From positions 3,198-67,197 of the forward strand of contig CAUWGA010000004.1 of the NCBI GenBank assembly GCA_963558245.1: a DNA stretch of 64,000 nt, given 5' to 3'. A program made the position numbers and the translations under genes. Positions 1 to 64,000 of this stretch are shown piece by piece. How positions within the stretch are numbered: position 1 is the first letter of the stretch; each line of letters begins with the position of its first letter. Source of the DNA: an uncultured Clostridia bacterium (GTDB taxonomy: Bacteria > Bacillota > Clostridia > TANB77 > CAG-508). Below the pieces are notes generated by a model, which did not search any database, was not told the origin of the DNA, and saw nothing but the letters and a program-made list of their open reading frames with translations.

Positions 1-1
1 A

Positions 2-755
2 AAAATCAAAGCAAATTGCAATAAGGCAATTGAGAATATTCAAAATTCTAAAGATGATTTAGATGAAATAATGAATATTCAAAAATATAATTCAACAGTT
101 ATAGGAATACACAATTACTATCAAATCGCGACAATGGTATGTTGGGATTTAGGAAAAATCGCTTATGAAGTTAGTCGAACTATGTATATCAAGTTGAGAA
201 AAAGAGTAAATAGAAAATGTAATAAAGTAAATAAAAAAAGCTATGTATATGAACGTTATCGGAAAAAGTAAGCAAATAAGATATTTATCTGGGCAAATAG
301 TTGCTCCCCTTGGCTATGTTAGGCATAAAATTCCATTACAAGTATCGAATGATATAAATAAATATACAGTAGAAGGTAGAAAAGCTATTCATAAACAAAT
401 TAATCATATTGATACAGATATATTAAAACAATTACTAGAAAAACCTAATCCAAAAGCAAGTATTGAATATAATGATAATTTATTATCACTATATTCAGCC
501 CAAAAGGGTAAATGTAGAATTTGCGGGCAAAAATTAGAACTAGAAGAAATTTACTGTCATCATATAATACTAAAAGAATTTGGCGGAACTGATGAATATA
601 AAAATCTAATAATAGTTCATATAGATATACATAAATTAATACATAGTACAGATACTAACGAAATTACAAGGCTTATCTCTAAATTCAACTTAAATATAAC
701 ACAAATAGAAAAACTAAACAAATTAAGGAAAAAACTACAACTTGAATTAGTTTAA
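2..755 (+). CDS. Group II intron-encoded protein, C-terminal part (maturase/X + HNH endonuclease); needs a +1 shift at CGG 260-262, otherwise a pseudogene
   Basis: KYNSTVIGIHNYYQIA (X/maturase-like) and CRICGQK...CHHIILKEFGGTDEYKNLIIVHIDIHKLIH (HNH). The frame of ORF 71-271 is open back to nt 2. It overlaps ORF 243-755. Joining TAT-[C]-GGA at 257-263 gives ...YVYERY-GKSKQIRYL... Confidence 0.75.
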
Positions 756-798
756 CATTTGGAAATTATAAATATTATTACAATTATTAAAATGATGG

Positions 799-835
799 CA
801 CGCCGTATGAGCAGGAAACTCTCACGTACGGTGTA
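799..835 (+). ncRNA. Group II intron domain V
   Basis: CCGTATGAG-cag-GAAA-ct-CTCACGTACGG: a bulged helix with a GAAA tetraloop, matching the conserved CCGTAT...ACGTACGG domain V pattern, directly after the IEP stop. Confidence 0.75.
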
Positions 836-876
836 GAGCAGGGGAAAATCTAGAGATTATATCAAAGGATTACCTA

Positions 877-1227
877 TTGCTATACAGTGTAGTATTAACA
901 AAAACAAAAAAACAAGCAATAGATATACTTAGAAAAATAAAAAAATATTTAAAAGAAAAGTTAGAATTAGAACTAAATAAAAAAACACAGATTTTCAAAA
1001 GTAAACAAGGAGTAAATTTTTGTGGATATAAAATAAATGAATATAGACTAAAAATAAGAGATAAAGGAAAAAGAAAATTAAAAAATAAAGTAAAAAAATT
1101 AAAAAATAAAATAAAAGCAGGGGAATTAACATGTAAACAAGCATATAAATATTTAGCAGGACATTTAGGCTATATAAAAATAGCTAACACATACAATTTA
1201 GAAAATAAACTATTTTATAAAGAATAG
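877..1227 (+). CDS. Reverse transcriptase, C-terminal segment (DGR-type tail); apparent 3' exon of the intron-interrupted gene
   Basis: ...VVLTKTKKQAIDILRKIKKYLKEKLELELNKKTQIF..GVNFCGYKI is typical of the post-YxDD RT region. The ending AGHLGYIKIANTYNL resembles DGR RT C-termini. The frame is open upstream to about 841, and the TTG start given in the ORF track is probably not a real start. Confidence 0.6.
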   Translation: MLYSVVLTKTKKQAIDILRKIKKYLKEKLELELNKKTQIFKSKQGVNFCGYKINEYRLKIRDKGKRKLKNKVKKLKNKIKAGELTCKQAYKYLAGHLGYIKIANTYNLENKLFYKE

Positions 1228-1254
1228 AAAATAAATAGGGATAAATCGAAAACC

Positions 1255-1383
1255 TATAGCAATGCCAACAATCCTTGCGTGAAACGTGGGGGCAATTACA
1301 ACAACAGCAACAATTACACAAGTAATCGCAATAACAACAACACGAGCAACAGCAACGACAACAATGCTTTTAGACCACTCTAA
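1255..1383 (+). repeat. DGR template-repeat-like segment (AAC/AAT-rich)
   Basis: In frame it reads NANNPCVKRGGNYNNSNNYTSNRNNNNTSNSNDNNAFRPL*. This follows the RGG..NN...NRNNN...FR pattern of C-type-lectin-fold DGR variable regions, but nearly all variable codons are AAC/AAT. It lies immediately downstream of the RT stop. Confidence 0.6.
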
Positions 1384-1551
1384 TACAATTTTCAGATTAT
1401 ATATTTTAAGGAATATATACAGAAAAAGTATTAGTATTAAAGAGATTTATCCCTTCCTAATTTAGGTAAACACGAAACATTAAAATAATTATTAGTAAGA
1501 ATAAAAATCTAAAAATAATTATTTTAAAACTAAATAAAAGAAGGAATTTAA

Positions 1552-1800
1552 ATGAATAAAGTATTTGTATCAGGAACAATAATAAATGATATACAATATA
1601 ATTTTATATTAAATAATAAAGATATTGCCATATCAAAATTTAGATTAAAAATAAAAGAGGATATCATAATAACAATAATTGCCAAAAATGAAAAAGCAGA
1701 TTATTGTTATAAAAACTTAAAAAAAGGAAAGATAATATATATTATAGGGAAAATAACAACAAATGGAGAAATAGAAATAAATGAAATATTATACACATAA
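1552..1800 (+). CDS. Hypothetical small protein, weakly SSB/OB-fold-like N-terminus
   Basis: RBS aaggaa upstream; MNKVFVSGTIINDIQ resembles SSB N-termini. No firm family assignment. Confidence 0.4.
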   Translation: MNKVFVSGTIINDIQYNFILNNKDIAISKFRLKIKEDIIITIIAKNEKADYCYKNLKKGKIIYIIGKITTNGEIEINEILYT

Positions 1801-1840
1801 AAACATATAAATTGTACAAACTAATAAAAAGGAGGTACAG

Positions 1841-2140
1841 ATGGAAGAATTCAAAAAAAATCAATTAAAAAATAAAGATTTAATTCAATTATTATATTAT
1901 ATGCAAGGAGAAACAATAGACAACATAATAAAAAAATGTAACATAAAAATAAAAGACGAACTAAAAACAATAAACTTAGAAAAAATTATAGGAAACTCTG
2001 AGAATCCTAGGGAATTAAGAGAAATATTTAATGACATTGAAGAAAACTATAACATAAAGATAAGTAAATATAACGAAGAATTATATAAAACAGGATTTAT
2101 AGATGGAGCAAATTTAATGATAAATCTTTTGCAAAAATAA
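1841..2140 (+). CDS. Hypothetical helical protein
   Basis: Strong RBS aaaggagg 7 nt upstream of the ATG; no recognisable motif. Confidence 0.45.
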   Translation: MEEFKKNQLKNKDLIQLLYYMQGETIDNIIKKCNIKIKDELKTINLEKIIGNSENPRELREIFNDIEENYNIKISKYNEELYKTGFIDGANLMINLLQK

Positions 2141-2250
2141 CGTATAATTTTATTGAAAAATCCAATGTTTTTAGCCAATTTTACTTGCATATTTAGGCTA
2201 GTTTTAGTATAATACAAGTGTAGAAAAAACAAGGAAAAGAGGGAGAAACA

Positions 2251-4698
2251 ATGGAAGAAAGACAAGAAAGAAATGACGGAAAAATAATCGAAAGAGACAT
2301 TGAAAAAGAAATGAGAACAGCATATATAGATTATGCCATGAGTGTTATCGTTTCTCGTGCACTTCCAGATGCAAGAGATGGTTTAAAACCAGTGCATAGA
2401 AGAATTTTATATGCTATGCATGAAGATGGAATTACTGCAGACAAGCCATACAGAAAATGTGCTAATACAGTAGGTTCCGTACTTGGTAGATACCATCCAC
2501 ATGGAGATAGTTCAGTATATGATGCTATGGTTAGAATGGCGCAAGACTTCTCTATGAGATACATGTTAATTGATGGACACGGTAACTTTGGATCTGTCGA
2601 TGGAGACGGAGCTGCCGCAATGAGGTACACAGAAGCAAGAATGGCAAAAATATCTGCATATATGCTATCAGATATAGAAAAAAACACTGTAAACTTCATG
2701 CCAAACTATGACGACAGATTACAAGAACCAACTGTACTTCCAACAAGAATACCTGCACTTCTAATAAATGGTTCATCAGGAATTGCTGTAGGTATGGCAA
2801 CAAATATACCACCACACAATTTAAACGAAGTAATTGACGGAATTATTAAAATAATAGATGAGGACGAAGTTACTGACGAAGATTTAATGGGTGTTATAAA
2901 AGGACCTGATTTCCCAACAGAAGGACTTATTTTAGGAAGAGAAGGAATAAAACAAGCATATACAACAGGTAGAGGAAAAATCACTTTAAGAGCAGAAACA
3001 GAAATCGAAGAAATGAGCGGAAATAGACAAAGAATTATAGTTTCTTCATTACCATATCAAGTAAATAAAGCAAATTTAATAAAAGCAATATCAGATTTAT
3101 CTAAAGAAAAGAAAATTGAAGGTATTTCAGAATGTAGAGATGAATCAGATAGAAAAGATAGAGTAAGAGTTGTAATTGAACTAAAAAGAGATGCAAGACC
3201 ACAAGTTGTATTAAACCAATTATTTAAACATACACAAATGCAAACAACATTTGGAATTATAATGCTTGCATTAGTAAATGGAGAACCAAAAATTCTAACT
3301 TTAAGAGAATGTTTAAATTGCTTTATAGACCACAGAAAAGATGTAATTTTAAGAAGAACAAAATTTGAACTAGACAAAGCATTAGCAAGAGCCCATATTT
3401 TAGAAGGTCTAAGAATAGCTATAGATTACATTGACGAAGTTATTCAAATAATTCGTTCTTCATATGATGATGCAAGAGAAAGATTAATGGAAAGATTTGG
3501 TCTCACTGAAATACAAGCTCAAGCAATTTTAGATATGAGACTAAAAACATTATCAGGTTTACAACGTGAAAAAATCGAAGAAGAATATAAACAATTAATG
3601 GAATTAATCGAACATTTAAGAGCTATATTAGGTAGTGAAAAATTAGTATTTGATATTATCAAAGAAGAATTATTAGAAATTAAAGAAAAATTCGGAGATG
3701 AAAGAAAAACTAAAATAGTTGCTGCAGAAGGCGAAATAGACGTTGAAGACTTAATAAAAGAAGAACAATGTGTTGTAGCTTTAACACATTTTGGATATAT
3801 TAAAAGAATGCCAATAGATACATATAAGAGCCAAAGACGTGGAGGAAAAGGAATTACAGGAATTGCAACACGTGAAAACGACTTTGTAAAACAAATATTT
3901 ACAGCATCTACACATGATACAATTTTATTCTTTACAAACAAAGGTAAATTATATAGATTACGTGGATATGAAATTCCAGAAGCAGGAAGAACAGCAAAAG
4001 GAACAGCTATAGTAAATCTATTAAATTTGGAATCAGGAGAAAAAGTATCAGCAGTTATACCAATCCAAAACTTTGCAGAAGGTAAATACCTACTTATGGC
4101 AACAAAAAATGGACTAATCAAGAAAACAGCATTAAAAGAATATGACACAACTAGAAAAAACGGATTACAAGGAATAACACTAAAAGATGAGGACGAATTA
4201 ATTGGAGTACGTTTAACAGATGGAGAAGATAATGTAGTATTAGTAACTAGAAATGGATTATGTATTACATTTGACGAAAAAGATGTACGTCCAATAGGTA
4301 GAGTAGCACAAGGTGTTATAGGAATTAGACTAGATGAAGATGACGAAGTTATTGGTATGGAATCAGTAATAGCAGGAGGTCAAGCAACATTACTTGCAAT
4401 TACAGAAAACGGATTTGGAAAGAGAACTGAACTAGAAGAATATAGAGTGCAAAAAAGAGGTGGCAGAGGAGTAATTACTTACAAAATAACACCAAAAACA
4501 GGAAAATTAGTAGGAGTAAGAATTGCAACTGAAGAAGATGATGTTATGCTTATAACAGATTCTGGAACTATTATAAGAATTAGTGTAAAAGACGTTAGCA
4601 TATTAGGAAGATCAACACAAGGTGTTACATTAATGAGAACAAGTGACGGAGGAAAAGTAGTAAGTATAGAAACATTAACACCAGATATGAAAGAATAA
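2251..4698 (+). CDS. gyrA: DNA gyrase subunit A
   Basis: [44 protein letters not shown], and C-terminal beta-pinwheel repeats (RGGKG, GRTAKGT, GRSTQGV). Confidence 0.98.
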
Positions 4699-4723
4699 TA
4701 AAATAAAGAAATTTCATAATATA

Positions 4724-4767
4724 AAAACCCAATTATAAAACTTTTTTGTTTAGTAATTGGGTTTTTT
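4724..4767 (+). terminator. Rho-independent terminator after gyrA
   Basis: aaaacccaatta ... taattgggtttt stem followed by a T run. Confidence 0.8.
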
Positions 4768-4839
4768 ATATTATAAATAAAATTTTAAGTGAAAATATAA
4801 TAATAAATTAAATATGTAATACAATTTGTAATAAAAAAT

Positions 4840-5854
4840 TTAATTAGAAAATCTTTTAAAACGTAGATCTTCCCCAAAAAATCTATAAACATCATAATAT
4901 CCGATTAAACGAGAACCAATACGTTCTTCATAAATTCTAAAAATATCATTAATATTTAAATTTGTAGAAATAATAGTTTTTGTACTTTTATTATTTAAAT
5001 TTAAAATTCTAGTATTTAAAATTGTAAATAACTCACTAAGTTTCATACTATTTAAACTTTCAGTTCCAAGGTCATCTATGATTAATAAATCACAATTCAA
5101 AATAGAATTATAGATGTTTTCAGTAGAATTTTTATTCCTATTCATCTTGTAATCTATTACGCTTTCAAGAAGTATAGGAGCTGTTTGATAAAGAACTGTT
5201 TTTCCTTTTTTTAATAATTCAGAAGCAATACAGTTAGACATAAAAGTCTTACCGTAAACCGGTATTGCCTGTAAAAAGTAAATTTTTTTGATTTGCATTA
5301 TCAAAATTTTCTACAAATTCTTCACATTTTTTCTTAACGTTTAATATATTAGTCCTTGGAGAAATATTAAAATGATATTTAGCCAAATCAACTTCATCAG
5401 AAAACATATTAGGATTAAAAGTAGAAAAATTCTCTTTATCTAAACTAGACATATTAGATTTATTAAAAGAATAATCTAATAATTTTTGCTTTAAACAACT
5501 ACACATCTTCATATTATATCCGCCATCAGAAACATATCCTGTGTCATTACATATTTTACAGTCATAAGATGGCTTTAAATAATCAGAAGGAAGATTTAAA
5601 TCTTGTAAAATTTTTGCTTTTTCTAATTTTAAATTATTTACTCTGTTTTTTAATTCATCTTCATATAAATTTGTACCATTTTTTAAAATACTTTTTGCAG
5701 TAAAAATTGCAAAATTATTTAAATTATCTTCAATTTCTTTTAACCTAGGTGCTTTATTATAAAGTTCTTCTTTTCTTTTTTCTAAATCTAATTCAGCTTT
5801 TAATTTTTTTTGTGAATATTCTTTTAATAAAGAATTTAAAATTTCATCAGACAT
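4840..5854 (-). CDS. DnaC/DnaI-like helicase-loader ATPase; two frames joined by a +1 shift at CGG (5252-5254), otherwise a pseudogene
   Basis: N-terminal Zn-ribbon-like CKICNDTGYV...CSC. Walker A is split across the frames: ...LLFTGNTGL|R* in one frame and GKTFMSNCIA in the +1 frame. Walker B is LLIIDDLGTE. Confidence 0.75.
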
Positions 5855-6832
5855 TTAGTCCTCCTTATTAACATTATTAGCATAAAGAAAATCCAAATTA
5901 TCATATTTACGTTGTTCATAATTTGCTTTATGCACTTGTGCTTTTAATTCTTTAGTATTCTTTTCTTGTTTTTTTCTTTGCTCTAAAAATGCATTAATCT
6001 CAGAAGGTGTTTTTAATTTACGTTCGTGCCAATCAGTAATTATATTATTAATATATTCAAAAGTAGGGTTTTGTTTAAAAGTAGTTCTTTTTAATGCTAA
6101 TTCTATAATACTCATGTCATAACCAAAATTAGAAACCCAGTTTTCAATATAAGCTTCTTCGTATTGTGTTAATCCATTATATTTACCCAGTTTTTTTGCA
6201 ATAGATTTTTTCATTTTATTTAAAGCTTCTTGTTGTTCATAATAATTATCTAAATCATTATAAGTTTTAATTTTATTAGAAGCCCAAGCTTCAGCAACTG
6301 TTTGAACATAATTTCTATGTAAAGCACTTCTTTTATAGCAATAATCAAAAAGAGCTATCATAACTTGCTCATCAAAACAATATTTTCTAAACCATAAATC
6401 TATATCATTATACCAAGAGGGACCCATAATACCTTGAAAATATGTGTTATTAATATGCTCAATAACCTTTGATCTAGATTTATTTTTGGCTGTTTGTTCT
6501 ATTTTTTCTTTAGATAAACTCAAATTAGGTGAGTATAAATTATGAAGTGTTACTTCTTGTAAATCTACAATAATATAACCATTTGCTTTTTTAGTAACTA
6601 AATCATGTTCTTCTAAAAATTTCATTCCATCATTAATAGACTTTAAAGGAATATTTAATTTCTTTGACAAGTCTGTTAGTTTTATATCTTTGTTATATTT
6701 AGATAAAAAGATTAAATATAAATATATTTTTAGATAATCACCAGGTAATTCTGATAAATGTTCTGAAAAAAATATATCTGGAATAGTAGTTTCAGAAAAT
6801 AAAAGTGGTTTTTCATTTTGTTCTAATTTCAT
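5855..6832 (-). CDS. DnaD-domain replication initiation/helicase-loading protein (DnaB/DnaD type)
   Basis: Winged-helix-like N-terminus. Two DnaD-like repeats: MIALFDYCYKRSALHRNYVQTVAEAWASNKIKTYNDL and IIELALKRTTFKQNPTFEYINNIITDWHERKLKT. It abuts the DnaC-like gene. Confidence 0.75.
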   Translation of the reverse strand: MKLEQNEKPLLFSETTIPDIFFSEHLSELPGDYLKIYLYLIFLSKYNKDIKLTDLSKKLNIPLKSINDGMKFLEEHDLVTKKANGYIIVDLQEVTLHNLYSPNLSLSKEKIEQTAKNKSRSKVIEHINNTYFQGIMGPSWYNDIDLWFRKYCFDEQVMIALFDYCYKRSALHRNYVQTVAEAWASNKIKTYNDLDNYYEQQEALNKMKKSIAKKLGKYNGLTQYEEAYIENWVSNFGYDMSIIELALKRTTFKQNPTFEYINNIITDWHERKLKTPSEINAFLEQRKKQEKNTKELKAQVHKANYEQRKYDNLDFLYANNVNKED

Positions 6833-6895
6833 TATAATCTCTCCTAATTATTAATACATTTGCAAAACAAATTATAACTTTTTTAAACAAAAAAT

Positions 6896-7177
6896 TCAAG
6901 CTCTATAAAAATATAATTTTTGTTTAATAATAAATTCAAATAAATATTTCATTACACAAATAATACTTTCACCATGAAATCCGGAAAAACTAAAAAGTAA
7001 AAGAGGAAAACAAAGACTTATAAATATAATAACTTTTAAATTAATAGAATTGAAAAATAAATTTACAAATATAAAAACAATAATATACCAAATTAAATTA
7101 ACAAAAGCTGTTTGATAATCAATTATTCCTAGTATTTTATTCCTAAAATGATAATTTTGAGGAAAAATAAATTTCAT
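6896..7177 (-). CDS. Small polytopic membrane protein, PrgI/TcpE (VirB3-like) candidate
   Basis: N-terminal ...NKILGIIDYQTAF followed by hydrophobic helices; located in the T4SS-like gene string. Confidence 0.45.
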   Translation of the reverse strand: MKFIFPQNYHFRNKILGIIDYQTAFVNLIWYIIVFIFVNLFFNSINLKVIIFISLCFPLLLFSFSGFHGESIICVMKYLFEFIIKQKLYFYRA

Positions 7178-7304
7178 AAAACCTCCTTATCTTATATATT
7201 TTATTTGTTACAAGAAATATTTATAAAGTTATTAGTTTAGAAAAACAGAAATTTAATTATATGTAGTAACAAAAAATATATTAATATTATAATATTTTAG
7301 ACTG

Positions 7305-8183
7305 CTATTTTTTAAAACCACCAAAACTTTTCACAGTTTGTGAAATATTTGTGGAAACTCCTCCTAAAAATTCGCGTACAAATGAATTTGCTTTTATCAA
7401 AGAATAAATCCCACCAACATATATAAATTTATTAAATAAATTAGAAGAAGAAAAATTCAAAGAAAATAAAATCAACAACACTAAAGAAACGATAACTTGA
7501 ATAAACAACAGAGAAAATAAATTTTTAAGCCAAGACTTAAAAAACCAAGATGTAGAATCTAAACTAAGAGATAAAAAAGAAAAAGGTGCGAGCAAAACAA
7601 AAACTTTTATCATAATATATCTAAAAGAATAAGAAAAAACTAAATTTAAAAGAGACATACTTAAAGTTCCTTTTATTAAACCATCAATAGAAAAAATATT
7701 TAAAGTATTGGTATCTATAGCAATATTAGTATTTATTGTATTAATTAATTCAGAAAAACTAATATTTTTATGAAATAAACTTTTACCTAAATCTCTAATT
7801 GCAAGAGAAATATTTGAATTAAAGTCTAATAAAAATTGAACTATAAAAAAAGAACAATTCATACAAATACCAAAAATGATAATTTTAATAAAAAAGCTAA
7901 AAGGAGAATCAACTTTATTATAAGTAATGTGAGACATTAAAAATTTAGCAGCATAATAAATAATAAAACCTAAAAGTAAAGAGTTAGCAATTAATAAAAT
8001 ACCATTTGACGTTGAACTTCCAAAAATATTTTCAAAATTTTTATCATTTAAAATATTAGAATCAATAAAAGTAATTTTATCTAAAATCGAATATAAATTA
8101 TTATCTATAGAAGCAAAAAGGGTTTCAAAAATGCTATTAATAGTATCAATTATTGTTTGAGTAATATTAGTTTGATTTTCCAA
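7305..8183 (-). CDS. Polytopic membrane protein, VirB6/TrbL-like candidate
   Basis: About 6 hydrophobic segments, 292 aa, positioned between the pilin-like and PrgI-like genes. Function is inferred from context only. Confidence 0.45.
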   Translation of the reverse strand: MENQTNITQTIIDTINSIFETLFASIDNNLYSILDKITFIDSNILNDKNFENIFGSSTSNGILLIANSLLLGFIIYYAAKFLMSHITYNKVDSPFSFFIKIIIFGICMNCSFFIVQFLLDFNSNISLAIRDLGKSLFHKNISFSELINTINTNIAIDTNTLNIFSIDGLIKGTLSMSLLNLVFSYSFRYIMIKVFVLLAPFSFLSLSLDSTSWFFKSWLKNLFSLLFIQVIVSLVLLILFSLNFSSSNLFNKFIYVGGIYSLIKANSFVREFLGGVSTNISQTVKSFGGFKK

Positions 8184-8194
8184 TATAATCTCCT

Positions 8195-8533
8195 TTAAGA
8201 AACTAATGATTTAATAGCTTCTAAAATTAAGTTAATTGCTAATATAAAAGCATAAGAAAATAACGAACCCTTTATGATTTTTTTACCCATGCGTATTTTT
8301 TCTTCATCACCAAAACTAAACTTTTTCATAAATACACCACTACCAACAGCAACGGCAGCAGCAGGTGTTGCGATTTTTAAAAGCCAACTTTCAATACTTT
8401 CAAAAGCAGAATTAATTTTATTTACTATTGCAGGTTCACCCCAGCCATAACTTATATTTCCAAAACAAAGTAATGATATAGAGATAAAAATAATAACAAA
8501 AGTCATTGAAAATAATTTTTTTTTATATTTCAT
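8195..8533 (-). CDS. Small secreted two-TM protein, VirB2/TrbC pilin-like candidate
   Basis: Signal peptide MKYKKKLFSMTFVIIFISISLLCFG, then ATPAAAVAVGSGVFM and a C-terminal hydrophobic helix, the typical layout of T4SS pilins. Confidence 0.4.
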   Translation of the reverse strand: MKYKKKLFSMTFVIIFISISLLCFGNISYGWGEPAIVNKINSAFESIESWLLKIATPAAAVAVGSGVFMKKFSFGDEEKIRMGKKIIKGSLFSYAFILAINLILEAIKSLVS

Positions 8534-8572
8534 GTAATTCAGTCCTTTTATATATTTAGATTTTAGGAAAAT

Positions 8573-10307
8573 CTATAAACCATTAAAATCTTTAAAATAA
8601 GGAAACATTTTTAATGTTTGTGGCGGTAAAATTTTGTTTCCATTAGATAAAAACGTAAGAGCGGTGAAAGTTTCAAGATTTCTAGTAAAAAAGTTAGAAT
8701 CATATATAAAATCATTTTGCAAATATGTGCTATAAGTCTCTGATATATTAGAATTTTGAGAATTTAAAGTATTAGTAATATAACTAAAATTAGTTTCTCT
8801 TGCACTTTCAGAAATGCTTTTAGAAATTTTTTCCTTATCTTCTTTACCAAGTTGTTTTTGAGCTTCTTCAATAGTGAAAATATCATCTGTTCTAAACCAT
8901 ATTTTATTAATTAAATTTTGAGTAATAACTTTAACTGTTGCTTCATCTTTTAAAGTGGTTTTTAAAGAAGAATAACTTTGTGTACTAATAATATTAATAC
9001 ATTTAGCTTCTCTACTTAAAGAAAAGAATTCGCAGTCAGTTTTAGTGGCAAATTTATCATATTCATCACAAATGAAGGCTGAAGTAGTCACATTATTTTT
9101 TGATAAACGATTCATAACCTCTGCTTGAAAATCTAATTTTAAATAAGATGCAATAATTTTAGATAAGTTTGTATATTCAAAAATATTCATATTCAAAACT
9201 ACAATTTTACCTTTTGATAAAACATCATCAAAACCTTTAAAAGTAAGCATATCTTTATCAGAACAAAAAGTATTTAAAACTTCATAGTCAGACACGAAGG
9301 TATTTGTTATTCTAGTAATTTCAGAAATTAATATTCCTTTAGTTCTTACATCCAAATTATTAAATTCTTTTTCAAAAAAGTTTAAACTAGCATTTAATTC
9401 ATAAATCTGTTTTTGGTTAAATTTACAAGAAATAAATAAATCTTTTAAAATTTTAATCTTTTCCTTATAATAATTAGGCTCTGTAATAAGTTTATGTATT
9501 TCAAGAAATGTAACATATCCGGTTATTATAAAGTCTACAAAGTTTAATACTTTCACATAAAACTTCCTCAGCTTTGTCTAACCAATACGACTCTGAATTA
9601 TTTTCGGAAAATAGAAGCAATATAGTTTTTAATCGATTAGCTAAAACTTTAGCTTTTAAATGAGGTTTATGTAATGGATTATAAAAAACATTTGAACCTA
9701 ATTCTAAAACAATTAAATCTTTAGTTAAATTGAATTTTTTGGAATATTCTAATACTTGTTTATAATAATTACCTTTTACATCTAAAATAAGCATACTAAT
9801 TTTTTTATTTAAATTATTAGAATTGTATTGTAATAATTGGCGAGTAAAAGGATACATTGCACTAGAAGTTTTTCCAGAACCAATGGTTCCTGTAATTAAA
9901 AAATTTTGATATAAACCAGACTCTGGAATATAAATAGTTTCTTTTAAATCTTCAGTTTGACCAATTTTTAGTAGTAAATTATTAGGGGCACTTTTGAAAT
10001 TTTTAGAGTGAGAATTTAAATTAATTTTATTTGTTTTAGAATTATTTAATTTGTTTTTAAAACTTTTGAAAAATATAAAAATTTTTAGTAAAATCCTAGA
10101 ATATATAAAATGACCTATAAAAAAATTAGAAAATATTGAAGTAAAAATAAATGTGGTTTTTATTATTTGCCATAAATCTGGATTTTTGGAACAAATATCA
10201 AAAGGATGAATACCATAAGGAATAATTATTTCTTCAGCGATATAAATTGGATAAAAGATTTTAAAAATTATCATACTAGAAATAAATGAAAATAATACTG
10301 AAAACAA
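8573..10307 (-). CDS. Type IV secretion coupling protein (VirD4/TraG family); two frames joined by a +1 shift at CGG (9519-9521), otherwise a pseudogene
   Basis: N-terminal TM helices, Walker A GTIGSGKTSS, ILDVKGNY, Walker B-like FICDEYDKFAT, and a TraG/TraD C-terminal region (NIISTQSYSSLK). ORFs 9501-10307 and 8573-9556 overlap by 56 nt. Confidence 0.7.
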
Positions 10308-10653
10308 AATACTTTTTTTGTTAAATAAAATAGATAAAACCTCCTTTAAAAGTATTTTTTCTTGATTTGTAATTTTGAACCTTGTTTATTATGAAATAAA
10401 ACGACATCAAAAAATGTATATAATGAATATAAAGTGATAAAAAGATAAATAATAAACGTGATAAAATAAAAATCAATTAATTTAGAAATAAAATCACCGC
10501 CTTACGATTTTGGATATAATATAACATTTTTTTTATTTTGTCTATACTTTTTTGAAAAAATATGATAAAATAATTATCACAAAAATATTTAAAACAGGTA
10601 ATTAGGCAAGTTTTAGAGATTTTAAAATAAATTTAAATAGGAGGGAAATAATA

Positions 10654-10839
10654 ATGGAATTTAATAAAGATACAAAAATAGGAGAAATATTAGAAAAAGC
10701 TCCAGAAAAAGCAGATATATTATTAGAAGTAGGAATGCATTGTTTAGGATGCCCAGCATCACAAATGGAAACATTAGAAGAAGCTTGTGCGGTACATGGA
10801 ATAGATGTTGAAGAAGTAGTAAAAATGTTAAATAAATAA
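10654..10839 (+). CDS. DUF1858-type small redox-disulfide protein
   Basis: MEFNKDTKIGEILEKAPEKADILLEVGMHCLGCPAS...; RBS aggaggg upstream. Confidence 0.8.
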   Translation: MEFNKDTKIGEILEKAPEKADILLEVGMHCLGCPASQMETLEEACAVHGIDVEEVVKMLNK

Positions 10840-10936
10840 TAAAAATATAAAATTTTCAATTTTTTTTCACAAATGTATTGACATTTGTGAAAAAATGTTG
10901 TAATATAAGAAAGCATTGTGGTGAACACCAAAATTT

Positions 10937-11012
10937 GGGCCATTAGCTCAGGTGGTAGAGCACTTGACTTTTAATCAAGTTGTCCCGCGTTCGAGTCGCG
11001 GATAGCTCACCA
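10937..11012 (+). tRNA. tRNA-Lys (anticodon UUU)
   Basis: Cloverleaf folded by hand: D arm gctc/gagc, anticodon loop cTTTTaa, T arm ccgcg-ttcgagt-cgcgg, encoded CCA. The acceptor stem has one mismatch and one wobble pair. Confidence 0.85.
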
Positions 11013-11058
11013 AAAGAACTAAATAATTTGAAATAATTATTTAGTTCTTTAAATATAA

Positions 11059-11133
11059 GGCCCGTTGGTCAAGCGGTTAAGACACCGCCCTTTCACGGCG
11101 GAGACATGGGTTCGATTCCCGTACGGGTCACCA
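11059..11133 (+). tRNA. tRNA-Glu (anticodon UUC)
   Basis: Anticodon stem-loop ccgcc-ctTTCac-ggcgg, T loop ttcgatt, encoded CCA. Confidence 0.9.
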
Positions 11134-11149
11134 CAATTTAATTTAATAT

Positions 11150-11226
11150 GCCACTTTAGCTCAGCTGGCCAGAGCATCGCACTTGTAATGCGAGGGTCCC
11201 CAGTTCGAATCTGGGAAGTGGCTCCA
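11150..11226 (+). tRNA. tRNA-Thr (anticodon UGU)
   Basis: Anticodon stem-loop tcgca-ctTGTaa-tgcga, T arm cccag-ttcgaat-ctggg, encoded CCA. Confidence 0.9.
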
Positions 11227-11397
11227 AAAGGTCATTAGTCTTGCAACTGGCTTGATTATTGGCTTTTTTTTAGGTTTGATGTTAATAGATGATGTTATAT
11301 ATACCTAAACTAATATTAGAGAACCACTAACTTGAAGATAAAAAGATTATTAAAAAAATCAAATAATAAAATTTATGAATAAAAGAATAGCTAAATG

Positions 11398-12543
11398 CTA
11401 TTCTTTTATTTTCCAAGTTAATCCAGAATCTTCACTAAAAAAAGTATAATATGAATTTTGACTATAAGAATTAGTCGAAATCATTTCTAAATATAATATA
11501 TTATTAGAATAAAAAGGTAATTTATTAATAGTTAAATTAATGTTAGATAAACTATCTGGTTTTATAAAAGTAGCTTTTTCAAAAGATTTTCCACCATTTA
11601 GAGTAACTAATAGGTTATTATTTTCATAATTTGTACCAGAAATTCCAGGATCGTAGATAAATCCAATATTTTCAGTTAAAAATTCAAATTTTGCACCATT
11701 ATGAATTTGTAAAACGTGGTCAGCATTTTCCAGTTGAGTGTGCCAAGAGTTTCCAGAATCCGTAGTTTTAGCAATACTAATAAGACTTCTTTGAGCTAAA
11801 ACTGAACCTTCAAAAACAATTCTAATAGAAATATTATTAGAAAAAGATTTCTCGTATAAAATTTTATCAGAAGATAAATTTAAATAAGAAGAATTTAAAT
11901 TATCTAATGTATTATTAGAATTATAGTCTGTATTTTGAAAATTTTCTGTATCAGAAGGAATATTTTTATTAGCATTTTTTTGAGTCCAATAATAATCATC
12001 ATCTGTAGAAATAACATTACCAGAATTATCATATTTATAATAATATAATGGGCTTTCTTGATAATGCTCATCATTACTATTTAATGGGTCATATCCTCCA
12101 ATATCATAACTATATTTTTCAAAAATTTTAACTTGATTACCAATAACTAAAAAATTTATATAATCATAATAATTAACCTCTACTTGAAAAATATCATCAG
12201 TATATGCCACATATTTTGTACCATCTCTAATTACAATATGCTCATTATAATTATTTAATATGAAAGCAAGACATATATATGGAATAATTACAATAGAAAA
12301 AATTATTAATAAAATCCACCATAATGCAGTTTTTTTACCATAATATTTTTTGTTTAGTATAATCATTTGAATAAGTCCAGAAAAAATACCTATTACAAAA
12401 AGTAGAAATACTACAAAATAAAACCAATATCTAAAAGTAATATTAAATAGACTTAGAACAAAATGAGAACAAACTGCAATAAAAACTAAAGCTAATGTAT
12501 AAAATAGAATATTAAATTTTAATTTATTAAAAATATTTTTCAT
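11398..12543 (-). CDS. Membrane-anchored BNR/Asp-box repeat protein
   Basis: Three N-terminal TM helices; Asp-box motifs TTDSGNSW, TLNGGKSF and SEDSGLTW. Confidence 0.6.
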   Translation of the reverse strand: MKNIFNKLKFNILFYTLALVFIAVCSHFVLSLFNITFRYWFYFVVFLLFVIGIFSGLIQMIILNKKYYGKKTALWWILLIIFSIVIIPYICLAFILNNYNEHIVIRDGTKYVAYTDDIFQVEVNYYDYINFLVIGNQVKIFEKYSYDIGGYDPLNSNDEHYQESPLYYYKYDNSGNVISTDDDYYWTQKNANKNIPSDTENFQNTDYNSNNTLDNLNSSYLNLSSDKILYEKSFSNNISIRIVFEGSVLAQRSLISIAKTTDSGNSWHTQLENADHVLQIHNGAKFEFLTENIGFIYDPGISGTNYENNNLLVTLNGGKSFEKATFIKPDSLSNINLTINKLPFYSNNILYLEMISTNSYSQNSYYTFFSEDSGLTWKIKE

Positions 12544-12638
12544 AATTAACCTCCATTTTTACTAAGTATATCATAAATGTTGAAAAAATCTACAAAATAT
12601 AATAAAATATAAAAAATAGAAATGGAAATAATTACAAA

Positions 12639-12671
12639 AATGTCCACTTTGGACCTGACCCCAATTGGACA
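12639..12671 (+). repeat. 33-nt conserved motif, copy A (AATGTCCACTTTGGACCTGACCCCAATTGGACA)
   Basis: Near-identical (31/33) to 34567-34599. It contains TGTCCA / TGGAC / TGGACA half-sites in inverted orientation and sits between a sigma-A-like promoter and the RBS of the SDR gene. Confidence 0.6.
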
Positions 12672-12684
12672 AAAGGAGGAAAAA

Positions 12685-13410
12685 ATGATTGCTATAGTAA
12701 CAGGTGCGTCTAAAGGTATTGGAAAAGAAATTGCAAAAGAGCTTGCAAAACATGGTATTAAAGTTGTTGCTAATTATAATAATTCTAAAAGAGAAGCTGA
12801 GGAATTAAAACAAGAACTTAATGAACAAAATATTGAAATTGATATAGTGCAAGCAGATGTTTCAACAAGAGAAGGTGCTAAAAAACTTGCAGAATATACA
12901 TTAAATAAATATAAAAAAGTAGATATATTAATAAATAATGCAGGAATATCAGAATATAAGCTTTTTACAGATGAAACTGATGAGGACTGGAATAAAATAA
13001 TAAATACTAATTTATATTCAGCTTTTGCAATGTCACAAGAAGTTATTCCTAATATGATACACAATAAAAAAGGTTGTATTATAAATATGTCATCAGTATG
13101 GGGAATCGTTGGTGGCGCATTAGAGGTTATTTACTCAGTATCAAAAGCAGGATTAGATGGTTTAACTAAAGCACTTGCAAAAGAGTTAGGTCCTTCTAAT
13201 ATAAGGGTTAATTCAATAGCACCAGGAATAATTAATACAAATATGAATGAGAAATTTAGCGAAGAAGAAATAGAACAGATAAAAGATGAAATACCACTAG
13301 AGAAAATAGGAGAACCTTCAGATATAGCTAAATGTGTTAAATGGTTAATTGAAGATACATATACAACAGGACAAATAATTTCTATAAATGGTGGATGGAT
13401 TATTACATAA
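12685..13410 (+). CDS. SDR-family oxidoreductase, FabG-like 3-oxoacyl reductase
   Basis: MIAIVTGASKGIGKEIA (TGxxxGxG), NNAG, SSVWG...YSVSKAG (YxxxK). RBS aaaggagg lies before the ATG at 12685. The longer ORF-track start at 12622 lacks an RBS. Confidence 0.85.
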   Translation: MIAIVTGASKGIGKEIAKELAKHGIKVVANYNNSKREAEELKQELNEQNIEIDIVQADVSTREGAKKLAEYTLNKYKKVDILINNAGISEYKLFTDETDEDWNKIINTNLYSAFAMSQEVIPNMIHNKKGCIINMSSVWGIVGGALEVIYSVSKAGLDGLTKALAKELGPSNIRVNSIAPGIINTNMNEKFSEEEIEQIKDEIPLEKIGEPSDIAKCVKWLIEDTYTTGQIISINGGWIIT

Positions 13411-13513
13411 ATAAGTATTAATCATTAAGTTTTAATAAAGCCAAATAATCTCTCAGTTATACTGAGAGATTTATAGTTTTAGTAATTTATTAATAATTTA
13501 GAAATATTAAATA

Positions 13514-13987
13514 TTAATTATTACCATCAGTTAATCTTCTTTTATAATTTCCAGAAATTAATTTAGGTAAATAAGTAATAATTTTATAAACTGCTAAACG
13601 AACTTTTTTGCTCCATAAATAAGAACGTCTTAATTTTCTTGCAGAACCTAAAGAAACAGGTTCATCTTCTAAAACAAGTAATTCGTTTTGAACTTTTTCT
13701 AATTGGAATACATAATTTTGACCATTATTGTTATCCCAAACATCATTATTATTCTTAAAACAGAAGTTAAAAGTATCTCCTTCTAACAATTGAATTTCAG
13801 CTTGAAATCCTAAATCAGTTTTTTCCATTTTTACATCTGTTACATTATCCCAGTTTTGTCCAAAACCATAATGAATAGATACTTCCTCAGAAGCATCTTG
13901 ATATAATTGACCTAAATATGATATTTTTACCTTACTATTTTCTACTAATTTATCTGTGTTGAAGAATATATTTTTTGTTAACTCCAT
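13514..13987 (-). CDS. CBM25/CBM53-like starch-binding-module protein with a basic C-terminal tail
   Basis: VKISYLGQLY...VSIHYGFGQNWDNVTDVKM...FNFCFKNNNDVWDNNNGQNYVF matches the CBM25-type pattern. Confidence 0.5.
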   Translation of the reverse strand: MELTKNIFFNTDKLVENSKVKISYLGQLYQDASEEVSIHYGFGQNWDNVTDVKMEKTDLGFQAEIQLLEGDTFNFCFKNNNDVWDNNNGQNYVFQLEKVQNELLVLEDEPVSLGSARKLRRSYLWSKKVRLAVYKIITYLPKLISGNYKRRLTDGNN

Positions 13988-14148
13988 TTAAATTCTCTCC
14001 TTATTTATCTTTTGCTAGCAACATTATAATATTAAATTTTATAATGTTCAAGTATTTTTTAAAAAAAATATCAAATTATTAAAAATATTGTAAAAAAAAT
14101 TACTTTATGGTAATATTAAATTGTAATAAATTATAGGGGAGATTTTCT

Positions 14149-16098
14149 ATGGAAGAAGAAAAGAAAGAAATATTAACTGAAAATTTAAAAGTAAAAGAAC
14201 TTGAAAAAGAGCAAGAAAAAGCAGAAAAAGAAGTAATACAAGAAGAAGCATTAGTGGCCGAGGAATTACAGGAAGAAACACCCGAAGAAAATACAATACA
14301 AGAGGAAGAAGTACAAGAAAAAATAATATCAGAAGAAACAGAAAAAATAGAAGTTTCTAAAAAAGAAAAAAAATTTGAAAGAATAGATTCAAAGAAAAAA
14401 GAAATTTCAAAACACATGAAAAAGATGGAAGAAAAACCAAATAAAACAAACAAAAGAAAGAAAATTATTATAGCCAGCATAATAGGAGTAATAATTATTA
14501 TAGCCCTATTTTTCTCAACAATATTTGCATTAATAAATATTAATAATAATAAAATAATAAAAGGAATATCTATAGAAGGAATAGATATGTCAGGGCTAAC
14601 AAAAGAAGAAGCAAAAAGCAAATTAGAAGATATATATAATAAGAAAAAGGAAACTCAAATAAAAATAAAACATAAAGAATATGAATCAACAATGAGTCCT
14701 ATTTTATTGGAAGTAAACTACGATATAAACAAAGCAATAGAAGAAGCTGATAAAATAGGAAAAAGTGAAAATATATTTATAAATAATTATAATATTTTAT
14801 TTGCTTTAATTTCTAACAAAGATATAGAAGTAGAAATGACAATAAATGAAGATATTGCAAAACAAAATATAGAAGATATGAATGTAAATATACCAGATGG
14901 AGTAATTGAATCTAGTTATTCAGTAGATGACGACGAACTAACAATTACAAAAGGAAAAGCAGGAGTTAAAATTAATTCAGAAGAATTTTTAAAACAAATA
15001 AAAGAAAAACTACAAGATATAAAAATAACAGATATTACAATGGAAATACCAGTTGCAAATGCTAATCCAGAACCAATAAATATAGAAAAAATACACGAAG
15101 AAATATGTAAAGAACCACAAGATGCATATTTTACTAAAGAACCATTTGCAGTATATCCAGAAGTAAATGGAATTAGTTTTGACTTAGAAGAAGCAAAAAA
15201 AATATTAGAAGAAGAAAAAGAAGCATATATAATAAAACTAACTATAACAAAACCAAAAATAACATTAGACAAAATAGGACCAGAGGCTTTTCCAGAAAAA
15301 CTGGCAACATTTTCAACAAGATATGATGTTAGTGATAAAGACAGAACAACAAATTTAGAATTAGCATCTGGAAAAATAAATGGAACAGTAGTACTTTCAG
15401 GAGATGTATTTTCATATAATAAAACAGTAGGAGCAAGAACAGCAGGGGCTGGATATAAAAATGCAAAAATATATGAATCAGGAAAAGTAGTTGATGGATT
15501 AGGAGGAGGAATTTGCCAAATATCTTCAACACTATATAATGCAGTATTATTAGCAAATTTAGAAATAGTAGAAAGAAGGAATCACCAATTTACAACATCA
15601 TATGTAGAACCTGGAAAAGATGCTACAGTAGTATATGGTTCAACAGATTTTAAATTTAAAAATACTAGAAAATATCCTATTAGGTTAGTTGCTACAGCAA
15701 AGAATGGAATAGCAACAGTGAGTGTATATGGAATAAAAGAAGAAACAGAATATACATTTAAGTTTGATATAAAAAAAATAGCAACAATACCATATAAAAC
15801 AGAATACATAGATGATAATACATTACCTACAGGAACAGAACAAGTGGTACAAAAAGGAGCAAATGGATTAAAAACAGAAACATATATAATAAAAATGTTA
15901 AATGGAAAAACTGTTTCAACAAAATTACTTTCAAAAGACACATATAGCGCAATGACTAGAATAGTAAAAAGAGGAACAGGACCTGCGAAAGCAACACCAA
16001 ATATGAGCAACACCGAACAAAATTCAAATACACAGACACCAGAAGAAACGAAACCACAAGAACAAGAAAATGTAAATAAACCAACACAAGAAAATTAA
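14149..16098 (+). CDS. VanW-family protein with N-terminal acidic region, one TM helix and a C-terminal G5-like domain
   Basis: GGGICQISSTLYNAVLLANLEIVERRNHQF (VanW core); LPTGTEQVVQKGANGLKTETY (G5). Confidence 0.85.
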   Translation: MEEEKKEILTENLKVKELEKEQEKAEKEVIQEEALVAEELQEETPEENTIQEEEVQEKIISEETEKIEVSKKEKKFERIDSKKKEISKHMKKMEEKPNKTNKRKKIIIASIIGVIIIIALFFSTIFALININNNKIIKGISIEGIDMSGLTKEEAKSKLEDIYNKKKETQIKIKHKEYESTMSPILLEVNYDINKAIEEADKIGKSENIFINNYNILFALISNKDIEVEMTINEDIAKQNIEDMNVNIPDGVIESSYSVDDDELTITKGKAGVKINSEEFLKQIKEKLQDIKITDITMEIPVANANPEPINIEKIHEEICKEPQDAYFTKEPFAVYPEVNGISFDLEEAKKILEEEKEAYIIKLTITKPKITLDKIGPEAFPEKLATFSTRYDVSDKDRTTNLELASGKINGTVVLSGDVFSYNKTVGARTAGAGYKNAKIYESGKVVDGLGGGICQISSTLYNAVLLANLEIVERRNHQFTTSYVEPGKDATVVYGSTDFKFKNTRKYPIRLVATAKNGIATVSVYGIKEETEYTFKFDIKKIATIPYKTEYIDDNTLPTGTEQVVQKGANGLKTETYIIKMLNGKTVSTKLLSKDTYSAMTRIVKRGTGPAKATPNMSNTEQNSNTQTPEETKPQEQENVNKPTQEN

Positions 16099-16270
16099 AA
16101 TACATACAAATGAGATGTCAAATTAGTAAAATAAATAAACACTAATTTTGGCATCTTTTTTGTTTTTATAAAATTTGCAAATGATAATGATTTTTATAAT
16201 TATAATGTATATCACGAATTTTAAATTCAATAATTCTAAAATTAGCAATGATTTTTAAAATCAGTAGGTA

Positions 16271-16299
16271 TTGACATTTATAAAAAAAGAGAATATAAT
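16271..16299 (+). promoter_or_regulatory. Sigma-A-type promoter for tRNA-Lys(CUU)
   Basis: TTGACA - 17 nt - TATAAT, about 17 nt upstream of the tRNA 5' end. Confidence 0.55.
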
Positions 16300-16315
16300 A
16301 AAAAAAGTTTAATAA

Positions 16316-16391
16316 GCGCTATTAGCTCAGTTGGTAGAGCAACAGACTCTTAATCTGGAGGTCCTCGGTTCGAAGCCGAGATGGCGCACCA
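16316..16391 (+). tRNA. tRNA-Lys (anticodon CUU)
   Basis: Acceptor gcgctat/atggcgc, anticodon loop ctCTTaa, T arm ctcgg-ttcgaag-ccgag, encoded CCA. Confidence 0.9.
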
Positions 16392-16395
16392 TAGT

Positions 16396-16424
16396 AAAAA
16401 AGCACTAGTATAAGTGCTTTTTTT
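16396..16424 (+). terminator. Terminator after tRNA-Lys(CUU)
   Basis: agcact-agtata-agtgct followed by ttttttt. Confidence 0.75.
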
Positions 16425-16949
16425 ATAGGAACTTAAAATTTCTAACTATGACAATAAAATATTTACAAATGTAAAAATTATGAGCATTGCAATAAAATTG
16501 AATTAATAATTTCTAAATAAAATAACACAAATAGGAGAAAAATTATGGGAATAAAACAAGAAAATTAAATTACATTGAAAGTAAATTGTGGAATAAATGA
16601 GCTATTGATTATTATAGAATAATGAATATTGTAGAAAGTGATACTGTTTATAGAAAAGAGGATTTTGAAATAGCTATAAAAGATATAGAGAATGGATACA
16701 ATTTAATTCAAATAGAGACAGTATCAAATAATGACCATATTATACAATAGAAAAATTAAAATCACAAATTATTAATTTAGAAATTCCTGTTGATATCAGT
16801 AATTTTTTTGTAAAAAAGGCAGAAACAGAATTAGATAAAATAATAAGAAGATAGATATGTTTATTTAATATTGAAAATGTAAAAAATAATAAAAGTTTGA
16901 ATAAAAAATATTATTTGACATATTATAATTAATGTAGTATACTATATTT

Positions 16950-17077
16950 AGCTTATAAGCAAATTAATTTGATGTATAACATTTGTGAAAATGTAACACT
17001 TGAAAAAGACTAACAGGGCAAAAAGGTTAGTCTTTTTCCAATTATAAAAGACTAGGAGGGCAAATCCTAGTCTTTTT
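16950..17077 (+). ncRNA. Candidate small RNA (possible type I antitoxin) ending in two tandem hairpins
   Basis: Promoter TTGACA(16915)-17 nt-TATACT(16938). No ORF follows. Two related bidirectional hairpins at 17003-17037 and 17047-17077 share the loop GGGCAAA. Confidence 0.3.
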
Positions 17078-17079
17078 GT

Positions 17080-17148
17080 CTAATCATCAAATTCTTTTAA
17101 AATTAAAAGAATAATGATTAATGCAATCAATTTGATGTAATTTTTCAT
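17080..17148 (-). CDS. Candidate 22-aa hydrophobic peptide (type I toxin-like)
   Basis: MKNYIKLIALIIILLILKEFDD. GGAGG lies upstream, but the spacing of about 14 nt is long. The stop abuts hairpin 17047-17077, which is shared with the convergent candidate sRNA. Confidence 0.35.
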   Translation of the reverse strand: MKNYIKLIALIIILLILKEFDD

Positions 17149-17254
17149 TTATGCAAATAACACCTCCTTTCTAGCTTATTGCCGAAAGGCTATTTTAATA
17201 TACAATATTTTTACAAATTATTCAATAAATTTTAACAGTTTTTCAATAACTATT

Positions 17255-17277
17255 TTGTATGTTTGACAAACATACAA
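17255..17277. promoter_or_regulatory. Perfect 11-1-11 palindrome upstream of corA
   Basis: TTGTATGTTTG-A-CAAACATACAA, about 30 nt upstream of a TTGACA...TAAAAT promoter-like pair for corA. Confidence 0.4.
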
Positions 17278-17362
17278 TAAATAGTACTGGTTTACATATA
17301 TATTAATTGACAAAACAATAAAAAAATAGTAAAATATTAATATTGGGTAAATAAAAAAAGGG

Positions 17363-18322
17363 GTGATGGATTTGCTAAAAATATATCATACAGATATTGA
17401 TACAAATGAATTTCAAGAAATTAAAGAGTTTAAAAAAGGAGCATGGATTAATTTGGTGAATCCATCGGAAAATGAAATAAAAAAAGTATGTGAAAACGTA
17501 CAAATTCAAGAGGACTTTATAAGAGATGCACTAGACTTTGAAGAAAAAGCTAGAATAGACCAAGAAGATGATGACAACACAATTCTTTTTGTAGTTGATG
17601 TACCAGTAACGGAAAAAGGAGAAGAAGGAGAAGTAATATATAGTACAATGCCTTTAGGTATGATAGTAGTAAGAGACGACTTTTTTATAACAGTTTCATT
17701 AAGAAAAAACAAAATAATAGAACCATTTGAAAAAAGAAAAATTAAAAACTTTCAAACATATAAAAAGACAAGATTTATTTTTCAAATACTATATTTAAAT
17801 TCATCTTTCTATTTAAATTATCTAAAGCAAATAAACAAAGAAACAGAAATTGCAGAATACATATTAAAAAATTCTATGAGAAATAAAGAACTTTTAAGAA
17901 TGTTAACATTAGAAAAAGGTTTAGTATATTTTACAACATCATTAAAATCAAACGAATTAGTCATGGAAAAAACATTAAGAGGAAAAATAATAAAATTATA
18001 TGAAGAAGATGAAGAAATACTAGAAGATGCAATTACAGAAAATAGACAGGCCATAGAAATGGCACAAATTTATAACAACATCTTAGGAGGAACAATGGAC
18101 GCATACGCATCAATAATTTCAAATAACCTAAATGGAGTTATGAAAACATTAACATCAATAACAATTATACTAGCTGTACCTACAATGATATCAAGTTTTT
18201 GGGGTATGAACGTAGGATTACCATTACAAGATAATCCATTTGGATTTATAGTAATGATATCAATATCAATAATACTTACATTAATAGTTTCATGGTGGCT
18301 AAAAAGAAGAGATATGTTATAA
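17363..18322 (+). CDS. corA: CorA-family magnesium/cobalt transporter
   Basis: FWGMNVGLP (GMN motif) before the last TM helix; two C-terminal TM helices. The start is ambiguous (GTG 17363, ATG 17366 or TTG 17372). Confidence 0.9.
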   Translation: MMDLLKIYHTDIDTNEFQEIKEFKKGAWINLVNPSENEIKKVCENVQIQEDFIRDALDFEEKARIDQEDDDNTILFVVDVPVTEKGEEGEVIYSTMPLGMIVVRDDFFITVSLRKNKIIEPFEKRKIKNFQTYKKTRFIFQILYLNSSFYLNYLKQINKETEIAEYILKNSMRNKELLRMLTLEKGLVYFTTSLKSNELVMEKTLRGKIIKLYEEDEEILEDAITENRQAIEMAQIYNNILGGTMDAYASIISNNLNGVMKTLTSITIILAVPTMISSFWGMNVGLPLQDNPFGFIVMISISIILTLIVSWWLKRRDML

Positions 18323-18400
18323 AAAATAAGTGGAGAAAATATAGATTTTCTCCACTTATTTTTTGAATAATCAAAAGAATAATTCATATTAAAAAATTAA

Positions 18401-19711
18401 TTATTTTGAAATAATTGAATTAATATTATTGAGTTCTTTTTTCATTAAATTATAGAAATTTTCACTAATAGAATCATCTAAATAATTTTGGTAATTATAT
18501 ATTATTTTATTAATATCAACTAATTTCATTTTTTGATTTTTAGCAGAAGTATCTTTATACATATAAATAGAAACAGGTTCTACTTTATCAACTGAAACAG
18601 TACCATCTACATGTTTGGTTATAGTTAAATTTAAAATTATAGAATCTCTTGTATATTTAGCATTTTGGTCAGAAATAAAATTTCCTAAAGAATATACAAC
18701 AAACCCTTCTTTAGTAGAACCATCATCTAATATAACAGTTTTCTTTTCGTATGGTTGTAAAACATGTGGATGTGTTCCTAAAATAATATTTACACCGTTT
18801 TGAATTAAAAAATCTGCTAAATCTTCTTGTGAAGAATTTGGTTTTGTTTGATATTCAGTTCCCCAATGCATACATGCAACTATAATATCAGCATTTTTAG
18901 ATTTTGCAGTATTAATGTGTTTTTTTATTAATTCTTTATTATTTAAATTAACACAATAATTTTTATCAGATGGAACGGGAATTCCATTAGTTCCGTAAGT
19001 ATAATTGATAAATGCAATTTTTAACCCTTTAACAAATTTTATTAAAACTTTGTCTTGTTCTTCTTGAGATGTATAAGTTCCAAGATGAGAAATATCAGCA
19101 TCGTTTAAAACATTAATTGTTCTAGAAAGTCCATCATATCCCATATCTAAAGCATGATTTCCAGCAGTAGAAAGGACATCAAAACCTATGCTTTTTAATT
19201 CATAAGCAAGACTATCAGGTGTATTAAATCTTGGATAACTACTATAACCTCTATCTTCACCAGCAAAAGTAGTTTCTAAATTACCAATACAAATATCAGC
19301 AGTTTTGGTATGTGAAGAAATATTTTCAAATACATATGAAAAATCATAAGTATTTGTTTCAGAATTATAGGCATCTTTATATTGAGTATTATGACACATA
19401 ATATCGCCAACAGCAGTCATAGTAAAAGTTGTATCACTTGGTTTTTCCTCATTATTTTTATTTAATTCTTCATTTTTTGCATCTTCTTTTTCTTTATTTT
19501 CAATTTCTTGCCTAGAAGTATCAACTAAATTTTGATAGGAACTACGATTTTTAAAATAATAAAATGTAGCAATAGAAATAAAAACTAAAAGCAAAATTAC
19601 AACAATTGGGATTAATGTTTGGGTAACCTTCTTATGATCTATATCGCTATATTTCTTATTTTTTTGATTTCTATGATTTCTAGCTCGTGTATTTCTTTTC
19701 AAATTTATCAC
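18401..19711 (-). CDS. CapA/PGA_cap-family metallophosphatase-like protein, membrane anchored
   Basis: MTAVGDIMCH, STAGNHALDMG, VACMHWGTEY, ILGTHPHVLQP; N-terminal TM helix. Confidence 0.85.
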   Translation of the reverse strand: MINLKRNTRARNHRNQKNKKYSDIDHKKVTQTLIPIVVILLLVFISIATFYYFKNRSSYQNLVDTSRQEIENKEKEDAKNEELNKNNEEKPSDTTFTMTAVGDIMCHNTQYKDAYNSETNTYDFSYVFENISSHTKTADICIGNLETTFAGEDRGYSSYPRFNTPDSLAYELKSIGFDVLSTAGNHALDMGYDGLSRTINVLNDADISHLGTYTSQEEQDKVLIKFVKGLKIAFINYTYGTNGIPVPSDKNYCVNLNNKELIKKHINTAKSKNADIIVACMHWGTEYQTKPNSSQEDLADFLIQNGVNIILGTHPHVLQPYEKKTVILDDGSTKEGFVVYSLGNFISDQNAKYTRDSIILNLTITKHVDGTVSVDKVEPVSIYMYKDTSAKNQKMKLVDINKIIYNYQNYLDDSISENFYNLMKKELNNINSIISK

Positions 19712-19847
19712 CTCAAAATATAAAATATCAATAACAAATTATCATAAAAAAGCAAAAAATTCAACAAAATTTTTGTTTAAAATAAATCAGTATATTTTTA
19801 TAAAAAATACATATAATAAGAAAAATTTAGAAAGAAAGGGGAAAAAT

Positions 19848-20036
19848 ATGAAAATTATCGACAAAATAGCCTTAGCTTTAATAATTATAGGAGCTATAAA
19901 TTGGGGATTAATAGGAATATTCAATTTTAATCTTGTAGCAACAATATTTGGCGATATGTCAATTATATCAAGAATAATTTATGGATTAGTTGGGTTATCT
20001 GGACTATGGGGTATCAAATTATTATTTGATGATTAG
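19848..20036 (+). CDS. DUF378-family small membrane protein
   Basis: MKIIDKIALALIIIGAINWGLIGIFNFNLV...; RBS aagggg upstream. The ORF-track start at 19773 is an unlikely extension. Confidence 0.75.
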   Translation: MKIIDKIALALIIIGAINWGLIGIFNFNLVATIFGDMSIISRIIYGLVGLSGLWGIKLLFDD

Positions 20037-20121
20037 TATGAAAATTGATATTATGTAAAATATATGCTATAATAGATATATGTCAATCATGTATAAAGTA
20101 GAGAAAAAAGGAGGAAATAAC

Positions 20122-20433
20122 ATGAAAAGACGGATAATTTTAATCAGTATATTAACAATGACAGTAGTTTCCCTATTGACGGGATGTGGACAGTCAAAAA
20201 AAGATTTAAGAAACAAGCTGGAAGAAGCTAATGGAAAATGTAGTGAACTGCAAACTGAAGTTCAAAGTCTTAAAGAGCAGATTTCAAATTTGGAACTTAA
20301 AAACAAGACATTTACACAACAAGCTGATGCAAATGCAAATGAAACCTTTCTTGCATTAACTTTTCCATCAGATGGTAACTTTTATAAAGTATCAGATGAA
20401 GAGTTTAACTTTTATTCAGACCAAAGATGTTAA
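20122..20433 (+). pseudogene. Lipoprotein with coiled-coil segment; the frame stays open for 49 more codons after the TAA at 20431
   Basis: Lipobox LLTGC after MKRRIILISILTMTVVS. Past the stop the same frame reads SKVSKDIKIISPIIEERKRDNGFIIYICMSDKGLVYSTSWPNLVVDEN* (to 20580). The terminator hairpin only comes at about 20608-20640. Confidence 0.55.
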
Positions 20434-20712
20434 AGCAAAGTAAGCAAAGATATCAAAATTATCTCTCCAATAATTGAAGAACGGAAAAGAGATAATGGGT
20501 TTATTATTTACATTTGTATGTCAGATAAAGGATTAGTGTATTCTACATCTTGGCCGAATCTAGTTGTGGATGAAAATTAAAATGTAACATGTCGTCAAAT
20601 TTTCTTGAAAAAAAGGGGTTCATAATGAACTCCTTTTTACGTACGTAAATAGCTTGAAAAATATAGAAAAATAAGGTATAATAGCAACGATACAATGATA
20701 GGAGGAGATAAC

Positions 20713-22296
20713 ATGCTAAGTGCAAACGGAGTAACCGTAAGATTTGGAAAAAGAGTATTATTTGAAGATGTAAATATACGTTTTGCAAAAGGGAACTGCT
20801 ATGGTATTATAGGAGCAAATGGTGCAGGAAAATCAACATTTCTAAAAGTTCTATCAGGAGAAATAGAACCAAGTAAAGGAGATGTAACATTAGAAAAAGG
20901 CGAAAGACTTTCAATGTTAAAACAAGACCACTATGCTTTTGAAGAATACACAGTTATAGATACAGTAATTATGGGAAATAAAGAATTATATGACATAATG
21001 AAAGAAAAAGAAGCTATATATGCTAAACCAGACTTTTCAGAAGAAGATGGTATGAAAGCTGCAAAACTAGAGGAAAGATTTGCAGAATTAGACGGATGGA
21101 ATGCAGAGTCAGATGCTGCAAAATTACTAAATGATTTAGGAATAGTTTCAGAAAACCATTATAAATACATGAAAGAGATTGAAGCTAGAGACAAAGTAAA
21201 AGTATTATTAGCACAAAGTTTATTTGGAAATCCAGATGTATTACTATTAGACGAACCTACAAACGACTTAGATTTAAAAAGCATAAATTGGCTACAAGAA
21301 TTTTTAATAGATTATGAAAACACTGTAATTGTAGTATCACATGATAGATACTTCTTAAATAAAGTATGTACATATATTGCAGATGTTGACTTTGGAAAAA
21401 TAAAAGTATATCCAGGAAACTATGACTTCTGGTATGAGTCTAGTCAATTAGCACAAAAACAAGCAAGAGAACAAAACAAGAAAAAAGAAGAAAAGATAAA
21501 AGAATTACAAGACTTTATTGCAAGATTTAGTGCAAATGCATCAAAATCAAAACAAGCAACATCAAGAAAGAAAACATTAGAAAAAATACAATTAGAAGAA
21601 ATAAAACCATCTAACAGAAAATATCCATATGTAGACTTTAAACCAGATAGAGAACCAGGAAAAGAAATTTTACAAGTTCGTAATATATCAAAAACAATAG
21701 ATGGAGTAAAATTATTAGATAAAGTTTCATTTGATGTTAAAGAAGGAAATAAAATAGCATTTTTAGCAGATAATGAACTTGCAAAGACTGTTTTATTCCA
21801 AATAATAGCAGGAGAAATGGAACCAGACGAAGGAAAATTAGTATGGGGAACAACAATTACAACAAACTATTTCCCAAAAGACAATAACTACTTATTTGAA
21901 ACAGATGACAATATAACAGAATGGTTAAGACAATACTCAAAAGACCCAGATGAAACATACATAAGAAGTTTCTTAGGAAGAATGTTATTCTCAGGAGACG
22001 AAGCTTTGAAACAAGTAAATGTATTATCAGGTGGAGAAAAAGTTAGATGTGTATTATCAAAAATAATGCTTTCAGGAGCAAATTTCCTAATTTTTGATGA
22101 ACCAACAAACCATTTAGACATGGAAAGTATAACATCTGTTAACGAAGGAATGAAAAAATTCACAGGAAATATTTTATTTACATCACATGACCACGAATTA
22201 ACTCAAACAGTTGCAAATAGAATAATTGATATAAAAGAAGACGGAACCGTTATAGATAGAGAAATTTCATACAATGAATATTTGGGTATAGAATAA
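20713..22296 (+). CDS. ABC-F family ATPase (YbiT/EttA-like, two cassettes, no TM domain)
   Basis: GANGAGKSTFL, LLLDEPTNDLD, K/E-rich linker, second cassette LSGGEKVR and LIFDEPTNHLD. RBS ggagga lies before the ATG at 20713. Confidence 0.9.
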   Translation: MLSANGVTVRFGKRVLFEDVNIRFAKGNCYGIIGANGAGKSTFLKVLSGEIEPSKGDVTLEKGERLSMLKQDHYAFEEYTVIDTVIMGNKELYDIMKEKEAIYAKPDFSEEDGMKAAKLEERFAELDGWNAESDAAKLLNDLGIVSENHYKYMKEIEARDKVKVLLAQSLFGNPDVLLLDEPTNDLDLKSINWLQEFLIDYENTVIVVSHDRYFLNKVCTYIADVDFGKIKVYPGNYDFWYESSQLAQKQAREQNKKKEEKIKELQDFIARFSANASKSKQATSRKKTLEKIQLEEIKPSNRKYPYVDFKPDREPGKEILQVRNISKTIDGVKLLDKVSFDVKEGNKIAFLADNELAKTVLFQIIAGEMEPDEGKLVWGTTITTNYFPKDNNYLFETDDNITEWLRQYSKDPDETYIRSFLGRMLFSGDEALKQVNVLSGGEKVRCVLSKIMLSGANFLIFDEPTNHLDMESITSVNEGMKKFTGNILFTSHDHELTQTVANRIIDIKEDGTVIDREISYNEYLGIE

Positions 22297-22524
22297 TAGC
22301 AATTGAAAAGATATTTTCAACAATGAATATAATAAAATTTTAAAGAAACCATATAGAAAGTTTATAAAAAGTAAAATAAAAATAGATTATTAAAAGGGGA
22401 TTTTAAACAAGAAAAAAATGCACATTGTAAATGTGTATTTTTTTATAAAACATAGACTTTACTTAATAATATTTGATATAATATCAAATGAAAAAATAAT
22501 TGTAAAATACGAAAGGAAGAAAAG

Positions 22525-24708
22525 ATGGATAAAATAATAACAACAATAGCACAAGAATTAGGTGTTAAGAACTCACAAGTTGAAAACACAATTAAACTAA
22601 TTGATGAAGGAAATACTATACCTTTTATAGCAAGATATAGAAAAGAAGTAACAGGAGGACTAAGTGACGAAACTTTAAGAGAGTTAGGAGAAAGATTAGC
22701 ATATTTAAGAAATTTAGAACAACGAAAAGAAGAAGTGATAAAATCAATTGATGAACAAGGAAAATTAACAGACGAAATCCTTCAAGCCGTAGCTATAGCT
22801 AAAACATTAGCAGAAGTAGAAGATATTTATAGACCTTACAAGCAAAAGAAAAAAACAAGAGCAACAGTAGCAAAAGCTAAAGGATTAGAACCTCTTGCAA
22901 ATATCATTTTAGAGCAAAAAGAAACAACAGATATAAATGACATTGCAAAAGAATATATAAATATAGAAAAGCTTTCAGAAGAAGATAAAAAGAACAAAGA
23001 TAAAGTTGTTGCAACAATAGAAGATGCAATACAAGGAGCATTAGACATAATAGCAGAAATTATTTCAGATAATGCAAAATATAGAAAAGAAATAAAAAAG
23101 CTTTTATTTAGAGAAGGCTCAATTGTAACGAAAGCATCTAATGTCGAAGAAAAATCAAATTATGAAATGTATTATGAATATCAAGAAGCATTAAAATACA
23201 TACCAAGTCATAGAATATTAGCTATTAATCGTGGAGAAAAAGAAGGATTTTTAAAAGTATCTTTAGAAGAACCAGAAGAAAAAATATTAAAATACATAGA
23301 AAGAGATATAATAAAAGGTGAAACACAATTTACTAAAATGCTACAAGACACAATTTTAGACAGTTTCAAAAGATTAATAGCACCATCAATTGATAGAGAA
23401 ATTCGTTCAGATTTAACAGAAAAAGCAGAGGAGAAAGCAATAAAAGTATTTGGTAAAAATTCAAAGCAATTATTGTTAGGAGCTCCAATAAAAGGTAAAA
23501 CTGTTATGGGATTTGACCCAGCATATAGAACAGGTTGCAAAATTGCTGTTATAGATGAAACAGGAAAAGTTTTAGACTACACAACAGTATATCCAACAGA
23601 ACCACAAAACGATGTAGAAGGAGCTAAAAAAGAACTTCTAAAATTAATAGAAAAGGATAAAATAGATATGATAGCAATAGGTAACGGAACAGCATCAAGA
23701 GAATCTGAAATGTTTGTAGCAGACATGATAAAAGAAGCATCCAGACCAGTTCATTATGTAATAGTAAGTGAAGCAGGTGCATCAGTATATTCGGCATCTA
23801 AACTTGCAACAGAAGAATATCCAGATATAAATGTATCAATAAGAGGAGCTATATCTATAGCAAGACGTTTACAAGACCCTCTTGCGGAACTTGTGAAAAT
23901 AGATCCTAAAGCTATTGGAGTAGGGCAATATCAACATGATGTTAATCAAAAAAGATTATCAGAAAGCCTAACTGCAGTTGTAGAAGATAGTGTTAACAAA
24001 GTAGGTGTAGATGTAAATACAGCAACACCATCATTACTTGCATATGTATCAGGAATAAATAAAACAATAGCAAAAAACATTGTAAAATATAGAGATGAAA
24101 ATGGAAAATTAAAAAACAGAAAACAATTATTAAAAGTACCTAAATTAGGAAAAGTAGCCTTTGAACAATGTGCAGGGTTCTTACGTATATTAGATGGAGA
24201 TAATCCATTAGAAATAACAGCCGTACACCCTGAAAGTTATGAAGCAACAGAAAAGTTACTTGAAACAATAGCATTTGATAAAAAAGATTTAAAAGACAAG
24301 GAGAAATTAGAAGAACTAAGAACAAAATTAAAATCAATAAATATAGAAGAAATGTCAAAACAATTAAATATCGGAGAAATGACATTATCAGATATAATAG
24401 AAGAACTTTCAAAACCAGGTAGAGACCCACGTGAAGACATGCCAAAACCTATTTTAAGAAATGACGTTTTAAAATTAGAAGATTTAAAAGAAGGTATGGT
24501 ATTAACTGGTACAGTAAGGAATGTAATTGATTTTGGAGCATTTATTGATATTGGAGTAAAACATGACGGACTTGTGCATATATCAGAAATGAGTGATAAA
24601 TTTATCAAAAATCCATCAGACTTAGTTTCAGTTGGAGATGTTGTTAAAGTAAAAGTAATTAAAATTGATAAAGAAAGACAAAAAGTAGGACTTTCTATGA
24701 AAGTATAA
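22525..24708 (+). CDS. tex: Tex-like transcription accessory protein (YqgF, HhH and S1 domains)
   Basis: NTIPFIARYRKEVTGGL, YqgF-like region GFDPAYRTGCKIAVID, C-terminal S1 domain GMVLTGTVRNVIDFGAFIDIGVKHDGLVHIS. Confidence 0.93.
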   Translation: MDKIITTIAQELGVKNSQVENTIKLIDEGNTIPFIARYRKEVTGGLSDETLRELGERLAYLRNLEQRKEEVIKSIDEQGKLTDEILQAVAIAKTLAEVEDIYRPYKQKKKTRATVAKAKGLEPLANIILEQKETTDINDIAKEYINIEKLSEEDKKNKDKVVATIEDAIQGALDIIAEIISDNAKYRKEIKKLLFREGSIVTKASNVEEKSNYEMYYEYQEALKYIPSHRILAINRGEKEGFLKVSLEEPEEKILKYIERDIIKGETQFTKMLQDTILDSFKRLIAPSIDREIRSDLTEKAEEKAIKVFGKNSKQLLLGAPIKGKTVMGFDPAYRTGCKIAVIDETGKVLDYTTVYPTEPQNDVEGAKKELLKLIEKDKIDMIAIGNGTASRESEMFVADMIKEASRPVHYVIVSEAGASVYSASKLATEEYPDINVSIRGAISIARRLQDPLAELVKIDPKAIGVGQYQHDVNQKRLSESLTAVVEDSVNKVGVDVNTATPSLLAYVSGINKTIAKNIVKYRDENGKLKNRKQLLKVPKLGKVAFEQCAGFLRILDGDNPLEITAVHPESYEATEKLLETIAFDKKDLKDKEKLEELRTKLKSINIEEMSKQLNIGEMTLSDIIEELSKPGRDPREDMPKPILRNDVLKLEDLKEGMVLTGTVRNVIDFGAFIDIGVKHDGLVHISEMSDKFIKNPSDLVSVGDVVKVKVIKIDKERQKVGLSMKV

Positions 24709-24827
24709 TATTAATTTTTATAGAAAAATAAAAAACGAAATAAGCATAATAAAGATTTTTATGAAAATGTAATATTAATTGTTAAATATAAGAAAAATGA
24801 AAAAATATAAAAAAACAGATGTTAAAT

Positions 24828-25009
24828 AACAAATATAAGTTTAAAATATAAATGATATTGCTGTGACTAAAAAATAAATTATAAAATATTAAAAAAGATA
24901 AATGAGGGAACTCAAATTTATTTTGGGAAGTATCATTTATCTTTTTTTAGATTTTATTTTTATTTGTAAGGAACCAAAATATCATTTATATTTTAAATTT
25001 ATATCTGTT
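24828..25009. repeat. Nested inverted repeat between the convergent tex and response-regulator genes
   Basis: 32-nt arms at 24828-24859 and 24978-25009 (about 2 mismatches) enclose an inner hairpin agataaatga...tcatttatct (24896-24942) followed by a T run. Confidence 0.6.
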
Positions 25010-25095
25010 TTGTAATTTCAAGTTAAGATACATTAATTTTATAATATAGTAATCTATCTTGATTAATTCATTATAATTATATCTGAATATTAAAA

Positions 25096-26163
25096 CTATT
25101 CAGAAGGATAATTTTCCATAACTTCATCAATTTCATCTCGATGATTTCTTAAAATATCAAGAAAAACATTAGCAATTTCTGGATCAAATTGAGTTCCCTT
25201 ACATCTTTCAAACTCATCTATTATAACATCTAAAGGCAAAGAATTACGATAAGCTCTCTTAGAAGCCATAGCATCAAAGCTATCTGCAACAGCTGCAATT
25301 CTTGCTAGATAAGGAATATCATTTCCAGCTAATCTACCAGGGTAACCAGTACCATCAAATTTTTCATGATGATGTTCAACTATAGGTAAAATATTTTGAA
25401 AAATTTTTGCATGTGATAATATGTGAACACCGATATTTGGATGTTGCTTAATTTGAGAATATTCATCATCATCAAGTCTACCATTTTTTTGTAAAATAGC
25501 ATCAGGAACACCAATTTTACCAATATCATGAAATAAACCACCAACACGTAAAGTATCTAAATCTGTTTGAGGTAATCCTAAATGTTTACCAAGCAAAACA
25601 GAATATTCTGAAACACGATCAGAATGACCTCTAGTATAAGTATCTTTTGCTTCAACAGTATATCTTAAAGTTTGAATACTTTCTAAATAAGCTTGTTCTA
25701 ATTTTTCGTAAGTATCAGATAATTCAGAGTTTATATGTTTTATTTGATTCATTTGGGCAATTGATTTTATTCCAGATTCGATTAACAACAATAATTGGTC
25801 AAATTTATCGCTTTTTTCACAATAACCTTGTATATCTAACCTTCTAATTGTATCTAATGGAGGAGCTAAATCTTTATGTCCAGTAAGTAATAAAATATAT
25901 AAGTCTTTATTAAATTTTCTAATTTCTTCAACAACTTGGTCACCATGAATAGGAGTCATGATAAAGTCAAGTATCATTAAATCAAAGTGTTCACATTTAA
26001 CCTTTTCAATTGCCTCAAGAGGATCAGTTACGCCAACAAATTGATAGCCAGATCTTTTCAAAAATATTGATAAAGAATCAACAATTCCTTCCTCATCATC
26101 TACTGCAATAATTTTATAATTCGTATTTTCTGAATTTTGAACATTTTGTAATCCTTTTCTCAT
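25096..26163 (-). CDS. Response regulator with HD-GYP output domain (predicted c-di-GMP phosphodiesterase)
   Basis: REC domain (IIAVDDEEG...DLMILDFIMTP). HD-GYP motifs: GHSDRV, LFHDIGKIGVPDAIL, HHEKFDGTGYPGRL. Confidence 0.9.
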   Translation of the reverse strand: MRKGLQNVQNSENTNYKIIAVDDEEGIVDSLSIFLKRSGYQFVGVTDPLEAIEKVKCEHFDLMILDFIMTPIHGDQVVEEIRKFNKDLYILLLTGHKDLAPPLDTIRRLDIQGYCEKSDKFDQLLLLIESGIKSIAQMNQIKHINSELSDTYEKLEQAYLESIQTLRYTVEAKDTYTRGHSDRVSEYSVLLGKHLGLPQTDLDTLRVGGLFHDIGKIGVPDAILQKNGRLDDDEYSQIKQHPNIGVHILSHAKIFQNILPIVEHHHEKFDGTGYPGRLAGNDIPYLARIAAVADSFDAMASKRAYRNSLPLDVIIDEFERCKGTQFDPEIANVFLDILRNHRDEIDEVMENYPSE

Positions 26164-26243
26164 ATGATATACCTCGTAATCTCTAAACTTTTCTACATTA
26201 TATGCATAAAATTGCTAAAAATCAAGAGTTTTTAAGCAAAAAA

Positions 26244-26287
26244 AATTTAACTAGATTTACTGTAGTTGTAAATAATCTAGTTAAATT
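26244..26287 (-). terminator. Hairpin terminator between the histidine kinase and the response regulator
   Basis: aatttaactagatt / aatctagttaaatt 14-bp arms, followed by a T run on the minus strand. Confidence 0.6.
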
Positions 26288-26295
26288 TTTGGTAA

Positions 26296-28335
26296 TTATA
26301 GTGGTAATATTATAGTAAAAGTTGTACCATTTCCTTCTTGAGATTCAAAAGTTATATTTCCACCAAAATGAGCTTTTATTGTTGAATATGACATATATAA
26401 TCCAAGACCTGTACCGTTTTTTCCTTTAGTTGTAATCATTTCTTTAAATAACTTATCTTGTACTTTTGGTGGTAAACCACAGCCATAGTCTTTTATTGAT
26501 ATATGTAATTGATTACCAACTTGTTCTATAATCAAATCAATAGTTTGATTTGTTTTTCCTTCATAAGATTGAATAGCATTTGAAATCATATTATTAATAA
26601 CTTGTACAAGACTATTTATATCACCTTGAATTCTAGTATGTTCATCTGTTTTCACAGAAATATTTAAATATACAATTGCATTTTTGAGTTCATGTTTCAT
26701 AAGAATATTAACTCTTTTTATTAATTCCTCAATATCAAAAGTTACATTTTGAGTTTCTGATAATGTAACAGCTTGACCTTTAACGGCGGTAATAATATCA
26801 GACATATATTCAGTATAATCTCTGATTTTTGCTATCCATGAATCCATATCTTTGGCTATATCATGATGGTCTTGACTATTTACTTCTGGATCATCAATAG
26901 AAGAATCATATTCTTTTATTAAATCAGACAAACCTTCGGCTGCACCAGAAATAGACATTATTGGAGTTTTTAGGTTATGAGCAATACCGCCAATTAATTG
27001 ACCTAAAGAAGCAAGTCGTTCTTGTTCCATAAGTATGGATTGATTATTTCTGATTTGATTAATATTATGTTTAGTAAATATTTGTGTTTGGTTAAATGCA
27101 AGAGATAGGTCAGCAAGCTCATCTTCAGAGGTAACTATTAATTTTTTATTTAAATTAATAGAATTTTCATTTGAAGAAGCAATTTCCTTTAATCTTGAAG
27201 CAACGGTTTTTATCTCTGTAGAAATAGAATGTGCAACATAGATTAAAATACTAAGTATTATTGCAAATAATAAGAAATCACAAACTAAAATCATTTTTAA
27301 AAATTTAGGTTGACGGGTATCATATCTAACACCTGCATAACAATAATCTCCATTATCCAAGTTACATTTTAATGCAATTCCTTCTGTATCTAGACAGAAA
27401 TAATCATAAGTTCTGCCACCTTCTGCAACGGAATTATTTAACACATATTTTATGAAAAACGGTTCTAATACACCATTATCAGAAGCTTGATAACTACCAT
27501 CTTTATTTATTATAAAATATTGATGACTATCATCTAATAAAGTTATTTCAGATAATTTCTTTTCTACATCTTCTGTAGAATTAAATGATTGATTAAATGA
27601 ATCTGAAAGCATTGTAAAATATGATTTGTAATAAACATCCCCAGTCTCTTTAGCTGCTTGGACATATCCAACTAAAGATAAAAATATTAAAGAAACCATT
27701 ACTAAAGGGATAAATTGTAGAAATAGTTTAACAGAAAGTGACTTTATTTTAGATCTCTTTAATGATGACTTTTGTTCTAACTTTTGCATAATTTCAGGAT
27801 ATTCTTCATTTAGTAAAGATATAATGTAAGCAAATTCATTTTTAGAAAACACAAAGCTAGTAACAGAAGATAATGTAAAGAAAGATATGTAAGTTAAACA
27901 AATCTTCAGTATTGTTAGAGGATATGCCTTTATTATGATAAATGTAATAGGTAAAAAAATTAAAGGTAAGATAATCTCTAAAAAATATAAAAGATATGGA
28001 GTATCATAACAAAATCTTCTTATTTTGTATAATATATTTACTACTGTTTCCTTAGAGTTGCTTGGCTTATCCAGCTTAACTAAGAGCTTATGAATACGAT
28101 AAGCTCTTATAAATAAAATAATTAAGCTACATGCAACAATAAGTGAAATTAAAAGTATATATTGTTGAGTATATGTTATTCCATCAAATTCAAGTTGAAA
28201 TGTATTATCTATACTATTAGGTGGATAATTTAAAATTGTGGGTAAAAATCTATAAAGGCACATAGCGATTAATGCTGGAATGCCCAAATATAAAGTTATA
28301 ATCTTTAAAATACAAGCATTAAATCTTTTTATCAT
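26296..28335 (-). CDS. Membrane sensor histidine kinase
   Basis: Multi-pass N-terminus, an extracytoplasmic segment of about 150 aa and a second TM region. H-box LIGGIAHNLKTPIMSI, N-box INNMISNAIQ, G-box GTGLGLYMS. The ATG lies 3 nt after the NRPS stop, and the RBS aaggag is inside the NRPS 3' end. Confidence 0.85.
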   Translation of the reverse strand: MIKRFNACILKIITLYLGIPALIAMCLYRFLPTILNYPPNSIDNTFQLEFDGITYTQQYILLISLIVACSLIILFIRAYRIHKLLVKLDKPSNSKETVVNILYKIRRFCYDTPYLLYFLEIILPLIFLPITFIIIKAYPLTILKICLTYISFFTLSSVTSFVFSKNEFAYIISLLNEEYPEIMQKLEQKSSLKRSKIKSLSVKLFLQFIPLVMVSLIFLSLVGYVQAAKETGDVYYKSYFTMLSDSFNQSFNSTEDVEKKLSEITLLDDSHQYFIINKDGSYQASDNGVLEPFFIKYVLNNSVAEGGRTYDYFCLDTEGIALKCNLDNGDYCYAGVRYDTRQPKFLKMILVCDFLLFAIILSILIYVAHSISTEIKTVASRLKEIASSNENSINLNKKLIVTSEDELADLSLAFNQTQIFTKHNINQIRNNQSILMEQERLASLGQLIGGIAHNLKTPIMSISGAAEGLSDLIKEYDSSIDDPEVNSQDHHDIAKDMDSWIAKIRDYTEYMSDIITAVKGQAVTLSETQNVTFDIEELIKRVNILMKHELKNAIVYLNISVKTDEHTRIQGDINSLVQVINNMISNAIQSYEGKTNQTIDLIIEQVGNQLHISIKDYGCGLPPKVQDKLFKEMITTKGKNGTGLGLYMSYSTIKAHFGGNITFESQEGNGTTFTIILPL

Positions 28336-28338
28336 TTG

Positions 28339-31300
28339 TTAATCTCCTTTACTTAAAAATTTATCAAAGAATTTATTTATATATTTTTTATTAATTTCTG
28401 GCCAAGATAAATCAGCATTTTTCATATAATTTATAGTAAATTTATTTTTCATTTCTATATTAGAGTTGTATTTAGAACTATTGCTAGTTAAATCATTTAT
28501 AATACCTAAAATATCTTCTTTATCTTTTATATATTTGTAGAATTCTTCATCAGAAATTTCTTCTAATTTTTGATTATCAGGCTTTAATTCATTAATCAAA
28601 TCAATAAATTTAAATGAATTATTATGATAAATATGAAAAACTTTAGAGTAGCTACTTTCTATTAAAATCAATTTTGATATAATTTCAGCACAATAATCAA
28701 CAGGACTCAAATCAATTTTTAAACTAGAAAAAGATTTAGCGATTTTATCCAATTTAGCAATTGTCAAAACTCTATTTAAAAATGCATTTTTTTCATCATT
28801 TTCTTGGAATTTACCATCTGAATATCTTGCTGTAATATTACCAAGACGATATATAGAAGCCCTTAAATTAGAATTTTCCATAGCTTCCCAGATGTTATAT
28901 TCTGCTTCAAATTTAGTTTTTATATAAATATTAGATTCATAATTTTGCCCCACATATAAGCAATGTTCATCAAATACAACAGGATTATTAGCAGAAGGAA
29001 GTGAAGCAGAAACTGAAGTAGTTGATATGTGATTCATATAAATTGAATAATTTGTACAAAAATCAATTATATTATTAGTTCCAATAACATTAACTAAGTT
29101 GAAAACATCTTTACTACCATAATGATCAACAATTGCTGCTGAATGTATAACAAGATCAATTTTATTTCCTAAATTATCATAGTCTTCATAAGAAAGTCCA
29201 AATTGTTGTTTAGAAATATCAGCAACTATAACAAAAATACGGTTATCAATATATTTTAAAAAGTCTTTTCCGAAGTAAAATTCTAATTTTTTTAGTAATC
29301 TATCTTTAGAAGCTATACTATTTTTGTTACGTATAATACAATACACATTACTGTTAGTGTGTTTAATCAATTCAGCTAAAATATGAATACCAAGATATCC
29401 TGTTGCTCCTGTTAAAAGAATGTTTTTGGCAGAAATTTTCTTGTTTGAAAAATTTTCTTTAAAATTAAAGTAAATATTATCTTTTAATGTTCTTTTATAT
29501 AAGTTTGAATGTTTAGGATAAGAAAAATTATCCGACAATGCTCTTATTGTTTTTAATTCATAGATATCTTGAATATTTACGATAAAGTTTTTTTCTAATA
29601 GCTCTATAGTAATTCTCATTAATGTCAAAGAATCTGCACCTAATTCTATAATATTATCATCAATACCAATATTTTTTATATTTAGGTTTTTTTCTAATAT
29701 TTCTTGGAAAACTTTTTCGAATTCATTTCTTGGGGCCTCATATTTTTTCTTTTTTTCTATTTTAACATCTAAACTCAAAAGTTTTTTACGATCTATTTTT
29801 CCATTATTAGTTAAAGGTAATTTATCTAAAAATACAAAATAATTTGGAACCATATAAGTTGGAACAAGCTTAGAAATATATGCTTTTAAATCAGAAGTAG
29901 AAAGCTTTTGATCCATAACTAAATATGCTACTAAATAATTATCAAAGTCGCTAGTCTTTTTAGGTAAAACTACACATTTTTTTATATTTGGATGTCTTAA
30001 AAGTTTAGTTTCAATTTCACCAGTTTCAACACGAAATCCTCTAATTTTTACTTGATTATCAATTCTACCAAGATAATGTAAATCTCCATCTGGAGTTAGA
30101 TAAGCATCATCAGCAGAACGGTATAAAATCTCATTTGAATTATATGGATTTATGACAAATCTATCTTTATTAAGCTCAGGACGATTTAGATATCCTTTAC
30201 ATACTCCAAGACCGCTTACACACATTTCTCCTTCAACTCCATAAGGAAGAATATGTAAATTTTGATCCATAACATAAACTTTTAGTGTAGGAATAGGTTT
30301 TCCAATATTGGAATTAGGAGAAAGTAAATCATCTTCCAATAATTCTTTATATGTAACATGTACAGTTGTCTCAGTAATTCCATACATATTGATAATTCTT
30401 GTAAATGGATATTTATCTTTCCAAGGTTTTACTAAATTTGGTTTTAAAGCCTCTCCACCAAAAATAATATAACGTACAGATAAATCAGAATGTTCATTTA
30501 ACAATTCTCTATCTAATAAATTATAAAAATATGTAGGTGTTTGGTTTAAAACAGTGACTTTTTCATCTCGTAATAATTGTAAAAATTTGTTAGCATCCTT
30601 AGCAGTTGTTTCAGGAACTAAAATAAGTTTACTTCCATATAATAAACAAGCATATAATTCCCAAACAGAAAAGTCAAAAGCAACTGAATGAAACATTGTC
30701 CATACATCATTTTCATTAAAATCAAATTGAAATTTATCATTTTTTATTAGACGCACAATATTTCTATGTTTTAACATAACTCCTTTTGGCGTTCCAGTAG
30801 AACCAGAAGTATAAATAATATAAATTAAATCATCTGGATTATTTATACATTCTAAATTATCAGAGTTATTATTATAAATTTCATTTTTTGAATTAATATC
30901 TAATAAATACATATCTATTGGAATTTCTAAATCTTCCTTATGAGCATTATTGGTTAAAAACAATTTAGCAGAACTATCTTTTAACATAAAAGATACACGT
31001 TCTTGTGGATAAGATAAATCTATAGGCAAATAACATCCACCAGCTTTTAAAATTCCTAAAATACCAACTATCATTTCAAGAGATTTATTTAAACGCAATC
31101 CAATAACATCATTTGATTTTATACCTAAGTTTCTTAAAAAATGAGCAACTTGATTAGATTTTTCATTTAGTTCTCTATAAGTCATAGAAGCATTTTTAAA
31201 CTTAATTGCAACATTTTCAGGTGTTGAAAGAGCCTGTTCTTCAAACAATTGAGATATTGTTTTGTTAGAAGGATAGTGACAGTCATTTTCTTTTGCTAAA

Positions 31301-32634
31301 TTTAATATTTCTTGTAATTCATCCATAGTTGCTATAGAAATTTCTTTTATGTATAAACCTGGATTAATTAATACTTGTTCTATCATATACAATATTCTTT
31401 GATGAATTCTAATAATTTCATCTTCTGAATATTTTGAAATTTTATAATCATATGCAATATCAATATTACCAGAATTATTTAAATCAAAGAAATGAATATC
31501 CATATCATCTGCAATAGACCCATTAAAGCTCCAGTCACAAGAAGAATTAATTCCCTCATCAGTGGTTGTTTTAGTAATCTGATAAGAAAGCAAAATTTGA
31601 TACAAATTAGGTGTAGAAGGGTCATTTTTTCTTAAATCTTCTAAAATATATTGATAAGAATATTTTTGATGTCTATATATAGAAGTAAAATCCAAAGCAA
31701 TATTATTTACAAAACTTAAGAAAGATGTCTTATCTGTAGGCTTAATTCTTACAGGAACAGTGTTTATAAACATTCCCATTGTGCCTTTTTGAACACTTGA
31801 TGTTCTGTTTAATATAGGAGTTCCTAAAATAAAATCATCAGATTTGTTAATTCGTCCAATATAAATAGAATATATAGCCATTAAAAAGTTATACATTGAA
31901 ACATTATAAATTTTACAAAAATCATTAATTTCTTGAACTAAGCTAGAGTTCATTTCAAATACTTTTCTTTTTCCTTTTAAAGCAGTGGTAGCATCAATAG
32001 CTGGAGTATCAACAAAACTAGGTATGCTAATGCAGTCAGGTCGATTAGCTAAATATTCACTCCAAAAAGATTTATCTTTTTCAAATTTAGAACTATTAAT
32101 ATATTTTTCTTCCGCACTAATATAATCTATATATGAATTTGAATTTTTTTGATTAGGAATCTTATTATGGACGACAACATATTTGTTAACTATATTCTTA
32201 GCAATTAAACCCAAAGTCCAAGAGTCAGAAATAAGATGGTGGATATTTACTACTACGCCACCAGTCATATCAGGATATCTAAAAATTTTTATATCGAATA
32301 AAGAAGAATTTAAAATATCAAATATACGTGATATCATTGTATCTTCTAATTTTTTTAAATCATCTTTTGTATTAATATCAACAATTTCAACATCATAATC
32401 AACCTTATCCAAGAAAGATTGATAAACTGAACCATCTTTAAGTGTAAACTTTGTATGAAAATTATCATTTTCATTAATCATTAGTTGTAATGCTTGTTGT
32501 AAATCCTTAAAGTCAAGAGGCTCATATAAATGAATTGTCCCACAGATATTATTTATGTTTGAACCATTAAAAAATAGTTCTGTATTCCAAATACTTTTTT
32601 GAGCATTTGTTAATTCATAAACATTACTTTCCAT
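28339..32634 (-). CDS. Single-module nonribosomal peptide synthetase, C-A-T-R (terminal thioester reductase)
   Basis: C: HHLISDSW. A: LIYIIYTSGSTGTPKGV, NMYGITETT, GRIDNQVKIRGFRVETGEIE, NGKIDRKKL. T: LGADSLTLMR. R: LLTGATGYLGIHIL and YIKTKFEAE. Confidence 0.92.
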   Translation of the reverse strand: MESNVYELTNAQKSIWNTELFFNGSNINNICGTIHLYEPLDFKDLQQALQLMINENDNFHTKFTLKDGSVYQSFLDKVDYDVEIVDINTKDDLKKLEDTMISRIFDILNSSLFDIKIFRYPDMTGGVVVNIHHLISDSWTLGLIAKNIVNKYVVVHNKIPNQKNSNSYIDYISAEEKYINSSKFEKDKSFWSEYLANRPDCISIPSFVDTPAIDATTALKGKRKVFEMNSSLVQEINDFCKIYNVSMYNFLMAIYSIYIGRINKSDDFILGTPILNRTSSVQKGTMGMFINTVPVRIKPTDKTSFLSFVNNIALDFTSIYRHQKYSYQYILEDLRKNDPSTPNLYQILLSYQITKTTTDEGINSSCDWSFNGSIADDMDIHFFDLNNSGNIDIAYDYKISKYSEDEIIRIHQRILYMIEQVLINPGLYIKEISIATMDELQEILNLAKENDCHYPSNKTISQLFEEQALSTPENVAIKFKNASMTYRELNEKSNQVAHFLRNLGIKSNDVIGLRLNKSLEMIVGILGILKAGGCYLPIDLSYPQERVSFMLKDSSAKLFLTNNAHKEDLEIPIDMYLLDINSKNEIYNNNSDNLECINNPDDLIYIIYTSGSTGTPKGVMLKHRNIVRLIKNDKFQFDFNENDVWTMFHSVAFDFSVWELYACLLYGSKLILVPETTAKDANKFLQLLRDEKVTVLNQTPTYFYNLLDRELLNEHSDLSVRYIIFGGEALKPNLVKPWKDKYPFTRIINMYGITETTVHVTYKELLEDDLLSPNSNIGKPIPTLKVYVMDQNLHILPYGVEGEMCVSGLGVCKGYLNRPELNKDRFVINPYNSNEILYRSADDAYLTPDGDLHYLGRIDNQVKIRGFRVETGEIETKLLRHPNIKKCVVLPKKTSDFDNYLVAYLVMDQKLSTSDLKAYISKLVPTYMVPNYFVFLDKLPLTNNGKIDRKKLLSLDVKIEKKKKYEAPRNEFEKVFQEILEKNLNIKNIGIDDNIIELGADSLTLMRITIELLEKNFIVNIQDIYELKTIRALSDNFSYPKHSNLYKRTLKDNIYFNFKENFSNKKISAKNILLTGATGYLGIHILAELIKHTNSNVYCIIRNKNSIASKDRLLKKLEFYFGKDFLKYIDNRIFVIVADISKQQFGLSYEDYDNLGNKIDLVIHSAAIVDHYGSKDVFNLVNVIGTNNIIDFCTNYSIYMNHISTTSVSASLPSANNPVVFDEHCLYVGQNYESNIYIKTKFEAEYNIWEAMENSNLRASIYRLGNITARYSDGKFQENDEKNAFLNRVLTIAKLDKIAKSFSSLKIDLSPVDYCAEIISKLILIESSYSKVFHIYHNNSFKFIDLINELKPDNQKLEEISDEEFYKYIKDKEDILGIINDLTSNSSKYNSNIEMKNKFTINYMKNADLSWPEINKKYINKFFDKFLSKGD

Positions 32635-32837
32635 AAAACCTCACCCTTAAAAAAATTTATAAGACGATTATATATATAAAAATTTAAATTTTCAACATTT
32701 TTTTCTCAAAATGTAAAAAAATTGAAAATAAAACATAGAAAATTAGCTATTGTAAAAAATAAAAAAATGATATAGAATATGCGTAATAAAAAAGGACTTG
32801 CTATTAAATAGCTAAAATCCTTGAAAGGAGAAAGAAT

Positions 32838-34568
32838 ATGAGAGGAACAAAAAATAGAAATGTGTACGAACCACATAAAGTAGAAAGCTTTAGAGATTTA
32901 TTAAGTACAGTGGATGAAAAATATCCAAATAATGTAGCATTTAAATATAAAAAAGATGCTGAAACAAAAGAACCTGAATATGTAGAAAAAACATATCATC
33001 AATACGTACAAGATGTGAAAGCCGTATCTACAAGTTTATTAGAACTAGGATATAAAGGAAAGAAAATAGTAGTTATAGGAAATAACAGATATGAGTGGTG
33101 TACAACATACATGGCAGTAACAACTGGAGGTATGATAATAGTTCCTATGGATAAAGCACTACCAGACAATGAAATAGAAAATCTAATAAAAAGAAGTGGT
33201 GCTGAAGTTATAGTATTTGATAAAAAATACATGAATATTATGTTAAAAATAAAAGAGAACAAAGAAATAAATGCAAATACTCTAATTTGTATGGATAACG
33301 AAGAACAAGTAGGAGTGGAAAAATATGAAGATTTATTAAAAAATGGATATGAGTTACTAGAAAAAGGTAGTACAAAATATGATGATGTGAATGTAAATCC
33401 AGAAGAAATGGCAATATTATTATTTACATCAGGAACAACAAATGCACCTAAAGGTGTAAAATTATCACAAAGTAATATATGTGCAAACATATCAACATTC
33501 ACTTCATGGGTAAAAATATATCCAACAGATACACTATTATCATTTTTACCAATACATCATACATTTGAATGTACAATAACATTTTTATACGGAACATATA
33601 GTGGAGCAACAATAGCATTTTGTGATGGTCTAAAACATATACAAAAAAATATGAAAGAATATGAAGTATCAATATTAGTAGCAGTACCATTAGTATTAGA
33701 AACGATGTATAAAAAAATTCAAAAAGGTATAAAAGACCAAGGAAAAGAAAAATTAATAAATAAAGTAACAAAAGTGTCAAATGCATTATTAAAATGTCAT
33801 ATAGATCTAAGAAAAGTATTTTTTAAACAAATATTAGATAATTTTGGAGGAAAACTAAGAGTAGTTTTATATGGAGCAGCTCCAATGAATAAAGATACAA
33901 TAATAGGGTTTAATAATATAGGTGTTGAATTAGTACAAGGATATGGACTAACAGAAACATCACCAGTAATATCAGCAGAAACAGACAAAGAAAAAAGACC
34001 TGGTTCAGTAGGATTAGTATTTGACAATTTAGAAGTAAAAATTAATGAACCAAACGAAGAAGGAATAGGAGAAATTTTCGTAAAAGGTCCAAGTGTAATG
34101 TCTGGATATTATGAAAATGAAGAAGCAACAAAAGAAGCATTTGAAGATGAATGGTTCAAAACAGGAGACTATGGATATTTAGACAAAGACGAATTCTTAT
34201 TTGTAACAGGAAGAAAAAAAGACATAATAGTATTAAAAAATGGTAAAAATGTATATCCACAAGAAATTGAATTTTTAATAAATAAAATACATTATATAAA
34301 AGAAAGTTTAGTATATCAAAGAGAGCAAAGCAAAACTGACACAATGTTATGTGCGAAAATAGTTTATGATAAAGACTTAATAGAAAAAGAACTAGGAAAG
34401 AAAACAGAAAAAGAATATCAAGAAGAAATATGGAAAGAAATAAAAGAAATAAACAAAACCTTACCTGTATTTAAACACATAAAGAAAATAGAAATAACAA
34501 CAGAAGAATTTGCTAAAACAACAACCCAAAAAGTAAAAAGATATAAAGAACTAGAAAAAATAAAATAA
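32838..34568 (+). CDS. Long-chain fatty-acid--CoA ligase (AMP-forming)
   Basis: LLFTSGTTNAPKGVKLSQ, GYGLTETSP, TGDYGYLDKDEFLFVTGRKKD. Divergently transcribed from the NRPS. Confidence 0.85.
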   Translation: MRGTKNRNVYEPHKVESFRDLLSTVDEKYPNNVAFKYKKDAETKEPEYVEKTYHQYVQDVKAVSTSLLELGYKGKKIVVIGNNRYEWCTTYMAVTTGGMIIVPMDKALPDNEIENLIKRSGAEVIVFDKKYMNIMLKIKENKEINANTLICMDNEEQVGVEKYEDLLKNGYELLEKGSTKYDDVNVNPEEMAILLFTSGTTNAPKGVKLSQSNICANISTFTSWVKIYPTDTLLSFLPIHHTFECTITFLYGTYSGATIAFCDGLKHIQKNMKEYEVSILVAVPLVLETMYKKIQKGIKDQGKEKLINKVTKVSNALLKCHIDLRKVFFKQILDNFGGKLRVVLYGAAPMNKDTIIGFNNIGVELVQGYGLTETSPVISAETDKEKRPGSVGLVFDNLEVKINEPNEEGIGEIFVKGPSVMSGYYENEEATKEAFEDEWFKTGDYGYLDKDEFLFVTGRKKDIIVLKNGKNVYPQEIEFLINKIHYIKESLVYQREQSKTDTMLCAKIVYDKDLIEKELGKKTEKEYQEEIWKEIKEINKTLPVFKHIKKIEITTEEFAKTTTQKVKRYKELEKIK

Positions 34569-34599
34569 TGTCCACTTTGGACCTGTCCCTAATTGGACA
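34567..34599 (+). repeat. 33-nt conserved motif, copy B (AATGTCCACTTTGGACCTGTCCCTAATTGGACA)
   Basis: 31/33 identical to 12639-12671. It starts right at the acyl-CoA ligase stop codon, 40 nt upstream of the HtrA-like start. Confidence 0.6.
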
Positions 34600-34638
34600 T
34601 GATTAAAAGTTGGAAAAAGTGGAAATAATATTTTTGAG

Positions 34639-35790
34639 GTGAGTTTTTTGAGAAGAAGAAAGCAAAAGAATACACTTACTAAAATATTAATAATTACTAT
34701 AGTAACAGTTAGCATAGGAATTTTATCATTTTTTCTATATATTACATATCAAAATATAGAAATAAATAGTCAAGATTATACTGTAACTAAGACACAATCC
34801 ACAGTTAATGCACAAATTGTGGAAAATGTAGAAGAAGATAGCAAAAATGTGGCAGATATAATTGAAGATACAACTAGAAAGGTTGTTGGAATATCAAAAC
34901 TAAAAAATGCGGGAAGTAGTATATTTTCTAAAAGTCAAGAAAGTGAACTAGGATTAGGGACAGGTTTTATTGTTACTGAAAATGGGTATATAGTTAGTAA
35001 TGCACATGTTACAGGGGAAAAGTATAGCAAGTGCTATGTAACATTGGAAAATGGTATGACTTATGATGGTAAAGTAGAGTGGAGTGATACTAATTTGGAT
35101 TTATCTATTGTAAAAATTGAAGCGAAAAATTTACCATATGTAAATTTAGGAGATTCTAGCAAAATACGAGTAGGAGAAACAGTATATGCAATAGGTAATC
35201 CAATAGGATATGAATTTAGGAGGACTGTAACTTCAGGAATTATTAGTGCAAAAAATAGAACTATAAAAATAGATGAAAAAGATAAATCGTCATATATGAC
35301 AGACTTAATTCAGACAGATGCAACTATAAATCCAGGAAATAGTGGAGGACCACTTATATATCCAAATGGAGAGATTATTGGAATAAATACCGTTAAAATT
35401 TCTTCAGCAGAAGGGATAGGCTTTGCGATACCAATAAATATCATAAAACATATAATTGATAGTTTTATAAATACAGGAATATTTGAAGAAGCTACAATTG
35501 GAATCTATGCATATGACAAAGAAGTTATCCCATATTTAAGAGGGAATTCGATAACAAGTTCAAATTTTGAAAAAGGAATATATGTAGCACAAATTACTAA
35601 AAATGGTCCAGCCAATAACACTGAATTAAAAGAAGCAGATATAATAACGACTATTGATAACAAAGAATTAAATACAATGAATGATTTACGAGAATATATT
35701 TATAGCAAAAAGCCAGGAGATGAAGTTACTTTAAAAATAGTAAGAGGAAAAATTAATAAAGAAATAAAAATAACTTTAGGCAAAAAGTAA
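34639..35790 (+). CDS. htrA: HtrA/DegP-family serine protease with N-terminal TM anchor and C-terminal PDZ domain
   Basis: GTGFIVTENGYIVSNAHV, DLSIVKI, TDATINPGNSGGPL; PDZ-like ...GIYVAQITKNGPA...GDEVTLKIVRG. Confidence 0.85.
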   Translation: MSFLRRRKQKNTLTKILIITIVTVSIGILSFFLYITYQNIEINSQDYTVTKTQSTVNAQIVENVEEDSKNVADIIEDTTRKVVGISKLKNAGSSIFSKSQESELGLGTGFIVTENGYIVSNAHVTGEKYSKCYVTLENGMTYDGKVEWSDTNLDLSIVKIEAKNLPYVNLGDSSKIRVGETVYAIGNPIGYEFRRTVTSGIISAKNRTIKIDEKDKSSYMTDLIQTDATINPGNSGGPLIYPNGEIIGINTVKISSAEGIGFAIPINIIKHIIDSFINTGIFEEATIGIYAYDKEVIPYLRGNSITSSNFEKGIYVAQITKNGPANNTELKEADIITTIDNKELNTMNDLREYIYSKKPGDEVTLKIVRGKINKEIKITLGKK

Positions 35791-35973
35791 GAGAATAGTA
35801 AAGAGAAATATACACATATTTTATATATCAGGATTTTATGTATTGTAATAATTTTTAATATATTAATTAAATAAAAGTTGACATGTAAATAATTTAAAAG
35901 TAAAATCTTTTTTATTTACATGTCGTTTTGTTTTTTACAAATTTATAAACACAAATATATATAATTTTGAAAA

Positions 35974-36997
35974 TTATTCATTATTATCATCATCAATAAA
36001 ATCAAATTTTCTAGAATAATCTTTTGTTTCTTTATTTGACATATACACTTCTGAACGATTTTGCATTAAAAATTCAATAATGTTATAAACATCAATCCAG
36101 ATTTCATTTGGACTATCAACTTGTGAATCATCAAAAATTAATTGCATACCAAAATGTAAATGAGGAATATTAATATTATTAACATTTTCTTTTATGCTAT
36201 AGCCAGTCATACCAAGATATCCAATAACATCACCAGCTTTTACGCTCATACCTTCTTCTAGCCCATTAACATATGGATGATTTTTTCGTAAATGTGCATA
36301 ATAATAGTATCTTTTTTGATCAAAACTTCTAATTCCTACTCTCCAACCACCATATTGATTCCAACCTAGATGTTCAATAATTCCACTTTCCACAGCTACA
36401 ATAGGAGTACCAATACTTCCGAAGCAAGTCGTTTCCAAGATGTGTTCTTTTAAAACCATAAGACCTACTATTGCCAAAATCGTCATAATGGCTAAAAGAA
36501 TAATTTTTAGCAATAGGAAGAAATGCTTTAACACCATATGAACTAACAAAATTTCCATTAGAATTTTTAATAGAATAATTACCAATAAAATTACTAAGAA
36601 CAGCAGAATAACTTTCGTAATAATAGTCATAAAATTTTAAGTTTTGAGTAAGACTTTCTATTGTTTCACCATCTTTTAATTTGTTTACTAAATTATCTAA
36701 ATCTGAATGTTTAAAATTTTTGAAATCTCCTCCATTTTTACAGGCTAGATAAGAAAGCAACTCTATCCAATTATATTTAATTTCTTGATTTTCGTTATGA
36801 GATTTAATATCTAAATTAGCAGTTAGTTTAAGAGCTTCTGCTGAAACATTAAAATCCACCCATTTAATAAAATCTTTTTTTGTATTTTCAGATTCATTAG
36901 CTAAAGAATAAAATGCAAAAATTGAACAAATTAAAACTGTAAAAATCAATATAGTAATAATAAGCTTTAAATTAATTTTAAATGTTTTTATAAGCAA
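35974..36997 (-). CDS. M23-family (LytM-like) peptidase, membrane anchored; two frames joined by a +1 shift at CGG (36419-36421), otherwise a pseudogene
   Basis: HLGNDLL in the upstream frame and GSIGTPIVAVESG...YYYAHL...GYLGMTGYS...PHLHFGMQ in the +1 frame together make the HxxxD ... HxH M23 signature. Confidence 0.75.
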
Positions 36998-37054
36998 AAA
37001 AATCCACCCCTTTATATATAATTATATTCTAGGGATGAATAAAAAATTTCTAAA

Positions 37055-38812
37055 TTATTTTTTTATAGTTTCAACATGAACATCTCTCAATAAATCTCTT
37101 CGAATAACACTTGGAGCACCCATCATTAAATCTTCAGATTTGCTGTTTAAAGGAAATGCTATTATTTCTCTGATAGATTCTTCATCAGCTAAAAGCATAA
37201 TAATTCTGTCTATTCCAGGTGCAATACCGGCATGAGGTGGGGCACCATATTGGAATGCTGTATATAAAGCTCCAAATTTTGATTTTACTTCAGTTTCTGT
37301 ATATCCAGCCATTGAAAAGGCTTTTAACATAATATTAATATCATGATTTCTAACGGCACCAGAGGCAAGTTCTATACCATTACATACCATATCATATTGA
37401 TATGCTAAAATATCTAAAGGATTTTTATTTTTTAAAGATTCTAAACCACCTTGTGGCATAGAAAATGGGTTATGACTAAATTCTAATTTTCCATCATCAG
37501 TTTGTTCAAACATAGGGAAATCTACTATCCAGCAAAATTCGAATTTAGAATTATCAATTAAATTTAATCTTTTTCCTAATTCTGATCTTACTTGGCCAGC
37601 AAGTTTTTCAACAACGCCTGGAATTTCAGCAATAAAGAATATACAATCACCAGGTTTAGAATTTGTACGTTCTAACATAACTTTTTTAGCATCTTCTGTA
37701 ATAAATTTAGCAATAGGTCCTTGGAAAGAACCATCATCTAAAATACGTAACCAAGCTAAACCTTTAGCTTTTAAATCTTTAATTGCAAAAGTAGTCATAT
37801 CTTCAAAGAAACTTCTTGGTCTATCCGCAACATCATGAGTAGCAATAATTCTAACAATTTTATTTTTAAAAGCATTTAACTCTAATTTTTCAAAAACATC
37901 TGTACAATCAACAATTTCTAATGGATTTCTTAAATCTGGTTTATCAGTACCATATTTAAGCATAGCATCTTTGTATGAAATTCTAGGAAATGGATATTTG
38001 TTAATTTTTCTATCTGAAAACTCTTTAAATGTATTATAAATTACAGGTTCAATAATTTTTAAAACGTCTTCTTGAGTTGCAAAACTCATTTCCATATCAA
38101 GCTGGTAAAATTCTCCAGGAGTTCTATCTGCTCTAGCATCTTCATCTCTAAAGCAAGGTGCTATTTGAAAATATTTATCAATTCCTGAAACCATAAGTAA
38201 TTGTTTAAATTGTTGTGGTGCCTGTGGTAAAGCATAAAATTTTCCTGCATGTAATCTACTAGGAACTAAATAATCTCTAGCACCTTCAGGAGAAGAACTT
38301 GTTAAAATAGGTGTTTGAACTTCTAAAAAGCCATTTTTTACCATTTGAGCTCTTAAAAATTGTAAAACTTTAGCACGCAATATTAAATTATCTTTTAATC
38401 TGCTATTTCTTAAATCAAGAAACCTATATTGAAGACGTAAATCTTCTCTAACATCTTGATTTGTGTTGATTTCAAAAGGTAATGAAGCAGTTCTTTTACC
38501 TAGAATTTCAAGCTTTTCGATTTTAATTTCTACTAGACCTGTTTTTAATTTAGGGTTAATAGTTTCTTCATCACGTTTTTTTACTATTCCGCATACAGAA
38601 ACAGCTGATTCAATAGGAATATGTGATGCAAAATCCACATCTTCATCTTCAGCAGAGGTCACAACTTGAGTTATACCATACATATCTCTAATGTCTAAAA
38701 AAACTAATCCTCCTAAATCACGTATTGTTTGGACCCATCCAAAAATTTTTACTTGCTTTCCGACATGGTCCAAGGAAAGCTCATCACATTTTAGTTTTAA
38801 ATAATCTGACAT
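37055..38812 (-). CDS. aspS: Aspartate--tRNA ligase (bacterial type)
   Basis: GGLVFLDIRD, ALPQAPQQFKQLLM, FRDEDARADRTPEF-like, GIAPGIDRIIMLL. Confidence 0.95.
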   Translation of the reverse strand: MSDYLKLKCDELSLDHVGKQVKIFGWVQTIRDLGGLVFLDIRDMYGITQVVTSAEDEDVDFASHIPIESAVSVCGIVKKRDEETINPKLKTGLVEIKIEKLEILGKRTASLPFEINTNQDVREDLRLQYRFLDLRNSRLKDNLILRAKVLQFLRAQMVKNGFLEVQTPILTSSSPEGARDYLVPSRLHAGKFYALPQAPQQFKQLLMVSGIDKYFQIAPCFRDEDARADRTPGEFYQLDMEMSFATQEDVLKIIEPVIYNTFKEFSDRKINKYPFPRISYKDAMLKYGTDKPDLRNPLEIVDCTDVFEKLELNAFKNKIVRIIATHDVADRPRSFFEDMTTFAIKDLKAKGLAWLRILDDGSFQGPIAKFITEDAKKVMLERTNSKPGDCIFFIAEIPGVVEKLAGQVRSELGKRLNLIDNSKFEFCWIVDFPMFEQTDDGKLEFSHNPFSMPQGGLESLKNKNPLDILAYQYDMVCNGIELASGAVRNHDINIMLKAFSMAGYTETEVKSKFGALYTAFQYGAPPHAGIAPGIDRIIMLLADEESIREIIAFPLNSKSEDLMMGAPSVIRRDLLRDVHVETIKK

Positions 38813-38832
38813 ATAAATTCCTCCTATCTAAA

Positions 38833-39068
38833 GGGGCAACAAAAAAGCCCCTTGCAATTACTTGCAGGGACGAAATAAATTCCGCGGTACCACCCAGCTT
38901 GAAAATCTATAAAAAGATTTTCCACTTATAAAAATTGCTCCAATATGTTTCACTTTTTAGGTTGACCTTCAAAGGCTTTCAGCCGGTGACCTTTGTCTCT
39001 AATAAGTAACTTCTAAGAGCTTTGTATTGTACAAACGCAATAGTATTTTAAAACTAATATATCTATAT
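38833..39068 (-). promoter_or_regulatory. T-box riboswitch leader of aspS with terminator/antiterminator
   Basis: The minus strand carries AGCTGGGTGGTACCGCGG (the T-box sequence) and the terminator CCCTGCAAgtaaTTGCAAGGGG+TTTTTT. It also has a stem I AGAGA bulge with a GCTGAAAG distal loop and an upstream TTGACA-17-TAAAAT promoter. Confidence 0.8.
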
Positions 39069-39133
39069 TTTACATAAAATATACAAAATTGTCAAGATTT
39101 CATCAAAAAAACTATACTTATAGCTATAGCTAT

Positions 39134-39259
39134 AAGAAAGCTTTATATTTATAATTTTTCCACGAATTGTGGGGACCTTTTTAGAAAATGTTTGAACAAA
39201 GTGAAAATACATTTTCTTAAATGGGGATAGTGAAAAAATTATAAATATAAAGCTTTCTT
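39134..39259. repeat. Nested inverted repeat between alr and the aspS promoter
   Basis: 30-nt arms at 39134-39163 and 39230-39259 (1 mismatch) enclose the inner 9-bp repeat agaaaatgt...acattttct. Confidence 0.6.
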
Positions 39260-39267
39260 CTAAAATA

Positions 39268-40407
39268 TTATATTAAAATTCTAGGCAATCTATCTCCTAA
39301 CCTGCATAAAAGCTCATTTGTAATTGAATCAGACTTTATAGAAATATTTTCAGCACAAATTGCACTATCTTCACCTATTAAAGTGACAATGTCTCCACAT
39401 TTGACATTAGGAATATCTGTAACATCAATAACTAACTGGTCCATACAAATTCGACCTATAATTTTAGAATAATGATTATTTATTAAAACTACAACATCTT
39501 TATTTGATAAATTTCGTGGATAACCATCAGCATATCCAATGCATACAGTTGCTATTTTCATATTTTTATCAGAGGAAAAAGTTCTACCATAACTAACAAA
39601 ATCATTTTTTAAAAGCTCATGAACAGAAGATATTTTAGCTTTTAATTGTAAAACAGGCTTTAAATCTACATCAGCATTTGAGTTATTTATATGATTATTT
39701 GCATTATAAATACCATACATTCCAATTCCAAGGCGAACATAATCACAATTAATCTCAGGATAATTCAATGTCCCATAAGTATTTTGAATGTGCAGTTTTC
39801 CTGTATCATAGCCTTGAGATTTAATATGATTTATGCAAGCATAAAAATTTTCAATCTGATTTTCAGTAAAAGTGACGTCATCTTCATCTAAACTATCAGC
39901 TACTGCTAAATGAGTAAAACAACCTAAAATATTAAGATTTTCTATTTTAAATATTTCTAAAAAATTATCAATATTTTTGTAATTTTCTCCAATTCTGTTT
40001 AAACCAGTATTGATTTTTATGTGACATTTTAATTTGTTACTTAAATGCAAAGAACTAATTTTTTTAGCATAGTCATAATCAACAATAGTTTGTATTAAAT
40101 CGTATTTTATAACATATTCTATATTTTGAATGTCAGTATATCCTAAAATTAAAATATTTCCATTTATATTATTTTCTCTTAAAATTATACCTTCTTCTAA
40201 TGTAGCAACAGCAAAATTATCAATTCCTATATTATTTAAAAAAGTAGAAATTTCAACAATTCCATGTCCATACGCATTAGCTTTTACTACAGCCATAATT
40301 TCTGTGTTACTTGGAATTATACGTTTAAACTCAAAAATATTATGTTTTAAATTATTAAAATTAAGCTCGATCCAAGCTCTATCATTTTTTATTAAAAAAT
40401 TTTCCAA
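39268..40407 (-). CDS. alr: Alanine racemase
   Basis: PLP-lysine motif MAVVKANAYGHG; C-terminal VSYGRTF and GRICMDQLVIDV. Confidence 0.9.
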   Translation of the reverse strand: MENFLIKNDRAWIELNFNNLKHNIFEFKRIIPSNTEIMAVVKANAYGHGIVEISTFLNNIGIDNFAVATLEEGIILRENNINGNILILGYTDIQNIEYVIKYDLIQTIVDYDYAKKISSLHLSNKLKCHIKINTGLNRIGENYKNIDNFLEIFKIENLNILGCFTHLAVADSLDEDDVTFTENQIENFYACINHIKSQGYDTGKLHIQNTYGTLNYPEINCDYVRLGIGMYGIYNANNHINNSNADVDLKPVLQLKAKISSVHELLKNDFVSYGRTFSSDKNMKIATVCIGYADGYPRNLSNKDVVVLINNHYSKIIGRICMDQLVIDVTDIPNVKCGDIVTLIGEDSAICAENISIKSDSITNELLCRLGDRLPRILI

Positions 40408-40507
40408 TATAAATCACCTCTAATTAAAGTATATCAGAAAAAATAAATTTAACAACAAAATTTAAAAAAAACATTGACAGTTGAACAATTATTAATATAT
40501 ACTATTA

Positions 40508-40535
40508 TTATAGTTGAATACATACTCAACTATAA
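40508..40535. promoter_or_regulatory. Candidate CadC/ArsR operator (10-8-10 inverted repeat) just downstream of a TTGACA promoter
   Basis: TTATAGTTGA-atacatac-TCAACTATAA, with TTGACA at 40474-40479 and TATACT about 18 nt downstream. Confidence 0.45.
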
Positions 40536-40558
40536 TAAGGAACAAAAGGAGGAAAATT

Positions 40559-40918
40559 ATGTCAAAAAATGAATTTGTATGTGATTGTAATATAATTCAT
40601 AAAGATTTAGTAGAAAGCACAATAAGAAACATGCCAAATGCATATACATTTACAAAATTGTCAGAGTTTTTTAAGGTTTTAGGAGATATAACAAGAGTAA
40701 AAATATTATTTGTATTAGACCAAAACGAAATGTGTGTATGTGATATTGCAAATGTGTTAGGCATGAGCAAATCATCAATTTCACATCAATTAGGAACATT
40801 AAGAAGAAGTGGAATAGTAAAATGCAGAAAATCAGGCAAAGAAGTTTTTTATATGCTTGATGATGAACATGTAAAACAAGTATTTGAAATAGGAACAGAA
40901 CATATAGAACATAAATAA
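40559..40918 (+). CDS. cadC: ArsR/SmtB-family metalloregulator (CadC-like)
   Basis: N-terminal CDC, wHTH ...LGDITRVKILFVLDQNEMCVCDIANVLGMSKSSISHQL. RBS aaaggagg lies before the ATG at 40559. Confidence 0.8.
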   Translation: MSKNEFVCDCNIIHKDLVESTIRNMPNAYTFTKLSEFFKVLGDITRVKILFVLDQNEMCVCDIANVLGMSKSSISHQLGTLRRSGIVKCRKSGKEVFYMLDDEHVKQVFEIGTEHIEHK

Positions 40919-40930
40919 TAGGAGGGTATA

Positions 40931-42766
40931 ATGAAAAAGACATTAATAAAAATTATAATAGCTTTTATTTTATTTTTTATAGCATTATTTGCTAATTTTA
41001 ACAATCCCATAATAAATAATATAATATATATTATTTCATATTTAATTGTCGGGTTAGAAGTAGTAAAAGAAGCAATAGAACATATAATAAAAGGCAAAGT
41101 TTTTGACGAAAACTTTTTAATGACAATTGCAACAATTGGTGCGTTTGCAATAGGAGAATTTCCAGAAGCTGTTGCTGTTATGCTATTTTATCAAGTTGGA
41201 GAATTATTTCAAAGTTATGCAGTTGATAAATCAAGAAAATCAATTTCAGATTTAATGAATATAAGACCTGACTTTGCAAATGTTGAAAGAAATGGCAAAA
41301 TAGAAAAAACAAATCCTAAAGAAGTAAAAATAGGAGAAATAATAGTAGTAAAACCAGGAGAAAAAATACCACTTGATGGAAATATTATAGAAGGAAAAAC
41401 AACATTAGATACAAAAGCTTTAACAGGAGAAGCTCTACCTAGAGAAGTAGCAGAGGGAAAAGAAGTATTAAGCGGATGTGTTAATTTAAGTGGATTAATA
41501 AAAGTAAAAGTTAGTAAAGAATATGGAGAATCAACAGTAAGTAAAATATTAGATTTAGTTGAAAATGCAAGTAGTAAAAAGACAAAATCAGAAAACTTTA
41601 TTACTAAATTTGCTAAATATTATACACCAATAGTAGTGATAATGGCAGTTCTTATTGCAATAATTCCACCAATTTTTATAAAAGATGCCAATTTTACAGA
41701 TTGGATTTATAGAGCACTATCATTTTTAGTGGTATCTTGTCCATGTGCATTAGTAATATCAATCCCATTAAGCTTTTTTGGAGGAATAGGAGGAGCAGCT
41801 AAAGCAGGAATTTTAATAAAAGGAAGTAATTATTTAGAAGCATTATCAAAAACGGAAACAATAGTATTTGATAAAACAGGAACATTAACAAAAGGAATAT
41901 TTGAAGTACAAGAAATAAAACCAATTGGAATAACAAAAGAAGAACTATTAAAATTAGTGGCATATGCAGAAAATTATTCTAATCATCCAATTTCAGTATC
42001 AATTAAAAATGCATACAAAGGCGAAATTGACAAAAATGTAAATATAAAAATAGAGGAAATAGCAGGACAAGGAATATATGCTAAAATAGAAGAAAAAGAA
42101 GTATTAGTTGGAAATGAAAAACTAATGAAAGAAAACAATATTGACTTTATAAAATGTGAAAAAATAGGAACAATTTTATATATAGCAATAAACAAAAAAT
42201 ATTCAGGATATATAGTAATTTCAGACGCTGTAAAAGAAGATGCAATCAATACAATAAAAGAACTAAGAAAAGGCTTTATAAAAGAAACAGTAATGCTAAC
42301 AGGAGATAGAAAAGAAGTTGGAGAAAGTGTAGCTAAAGAGTTAGGAATAAATAAGGTATATACAGAATTACTACCAGATGGGAAAGTGGAAAAAATAGAA
42401 GAATTGTTAAAAAATAAAACTGGAAAAGTAGCATTTGTAGGAGATGGAATAAATGATGCTCCAGTATTAGCATTAGCAGATATAGGAATAGCTATGGGAG
42501 GACTTGGTTCAGATGCAGCAATAGAAGCAGCAGATGTTGTGCTTATGACAGATGAACCATCTAAAATTGTAAAAGCAATGCAAATATCTAAAAAGACAAT
42601 GAAAATTGTAAAACAGAATATAGTTTTTGCAATTTCTATAAAAATATTGGTTCTAATATTAAGTGCCATGGGAATATCAACAATGTGGGAAGCAGTGTTT
42701 GCAGATGTAGGAGTTTCAGTGCTTGCAATTTTAAATGCATTAAGAGCATTACGAGTAAAAAAATAA
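40931..42766 (+). CDS. cadA: Heavy-metal (Cd/Zn/Co-type) P1B-type ATPase lacking an N-terminal HMA domain
   Basis: VSCPCALVISIP, FDKTGTLT, VGDGINDAPVLA, MLTGD. Confidence 0.9.
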   Translation: MKKTLIKIIIAFILFFIALFANFNNPIINNIIYIISYLIVGLEVVKEAIEHIIKGKVFDENFLMTIATIGAFAIGEFPEAVAVMLFYQVGELFQSYAVDKSRKSISDLMNIRPDFANVERNGKIEKTNPKEVKIGEIIVVKPGEKIPLDGNIIEGKTTLDTKALTGEALPREVAEGKEVLSGCVNLSGLIKVKVSKEYGESTVSKILDLVENASSKKTKSENFITKFAKYYTPIVVIMAVLIAIIPPIFIKDANFTDWIYRALSFLVVSCPCALVISIPLSFFGGIGGAAKAGILIKGSNYLEALSKTETIVFDKTGTLTKGIFEVQEIKPIGITKEELLKLVAYAENYSNHPISVSIKNAYKGEIDKNVNIKIEEIAGQGIYAKIEEKEVLVGNEKLMKENNIDFIKCEKIGTILYIAINKKYSGYIVISDAVKEDAINTIKELRKGFIKETVMLTGDRKEVGESVAKELGINKVYTELLPDGKVEKIEELLKNKTGKVAFVGDGINDAPVLALADIGIAMGGLGSDAAIEAADVVLMTDEPSKIVKAMQISKKTMKIVKQNIVFAISIKILVLILSAMGISTMWEAVFADVGVSVLAILNALRALRVKK

Positions 42767-42776
42767 TTAAATTAAC

Positions 42777-42812
42777 AAAATCCATATACGGTAAAAATGT
42801 ATATGGATTTTG
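42777..42812 (+). terminator. Terminator after cadA
   Basis: aaaatccatatac-ggtaaaaat-gtatatggatttt. Confidence 0.75.
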
Positions 42813-42927
42813 TTATATAAATGAACTGTAACAAATGATAAAAAATATAGAAAAATGGAACAAAAAATGTAGAAAAAAATCATCTAAAATGTTATAATAA
42901 ATTAGCTAAAAATAAAAGAAAGAAGGG

Positions 42928-45900
42928 ATGAAGGAAAAAATGAAACTAAAAAAATTATGCATCATTATGACAATATTGTGCACAATTTTATTTACTGCAA
43001 ATTCAGTGTTTGCAGCAAATGTACAAACAGAATTAACAACAAACAAAAACGAGGTTCAGGCGAAAAATGAAGAAGAAATAACACTTACCCTAGAACTAAA
43101 AGAGTTTAAAGAAATTGAAGATGGACTGTATGCCTATAAAGGACAAATTCAATACGATAAAAACGTTTTTTATGAAATAGAGGAAAAAAATTTTACAACT
43201 CAAAATTCTTGGGAAAGTCTTAAATATAATAAAGAAAATAATGAATTCGTTATTATAAAAAAATCAGGAGTAGTAAGTGAAGAAGAATTTTTACAAATAA
43301 AATTAAAAGTAAAAAATAATGGAATAGCAGGAAAATCAAACATTGTAATTACAAACCAAACAACGTCAGAGGGAAAAACAGATATAGAAATAGGGAACGT
43401 AAATGTAGAGATTACAGTTATTCAAGAAGAAAATAATAATCCAGGAACAGGTGACAACGAAGGTAATAACAATAGTGGAAACAATAATCCTGATGCAGGA
43501 GATAACGAAAATAACAATAATGACAATTCAGGTAATGGTAATGAGGGAAGTAATGAAGGAAACTCTAACGGAGAAAATAATAATCAAGGTTTAGGAAAGC
43601 CTTCAACAGAATTACCAAAAACAGGATTAGGAAATTATCAAACACTTATTGTTATAGGAATAGAGATATTACTAATAATTGCAGTAATTTCATTTATAAA
43701 ATATAAAAATATAAACAAAAAGATAAAAAATAAAAAAATAATAGGAATGCTTTTAGCAGTTATACTTACAGCACAAATAGCAGGAACTACATATGCGGTA
43801 GTGCTAAGCATCACACAAAAAGGAGAATTAAATGGAGACGGACTAATTAATTATGCTGATGTAGAATTAGCTGAAAAACATTTAATTGGACTTGAAGAAT
43901 TACCAGCTGATAAATTAGAAAATGCAGATTTAAATGAGGACAAAAAAATAACAGTAACAGATTTAACACTTTTAATAAAAAAGATAGAACATAAAAGAGA
44001 ATATGAAGTAAAAATAGAAAATGCTAGCACAGAAAATTATTATCCAAATAAGAATCAAGAAATAGAAATATCTTTTGTAGCTGATATAAACTATGATGAT
44101 GTATCAATTAAGAAAGTAATAATAAATGATAATGAATATGAAGTACAAAACACAATTGGAAATGAATATAAAGTAAAACTAAATGTAGGAAATATAGCAG
44201 AGAAAAAAGATTTTAAATTTTTAAAAGCAATACTTTCAAATAACGAAGAAGTAAAAACAAACTACAACTTTTCTGTAAGCGTACTAAAAGATGTACCATT
44301 TATTGATGAAAAAACGTATAAATTAGAAGAAACATTTGAAGGAAAAGCAAATGTTAGCTTCGATTTAATTGATACAGAAAATAGCATTACTTCTGCACAA
44401 TTTACAGCTTATGAAAAAGTAGGTAATATACCTGTAGTAGAAACACCTATAAAATCAGGAAATAATACACAAGAAATAGAAGTAGAAGATGGAAAAACAT
44501 ATGTAGTTGAAATAAACGTAGATTATAATTTAGCACCAGAACAATTAGAAGGAAAACCACATCAAGGAGAAAATATTATCTACACAAAAGAATTTACAGT
44601 AAACTTAGATTATAAATTTAAAATATCTAATATAAAAACACTAAAAAATGATGTAGCCAATACAACATTTACAAAAGGAGAACAAATTCAAATTTCTTTT
44701 GATAGTACAAATGCAGCATTTGAAACCACAAAAAATAATACATTTAAACCAGCTGTTGTAACAATTAATGGAAAAGAATATCAGATAACAGAAAAAAATA
44801 ATCATTATGTTGCAACAATAGATGGAATAGAAAGCTTAGGAAATCAACTAATTACAATAGAAAAAGTAAAACTTGGAAACGGAAAAGAATTTAGTTTAGA
44901 TAAAAATAACAGTGTTCAAGTTAGAATAGAAGAAAAGAAACCAGAAATAACTGATTTTGAAGCACAAGAAAACGTAGCAGACAAAAATATTAACATCAAA
45001 TTTAATATATTAGATAAAGAACAGACAATAGAAAGTGCAAAAGTTGTACTTTATGATAGCAAAAAGAATGTAATTGAAAGCAAAGATTTAAATGTGGAAG
45101 AAATCAGAAATGGAACAATAGAAACAACATTAAAGACAAAAAACACAACAACATATATAATACAAGTAGTTGCAAATTACAGAGTAACAGATACAGAAGT
45201 GGCAAAAAACAAAGTATTATTAGAAAAAGAAGTACCAGCAATTATATATGCCAATATCAAGCAAGCAGAAGTAAATAAAACAGAATTAGAAAAAAATGAT
45301 TCTGTAAATATTACATATGAAATTGAAACAAATAGTGAGCAAACTATAGAAAAAATACGTGTAAATAGTGTAAATTATATAGCAACAAAATTAACTAATG
45401 GAAAATATAAAATTACAATTCAAACTGGAAATGTACCACAATTACTAAATCTTGAAACAACAAAAATTATTTTCAAAGACGGAACAGAAACAGAAGTAAC
45501 AAATACATTAAAAGTAAATGTACTAAAAGATGTACCAACAATTAGTGATATAAGACAAGAAGACAGTGTGGGAAAACATGAAGTAACATTACATTTTACA
45601 ATAAATGATGCAGATAAAAGTTATATCAGAGGAAAAGTACAATTAGTTAAAGGCGGCAGTGTAGTAGAAGAAAAAGACATTATAAAAGAAGAAAAAGAAA
45701 TAGGAACAGTTACTTTTGACCATGTAGAAGAAGGCGTTTCTTACACAGCAAAAGTTTTAGTTACATATAACAGATTTACAGAAACAGAAGAATATATTCA
45801 AAAAGACCAATTACTAGAAGAAGTGCCAGTTATATTAATACATGATTATAAATTACAAATAAGTGATTTAAAAACAGCAAATACAGATAAGGAAACAAAA

Positions 45901-48900
45901 TATTTTAATAAAAATGAAGAAATAACTTTAAGTTTTACAAGCACAAATGCATCTAGTTTTATACCAGAAGAAGCAACAATAAATGGAAAGACATATAAAG
46001 TAACAAGAAAAACAGGTACAAATCAATATACAGCTACATTATCAGGCTACGATGCAAGTGGAAAACAAGAAATAAAAATAGAAAAATTACTTTTGTCAAA
46101 TGGAGTAGAATTAGACGTTTCAAACGAAACCAAAATAGAAGTAGAAATATTAAAAGACAAACCTACAATTACAGATTTTTCTTATAATGAAGATACTGAA
46201 AACAAAAACAAAGTAAAAACAAAATTCATTTTAGATGACAATGAGCATACACTTGTAAGTGGAAAAATTGTTATTACAGATAAAAAGAAAAATGAAATAA
46301 GTACACAAAGCTTAGAAGTTGGAAAAAATGAAATAATTTTTGATAAAACAGATAGTGAATATTATTATATTAAAGTAATTGCAGATTACAACTTAGGAAC
46401 AGATGAAAACAATTTACACAAATCTCAAACTCTATTAAACGAGGAAATGGACTTTTCAATTCGTAAAATAGAAATGAAAGATGTAACAGATGTATATTTA
46501 TACAGAAAAAATGGAGACAAAATAGAAGAAGTAACAAGCATCTTTACACATGAATTAGAACAAAAAGACCAATTCTTAGTAAAAGTTGAGATGAAAGATA
46601 TGCCAGCCTTTTATGCACCATTAAAAGGATATAGGGTAGAAAATAATGAATTAAAACTGGAACTAGAATATGAAAATGTAGTGCAATATGAAAATAACAT
46701 GAAACAAGATAAACTAGAAGTAGTTTATGGAACTGTTGAAAATAATAAAGCTACTAATAATTCACTAGCAAGTTTAATAAAACGAATGAAAGCAAACCCA
46801 AATGGAACATTTGAATTAATCAAAGATTATGATGCATCAACAATTACAGGAGATCACAGGTCTTTAGTAGGAGCAGACATAACATTTACAGGAACATTGA
46901 ATGGTAATGGACACAAAATATCTAATTTATCTAGGCCAATCTTTGATTATGTTTCAAGAGCAAACATTAAAGATTTAGTATTAGAAAATGTATATATATC
47001 AAATACAGATAATGCTACAGGTAGAGGTGCTATTTCAAACGAAATGGGAAGTCATACTACTATAAGCAATGTTCATGTTAAAAATATGGCAATTACGACA
47101 TCTGTAAAATATTCATACTATGGAGGAATAACTGGAAAACTTACAGAAAGTACAATTAAAGAATGTAGTGTAACAGGACTTACTATAACAGGACCACAAA
47201 ATTCACTTGTAAGTGCAATTGGAGGAATTACTGGATATATTAACACATCTACAATAGAAAATTGTTATGTAACAGGTTCAATTTCAGGAAGAAAAGAAAT
47301 GGGTGGAATAGTAGGACTTGTAGAAAAATATGTACCAGACACAAGCTACATAAGAAATTGTATAGCAAAAGTAAATATAGATTCAACAGATGGACCAAAC
47401 GGAATAGGTGGTATCGTAGGATTTGCTAGAAATGCTGGTCAAATCAATTTAAAACAAAATATTAGTTTTGCAACAGGAAGAAATTCATATAAACTATATG
47501 GAACAAATGCTACATTAAATATGTTTACTAAAAACTATGTAATGGAAGAATCAACATTAAAAGACAATGACAATGCACAAATTAAGAAAATATCTAAAAA
47601 TGATTTTAATGAAGAATTTTGTAAAAAAGAAGCAGGATTTGATGAAAATATTTGGAATTTAAATGGATGCAGTTATGACAAATTACCAACATTAAATAAT
47701 GCTGATCCAAACAATATAAAAGAAGAAGGGCAACAACAAGAAAATGAAGTATATATTCCAGAACAAACAAGACTAGAAAAAATGGTAGAATACAATAAAA
47801 ATAAAGAAATTTTATATAGCAACTTATATAAGTTAATGCCATTTTATGATGCAAAATATCTAGTTTTAGATGGAACAAAAATTAGTGAAGATGATATCTT
47901 AAATAAAGAACTAATCAAAACAGTTTTACCTTATGATAATAAAGGAAAATTAGCAGTTGCGCTTACAAAAGAAAACTATAAAAATCTTAGTTATATAAAA
48001 GTAGTATTTAATGACAATACAACTAAAAAATACACTTTAAAATTTAAAGATGATTATGGAAATATAGCAAATTATAATATTAACGAATTAAAAGTAGATT
48101 ACAATTTCGATAAATATATTATAAGACAAGATGCAACAATTGTAAGAGAGTTAAGTAATTATATACAAAACTTAGAATATGAAAAAGACTTACAAGGAAT
48201 GATATCTCTTGACAGAGGTCATCCAGCATATAAAACACATTTTAATGAGATTACAAGAACAAAAGAAAATGCGGATAAATTTATTTATAAATACTTATCT
48301 AGTGCTAGTGGTTATAGCATAACAATGGAAAATGAAATACTAAGCACAATAGTAAAAAATAGACTGCTTAACAATAATGAAATGAAAAGAATTTTATTTG
48401 CATATAACTATTATTCTCGTTTCTATGGAATAAATATGGATGGAGCAGATCTTTCAGACATTATGCTGTTCAAGGGAGATTTATATAGAAAAAATATAAA
48501 AGTAAGTGATTTAATATCAGACTTTTGGAATAGTAGATGGAAAAATAGTCATGTAAATTACCAATATTATAGAGATACTTTAGCACATAGATTTGGAATA
48601 TCACAAATTAGTGATTTTATGGATTATAATATAAAAATTTTAACAGATAGTGCAAATCCAAATGACTGGTTTACAGCAAACTTTAGAGGACCTTTAGTAG
48701 AAGTTCCTGCAAAAGGACATGAAGATAGCGATATCGATTATAGAGCATGGACACAACTAAAGAAAAGACCAGAGTATATGTTAGCACTTTTAACATTACC
48801 AGAAAATGCTGGATATATGATATCAACACCAACAGTATTTTTTGTAGGTTCACAAAGGGTATATATAACAGACCCTACAAATAAAACACAGCAACAAACA

Positions 48901-51900
48901 TTGCTAAATAAAATGCAAAGTTTTGCAAATCAAGTAGCAACATTTTATGGAACAGCAGCAGGATTTATAGAGAGCAGATATTTTAATAATATATGTGATA
49001 TAGCAATAGATACTAGATTCTTACCAGGATTAGGAGAGCAATTTAATGCAAAAACCAATGATTTATTCCATAAAAACTTTAATGAAATATTAAACGAATG
49101 GTCTATGATAGGTGGAGTAGGAGCATACGCGGGAAGCCAAAGAATTTATTTTGTAACAAATCATGCACTAGATAGTTATTCGGCGTGGTCTCATGAAACA
49201 GGTCATAATCAAACAGCTAGATTATTTTTTAAAAACAATGGATTTAGACCAATAGGCGGAGGAGCATCATCTGATGGAATAAGTGGATCAGAGGATTATA
49301 CAGATGGAAACACATCTCAAGGATCAAGAGATGGAGATATAAATTTTAATTTAAGTTATAATTACAATGAAAATCAAATGGTTACAACAAACTTAACACC
49401 AGAAAGAATCAATTCTAAAGAAAAAATTGAAAGCTATTATAAAAGAATGTTCGAAACAATTGACTTTTTAGATTATGTAGAAGCAAAAGCATTTTTAGAA
49501 TTAACACCAGAAGAACAATCAAAAGTAGCAGTACAAATTTACTATCCAAATGCACCAAAAGATTATTCAACAGTAGGATGGAAAACAATTTCAAAAGAAG
49601 AATTTGAAAAAATGAACTTAAAAACAGTAAATGATTTATGGGATAATCAAATTACTATAAAACCAGGAGTAACAGGTAATACAACACAAACAGGACAAGG
49701 AGACTATGGCTCAGAAGGTATGTATATCAGAAGATGGTATCAACCATATAATGAAAATGGAAGAACGCATACATATGGATTTAAGTACACTGCTTGGCAA
49801 ATGCTTGGAATAGGCGGATATGATGGAGGTTATGTTACTTACTATAGTGGAAAGAGTAAAAATGACTTAGATGCCATCAAAAAAGTTACAAAAGATGATA
49901 CAATGACATGGCAAAAATTTAAACAAAACCGCTATCAATTAATGGAAAATAGCTGGGATAAAGTAACACATGTAAATGCTGATGAATTAATGGAAGCATA
50001 TAGAAATGCTTTAAAAATGGATGCACAAAATGGAGATAGAAATGTAACCAATAGTACAAATGTTAGAAGAAGAAATTATCATTATGTGAAACGTATAACA
50101 GATGACTTTAGAGCAGATGTATTAAATGGTGAAAATGAAATAAATAAGGTGCATATAAAATCAGCAAAAGAATTCAAACAAAAATTAACAGAAAATCCAT
50201 CAGGATATTATGTATTAGATAATGATATAGACGTATCTTCTCTAACTGGCGAAAATGCGATAATAAGTGGAACTTTTATAGGAAAAATAGATGGACAAGG
50301 ACATAAAATAACAGGAAATACATTACCGATTTTCGACTCTATAAAATTTGCACATATTTCAAACTTAAAGCTAGAAAACAGCAAAATCTCTAATGCTATG
50401 TCAGATGTAGGAGCATTAGTAAGAAAAGCAGAATATAGCGAAATTGAAAATGTAATAGGAAAGGAAATAGAAGTTACATCAACAAATAAACAAATTGGTG
50501 GGTTAATTGGAAGCATGACAAATTCTTTTGTAATAAATACACATATAACAGACGCTATAGTATCTGGCAGTACTAGAGTTGGTATGATTGCAGGATATGT
50601 TGGACAAAGCCAAATACAAGAAAGCTCAGCAAATGGAAAAGTTACATCAAAAGGAAATGCAATAGGAGGACTAATAGGAGAAACTTACAATAGAGCCATA
50701 ATTTTAAATTGTTATTCAATAGGAAATGTAAAAGGAAATACTAATATTGGAGGATTAATAGGATTAGTAACAAACACTTCTGTTACAAAAAGTTTCAGCA
50801 GTGCAACTGTTAATGGAACAAATGCAGTAGCAGGATTTATAGGAAAATCAACAAATAATTCTACAGTACAAAACAACATTTCATTTGGAAACCAATACAA
50901 ACAATATAAATTTGATGGAGCAACAGATAATTCACAACTAAATAACTACAAAGGAAATTATGAATATGAAAACAACACAGGAACTTCTACATTAGAAAGA
51001 AAAGATATCAATTTTGAAGGAAAAATAGATGTGGCAGCAAAATCAGATATCACTAATGTAAACTTTTATAAAAATACTTTAGGATGGAGTGAAAAAGTTT
51101 GGGACTTTACAGGAATAGTAAATGAAGAAGTACCAAAACTAAAAAATCTAGATCCTAACAAAAATATACCTATTATATTAAAAGAAAATATAAACTCAGT
51201 AGATGAATTTATAGAAAAACTATCAATAAAACCAGATGGAAGATATACATTAACAAAAGACTTAGATTTCTCAGGAAAAACTTATAACTTAGGAAGTTCA
51301 GTAATATCAGGAACATTCTTCGGAGTAATCGACGGAAATGGACACACAATAAAGAATCTAAGAAATGCTAGTATATTTGAACAATTTAGTGGAACAGCAC
51401 AAAATTTAAATATAGAAAATTTACAATATGGAGTGGTATGGAACAAACCACCATATACGCAATATATAGACACTTGGAACAGCGACAAAACTCAAAACAA
51501 TGTAGGAGCATTTACAAAAAAATCAACAGAAGCTAAATTCTATAATATGAGATTTAATAGAATTATTATGTCAGGAAATAACAATATTGCAGTAGTAACA
51601 GCAAATGATAAAGATTCAACATTTGAAAAAATAAATGTAACAGAAGCATTTATAATGACAGAATCAAAAATTGCTAACAGTGGAAACAAATCTTCAACAT
51701 TTATTAGCGAAAAAACAGGTGGAAGCATTAAAAACTGCTATGTCCAAGGAGAAATGCACTCAGCAGGAAATGAAAGTGGAGCAGTTATAGGATTAAGCCA
51801 TGGTGGAATTAAAATTGAAAATGTAGTAGCTAATATTATAGGTAGAGGATATCAAAAAGAAAATGCAAAAAATAGTGGATTATTTATTGGGAAAATAAAC

Positions 51901-52245
51901 GGAAAAACAGAAATTAAAAATTCTATATCTATGGGAAAAACATCATATGATATGTTACTAAATAAATTTGCGATGATACCAAATGTAGCAAATATAGAAT
52001 TTATTACAAATTGTTATGAAAATGCAGATGAACAAGGAATTTCAAATAGTAATGGTAAAAATATAAAAGAAGTAACAAAAGAACAATTATTAAGTAAGGA
52101 ATTCTATAGAGATACATTACAGTTAGATGAAAGCATATGGAACTTAGATAATATAGAAGAAAGAAACTATTCAGAAAGCCCATTCCCTTATAGCCCAGAT
52201 CCTACAAAGTTCCCTAAATTTATTGATTTTGGTGGATTAAGATAA
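42928..52245 (+). CDS. Giant surface protein: SP-cohesin-LPKTG anchor fused in frame to SP-like TM, dockerin, four tandem Ig-like module pairs, GLUG-motif regions and an HExxH metallopeptidase (ZmpB/IgA-protease, M26-like)
   Basis: An uninterrupted 3105-codon frame. Motifs are listed in the sub-features and findings. The likely true start is the second ATG (42940, MKLKKLCIIM...). Confidence 0.85.
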   Translation: MKEKMKLKKLCIIMTILCTILFTANSVFAANVQTELTTNKNEVQAKNEEEITLTLELKEFKEIEDGLYAYKGQIQYDKNVFYEIEEKNFTTQNSWESLKYNKENNEFVIIKKSGVVSEEEFLQIKLKVKNNGIAGKSNIVITNQTTSEGKTDIEIGNVNVEITVIQEENNNPGTGDNEGNNNSGNNNPDAGDNENNNNDNSGNGNEGSNEGNSNGENNNQGLGKPSTELPKTGLGNYQTLIVIGIEILLIIAVISFIKYKNINKKIKNKKIIGMLLAVILTAQIAGTTYAVVLSITQKGELNGDGLINYADVELAEKHLIGLEELPADKLENADLNEDKKITVTDLTLLIKKIEHKREYEVKIENASTENYYPNKNQEIEISFVADINYDDVSIKKVIINDNEYEVQNTIGNEYKVKLNVGNIAEKKDFKFLKAILSNNEEVKTNYNFSVSVLKDVPFIDEKTYKLEETFEGKANVSFDLIDTENSITSAQFTAYEKVGNIPVVETPIKSGNNTQEIEVEDGKTYVVEINVDYNLAPEQLEGKPHQGENIIYTKEFTVNLDYKFKISNIKTLKNDVANTTFTKGEQIQISFDSTNAAFETTKNNTFKPAVVTINGKEYQITEKNNHYVATIDGIESLGNQLITIEKVKLGNGKEFSLDKNNSVQVRIEEKKPEITDFEAQENVADKNINIKFNILDKEQTIESAKVVLYDSKKNVIESKDLNVEEIRNGTIETTLKTKNTTTYIIQVVANYRVTDTEVAKNKVLLEKEVPAIIYANIKQAEVNKTELEKNDSVNITYEIETNSEQTIEKIRVNSVNYIATKLTNGKYKITIQTGNVPQLLNLETTKIIFKDGTETEVTNTLKVNVLKDVPTISDIRQEDSVGKHEVTLHFTINDADKSYIRGKVQLVKGGSVVEEKDIIKEEKEIGTVTFDHVEEGVSYTAKVLVTYNRFTETEEYIQKDQLLEEVPVILIHDYKLQISDLKTANTDKETKYFNKNEEITLSFTSTNASSFIPEEATINGKTYKVTRKTGTNQYTATLSGYDASGKQEIKIEKLLLSNGVELDVSNETKIEVEILKDKPTITDFSYNEDTENKNKVKTKFILDDNEHTLVSGKIVITDKKKNEISTQSLEVGKNEIIFDKTDSEYYYIKVIADYNLGTDENNLHKSQTLLNEEMDFSIRKIEMKDVTDVYLYRKNGDKIEEVTSIFTHELEQKDQFLVKVEMKDMPAFYAPLKGYRVENNELKLELEYENVVQYENNMKQDKLEVVYGTVENNKATNNSLASLIKRMKANPNGTFELIKDYDASTITGDHRSLVGADITFTGTLNGNGHKISNLSRPIFDYVSRANIKDLVLENVYISNTDNATGRGAISNEMGSHTTISNVHVKNMAITTSVKYSYYGGITGKLTESTIKECSVTGLTITGPQNSLVSAIGGITGYINTSTIENCYVTGSISGRKEMGGIVGLVEKYVPDTSYIRNCIAKVNIDSTDGPNGIGGIVGFARNAGQINLKQNISFATGRNSYKLYGTNATLNMFTKNYVMEESTLKDNDNAQIKKISKNDFNEEFCKKEAGFDENIWNLNGCSYDKLPTLNNADPNNIKEEGQQQENEVYIPEQTRLEKMVEYNKNKEILYSNLYKLMPFYDAKYLVLDGTKISEDDILNKELIKTVLPYDNKGKLAVALTKENYKNLSYIKVVFNDNTTKKYTLKFKDDYGNIANYNINELKVDYNFDKYIIRQDATIVRELSNYIQNLEYEKDLQGMISLDRGHPAYKTHFNEITRTKENADKFIYKYLSSASGYSITMENEILSTIVKNRLLNNNEMKRILFAYNYYSRFYGINMDGADLSDIMLFKGDLYRKNIKVSDLISDFWNSRWKNSHVNYQYYRDTLAHRFGISQISDFMDYNIKILTDSANPNDWFTANFRGPLVEVPAKGHEDSDIDYRAWTQLKKRPEYMLALLTLPENAGYMISTPTVFFVGSQRVYITDPTNKTQQQTLLNKMQSFANQVATFYGTAAGFIESRYFNNICDIAIDTRFLPGLGEQFNAKTNDLFHKNFNEILNEWSMIGGVGAYAGSQRIYFVTNHALDSYSAWSHETGHNQTARLFFKNNGFRPIGGGASSDGISGSEDYTDGNTSQGSRDGDINFNLSYNYNENQMVTTNLTPERINSKEKIESYYKRMFETIDFLDYVEAKAFLELTPEEQSKVAVQIYYPNAPKDYSTVGWKTISKEEFEKMNLKTVNDLWDNQITIKPGVTGNTTQTGQGDYGSEGMYIRRWYQPYNENGRTHTYGFKYTAWQMLGIGGYDGGYVTYYSGKSKNDLDAIKKVTKDDTMTWQKFKQNRYQLMENSWDKVTHVNADELMEAYRNALKMDAQNGDRNVTNSTNVRRRNYHYVKRITDDFRADVLNGENEINKVHIKSAKEFKQKLTENPSGYYVLDNDIDVSSLTGENAIISGTFIGKIDGQGHKITGNTLPIFDSIKFAHISNLKLENSKISNAMSDVGALVRKAEYSEIENVIGKEIEVTSTNKQIGGLIGSMTNSFVINTHITDAIVSGSTRVGMIAGYVGQSQIQESSANGKVTSKGNAIGGLIGETYNRAIILNCYSIGNVKGNTNIGGLIGLVTNTSVTKSFSSATVNGTNAVAGFIGKSTNNSTVQNNISFGNQYKQYKFDGATDNSQLNNYKGNYEYENNTGTSTLERKDINFEGKIDVAAKSDITNVNFYKNTLGWSEKVWDFTGIVNEEVPKLKNLDPNKNIPIILKENINSVDEFIEKLSIKPDGRYTLTKDLDFSGKTYNLGSSVISGTFFGVIDGNGHTIKNLRNASIFEQFSGTAQNLNIENLQYGVVWNKPPYTQYIDTWNSDKTQNNVGAFTKKSTEAKFYNMRFNRIIMSGNNNIAVVTANDKDSTFEKINVTEAFIMTESKIANSGNKSSTFISEKTGGSIKNCYVQGEMHSAGNESGAVIGLSHGGIKIENVVANIIGRGYQKENAKNSGLFIGKINGKTEIKNSISMGKTSYDMLLNKFAMIPNVANIEFITNCYENADEQGISNSNGKNIKEVTKEQLLSKEFYRDTLQLDESIWNLDNIEERNYSESPFPYSPDPTKFPKFIDFGGLR
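43612..43626 (+). other. LPKTG sortase motif, internal at aa 229-233
   Basis: STELPKTGLGNYQTLIVIGIEILLIIAVISFIKYKNINKKIKNKK: motif, hydrophobic helix and basic tail, a complete cell-wall sorting signal. Confidence 0.8.
43822..43984 (+). other. Dockerin-like module (two Ca-binding repeats)
   Basis: ELNGDGLINYADVELAEKHLIG and DLNEDKKITVTDLTLLIKKI fit the DxNxDGxIxxxD dockerin repeat pattern. Confidence 0.7.
49192..49206 (+). other. HExxH zinc-binding motif of the protease domain
   Basis: SAWSHETGHNQTARLFF. Confidence 0.7.
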
Positions 52246-52377
52246 TAATATCATAGAAAATTTTAGGTTAAAATTATAGTTGCTTTCTTGATTTTTTAAC
52301 CAAAATATCGTAAGATATTATCAACCTTTCTTGTCAAGAGGTAGTCTTTGCTTAAAGACGGAAAGGAGGGTTACAAT

Positions 52378-52503
52378 ATGACCGTTGGAGATGCAATTCT
52401 AAGTTTAGTTGACAAATTGTTAGCAGAAAGAGAAAGAGTCGTTAGACTAGAACTTTCAAAGCAACAACAATTAAACGATGAAAAGCAATCAGACAAAGAC
52501 TGA
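52378..52503 (+). CDS. Candidate 41-aa protein (not in the ORF track)
   Basis: Strong RBS gaaaggaggg 7 nt before the ATG. MTVGDAILSLVDKLLAERERVVRLELSKQQQLNDEKQSDKD. Terminator hairpin at 52525-52557. Confidence 0.45.
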   Translation: MTVGDAILSLVDKLLAERERVVRLELSKQQQLNDEKQSDKD

Positions 52504-52561
52504 TGGTAGACATACATAAGGTCGATAGAGTGGGGTTCACAGCCTACTCTATTTTTTATAC

Positions 52562-52635
52562 AAAAAAAGTATGTGTATTCACAGGTACACATACGATTAC
52601 AAGTTTGACCGTTGGAATCAAACACATTTATTTGT
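52562..52635 (-). ncRNA. Candidate sRNA of about 75 nt, convergent with the 41-aa ORF
   Basis: Minus-strand promoter TTGACA (52670-52665) - 17 nt - TATTAT (52647-52642). Hairpin GTTTGA-ttccaacgg-TCAAAC. Terminator GTATGTGTA...TACACATAC + TTTTTTT (52594-52562). Confidence 0.35.
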
Positions 52636-52752
52636 AATTAAATAATAACATATTCTTTTGGATTTGTCAAACAATTTTTCAAAATCAATGTATTAATGTA
52701 TTATATGCAAAGTATATTGAAAAATAAAAACGCTCAAACAAGTTTGAGCGTT

Positions 52753-52829
52753 TGGTGCAGCAGGAGGAATTCGAATCCCCGACCTCTCGGTTCGTAGCCG
52801 AGTGCTCTATCCAGCTAAGCTACTGCTGC
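52753..52829 (-). tRNA. tRNA-Arg (anticodon ACG)
   Basis: The reverse complement folds as gcagcag/ctgctgc acceptor, anticodon stem-loop ctcgg-ctACGaa-ccgag, T loop ttcgaat, encoded CCA. A terminator hairpin lies at about 52728-52752. Confidence 0.9.
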
Positions 52830-52876
52830 ATATATAAAATAATAAAAAACCACTCGCAACGGAGTGGTTTTTGTTA

Positions 52877-52953
52877 TGGTCGAGGTGACAGGGATCGAAC
52901 CTGCGACCTCATGGTCCCAAACCACGCGCGCTACCAACTGCGCTACACCTCGA
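52877..52953 (-). tRNA. tRNA-Pro (anticodon UGG)
   Basis: Reverse complement: tcgaggt acceptor, anticodon stem-loop cgtgg-ttTGGga-ccatg, T arm gcagg-ttcgatc-cctgt, encoded CCA. Confidence 0.88.
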
Positions 52954-53349
52954 TTTACCTTTAATAATTATCAACGCTAATATATAATAGCACATTTTAA
53001 TTGTAAATTCAAGAGTTTTTTAAAAAAATATCAAAAAACATCAAAAATATATAATAAAGTAAAGAGAGAAAGCACTTTTTATAGTATATAAAAAGTTGTA
53101 AAAAACAATAAAAGAACTAGATTACTTTTTTTGAAGAAATCTAGTTCAATAAACAAAAAATAAACATATAAATATATGATTTATTCTACATGCATTTTAG
53201 CAAAAAAACATTATCAAGTCAACAAAAAAACTAAAAAAATAAGAAAAAATCAGTGTTTTCAAGAACTTTAAGAATAAATAATAAAAAATTGTGGAAAAAT
53301 AAAAAGCATAATGATATACTAATATAAAAATAAACAAGGAGGATAAAAG

Positions 53350-54744
53350 ATGGAAGAATTAAAAGAAAAATTATTTAAAAATAATAATAGTGGATGGGAA
53401 AATGTAAATGAAGAAAAAAGAAAAAAAATAGAAGAAATATCAAATAAATACATGAATTTTCTAAATAATGCGAAAACAGAAAGAGAGTTTATAAAAGAAG
53501 CAAGAAAATTAGCTGATAGTAATGGATATAAATACATAATGGAATATCAAACACTAAAACCAGGAGACAAAATTTATTTTATAAATCGTGAAAAAAGTAT
53601 GTATTTAGCAATAATAGGAGAAAAATCAATAGAAGAAGGTATGCATATAATAGGTTCACATGTAGATTCACCAAGATTAGATTTAAAACCAAATCCATTA
53701 TATGAAGATACAGGATTGGCATATTTTAAGACTCACTATTATGGAGGAATAAAAAAATATCAATGGACAACAATTCCTCTTAGCATGCATGGTGTAATAG
53801 TAAAAACTTCTGGAGAAAAAATAGAAATAAATATAGGAGAAAATGAAAATGACCCAATATTTACTATAACAGATTTACTTCCACATCTAGCTCAAGATCA
53901 AATGGAAAAGAAATTAAAAAATGGAATAGATGGAGAAGACTTGAATTTATTAATTGGAAGTATTCCATATGGAGATAAACAAGGTTCAGATAGAATAAAA
54001 CTAAACATTTTAAACTTATTAAATCAAAAATATGGAATAACAGAAGAAGATTTAACAAGTGCAGAAATTGAATTAGTACCTGCATTTAGAGCTAGGACAC
54101 TAGGATTTGATGGAAGCATGATAGCAGCATATGGTCAAGATGATAAAGTATGTGCATATACATCACTTCAAGCTATGATGGATGTAGAAAGTGTGCAAAA
54201 TACAGCTATATGTATTCTATCAGATAAAGAAGAAATAGGAAGTATGGGAAATACAGGTATGGAATCACATATGTTTGATTTCTTTATTTCAGAAATATTA
54301 AATAAATTAGGTATAAATAAACCAAATTTATTAGATAGAGTATTTTGTTTCTCAAAAATGTTATCATCAGATGTAGATGCAGGATATGACCCAATTTATG
54401 CTAGCGTATCAGATAAGCATAATGCAGGATTTTTAGGAAAAGGAATTAGTTTAAATAAATATACAGGAGCTAGAGGAAAGTCAGGAGCTTCAGATGCTAA
54501 TGCAGAATATGTAGCATGGGTAAGAAATGTATTAGAAAAAAATAATATTAGATACCAAGTAGCAGAACTAGGAAGAGTTGATGTAGGAGGTGGAGGAACA
54601 ATCGCATATATTATAGCAAATAAAGGTGCAGATGTAATAGATTGTGGCGTTCCAGTATTATCAATGCATGCTCCATATGAAGTAACAAGTAAATATGATG
54701 TATATTCAGCATATGAAACATATAAAGCCTTTTGGGAAGAATAA
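53350..54744 (+). CDS. M18-family aminopeptidase
   Basis: IGSHVDSPRLDLKPNP, YGQDDKVCAY, SDKEEIGSMG, LSMHAPYE. Confidence 0.85.
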   Translation: MEELKEKLFKNNNSGWENVNEEKRKKIEEISNKYMNFLNNAKTEREFIKEARKLADSNGYKYIMEYQTLKPGDKIYFINREKSMYLAIIGEKSIEEGMHIIGSHVDSPRLDLKPNPLYEDTGLAYFKTHYYGGIKKYQWTTIPLSMHGVIVKTSGEKIEINIGENENDPIFTITDLLPHLAQDQMEKKLKNGIDGEDLNLLIGSIPYGDKQGSDRIKLNILNLLNQKYGITEEDLTSAEIELVPAFRARTLGFDGSMIAAYGQDDKVCAYTSLQAMMDVESVQNTAICILSDKEEIGSMGNTGMESHMFDFFISEILNKLGINKPNLLDRVFCFSKMLSSDVDAGYDPIYASVSDKHNAGFLGKGISLNKYTGARGKSGASDANAEYVAWVRNVLEKNNIRYQVAELGRVDVGGGGTIAYIIANKGADVIDCGVPVLSMHAPYEVTSKYDVYSAYETYKAFWEE

Positions 54745-54857
54745 AAATGATAAAAGAACTATTACTTCAGTAATAGTTCTTTTTCTTTAAGAAGGAGTTT
54801 TATTTAAAAAATAAAAAAACCTTTAAATATAAAATTTAAAAAAACATTATAAACAAA

Positions 54858-55196
54858 CTAAATTTTTTTCAATTCTTCAATTACAGAAAGTAAAAATTCT
54901 TTTTTATCATTAGATAAATCATCAATTTGTTCAGATACTTTAATACTTAATTGAACATCTGGATTATCAATAAATGTTTTATAAATTGCATTAGGAGTAA
55001 TACCCAAAGTGTTAATGTACTTAATTAAAGTTTGAGTTTTTATTCCACTTTTTGCAGTTTCTATTCGAGAAATATATTTAACTGAAATTCCAACTTTCTC
55101 GGCAAGTTGCTCTTGGGTAAGATTAGCTTTAAGTCTGTAACTTTTTAATATATTGCTCCAATTTTTATCTATCTCAGATTTAGAAATAGAATCCAT
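54858..55196 (-). CDS. XRE-family helix-turn-helix transcriptional regulator
   Basis: LKSYRLKANLTQEQLAEKVGISVKYISRIETAKSG. RBS ggagggg lies before the ATG at 55196. Confidence 0.8.
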   Translation of the reverse strand: MDSISKSEIDKNWSNILKSYRLKANLTQEQLAEKVGISVKYISRIETAKSGIKTQTLIKYINTLGITPNAIYKTFIDNPDVQLSIKVSEQIDDLSNDKKEFLLSVIEELKKI

Positions 55197-55449
55197 AATG
55201 ACCCCTCCATAAAACACTTATGTATAAGTAACAGTATAACAACATTGTAGGAATTGTTGAACACATTAATAATACGAGCAAATTCAGATGGAAAAAATTG
55301 CTAAAAAACCATAAAAATACTTGAAATAGGAAATGATATATGATAATATCGGAAAAATGAAGTAGCACTATTAGTTATATGCGGAAAGCATAAAAATATA
55401 ACAAAAAATAAAAATTTTAGAAAATTTTTAATGAAAGTAGGAATTTAAA

Positions 55450-55593
55450 ATGATAGAATATGAAGAATATGCCAAATTTTTAAAAATGATAATAGCATGT
55501 ATTAGTTATGGAGATTATTACACAGTAAAGGAATTGTCTAATATAGAGTTAGAAAAAATAAACAAAATAGAAAGGGAAAAAACTATAAAATAA
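55450..55593 (+). CDS. Candidate 47-aa protein divergent from the XRE regulator
   Basis: MIEYEEYAKFLKMIIACISYGDYYTVKELSNIELEKINKIEREKTIK. Weak RBS aggaa; followed by the hairpin actgttaataaaa...ttttattaacagt. Confidence 0.3.
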   Translation: MIEYEEYAKFLKMIIACISYGDYYTVKELSNIELEKINKIEREKTIK

Positions 55594-55656
55594 AAAACTG
55601 TTAATAAAAAAGTAAAAATATTTTATTAACAGTATATAAAAATAATGTAATATATA

Positions 55657-56343
55657 TTATTTTATAAAGTTTATATCTTCAGTAGTTATATAACCATATT
55701 CAACCATTTTATTAAGTACATGTTTCTGTCTTTTTTTAGCCAAGTCAGGGTTAACATTTGGGGAATACACAGAAGGTGCATTTGGAACACCAGCTAGCAT
55801 AGAAGCTTCGTCTAATGTTAAATCTTTAGGATTTTTATTGTAATAACCATAACTTGCTTCATAAATACCATTATATCCATCACCAAAATAACAAGTATTA
55901 ACATATAGAGCTAAGATTTCATCTTTGCTATAATTTTTTTCTATTTCATAAGCAGCAAATATTTCACCTAATTTTCTAGAGAGACTTTCTTCTTGAGAAA
56001 ATACCACATTTTTTGCTACTTGCTGAGTAATTGTACTTCCACCTTGTTTTAAATCCCAACTTTTTAAATTAACCCATAAAGCTCGTCCAATACCAATTAT
56101 ATCAACAGCTCCATGATTATAAAATCTATGGTCTTCAACTGCTACTACAGCATTAATATAATCTTTAGACAAATCATCAAATTTAACAAAATGTTCATCA
56201 TTACAAATTTTATCAAACCTTAAAAGCAAAGGTTCTTCTTTTAATGCTTCATTATATGTACTATATCCTATTATAAAACAGATAGAAAAACCAACTATTA
56301 ACACAATAAGCAATAAAACAAATAATTTTTTTAATAACTTCAT
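55657..56343 (-). CDS. mtgA: Monofunctional peptidoglycan glycosyltransferase (GT51)
   Basis: N-terminal TM helix, AVVAVEDHRFYNHGAVD, GGSTITQQVAKN, and no transpeptidase domain. Confidence 0.85.
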   Translation of the reverse strand: MKLLKKLFVLLLIVLIVGFSICFIIGYSTYNEALKEEPLLLRFDKICNDEHFVKFDDLSKDYINAVVAVEDHRFYNHGAVDIIGIGRALWVNLKSWDLKQGGSTITQQVAKNVVFSQEESLSRKLGEIFAAYEIEKNYSKDEILALYVNTCYFGDGYNGIYEASYGYYNKNPKDLTLDEASMLAGVPNAPSVYSPNVNPDLAKKRQKHVLNKMVEYGYITTEDINFIK

Positions 56344-56611
56344 TAATATATCACCTTCTTTAACTAATTTAGATATCTAATGTAAAATTATTATATAATA
56401 AAAATAAGATAAAAGAAACATAATTAATAAAAAATTAATATACTCACGAAACATAATTACATTGAATAAACTATATAAAAAGTAAAAGATTAAAAAAGAA
56501 TAAAACCTTTAGTATGTTTTCTGAATTGAAATTAAGAAATTTTAAGTTTTACAAATCTAAACTAAATATTTCTAATTAAGTTTAAGATTTTAGAAAGGAA
56601 AAAGTGTAATT

Positions 56612-57439
56612 ATGGGAAAGATACAATTTACTAAAATGCATGGACTAGGAAATGATTATATATACATAAATGTATTAGAAAATAGAGATTTAAAAGAAAT
56701 ATTTACCAGATACAAAATTGGAGCATTGGTTAGATATTTAAGTAATAGGAATTTTGGAATAGGAGGAGATGGAGTAATATTTATAGAAAATAGTTTAATA
56801 GCAGACTTTAAAATGAGAATTTTTAATAGTGATGGAACAGAAGCAGAGATGTGTGGAAATGGGATACGATGTTTTGCAAAATATGTATATGAAAAAAATA
56901 TGATAAAAAATAAGCTAATAAAAATTGAAACGTTAGCAGGGATAAAACAAGCTGAAATAATCGAAAATGACAAAAAAGAAATTGAAGAAATTAAAATAAA
57001 TATGGGAAAAGCAAAAATACAAAATAATATAAACATAAAAATACAAGATAGAAATTTTGAAATAAATAGAATATCTATGGGAAATCCACATGCTGTTATA
57101 TTTGTACCAGATGTAGAAAGTATCAAAATAGAAAAATATGGACCACTAATTGAAAATTATAGATATTTTCCACTTAAAACTAATGTAGAATTTGTTCAAA
57201 TATTAGAAAGAAATTTGATAAAATTAAGAGTGTGGGAAAGAGGATCTAAAGAAACATTTGCATGTGGCACAGGAAGTTGTGCAGCAGTAATTGCAGGTAT
57301 AAAAAATAAACTATTAAAAAATGAAGTAAAAGTATTATTAAAAGGAGGAGAACTAAAAATTAAAATAGATGAAAAAACAAAAAATATATATATGAAAGGA
57401 ATTGCAACAAAAGTTTTTGAAGGAGAAATATATGTATAA
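56612..57439 (+). CDS. dapF: Diaminopimelate epimerase
   Basis: KMHGLGNDYIY, FNSDGTEAEMCGNGIRCF, GNPHAV, ETFACGTGSCA. Confidence 0.93.
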   Translation: MGKIQFTKMHGLGNDYIYINVLENRDLKEIFTRYKIGALVRYLSNRNFGIGGDGVIFIENSLIADFKMRIFNSDGTEAEMCGNGIRCFAKYVYEKNMIKNKLIKIETLAGIKQAEIIENDKKEIEEIKINMGKAKIQNNINIKIQDRNFEINRISMGNPHAVIFVPDVESIKIEKYGPLIENYRYFPLKTNVEFVQILERNLIKLRVWERGSKETFACGTGSCAAVIAGIKNKLLKNEVKVLLKGGELKIKIDEKTKNIYMKGIATKVFEGEIYV

Positions 57440-57508
57440 AAATAAAAGCTTGAAAGTGATATAAGAATCATATTCAAGCTTTTTACAATTAATTTAACAA
57501 GTTTTTAG

Positions 57509-59026
57509 CTAAAATATTTCATTTTGAGTTTCTACATGTTTACTATGCTCAGGGTCAAGCATTTCATCTATAAGTTCTGAAATAACAATACGTTCATTAT
57601 AAGGATATTTAACACCCATATATTCAATATAAAGGTCATTACCTAAACCAGGAATAACTAAAATATCATCTTTATTCATCATATGAAGGGCATATCTTAA
57701 AGCTTCTGTTCTATTTTGAATAATAATATACTTTCCGCCAGATTTTTTTAATCCTACTTCTATATCATCAAAAATTTGCTTAGGATTTTCTGATCTAACT
57801 TGATCAGCAGTTAAAATAGTGAAATCAGCTATTGTACCAGAAATTTCACCCATTATAGGACGTTTAGTACGGTCTCGATCTCCACCAACACCCCATGTAC
57901 AAATAACTCTACCTTCTGTATAAGGCTTAACTGTTTTTAAAATTGATTCTAAGCTAGAAGGAGTGTGAGCATAATCTATCATTATTTTATAGCCTAATTT
58001 ATTTGGAACCATTTCGCTTCTGCCAAAAACATGAAAAGGATTTAATCCAGATTTTATATCTTCATAAGTAGCACCAAAATGTCTAGCAACTGTTATTGCT
58101 CCAAGTGCATTATAGGCCATATATTTGCCAGGAATTGAAACAGTAACTTCTTTAGTATATTCAGGTGTAACTAAAGAAAAATCAACAGAATGATTTGTAT
58201 ATTTAAAATCTTTTGCCATAATATCAGCTTTATTTTCTACACCAAAAGTAATAATCTTTTTGTCAGATGGTAATAAATTAGGAACACGATTAGTGTATTT
58301 GTTATCTAAATTAACTACGCAAACAGGAGCTAATTTTAATAATGAAAGTTTAGCTTCAAAATAATCTTCCATTGTTGGATGCTCATTTGGACTAATATGG
58401 TCTTCTGTTAAATTGGTAAATAAAGCAATATCAAAATCACAACCAACAACTCTATCCATCTTCATTGCCTGAGAAGAAACTTCTAATATAACAATATCAA
58501 CATTTTCTTTTACCATCATATCTAAATATTCTTGAATTTTATAACTTTCCTGAGTAGTCCTATCAAGAACTTCTAACATTTTATCATTTATATAGCAAGC
58601 AATACTTCCGATTAAACCAACTTTATAACCATGTTTTTGTAAAATAGATTTAATCATAAAAGTAGAAGTTGTTTTTCCCTTAGTACCAGTAACTCCAATA
58701 ATCTTTAATTTCTTAGAAGGATTATCATATATAGTACAACTACATAAAGCTAAATTTCTTCTAATATTATCAATTTTTATAAAAGTAATTCCTTCATAAT
58801 TTAAAGAATCTAAATCAACATCAGATTCTACTGCAATAGCAACTGCACCATTTTTTATAGCACCTTCTATAAAGTCAGTTCCTTTTAGCTTGTACCCTGT
58901 AATTGCAAAAAAGAATCCGTTTGGTTTGATTAGTCTAGAATCAGAAGAAATATTGTTTACATCTATATTTAAATTACCTTTATATTCTATTACTTCAATA
59001 TTTTTAATTGCATCTTTTAATAACAT
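57509..59026 (-). CDS. murE: UDP-N-acetylmuramoyl-L-alanyl-D-glutamate--2,6-diaminopimelate ligase
   Basis: GVTGTKGKTT, Mur ligase middle and C-terminal domains, IDYAHTP, GGDRDRTKRP (DNPR-like region). RBS ggagg lies before the ATG at 59026. Confidence 0.92.
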   Translation of the reverse strand: MLLKDAIKNIEVIEYKGNLNIDVNNISSDSRLIKPNGFFFAITGYKLKGTDFIEGAIKNGAVAIAVESDVDLDSLNYEGITFIKIDNIRRNLALCSCTIYDNPSKKLKIIGVTGTKGKTTSTFMIKSILQKHGYKVGLIGSIACYINDKMLEVLDRTTQESYKIQEYLDMMVKENVDIVILEVSSQAMKMDRVVGCDFDIALFTNLTEDHISPNEHPTMEDYFEAKLSLLKLAPVCVVNLDNKYTNRVPNLLPSDKKIITFGVENKADIMAKDFKYTNHSVDFSLVTPEYTKEVTVSIPGKYMAYNALGAITVARHFGATYEDIKSGLNPFHVFGRSEMVPNKLGYKIMIDYAHTPSSLESILKTVKPYTEGRVICTWGVGGDRDRTKRPIMGEISGTIADFTILTADQVRSENPKQIFDDIEVGLKKSGGKYIIIQNRTEALRYALHMMNKDDILVIPGLGNDLYIEYMGVKYPYNERIVISELIDEMLDPEHSKHVETQNEIF

Positions 59027-59212
59027 ATTTAAACCTCCTAAAATATATTCAAGTGTATTATACTCTAGTGAAAGTGTGATGTCAAACACATATATATGAA
59101 AGAAAATACATTTCTTTCATACATATTACGTTAAGCTAGACTAAAACAGTTGAAAAAACAAGAAAATAATATTATAATAAAGAGTACAAAAAATGCAAAG
59201 GAGATATAGACT

Positions 59213-60028
59213 ATGGAAAAAATAAAAATTAGAGAAGCACGGTCTATAAAGAACGGAATAATTTTCTGTTCAAGCAGTATTCCATTGATTATGGTAAAAA
59301 GCACAATAAATGAGAAAGAGGAAATAAGAACGCGGGTCATTGATCAAATAACTGAAAGAGAAGAAAATCTAAAGGAACAAGAAGGGAACAAAAGGAAAAA
59401 TATGCTAATAAAAGCATATTTAACAGACTTAATAATTTTAACAATAATGATACTTTTAAAAGTTGATACAAGACTCTTTACAGGAATGGTAACGTTTTCA
59501 ATTGTGGGAACACACTATTTATGCCCAGTATTATATAATATATATAATATTAAGTATAAATGTAAAAGTCTTGGAAGATTTCATAGTGCAGAACATATGG
59601 TTATTAATGCATATAATAAATTAGATCGAATACCAAGTTTGGAAGAACTTAAAAAATCATCAAGATTTTCAAATAATTGTGGTAGCAATAAAACAAATAG
59701 CATAATTATAATGTTGGTATTTATTTCGTTCGTAGGTCCTTTTTTAATAAAAATGGGAGTAATCCAATACTTAATTATAATGATGTTAATGCCAATTATT
59801 ATAGCTGTACTATCGTCTGTAGGAGCGATGAATATATTTCAAGTATTTTTTACCAACAAACCAAATCATGTAGAACTACAGGTAGCACTTGAAGGTTTAA
59901 AAAAATATGAAGATTTAGAAAAGCAAATACAAGATACATCTCGAATAGAAGACTTTATGGAGACTATGATAACAATCTTTGAAAATCATGAAAAAATTGT
60001 AGTAATGGAAACTGAAAATCTCAATTAA
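59213..60028 (+). CDS. DUF1385-related membrane protein; the N-terminal 63 codons are doubtful (alternative start ATG 59402)
   Basis: GRFHSAEHMVINAYNKLDRIPSLEELKKSSRFSNNCGSN resembles the HGAEHK...RCGT core of DUF1385. Both 59213 and 59402 have RBS-like sequences. Confidence 0.55.
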   Translation: MEKIKIREARSIKNGIIFCSSSIPLIMVKSTINEKEEIRTRVIDQITEREENLKEQEGNKRKNMLIKAYLTDLIILTIMILLKVDTRLFTGMVTFSIVGTHYLCPVLYNIYNIKYKCKSLGRFHSAEHMVINAYNKLDRIPSLEELKKSSRFSNNCGSNKTNSIIIMLVFISFVGPFLIKMGVIQYLIIMMLMPIIIAVLSSVGAMNIFQVFFTNKPNHVELQVALEGLKKYEDLEKQIQDTSRIEDFMETMITIFENHEKIVVMETENLN

Positions 60029-60204
60029 TTTGTTACAATTGTAACATGTAAGCACAAAGTCTTAGGATTTTGTGCTTTTTATATGTTATAAAGTTAGTAA
60101 ATTATACAAAAATTTTTATAAACGTAATTTTTTATCAGTTTTATTTAATTTATAAATAAGTTTTAATATAAAAAAAGCGCTATACGAATTTGTATAGCAC
60201 TTTT

Positions 60205-60281
<77 letters not shown>

Positions 60282-60472
60282 ATGTCTAAATGACAATTAA
60301 TATATTAACACAAAAAATGACTATTGTCAACCCTAAAAAGTATAATTTAGCAAATTTTGAAATGCAAAATGCAACATTAATACAACAAAATAATTTATTC
60401 AAAATGTTTTGATATGAATAGTTTCTTTACTATTTTAAATTATATTAAACAGCAAAACAGACATTTTTGTCA

Positions 60473-61102
60473 TTAAACAAACAGAAAAACAAAACCTAAT
60501 AAGCCAAAAATAATAAAAAGTAAATTAGACAAAATTTTTACAAAATTAGCATTTAACTTATTACTAAGAAATCTTCCGAAGAACAACGCAAAAGAATTAC
60601 TTAAAACCATTCCAAAAATAGAACCTAAAATTAAAGAAATTTTAAAATTAGGATATTGTAAGCCTAAACCTAAAGAAGCTAAAAAAGTTTTATCGCCAAG
60701 TTCTCCCACCATAATACTAATAGCGATTATAAAAATGCAACTTCTAAAAATTTTAATATTAGATAGTTTATGTAAAAAAGTGAATTTACTAGGAACATCA
60801 GAATTAGAATTTATAGATTTTTCTTTTCCTGGAATAAATCCTAATATACCAAACAATAAAAATGAAGAATAAGTTAAAATCTGTAAATAAAATTGAAAAG
60901 TATCATTACCTAAATAAGACATTGTACTACCAAATAATATAGCAATTCCGTGACTTAACAATGTCCCTAAGGCAACACCAAATAATATATGTTTTGCTCT
61001 ACTTTTAGTAGAAAATGATAAAACTAAAAGTTGAGTTTTATCACCTAATTCAGATAAAAATACAAGAAAAAAACTAATAAAAAACGTATAAAGAAATTCC
61101 AT
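60473..61102 (-). CDS. GDT1/TMEM165 (UPF0016) family cation transporter
   Basis: Two ELGDKT motifs (SELGDKTQLL and GELGDKTFLA) in a 6-TM protein. RBS gaggtg lies before the ATG at 61102. Confidence 0.8.
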   Translation of the reverse strand: MEFLYTFFISFFLVFLSELGDKTQLLVLSFSTKSRAKHILFGVALGTLLSHGIAILFGSTMSYLGNDTFQFYLQILTYSSFLLFGILGFIPGKEKSINSNSDVPSKFTFLHKLSNIKIFRSCIFIIAISIMVGELGDKTFLASLGLGLQYPNFKISLILGSIFGMVLSNSFALFFGRFLSNKLNANFVKILSNLLFIIFGLLGFVFLFV

Positions 61103-61267
61103 AGAAAAACACCTCATTTAACTATATGTAAAAAAAGTAAAAATAAAACCAAAAGCTCGGAAAGTCCACAAGCCGTAATGTGAATTTTTTGTGAAAGCCT
61201 TTACATTAAATCTATAAAATGATAATATTGTAGACGAAAAACAACTAAACAAAAGGAGGAATTTTTT

Positions 61268-62210
61268 GTGATAGAGGTAAAAAATGTTACAAAAAAATAT
61301 GGCAAGCTAACTGCTGTGGACAACATAAGTTTTACAATAAATGAAGGCGAGATAGTAGGCTTATTACGGACCAAATGGTGCGGGAAAAAGTACAACAATG
61401 AACATGCTAACAGGGTTCATTGAGCAAACAAGTGGAGAAATCATAATAGATGGCTTCGATATGTTAAAAAAACCTAAAAAAGCAAAAAAAGAAATTGGTT
61501 ATATGCCAGAAGGAGTACCACTTTATACAGATTTAACAGTAAAAGAATTTGTAGCTTATATGGCAGAAATAAAAAAAGTAGACAAAAAAACAAGAAAAGA
61601 GCAAATAGAAAAAATAATACAACAAACAGGGTTAAAAGATGTTGAAAAGAAATTAATAAGAAATTTATCAAGAGGATATAAACAAAGAACTTGTATGGCA
61701 GGAGCATTAGTTGGAGAACCTAAAATATTAATACTTGATGAACCAACAGTTGGATTAGATCCAAAACAAATAACAGAAATAAGAAATCTAATTAAAGAAT
61801 TAGGAAAAACTCATACTATAATATTAAGTTCTCATATCCTATCAGAAGTAAGTCAAATATGCAATAAAGTAATAATTATCAATAAAGGTAAATTAGTAGC
61901 TATAGATACACCAGAAAACTTAGAAAATAAAGTATCAAACAAAAACTGTGTATATGTAACAGTAGAAGATCCAGAAAATAAAATGGAGAAAATACAATCA
62001 AAAATAACAGAAATTGAAAAATTAGAATTAATAGAAAAAAACGAAGATGGAACAAAACAATATATGCTAGAATCAAAAGATGGTGTGGATTTAAGAAAAA
62101 TATTATTTACAGAATTAGCAAAAGAAGGAATTACAATATTTGAAATGAAAAAGGCAGATAGTACATTAGAAGATGCATTTATGAAAATTATAGAAGGAGG
62201 TAACAATTAA
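61268..62210 (+). CDS. ABC transporter ATP-binding protein (ABC-2/GldA-like); two frames joined by a +1 shift at CGG (61367-61369), otherwise a pseudogene
   Basis: GTG 61268 after RBS aaggagg gives VIEVKNVTKKYGKLTAVDNISFTINEGEIVGLL. The +1 frame then reads GPNGAGKSTTMNMLTGF (Walker A), LSRGYKQR and ILILDEPTVGLD. Confidence 0.8.
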
Positions 62211-62890
62211 TGTTAGCAGTTATAAAAAAAGAGTTAAAAACATATTTTTGTTCACCAGTAGGATATGTATTTATTGGTTTGTTTTTACTAATGTTTAGTA
62301 TATTTTTCTATGTTGATGTATTTAAATATCAAAGTACAAATTTTGAATACATATTTTATTCAGGTGCTACAATATTAACATTTATAGTACCGATACTTAC
62401 AATGAGATCAATAGCAGAAGAAAGAAAAAATGGAACAGAACAACTTTTATTAACATCACCACTTAGTATAACAAAATTAGTTATAGGCAAATTTATTGCT
62501 GCAACACTAATTGTTGTTATAACAGAAATATGTACATTTTTATATTTTATAATATTAAGCTTTTTTGGTAAACCACATTTAACTACAGCATTAGTAACAT
62601 TGTTAGGATTTTTACTATTAGCAATGAGTTACATATCATTTGGGATTTTTGCCTCAAGTATTACAGAAAATCAAATAATTGCAGGAGTAATAACAATAGG
62701 ATTTTTTATACTAACATGGTTTTTACCACAATTTAGTGAGATATTTACTAATTTTTCATTAATAAATATGTTTTCTAAATTTCCAGAAGGTCAAATTGAT
62801 ATTGCAAATACTGTAACATATATAAGCTTTACAATTTTATGCTTAGTGCTTACAGTAATATTTATGCAAAGAAGAAAAAGTGTAAGGTAG
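62210..62890 (+). CDS. ABC-2 family transporter permease (GldF-like)
   Basis: 6-TM protein; its ATG overlaps the ATPase stop (ATGTTAG / TAATG coupling). Confidence 0.75.
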   Translation: MLAVIKKELKTYFCSPVGYVFIGLFLLMFSIFFYVDVFKYQSTNFEYIFYSGATILTFIVPILTMRSIAEERKNGTEQLLLTSPLSITKLVIGKFIAATLIVVITEICTFLYFIILSFFGKPHLTTALVTLLGFLLLAMSYISFGIFASSITENQIIAGVITIGFFILTWFLPQFSEIFTNFSLINMFSKFPEGQIDIANTVTYISFTILCLVLTVIFMQRRKSVR

Positions 62891-62902
62891 GAGGTAAAAA
62901 CA

Positions 62903-64000
62903 TTGAAACAAAACAGTAAAACAAAATTAAGCAAAGAGGAAAAATTAACTAAAAAAGCAGAAATAAAAAAGGCTAGAGAAGAAAAAAAGCAAGAAAAAAA
63001 CAAAAATAAAAAACCAAATAAATTTATAGAAACTATAAAGCAAAAATGGTTAATAAATGGCACAAAAACTGCAGTTTTAGTTATTGCTTTAGTATTATTA
63101 TTTATTGTACTTAACTTAGTTATGCAAAAATTAGAGATAACACCATTAGATTTTACGCAAGAAAAATTATATACATTAACAGAGGAAAGTAAAGAAAAGG
63201 TTAAGAATATAGATAAAGATGTAAATATATATTTTATAGGATATTCAGATTCTGATCCAAACTTAGATTTAGCAAAACAATATAAAAAAGTAAATGAAAA
63301 AATAAAAGCAGAAGCAGTAGATGCAAATAATAGACCAGATTTAGTGCAAAAATATGGAGTAGAAAGTGGAACACAAGGAATTATAATAGAATGTGGAGAA
63401 AAATCAAAAGTTTTATCTTCAGCAGATTTAGTAACATATGATACATCAACATATGAAACAATAAGCATAGCAGAACAGAAATTTACTACAGCAATTATAT
63501 CTGTTACAAGTGAGAAAATACCAAAGGTATATTTCTTAGAAGGATATAGTGAATTTTCATTATCTCAAAACATGCAATATCTAAGTATGCTGTTAGCAAA
63601 TGAAATAAATAAAATAGATACATTAAACATATTATCAACTGGAAAAGTACCAGCTGACTGTGACACATTAGTTATAACAACTCCAGCAAAAGATTTCGAT
63701 GATGTTGCCACAAATGCAATAATCGAATATATAAATACAGGTAAAAACATATTATGGCTAAATGCAGCTCAAGTACAAGAAAAAGAATTACCAAACGTAA
63801 ATAAAATACTAGCATTATATGGAATTAATCCATTTGAAGTTGGTATTATAAGAGAAACAGATTCTAACAAAATGTTAGCAGGTTCACCAGATATAATAAT
63901 GCCAGAAATATCTTATTCAAAATCAACAAAAAATATATATAATACAACAGGACCAATATTTGTAAATGCAACAAAAATAAATGTGGCAGATACAGAAAAA
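62903..64000 (+). CDS. GldG-like ABC-transporter auxiliary protein, 5' partial (runs off the window; not in the ORF track)
   Basis: TTG start 8 nt after GGAGG. K-rich N-terminus, one TM helix, then LDFTQEKLYTLTEESKEKVKNIDKDVNIYFIGYSD. The frame is open for all 366 codons to the window end. Confidence 0.7.
   Translation, partial: MKQNSKTKLSKEEKLTKKAEIKKAREEKKQEKNKNKKPNKFIETIKQKWLINGTKTAVLVIALVLLFIVLNLVMQKLEITPLDFTQEKLYTLTEESKEKVKNIDKDVNIYFIGYSDSDPNLDLAKQYKKVNEKIKAEAVDANNRPDLVQKYGVESGTQGIIIECGEKSKVLSSADLVTYDTSTYETISIAEQKFTTAIISVTSEKIPKVYFLEGYSEFSLSQNMQYLSMLLANEINKIDTLNILSTGKVPADCDTLVITTPAKDFDDVATNAIIEYINTGKNILWLNAAQVQEKELPNVNKILALYGINPFEVGIIRETDSNKMLAGSPDIIMPEISYSKSTKNIYNTTGPIFVNATKINVADTEK

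Follow-up and report, generated by a model that had tools for sequence, protein, structure and literature searches.

Joint exchange of a single-module synthetase and the sensor half of its neighbouring kinase: a possible signalling cassette in gut Clostridia

The window analysed here is a stretch of 64,000 nucleotides from an uncultured Clostridia bacterium (assembly GCA_963558245.1, contig CAUWGA010000004.1, positions 3,198 to 67,197), in which a gene for a single-module non-ribosomal peptide synthetase (NRPS) directly precedes a gene for a histidine kinase. Our main finding is that the synthetase and the sensor half of this kinase are exchanged together, as one cassette, and that the kinase core and the neighbouring response regulator stay conserved. 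This is the pattern of a private signal and its receptor; the link between ligand and receptor is itself inferred.

The explanation we favour is that the locus is a three-gene cell-signalling module, which in one clade of uncultured gut Clostridia with very AT-rich DNA occupies the slot flanked by htrA and tex. In this view, the NRPS would activate L-threonine, its C domain would N-acylate the tethered threonine from an acyl thioester (the donor coming via an acyl-CoA ligase where one is present, and otherwise from primary metabolism), and its R domain would release the product reductively as N-acyl-threoninal, perhaps to be reduced on to the alcohol. The kinase, which would be translated from the same mRNA as the NRPS, would bind this lipophilic product as a ligand through its polytopic sensor. 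It would then phosphorylate a separately transcribed REC-HD-GYP regulator, altering its c-di-GMP phosphodiesterase activity and hence a behaviour controlled by c-di-GMP. Joint replacement of synthetase and sensor half by alleles with other amino-acid specificities would produce lineage-private pherotypes. The acyl donor, the choice between aldehyde and alcohol, the product as kinase ligand, the phosphodiesterase activity and the downstream phenotype are all inferred. No experiment supports any step, and we lean towards the explanation as a whole by a modest margin only.

The variable cassette consists of the NRPS and kinase residues 1 to ~420. The sensors of 98 loci group into 23 clusters, and the A domains show no fewer than 12 codes, among them Thr, Asn-like, Val, Gly-like, possibly Lys- and His-like, with a single code in each cluster, a correspondence that is partly due to shared ancestry. 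Identity to the window is 79-97% for Tex, 68-92% for the regulator and 71-94% for the kinase core; for the kinase sensor it is 28-94% and for the NRPS 35-88%. A partial Mantel test of NRPS against sensor, controlling for Tex, gave r = 0.96 (p = 2e-4), and a partial Mantel test of NRPS against regulator gave a non-significant r = 0.07. Such tests are liberal on tree-structured data, and it is possible that linkage alone could give this result, given that adjacent genes which are co-inherited or co-recombined co-vary without any functional interaction.

The cassette boundary, at kinase residue ~420, is sharp. Six comparisons between cassette types place it at ~400-433, and in these DNA homology sets in again only at window positions 27035-27134. 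The clearest illustration is a pair of loci, L078 and L107, whose flanks have 99.0% and 97.7% nucleotide identity and whose cassettes are non-homologous; the two loci become homologous again at kinase codon ~385-397, with 90.9% identity over kinase core and regulator. In a second allelic pair, L079 and L103, the swapped tract runs through the regulator into tex, thus the ends of the tract are not always at the sensor/core boundary. Alternative alleles within a species are shown here in a related lineage and not in the species of the window itself, whose nearest relative of another type (L081) has 87.5% nucleotide identity in tex. The same slot also accommodates two-module NRPSs, paired with the HisKA_7TM class of sensor and with the same kinase core and regulator, and mobile-element insertions and inversions are seen in it. 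Cassette boundaries, co-diversification and allelic replacement are shown by these data.

A critical reader may object that all this reflects linkage without ligand recognition: the two-component system would sense an unrelated environmental or host cue, the operon would exist for regulatory convenience or sit in a recombination hot spot, and NRPS and sensor half would co-vary because the same recombination tracts carry both. Indeed, the two genes are physically adjacent, so that hitch-hiking is expected, the swapped tract of the second pair extends past the regulator, the slot suffers insertions and inversions, and a distant GGDEF fusion has the sensor fold without an NRPS. However, all sampled kinases of the subfamily, including a mobile copy, keep an upstream C-A-T-R NRPS with a short or overlapping junction, and where a second NRPS module is gained the sensor class changes altogether. 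Further, six independent comparisons all put the boundary at one and the same domain junction, and alleles at ~28% identity must be ancient; such long pairing is hard to explain without selection. In our opinion, linkage alone is unlikely to be the answer.

The sequence-only reading had suggested a metabolite-sensing circuit, to be considered refuted if NRPS, kinase and regulator were not co-conserved in other genomes. The trio passes this examination decisively. In a metagenome set comprising the 80 best-scoring loci of 568 (near-duplicates from many samples included), a reductase domain adjoins the kinase in 69 of 69 loci with at least 700 nt upstream, C, A and R domains are all present in 59 of the 60 with at least 4.5 kb upstream, and an HD-GYP regulator lies within the locus in 60 of 61. 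The adjacency of NRPS and kinase was also found in every individually inspected locus, with junctions short or overlapping (-35 to +15 nt in 13 of the 15 measured), and every sampled kinase of the subfamily, down to 26% sensor identity, has a C-A-T-R NRPS immediately upstream. In the mobile copy (L019), which lacks HtrA and Tex, the genes for NRPS, kinase and REC protein have relaxase, methylase, type I R-M and SieB genes as neighbours. Among the loci sampled, the NRPS-kinase-regulator linkage is obligate. The co-diversification of synthetase and sensor half strongly supports, on comparative grounds, the suggestion of a metabolite-sensing circuit, whose function is still inferred.

The fixed chromosomal position of the cassette is the slot from HtrA to Tex. 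In the window, Pfam identifies an HtrA serine protease on its left flank (34639..35790, forward strand) and Tex on its right (22525..24708, forward strand), both outside the module. HtrA flanks nearly all chromosomal loci.

The pattern resembles that of agr (AgrBDCA) in staphylococci and comQXPA in Bacillus, where one hypervariable block likewise comprises the signal-making genes and the kinase's N-terminal sensor half, the catalytic half of the kinase and the response regulator are conserved, and alternative alleles occur in near-identical backgrounds. The hypervariable region of agr spans agrB-agrD-agrC (PMC10482373). Our locus shows the block structure of a pherotype locus, namely a hypervariable block of synthesis genes and kinase sensor half joined to a conserved core and regulator. 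The differences lie at both ends of the pathway. The signal of agr and comQXPA is a ribosomal peptide, whereas that of the window would be made non-ribosomally, as an N-acyl amino aldehyde or alcohol; their regulators have a DNA-binding domain, whereas the output here would be an HD-GYP phosphodiesterase, with no direct transcriptional autoinduction loop visible.

The structural claims of the sequence-only reading held in every detail, and all four open reading frames lie where it had placed them. The NRPS (28339..32634, reverse strand, 1431 aa) has C-A-T-R architecture by Pfam and motifs; the kinase (26296..28335, reverse) has HisKA and HATPase_c domains and a sub-threshold HAMP in Pfam; a terminator follows; the regulator (25096..26163, reverse) is of the RpfG family, with Response_reg and HD_5/HD domains, that is, REC and HD-GYP, by Pfam and sequence; and the divergent gene (32838..34568, forward) encodes a fatty-acyl-CoA-ligase-like enzyme of 576 aa with the Pfam domains AMP-binding and AMP-binding_C_3. 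At the junction of NRPS and kinase (28336..28352, reverse) an AAAGGAG ribosome-binding site in the 3' end of the NRPS is followed by the TAA stop, a CAA spacer and the kinase ATG at 28335 (...AAAGGAGATTAA CAA ATG). The claimed 3-nt gap, with the ribosome-binding site inside the NRPS end, is therefore correct, and the GGAG lies in the NRPS reading frame. The claimed hairpin terminator after the kinase (26238..26290, reverse) is supported by its fold energy and a U8 run: its 20-bp AT-rich stem has a dG of -15.7 kcal/mol (z = -6.5 against shuffles), equalled by 0 of 200 shuffles.

Consensus scanning located a promoter-like TTGATT-17-TATAAT ahead of the regulator gene (26197..26225, reverse; 10/12 match) and a TTGAAA-17-TATAAT, also seen on inspection of the sequence, ~30 nt upstream of the NRPS ATG (32667..32695, reverse; 11/12 match), within the 203-nt divergent spacer common to NRPS and ligase. 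These sites are weak evidence, because in such AT-rich DNA matches of this kind are not enriched over shuffles (77 found, 92.6 expected). Because the regulator has its own promoter-like site and a terminator upstream, we take it to be a separate transcription unit, and NRPS and kinase to form an operon; this division, co-transcription included, is inferred from sequence alone. The regulator does follow the terminator on the same strand, as had been claimed, but it stands outside the NRPS-kinase operon, which is a correction to the earlier picture.

The statement that the locus has no thioesterase, MbtH or PPTase also held. A domain scan of window ORFs of at least 100 aa (39 of ~41 candidate genes, leaving out 62210-62890 and 62791-63468 at the far end) found no TE, PPTase, GGDEF, EAL or PilZ domain, and the intergenic gaps inside the locus, at 132-387 nt, are too short to hide an MbtH gene. 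With no GGDEF and no PPTase gene found there, the window lends no support to c-di-GMP synthesis or NRPS priming in this organism.

In Pfam terms the NRPS consists of Condensation, AMP-binding, AMP-binding_C, PP-binding and NAD_binding_4. The C domain (aa 1-445, about 31300-32634, reverse) has an intact HHLISD at aa ~132, and HHxxxD is kept in 16 aligned orthologs, except that the mobile copy reads SHxxxD, with the second His retained. The A domain (aa 455-960, about 29755-31272, reverse; AMP-binding 4.5e-95) yields on code extraction DFWNIGMVHK, which is listed for Thr in PMC12283262; specificity for Thr is inferred from this code. The T domain (aa 965-1045, reverse; PP-binding) has an intact LGADSL, whose DSL core is present in all orthologs. 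The thioester reductase domain (aa 1060-1431, about 28342-29457, reverse; NAD_binding_4 1.2e-45) has TGATGYLG and YIKTK, both intact, and scores 186 bits for TIGR01746, under the 213-bit cut-off.

The C domain had been described as starter-type, and this is only partly upheld. In favour, Pfam Condensation spans aa 3-443 with no carrier domain upstream in the protein, and the domain is orthologous to C1 (48% identity), and not to C2 (23%), of the two-module enzyme at locus L026. By sequence, however, it is closer to elongation domains of the LCL type than to solved starter-C structures: the best match is TycC (2jgp, 4.6e-28), with lower scores for RzmA (7c1h, 1.8e-12) and CDA (4jn3, 2.2e-8); no dedicated C-subtype classifier was used. 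N-acylation is thus inferred from position and from the two-module family.

That family, the C-A-T-C-A-T-R synthetases of gut Clostridia, is 47-52% identical to the window NRPS, whose C-A-T and R correspond to C1-A1-T1 and the terminal R. It shares the origin in gut Clostridia and the reductive release, and its two-module members occur in the same slot with kinase and HD-GYP regulator. We considered whether the window enzyme is itself a dipeptide-aldehyde synthetase and rejected this: it has one module and, unlike that family, cannot make a dipeptide or pyrazinone. The claim that single-module C-A-T-R enzymes are known aldehyde producers of gut Firmicutes fares only partly well, since in the literature read the published gut family consists of two-module dipeptide-aldehyde synthetases, and no characterised single-module member was confirmed. 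The published reading of the family (Guo et al. 2017; ruminopeptin, Schneider & Balskus 2018; cited in PMC8210680, PMC12327764) is inhibition of host proteases, and the literature searched, the primary papers excepted, does not mention a sensor kinase and HD-GYP regulator coupled to these enzymes.

This published reading supports a second rival, in which the product, an N-acyl amino aldehyde, is mainly an outward-acting protease inhibitor whose residue diversity tracks target proteases, and the kinase senses the cell's own inhibitor or the resulting envelope stress, for physiology or protection and not for communication. Besides those closest characterised relatives, the diversity of P1-like residues would suit protease targeting, and in nearly all chromosomal loci the slot lies beside htrA, which encodes a serine protease. 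However, htrA is absent from the mobile copy and is merely a conserved flank. A lone acylated residue would also be expected to bind proteases only weakly in comparison with di- and tripeptide aldehydes. Moreover, co-diversification of the sensor would still need recognition of the product by the kinase, and this rival differs from the signalling module only in purpose. We consider it unlikely.

Among other reductive synthetases, MxcG (myxochelin) shares the C-A-T-R domain order, and the alignment with it runs over the whole length (residues 5-1371 against model positions 4-1372); AusA (aureusimine) shares the A-T...R reductive logic. However, the NCBIfam equivalog scores are far under their cut-offs (570 vs 2300 bits and 774 vs 2500 bits, respectively), and both have other substrates and no coupled kinase.

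The acyl-CoA ligase is present and divergent, as claimed; it belongs, however, to the variable cassette as an optional accessory, not as a fixed member. It occurs in about a third of the metagenome loci, in several cassette types, always between HtrA and NRPS, and in the L078/L107 pair one allele has it and the other does not. Against the NCBIfam long-chain-fatty-acid--CoA ligase model it scores 270 bits, below the cut-off of 476. It is likely to supply the acyl donor, which remains an inference.

The kinase divides into a hypervariable sensor half (aa 1-~420, 27076..28335, reverse), delimited by hydropathy and sliding-window identity, and a conserved half with DHp and catalytic ATP-binding domains (26296..27075, reverse; Pfam HisKA and HATPase_c). 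The sensor half matches no Pfam family. It has six TM helices, with an extracytoplasmic alpha/beta domain of ~100 aa between TM5 and TM6, and then HAMP; a motif in loop 1 is near-invariant (P32, N36-Y-P-P39, S41, F46, Q47, Q58). The AF2 model (pLDDT 86.4, pTM 0.76) weakly matches the TM-PAS/Cache-TM-HAMP arrangement of the WalK type (9a5d, E 2.5e-4, TMq 0.34). The H-box, HNLKTP, is intact, with N and G boxes, and the protein ends with HATPase_c at aa 679; Pfam finds no REC or HPt domain. Identity in the core is still 65% with the L026 kinase, which has a sensor of the non-homologous HisKA_7TM class. Some distant relatives carry this sensor fold of the window kinase in direct fusion with HD-GYP (P0204, P0295) or GGDEF (P0254, P0294), in favour of a wiring from sensor to c-di-GMP. 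A GGDEF fusion with 31% sensor identity has no NRPS nearby; the fold is not exclusive to NRPS loci.

The six TM helices, the predicted amphiphilic nature of the product and the frequent company of an acyl-CoA ligase would also suit a third rival, membrane-lipid homeostasis, in which the NRPS makes an N-acyl amino alcohol as a structural lipid and the polytopic kinase gauges how much of it the bilayer contains and adjusts c-di-GMP to match. But structural lipids are not expected to have at least 12 head-group specificities swapped between near-identical genomes, and an NRPS, as a single turnover machine, is poorly suited to making lipid in bulk. We find this idea very unlikely.

Returning to the signalling module, its wiring has a counterpart in Rpf/DSF of Xanthomonas: a fatty-acyl-CoA ligase by a signal synthase, a polytopic kinase, an RpfG-family regulator, and a lipid-like signal acting on c-di-GMP. 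In that system RpfB is the acyl-CoA ligase, RpfF the signal synthase, RpfC the sensor kinase and RpfG the REC-HD-GYP regulator. However, the Rpf synthase has a crotonase fold and ours is an NRPS; RpfC is a hybrid with REC and HPt and our kinase is a plain HAMP-DHp-CA; the window system has a Gram-positive host, an optional ligase and a polymorphic locus. A true Rpf/DSF cluster is ruled out, as no crotonase-fold RpfF was found among the scanned window genes and there is no hybrid RpfC. By analogy, then, the locus would combine the agr/comQXPA pherotype pattern with Rpf/DSF-like wiring. In CqsA/CqsS (CAI-1) and LqsA/LqsS, too, one enzyme making a small lipophilic signal derived from amino and fatty acids is encoded beside a six-TM sensor kinase, which binds this signal within the membrane. 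Those synthases are PLP-dependent acyl-CoA transferases, not NRPSs, and their output is a phosphorelay to transcription instead of HD-GYP; to our knowledge, they show no cassette polymorphism of the present kind.

On a bolder reading, these loci would make non-ribosomal autoinducers of a family not recognised before. The pherotype would be set by the head group of an N-acyl amino aldehyde or alcohol (Thr, Asn-like, Val, Gly-like or one of at least eight more), and a co-inherited, allele-specific six-TM/Cache-like sensor would read this signal and direct c-di-GMP degradation. We put this forward tentatively and would not yet bet on it. If true, cell-cell signalling and kin discrimination, not host-protease inhibition, would be the purpose of at least some of the widespread gut 'peptide aldehyde' NRPSs.

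As to the output, HD-GYP proteins are the predominant c-di-GMP hydrolases in clostridia, and activity in the RpfG family depends on REC phosphorylation; family and motif definitions follow the same source (bioRxiv 10.1101/2021.11.05.467447). No DNA-binding domain was found in the regulator and no c-di-GMP riboswitch or effector near the NRPS, so the positive autoinduction loop typical of quorum sensing is not evident. The REC domain has an acidic pair (DD at 22-23), the phospho-acceptor D66, T94 and the K117 region, residues conserved in 14 aligned orthologs; a truncated ORF in L003 is without the N-terminal acidic pair. The HD-GYP domain of the window regulator has HDIGK, HHEKFDGTGYP and RAYR. 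HD and HHExxDGxGYP are conserved in 14 aligned orthologs, apart from a D-to-N change in the HHExxDG of L022, and RxY[K/R] was checked in the window regulator only. From these residues we infer a c-di-GMP phosphodiesterase whose activity would depend on phosphorylation. The KPG motif of the window regulator reads KNG.

The C-A-T-R NRPS is encoded at 28339-32634 on the minus strand (Pfam Condensation, AMP-binding, AMP-binding_C, PP-binding and NAD_binding_4), and is followed on the same strand by the sensor histidine kinase at 26296-28335 (HisKA and HATPase_c, with HAMP sub-threshold) and the REC-HD-GYP regulator at 25096-26163 (Response_reg and HD_5/HD); the ligase (AMP-binding) lies at 32838-34568 on the plus strand. 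The sequence-only reading had placed these four ORFs at exactly the same coordinates. It had further claimed a gap of 3 nt between the NRPS and the kinase, with the kinase RBS inside the NRPS coding end, and a hairpin terminator between kinase and regulator. Both claims held: the junction reads AAAGGAGATTAA-CAA-ATG, which puts the RBS within the NRPS reading frame, and the hairpin 3' of the kinase (-15.7 kcal/mol, z = -6.5) is followed by U8. Between this hairpin and the regulator there is a promoter-like site, TTGATT-17-TATAAT, for which the evidence is weak, because such sites are not enriched in this AT-rich DNA.

On inspection of the sequences, all catalytic motifs are intact: HHLISD in C, LGADSL in T, TGATGYLG and YIKTK in R, the H-box HNLKTP in the kinase, and D66, HD, HHEKFDGTGYP and RAYR in the regulator. 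The latter is a canonical RpfG-family protein (family defined in bioRxiv 10.1101/2021.11.05.467447), whose motif set is complete in 14 aligned orthologs, bar one D-to-N change in L022, one of the related loci compared with the window. Curated equivalog names had to be rejected for the window proteins, since every NCBIfam model fell below its cut-off, and the ligase is likewise generic (no NCBIfam equivalog reached). The remainder of the window is housekeeping DNA of ~26% G+C. No PPTase, TE, GGDEF, EAL or PilZ domain was found in 39 of its ~41 candidate genes, 62210-62890 and 62791-63468 having been left out of the scan; this agrees with the earlier statement that the locus has no thioesterase or PPTase.

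Is the trio a unit? The block AspRS-M23-HtrA-(ligase)-NRPS-kinase-regulator-Tex-ABCF is syntenic in nine uncultured gut Clostridia MAGs, which alone is little proof of a functional unit. Clade-wide synteny as the whole explanation is rejected, however, by differing outer flanks, by a mobile copy and by allelic replacement between flanks that are 98-99% identical. Loci whose NRPS is ~55% identical have other outer flanks but keep HtrA|NRPS-kinase-regulator|Tex. In locus L019 the neighbours are relaxase, DNA-methylase, HU, type I R-M and SieB genes, without HtrA or Tex; given this mobile-element context, the module must travel as a unit. When the kinase sensor (aa 1-424) alone served as query, only 124 proteins matched among 5.8 billion, and the two-component relatives looked up, down to 29% identity, all lie directly 3' of a C-A-T-R NRPS.

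A metagenome scan with a kinase alignment gave 568 confirmed loci, the best 80 of which were scored. A reductase domain adjoins the kinase in all loci with at least 700 nt upstream of it (69/69), C, A and R are present in 59 of the 60 with at least 4.5 kb upstream, and an HD-GYP regulator lies 3' of the kinase in 57 of the 61 with at least 1.7 kb downstream, or anywhere in the locus in 60 of the same 61 if three inversions are counted. Co-conservation of the trio, a test proposed in the sequence-only reading, was thereby run and passed for both NRPS-kinase and regulator. Junctions between NRPS and kinase fall between -35 and +15 nt in 13 of the 15 loci measured. The architecture and linkage of the module are established.

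The slot between htrA and tex is structurally unstable. Three loci (L093, L096 and L102) carry the ligase-NRPS-kinase block in reverse orientation to regulator and Tex, and in these the regulator adjoins the NRPS 5' end. At L027:17341-21163 kinase and regulator are separated by an inserted TraG/T4SS-type segment with split DnaJ fragments. Relatives (L013, L016, L020, L026 and L027) often have a gene for a DUF975 membrane protein between regulator and tex, which the window lacks. At L019:11952-14084 the kinase is followed by REC with an uncharacterised ~180-aa C-terminal domain in place of HD-GYP, and then by a second, membrane-anchored REC protein. As to the divergent acyl-CoA ligase of the earlier reading, it is real in the window, but across loci it is optional only; we rejected it as an integral member, as it is missing in L004, L005, L013-L018 and many more and varies between alleles.

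The central observation concerns what varies within the slot. Identity to the window across loci is 79-97% for Tex, 68-92% for the regulator and 71-94% for the kinase catalytic half, but 28-94% for the kinase sensor half and 35-88% for the NRPS. Distances of NRPS and sensor correlate at r = 0.98, and at r = 0.96 (p = 2e-4) in a partial Mantel test controlling for Tex; the same test gives 0.07 for NRPS and regulator. One may argue that this is pure hitch-hiking of linked genes. Indeed, physical linkage by itself can mimic a co-evolution signal, and this is a weak point of our case; in our opinion, hitch-hiking alone is unlikely.

The boundary is sharp. Between types, identity of the kinases is 10-45% up to residue ~420 and 75-95% from the DHp domain onwards. 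In nucleotide sequence, the window and six other-type loci cease to be homologous from htrA onwards; homology returns at 27035-27134, which corresponds to kinase codons ~400-433. In L026 and L027 the slot is occupied by a two-module NRPS and then a kinase with a non-homologous HisKA_7TM-PAS sensor, and yet the kinase catalytic half and regulator of L026 are 65% and 76% identical to those of the window. Cassette type is also incongruent with relatedness: tex of L081 has 87.5% nucleotide identity to the window, as near as in the same-type L007 and L029, and L081 carries another cassette type. The clearest case is L078 and L107, from different samples: one flank, a 3.9-kb stretch that contains htrA, shows 99.0% identity, and the other, 7.7 kb beginning with tex, 97.7%. 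The cassettes in between are not homologous, that of L078 consisting of a ligase, an NRPS with the code DVAYLGGICK and a type 2 sensor, and that of L107 of an NRPS with the code DLTKIGEVGK and a type 10 sensor. Homology returns at kinase codon ~385-397, and kinase core and regulator are 90.9% identical, an intermediate value that fits the expectation beside an old polymorphism. In a second pair with swapped cassettes, L079 and L103, the exchanged tract takes in the regulator too. The cassette boundaries and allelic replacement are established by these comparisons.

The A-domain specificity code shifts together with the cassette. Grouped at 55% identity, the sensors of 98 loci form 23 clusters; the codes number at least 12, with one code per cluster. 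The window code, DFWNIGMVHK, stands for Thr (PMC12283262). By literature codes, DAFWLGGTFK is read as Val and DLTKIGEVGK as the Asp/Asn group, and DILQMGMIWK is one residue off a Gly code; DAESIGTVCK and DSELTAEVCK may be Lys- and His-like codes. Six strings were checked (DAESIGSVCK, DAESIGTVCK, DSELTAEVCK, DILQMGMIWK, DVAYLGGICK and DAIFGGLMFK) and had no match in the literature searched, thus the Lys-like and His-like readings are tentative.

Against a two-module relative, identity of the window C domain is 48% with the N-terminal C1 and 23% with the internal C2, and that of the A domain is 59% with A1; the window NRPS therefore equals C1-A1-T1 plus R. Its C domain had been called starter-type. 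This holds by position only, since among domains of solved structure those of LCL type are closer to it in sequence than those of starter-C type. Many relatives have 1425-1440 aa, and the two-module cousins ~2485 aa. Some loci contain broken ORFs: the NRPS is divided into two overlapping ORFs at L022:5724-9996, and in L002, L003 and L008 the ligase and the regulator (225, 299 and 198 aa versus 355) are truncated, as are NRPS and kinase in L008. The contigs have no N runs, which leaves assembly frameshifts or decay of the cassettes as explanations.

Sensors of every cassette type have six TM helices and share a near-invariant loop-1 motif, PxxxNYPPxS....FQ; no Pfam family was matched. A confident AF2 model (pLDDT 86, pTM 0.76) predicts four TM helices, TM5, a small alpha/beta domain, TM6 and HAMP. 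The sole significant fold match, itself weak, is to WalK-type models (TM-PAS/Cache-TM-HAMP, integrative); there is also a weak match to a dCache ligand-binding domain, and none in the structure search for the four-helix N-terminal bundle. An exhaustive search found the sensor in 224 clusters (50% identity), distant members being fused to GGDEF, HD-GYP, hybrid kinases or LuxR-type output. One GGDEF fusion (P0254) has no NRPS neighbour and sits between rpoC/CCA-adding enzyme genes and an ANTAR regulator. A sensor exclusive to NRPS loci is thereby rejected; the fold is a portable input that is often joined to c-di-GMP enzymes and of which the NRPS-linked kinases form one subfamily. In the one-component proteins P0204 (L023:1032-2897), P0295, P0254 and P0294 the 6TM-alpha/beta-HAMP input is fused directly to HD-GYP or GGDEF.

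The best-supported reading, towards which we lean without regarding it as settled, is a signal-synthase/receptor pair. The NRPS would yield an N-acyl-Thr aldehyde or alcohol, this product would be detected by the co-translated kinase, and the regulator would bring c-di-GMP down; acyl donor, product oxidation state, ligand recognition, PDE activity and phenotype are all inferred. That PPTase and cyclase genes are missing from the scanned window is a weak point. A known RNA element as feedback route was rejected, since neither a c-di-GMP riboswitch nor another known RNA feedback element was found in the window or six diverse loci; with no riboswitch and a regulator lacking DNA-binding output, no autoinduction route is visible. 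Membrane-lipid homeostasis, as another role for the locus, seems to us very improbable.

NRPS clusters that end in a reductase are reportedly widespread among the Clostridia of the human gut, and the role given to their products to date is inhibition of host proteases (PMC8210680, PMC12327764). Accordingly, one could suppose an outward-acting protease inhibitor whose producer monitors itself via the kinase, which we consider unlikely. A sizeable branch of this family is tied to a dedicated sensor kinase and a predicted c-di-GMP phosphodiesterase, and synthetase and putative receptor co-diversify, resembling classic peptide-pheromone pherotype loci. The polymorphism pattern is like that of agr (PMC10482373) and, as is generally known, of comQXPA, but the window locus has no ribosomal peptide. 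In wiring, with ligase, synthase, membrane kinase and REC-HD-GYP, the locus is like Rpf/DSF, but the crotonase synthase and hybrid kinase are absent. The enzyme lineage is shared with the gut dipeptide-aldehyde NRPSs, but the window enzyme has only one module. The locus thus misses defining features of all these systems. The arrangement had not been recognised as a described one, and no description of an NRPS-kinase-HD-GYP module was found in the literature searched, which excluded two primary NRPS-family papers, Guo et al. 2017 (PMC5302092) and Schneider & Balskus 2018.

Under the signal-receptor reading, the combination would be new among pherotype-type signalling loci, with the NRPS as inferred signal synthase and c-di-GMP hydrolysis as inferred output. 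If the product is the ligand, it would represent a new chemical class among Gram-positive signals, the first pherotype system encoded by an NRPS, and, for uncultured commensals that are strict anaerobes, a direct path from secreted metabolite to c-di-GMP. This can now be tested directly: the predicted products are simple to synthesise, the natural allele series (at least 12 codes, 23 sensor clusters) provides built-in specificity controls, and the sharp boundary guides the placing of kinase chimera joints. The alleles may also serve synthetic biology as a natural toolkit of orthogonal small-molecule/kinase pairs.

Elsewhere in the window, just 5' of gyrA, Rfam matches to a group II intron catalytic domain (798-883, 47.7 bits) and a full-length RT-14 RNA (1378-1527, 97.1 bits), both on the plus strand, flank small ORFs at 243-755 and 877-1227 without Pfam match. 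A minus-strand ORF run at ~4840-11223, with IstB-like ATPase, DnaB_2/DnaD-like and TraG-D_C matches and several ORFs without family, ends at three tRNA genes (10937-11223) and is possibly an integrated mobile element. The 3105-aa ORF at 42928-52245 (+) has an N-terminal region of the M26 IgA1-protease type, along with a GLUG motif and a type I dockerin; judged from these domain matches, it may be a giant protease of this gut commensal, secreted or on the surface, with an anchor of the cellulosome/amylosome type. Together with a 157-aa protein at 13514-13987 (-) that has CBM53/CBM25 starch-binding modules, the dockerin protein tentatively hints at a starch-degrading, amylosome-like lifestyle.

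Follow-up and report, generated by a model that had tools for sequence, protein, structure and literature searches.

A cohesin and a dockerin flank the sortase motif and membrane hairpin of a single-chain M26 metalloprotease precursor from gut Clostridia: a probable route to a docked surface enzyme

Proteases of family M26, such as the pneumococcal IgA1 protease, ZmpB and ZmpC, are virulence and colonisation factors. Sortase attaches to the wall the part of a protein that lies upstream of LPXTG, and the sortase motif of the M26 enzymes is therefore on the "wrong" side of the enzyme; for the same reason it was, to our knowledge, never obvious how their catalytic part stays on the cell. The question is raised anew by a reading frame in the 64-kb stretch of Clostridia DNA analysed here (the window), in which a cohesin and a dockerin, two modules for which we know of no job other than tight mutual binding, lie on either side of such a motif. 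How would a protease built in this way be held at the cell surface?

Parts of one reading frame

The stretch 42928..52245 on the + strand was read as one frame of 3105 codons with zero internal stops, as the sequence-only reading had proposed for its passage through the junction, and its product is a protein of ~3,100 residues made up of a signal peptide, cohesin, linker, LPKTG, two helices, dockerin, repeats and an M26 metalloprotease (Table 1). That earlier reading had listed the signal peptide, cohesin, N/G-rich linker, LPKTG, helix, basic tail, second signal-peptide-like helix, two-repeat dockerin and ~2750 more residues, and by direct reading and Pfam all of these parts were found, in the order given; its start codon was revised. 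ATG 42940 (MKLKK...) appears to be a likelier start than 42928, because AAGGA lies 5 nt 5' of it, homologues begin at MKLKK, and gene callers give 3101 aa, also in other assemblies. At the junction AGGA directly abuts the internal ATG, so that the internal Met has no usable ribosome-binding site, which agrees with what had been noted before, and a promoter-like scan of the + strand gave no good site near the junction. Separate translation of the dockerin-protease from the internal Met was rejected on these two grounds.

Table 1. Features of the cohesin-dockerin-M26 reading frame and its upstream region (positions are those of the window; residues are counted from 42928)
Feature	Residues	Nucleotides	Strand	Basis
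Promoter-like site TAGAAA-17-TATAAT with upstream TG		42870..42898	+	consensus scan alone; top + strand score upstream of the ORF
Signal peptide S1, ends VFA/A	1-29	42928..43014	+	direct reading
Cohesin module	42-164	43051..43419	+	Pfam PF00963, 29.4 bits (cut-off 24.1)
N/G-rich low-complexity linker, presumed wall-spanning	167-228	43426..43611	+	direct reading
LPKTG sortase recognition motif	229-233	43612..43626	+	direct reading
TM1, hydrophobic helix, out-to-in, conserved Glu	234-257	43627..43698	+	hydropathy script and AF2 helix
Cytoplasmic basic loop KYKNINKKIKNKK, 8 Lys in 13 residues	258-270	43699..43737	+	direct reading
TM2/S2 IIGMLLAVILTAQIAGTTYA, putative internal signal peptide, predicted cut after TYA (aa 290)	271-290	43738..43797	+	h-region and T-Y-A c-region
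Dockerin, two Ca-binding repeats	301-353 (PF00404)	43819..43995	+	Pfam PF00404
Repeated Ig-like modules (~790 aa) bounded by VLKDxP, possibly a stalk		43996..46362	+	conserved in relatives
M26 metalloprotease core: Peptidase_M26_N, GLUG, Peptidase_M26_C		46363..49899	+	Pfam, 100.8 bits (Peptidase_M26_N) and 94.2 bits (Peptidase_M26_C)
HETGH zinc-binding motif	2089-2093	49192-49206	+	direct reading
C-terminal extension, more GLUG and M26_N-like repeats, then stop codon		49900..52245	+	Pfam; ORF end

The claim of a cohesin-like beta-sandwich at about residues 30-165 was borne out by the PF00963 match, by AF2 models in which residues 30-165 form a beta-sandwich (cohesin pLDDT 96-98), and by Foldseek, in which the best PDB matches of the models, and all of the top ones, were cohesins (target-normalised TM-scores 0.7-0.75); matching was per chain and bears on the cohesin only. 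The nearest solved folds were those of the C. perfringens cohesin (X82), namely 2JH2, 2W1N and 2VO8. The linker that follows has an AF2 pLDDT below 55 and differs in length and sequence among relatives, and though it varies, the LPKTG position is kept in close relatives as LPQTG, IPKTG or IPQTG. LPKTG, a 24-aa hydrophobic segment and the positively charged loop together have the make-up of a sorting signal, and the region bears a weak resemblance to C-terminal sorting signals (NCBIfam), but it ends at aa 270 of 3105 and thus is not C-terminal. Behind the basic loop, TM2 has a 15-aa h-region and a T-Y-A c-region, and it is from such sequence features and from homology that cleavage after TYA is predicted. 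The dockerin has the duplicated F-hand repeat, with loops NGDGLINYADV and NEDKKITVTDL; its sequence matched type I dockerins in the PDB, and its AF2 pLDDT is 95-98.

Within the repeat region no Pfam match was found, and the first Ig-like module is all-beta in an AF2 model. In the protease core both M26 domain scores exceed the Pfam cut-offs, and the HETGH motif is followed downstream by a Glu in ...SGSEDYTDGN that, aligned by eye, matches WAEDxADGN of homologues, giving the HExxH...E zinc-binding motif of M26. The S. pneumoniae IgA1 protease structure 6XJB was matched with E=1e-44 over ~1135 aa, as were 7JGJ and 6XJA. By the homology of its catalytic region the product can be placed in peptidase family M26, although the NCBIfam ZmpB match, at 172 bits, is so far below the strict cut-off of 3000 that the protein is not a ZmpB orthologue. 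For most M26 members outside ZmpA the substrates are unknown (PMC9637739).

Likeness to streptococcal Zmps and recurrence of the cassette

The succession of LPXTG and a second signal peptide had been taken by the sequence-only reading for an oddity; it is in fact a published hallmark of M26 proteases (PMC3518915, PMC9637739). In all streptococcal M26 Zmps a signal peptide and an N-terminal LPXTG are followed by a pair of TM segments, and a second site for signal peptidase has been proposed (PMC3518915). Compared with that description and with streptococcal sequences, the window protein has the same elements: the signal peptide, the LPXTG, two hydrophobic stretches and another site that resembles a signal-peptidase site. 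For the mature pneumococcal enzyme, cleavage is reported 56 residues downstream of LPXTG (PMC9637739), a position that in the streptococcal sequences falls just beyond TM2, and knockout of srtA was shown to deplete IgA1 protease and ZmpB (PMC13604702).

Like the window protein, the streptococcal IgA1 protease/ZmpA, ZmpB, ZmpC and ZmpD have a homologous catalytic core (6XJB; M26_N, M26_C) and a sorting signal that is not C-terminal, and they share the general layout of signal peptide, short module, LPXTG, TM1, Lys-rich loop, TM2 with a small-x-Ala end, conserved module, repeats and protease. The spacing from LPXTG to the end of TM2 is 53-56 residues in the streptococcal Zmps and 57 here. The differences lie in the modules. 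In the streptococcal proteins the signal peptide is of the YSIRK type, LPXTG is preceded by a ~60-aa module that is not a cohesin, and TM2 is followed by a module that is not a dockerin and by G5; precomputed Pfam annotation gives them YSIRK, Gram_pos_anchor and G5 and nothing else. Here a cohesin and a dockerin fill those two positions. The window protein is also ~1,100 aa longer, with extra C-terminal GLUG repeats. Since SP-LPXTG-TM-TM is already known for streptococcal M26, the part that appears undescribed is the cohesin and dockerin that flank the hairpin; in the literature searched no earlier description of the fused cassette was found, and such an absence is not proof of novelty.

A profile search showed that this arrangement recurs. 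Among 176 retrieved proteins, mostly representatives of 50%-identity clusters, 80 were found to carry the cassette cohesin-TM-basic loop-TM-dockerin, and the recurrence of this order in 80 diverged proteins is far beyond chance. An LPXTG-like motif stands immediately before TM1 in 35 of the 80 and is lacking from the other 45. The loop that joins the helices is net positive, at +3 to +10, in all but two (78/80), most cassettes have an AxA-like site 4-16 aa before the dockerin, and polar residues are conserved in both helices, Glu in TM1 (38/80) and Gln/Glu in TM2 (56/80). Some of the cassettes precede unrelated cargo, namely GH5 and BNR enzymes. The layout, recurrent in many gut bacteria, suggests how M26 proteases may stay on the cell surface.

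Processing, docking and the alternatives

We consider it probable that the M26 precursor, made as a single chain, is divided by signal peptidase and sortase into a cohesin fixed to the wall and a protease that is set free and then docks onto this cohesin. Sec export and removal of S1 would place the cohesin outside the cell, the helix after LPKTG would cross the membrane out-to-in while the Lys-rich loop stays cytoplasmic, and the second helix would restart export, so that the dockerin and the ~2,800-aa protease come to lie outside as well. Sortase would cut LPKT/G and join the cohesin, by way of the N/G-rich linker, to peptidoglycan; a signal-peptidase cut after TYA would free the protease, with the dockerin at its new N-terminus. 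The dockerin would then bind the cohesin, probably in cis before cutting, by which each anchor would be loaded 1:1 with its own enzyme, and a small hairpin peptide would remain in the membrane after both cuts. A cut-and-dock scheme had already been put forward by the sequence-only reading, and after testing it stands as the best-supported explanation: the fusion is conserved and widespread, split relatives keep the two parts in synteny, and the two modules are modelled together, which supports the docking indirectly. The parts, their order and conservation, the topology signals and the kinship with streptococcal Zmps were observed, while both cleavages, the binding and the presence of a sortase are what we infer.

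The AF2 model of aa 30-356 reached a pTM of 0.71 even with a disordered linker of 60 aa. If just the cohesin were placed with confidence, a pTM of ~0.46 would be expected by our estimate, and the cohesin and dockerin are therefore confidently placed relative to each other in the model; contact between the two modules is what we infer from the pTM alone. Within the 64-kb window and the class-A loci, the sole cohesin and the sole dockerin are those of this reading frame. A sortase gene, the location of which had been proposed as a further check, was found neither in the 64-kb window (Pfam on 40 ORFs; TLxTC scan) nor in the fetched loci (TLxTC scan), which, with only 64 kb of the genome covered, says little. 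As so many of the cassettes have no LPXTG-like motif, the sortase step is not essential to the design, and in those cassettes TM1 would keep the cohesin membrane-anchored.

The lack of the motif in 45 of the cassettes may also be read in another way, which we regard as rather unlikely, namely that TM2 is not cut and the protease is permanently tethered by the whole of TM1-loop-TM2 or, once sortase has cut, by just the hairpin, with the ~790-aa repeats serving as a wall stalk and cohesin-dockerin binding, in cis or between neighbours, organising or clustering the enzyme instead of re-attaching a freed one. Both helices are unusually conserved; the hairpin is as well conserved as the cohesin (62-85% identity in relatives with an overall identity of 60-70%), and this, together with the polar Glu of TM1 and Gln/Glu of TM2, might point to a hairpin that is kept for a function and not discarded. 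The long repeat region after the dockerin would suit a stalk, and AF2 holds the cohesin, hairpin and dockerin in one confident arrangement. Set against permanent tethering are the short h-region of TM2 and the small-x-small site after it, which in most cassettes keeps the same short spacing to the dockerin, and the pneumococcal IgA1 protease, the mature form of which is reported to start ~56 residues past LPXTG and so beyond TM2. Split-gene relatives point the same way. In six related loci (L006, L007, L009-L012) an orthologous cohesin gene lies directly upstream of a gene for a Met-signal peptide-dockerin-protease, and an ordinary N-terminal signal peptide stands where TM2 stands here. It was found that the fused forms are basal on the tree and the split forms nested inside fused clades, and TM2 could therefore act as a stand-alone signal peptide.

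The same split relatives bear on a reading that we think improbable, in which cohesin and dockerin each bind proteins encoded elsewhere, as in a network of the cellulosome or mucinolysome kind, and the fusion only ensures co-expression. In these relatives the cohesin protein has its own C-terminal dockerin and more cohesin proteins are encoded nearby; in the same locus stand cohesin-X-dockerin adaptors, one more protein with both cohesin and dockerin, and a cohesin-LPQTG protein apart from these. Modules of this kind can belong to larger networks, and gut Clostridia are known to have networks of many dockerin enzymes (PMC12997984). However, the 64-kb window and the class-A loci offer no other cohesin or dockerin as partner, and wherever this cohesin type occurs it is joined to this dockerin type or encoded directly upstream of it. 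The extra modules of L009 fall into clearly divergent classes, the X-dockerins with HMM E values of 1e-9 to 1e-11 vs 1e-30 for the dockerins, and the LPQTG cohesin with 1e-20 vs 1e-43 to 1e-50 for the cohesins. That the same cassette precedes unrelated cargo, and the pTM of the AF2 model, likewise argue against separate partners.

The junction was found to be identical in three same-species assemblies (0, 1 and 26 nt differences over ~5.9 kb), with no stop at 43700-43740, where a check had been proposed. Whether relatives have one gene or two, a question posed by the sequence-only reading, is answered by both: beside the six split loci, each of the species relatives L001-L005 has one ORF, of 2284-3134 aa (the labels of the related loci read uncultured Clostridium or Clostridia MAG). 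In relatives at 34-65% identity the frame is preserved by way of in-frame indels, one of them a 6-nt indel within the basic loop as compared with L001 and L003, and the other two frames are stop-rich. That an error of sequencing or assembly, or else a mutation of very recent date, erased the stop, RBS and start between a cohesin-LPXTG gene and a dockerin-protease gene is for practical purposes refuted, and we give it next to no weight. In its favour are the A-rich junction, with homopolymer runs of the kind in which indels are frequent, one related sample whose linker has an in-frame stop, and the existence of stand-alone cohesin-LPXTG and SP-dockerin proteins; against it are the same junction in three assemblies, a frame kept across diverged species, 80 cassettes among diverged clusters and a fused state that is basal. 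A hidden stop was rejected because the three assemblies and several species keep the frame, and a recent two-gene fusion because the split forms are the nested ones; the earlier alternative of two genes fused by loss of stop, start and RBS falls with identical junctions, in-frame indels and the basal fused state.

Other cohesin-dockerin systems and what the cassette may mean

Adaptor scaffoldins and the self-binding Amy4 of R. bromii are like the window protein in that both module types are in one polypeptide, and gene 1 of the split relatives (P0021: cohesin, middle module, dockerin) is such an adaptor. In adaptors, however, the two modules differ in specificity and are not separated by membrane segments or processing sites. 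The cohesins of C. perfringens lie within secreted glycoside hydrolases and bind the dockerins of other enzymes, and we know of no LPXTG-TM-TM hairpin between cohesin and dockerin in that species. It has been described that host-associated C. perfringens has cohesin-dockerin pairs on enzymes that do not degrade cellulose (PMC12997984). In Ruminococcus flavefaciens ScaE and Limousia cSca5 a signal peptide, one cohesin, a linker and LPXTG likewise serve to anchor dockerin proteins to peptidoglycan (PMC12997984, PMC13463774), and ScaE cohesin structures were among the Foldseek matches of the window cohesin. ScaE and cSca5 are encoded by genes of their own, apart from the cargo, and carry the sorting signal at the C-terminus, whereas here it is internal and runs in frame into the signal peptide and dockerin of the cargo.

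It is plausible, though we hold it with less confidence than the cut-then-dock model itself, that SP-cohesin-[LPXTG]-TM-basic loop-SP-like TM-dockerin is a portable export cassette in general use among gut Clostridia, for giant M26 proteases and also for glycoside hydrolases and BNR enzymes, the product of which is cut into an anchor and its 1:1 cargo. With non-cohesin modules the same logic would explain the N-terminal LPXTG of pneumococcal IgA1 protease and ZmpB/C/D, the sorted N-terminal fragment acting as receptor of the freed enzyme. A cohesin and a dockerin that flank an LPXTG-TM-TM hairpin turn what was a vague idea of M26 anchoring into a concrete cut-then-dock model, and the conserved modules at the same two positions of the streptococcal Zmps may likewise form a binding pair. 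As one gene would give anchor and cargo at 1:1, the cassette could also serve the engineering of surface display in Gram-positive bacteria. Abundant uncultured gut Clostridia seem to carry very large M26 proteases on the cell surface, and IgA or mucins may be among the host substrates.

The M26 precursor and a proposed cut-and-dock route

The giant open reading frame (ORF), a secreted M26 metalloprotease precursor, showed no internal stop in the ORF listing and translation. Translation and Pfam searches bore out every detail that the sequence-only reading had placed in it, namely a signal peptide, cohesin, LPKTG, helix, second signal-peptide-like helix and dockerin in one frame. One correction concerns the start codon: ATG 42940 (MKLKK...) is more likely to be the true start than 42928, since AAGGA lies 5 nt upstream, the N-termini of homologues agree and a 3101-aa product is called in other assemblies.

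Parts of the giant ORF (amino acids counted from 42928; other positions are those of the window)
Feature	Position	Strand	Remarks
Giant ORF	42928-52245	+	3105 aa
Signal peptide (S1)	aa 1-29	+	VFA at its end
Cohesin	aa 42-164	+	Pfam PF00963, 29.4 bits (cut-off 24.1)
Asn/Gly-rich linker	aa 167-228	+
LPKTG	aa 229-233	+
Hydrophobic segment (TM1)	aa 234-257	+	24 residues
Basic loop	aa 258-270	+	KYKNINKKIKNKK
Second hydrophobic segment (TM2)	aa 271-290	+	IIGMLLAVILTAQIAGTTYA
Two-repeat dockerin	aa 298-356	+	Pfam PF00404
Repeat region	43996-46362	+	~790 aa, between dockerin and M26 core; no Pfam match
Peptidase_M26_N	after repeats	+	Pfam, 100.8 bits
GLUG motifs	between Peptidase_M26_N and Peptidase_M26_C	+
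Peptidase_M26_C		+	Pfam, 94.2 bits; HETGH at aa 2089-2093
C-terminal extension		+	further GLUG repeats

The catalytic region aligned with S. pneumoniae IgA1 protease (6XJB, 7JGJ and 6XJA) over ~1135 residues at E ~1e-44, and it also matched NCBIfam ZmpB and ZmpD, under their strict cut-offs. The repeat region is built of ~90-aa modules with VLKDxP at their boundaries, the first of which was all-beta in an AF2 model.

A cut-and-dock mechanism is the probable fate of the precursor. Sec export and cleavage of S1 would expose the cohesin, TM1 would stop transfer with the Lys-rich loop remaining inside (the positive-inside rule), and TM2 would restart export and place the dockerin and protease outside. 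Sortase would cleave between T and G of LPKTG and join the cohesin to peptidoglycan, signal peptidase would cut after TYA, the predicted site ending TM2, and the dockerin would bind the cohesin, plausibly already in cis, so that each anchor would carry its own enzyme.

The cassette in other proteins and in streptococcal Zmps

A profile of nine cassette sequences, searched against 1.84 billion cluster representatives, gave 6373 matches at E<=1e-3 and 210 at E<=1e-30, and dozens of the top representatives aligned to it over the full length, from residue 1. In 80 of the 176 retrieved proteins, scripts found a cohesin followed by two hydrophobic segments with a basic loop between them and then a dockerin. 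An LPXTG-like motif directly precedes TM1 in 35 of these cassettes (LPQTG 8, IPKTG 8, LPKTG 5, others) and is absent from that place in 45, for which the same scheme would hold with TM1 keeping the cohesin in the membrane. The loop has a net charge of +3 to +10 in 78 of the 80, and a small-x-small site usually closes TM2, 4-16 residues ahead of the dockerin. M26 proteases are the usual cargo, with a detectable M26 domain in 32 cassette proteins, many of the others being incomplete contigs. A GH5 cellulase (P0112), BNR/Sortilin-type enzymes (P0096, P0133, P0136, P0174), DUF4874+DUF4832 (P0084) and unknown domains were also found behind the same cassette, and this varied cargo indicates that it is modular.

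Polar residues recur within the helices (Glu in TM1 of 38/80, Gln/Glu in TM2 of 56/80), and the TM1-loop-TM2 hairpin (window 43627-43797) is 62-85% identical among relatives whose overall identity is 60-70%, unusually strong conservation for a sorting signal joined to a signal peptide; TM1 and TM2 may pair with each other, or a specific factor may recognise them. That both helices and their polar residues are so strongly conserved speaks for the main rival, in which TM2 stays uncut and the hairpin anchors the protein permanently in the membrane. We consider this unlikely, and the conserved layout together with the split forms leaves sortase and signal-peptidase processing followed by docking, as first proposed from the sequence alone, the best explanation.

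[quoted passage not shown] The statement in PMC9637739 that cites Bender and Weiser 2006 places a cut in IgA1 protease 56 residues downstream of LPXTG, and in a 2026 proteomic study a srtA knockout was depleted of IgA1 protease and ZmpB (PMC13604702). The streptococcal N-termini comprise a YSIRK signal peptide, a ~60-aa conserved module, LPNTG, TM1, SKKKVKNK, a TM2 ending in VHA and another conserved module, and TM2 ends 53 residues past the LPNTG glycine, compared with 57 in the window protein. The join between a sorting signal and a second signal peptide is thus a family trait of M26 proteases and no anomaly of this gene. The precomputed Pfam domains of the streptococcal proteins (YSIRK, Gram_pos_anchor and G5) include neither a cohesin nor a dockerin. 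Where the window protein has these two, streptococcal Zmps P0298, P0321, P0326, P0354, P0355 and P0376 have conserved modules, VHYKYV..EL..EK...YYLVY before LPXTG and LLLNYN..YEL..GE.LPLP..ISGYTYIGYIK after TM2, which by analogy might also be a binding pair.

Split relatives and the proposed pairing of cohesin and dockerin

It had been asked whether relatives carry one gene or two, and both occur. Five MAG loci (L001-L005) hold the entire arrangement in one ORF of 2284-3134 aa, with a best-segment identity to the query of 41-62%, while in six others (L006, L007, L009-L012) two genes replace it. The first (~307-320 aa) encodes a signal peptide, cohesin, middle module and divergent C-terminal dockerin, cohesin and dockerin both being Pfam-confirmed; the second follows immediately, starts from a Met of its own and encodes a signal peptide that ends in (I/V)YA, the dockerin, repeats and the M26 protease. 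The position of TM2 in the fused form is exactly that of this ordinary N-terminal signal peptide. Identity matrices and a neighbour-joining tree (dockerin plus 330 aa, 60 tips) placed the fused state at 50 of the tips and at the base, with split forms nested within fused clades at least twice. This count is approximate, since the tree was a simple one built from distances, rooted at its midpoint and lacking bootstrap values.

Downstream of the split protease gene in L009 (9509-14151) lie a 1263-aa protein ending in cohesin-X (middle module)-dockerin and a second protein with a signal peptide, cohesin, PDEGQK repeats, LPQTG and a TM segment. Their domain content points to a small hierarchical cohesin-dockerin anchoring system, in which the protease is apparently tethered by way of an adaptor to another cohesin, itself anchored by sortase; in the fused form, one chain would do this work. 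Single cohesins anchored by sortase (ScaE, cSca5) are known as separate proteins, and so are cohesins with a C-terminal TM helix as anchor. With family HMMs, the fused/adjacent classes gave 1e-43 to 1e-50 for cohesins and ~1e-30 for dockerins, against 1e-9 to 1e-11 for the adaptor dockerins and 1e-20 for the LPQTG cohesin, a gap that marks the latter as separate specificity classes.

A second rival, less probable still than the permanent anchor, is that the cohesin and dockerin of the giant ORF bind other partners and not each other. No cohesin or dockerin beyond its own was found in the 64-kb window or in the class-A group of fetched loci. A first AF2 model (aa 5-420, 9 sequences; pTM 0.56; pLDDT 85-95 for the cohesin, 81-92 for the dockerin) gave the hairpin as two helices and left the linker disordered, and its best PDB matches were cohesins, C. 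perfringens 2JH2, 2W1N and 2VO8 first, then ruminococcal ScaC, ScaB and ScaE. In a second model (aa 30-356, 52-sequence alignment) mean pLDDT was 83.6 (cohesin 96-98, dockerin 95-98, helices 76-86, ~60 residues disordered), and the pTM of 0.71, against roughly 0.46 by our estimate for a confidently placed cohesin alone, suggests that cohesin, hairpin and dockerin are confidently positioned relative to one another. This placement is supportive, not decisive, for the predicted contact.

The reading frame across the junction and its meaning

With the neighbouring aspartyl-tRNA synthetase (AspRS) as bait, the same locus was fetched from other samples, and the junction, where a hidden stop had been a concern, gave the same peptide with no stop in three assemblies (ENA ERZ926630, ENA ERZ27236808 and Logan SRR34148682; 0, 1 and 26 nt different from the window over ~5.9 kb). 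Codon alignment with L001 and L003 revealed many substitutions, an in-frame 6-nt indel within the basic loop (KYKNINKKIKNKK vs KYKKIDKKIKAKDKK) and stops throughout the remaining two frames, a pattern for which neither sequencing error nor a new stop loss can account. The proposal that two genes had recently been fused by stop loss was rejected, as the frame is conserved in L001 and L003 and the fused state is basal, and it is most improbable that the fused ORF is an artefact.

In an L003-type relative (L014:1332-4157, Logan SRR32406203) an in-frame stop (GDNN*DNNN) lies in the N/G-rich linker between cohesin and IPKTG, because of which gene callers begin its protease, P0012, at a Met within TM2 (MILAIIL...). 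P0011 from a second sample, known from the protein alone, has the same start. Either a naturally occurring null variant or a fault in the assembly may account for the stop. Two relatives with 97% identical AspRS (L020:2-157, L021:2-157) have contigs terminating just beyond the P-type ATPase gene. At the place that the giant ORF occupies in the window, their final ORF has a start resembling that of an IS200-type transposase (…HTKWNCKYHIIF). Elsewhere in the window, a single-module NRPS (condensation, adenylation, PCP, terminal reductase; 28339-32634, -) adjoins a stand-alone AMP-binding enzyme (32838-34568, +), a pair that we take to resemble gut-Clostridia clusters for dipeptide aldehydes or pyrazinones. 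Several 200-290-aa ORFs without Pfam match (5249-10307, -) and a small HNH-endonuclease ORF close to the window start (243-755, +) may be a mobile-element remnant.

Literature searches returned no account of an LPXTG-TM-TM hairpin with a cohesin on one side and a dockerin on the other, nor of M26 proteases that bear a dockerin, and as far as we found, a single precursor joining the known M26 N-terminal LPXTG/two-helix cassette with known cohesin-dockerin anchoring is undescribed. The proposed mechanism would explain, in concrete terms that can be tested, how a sortase motif near the N-terminus retains the enzyme that follows it, and would make the cassette a portable design of abundant gut Clostridia in which one gene supplies both anchor and cargo.
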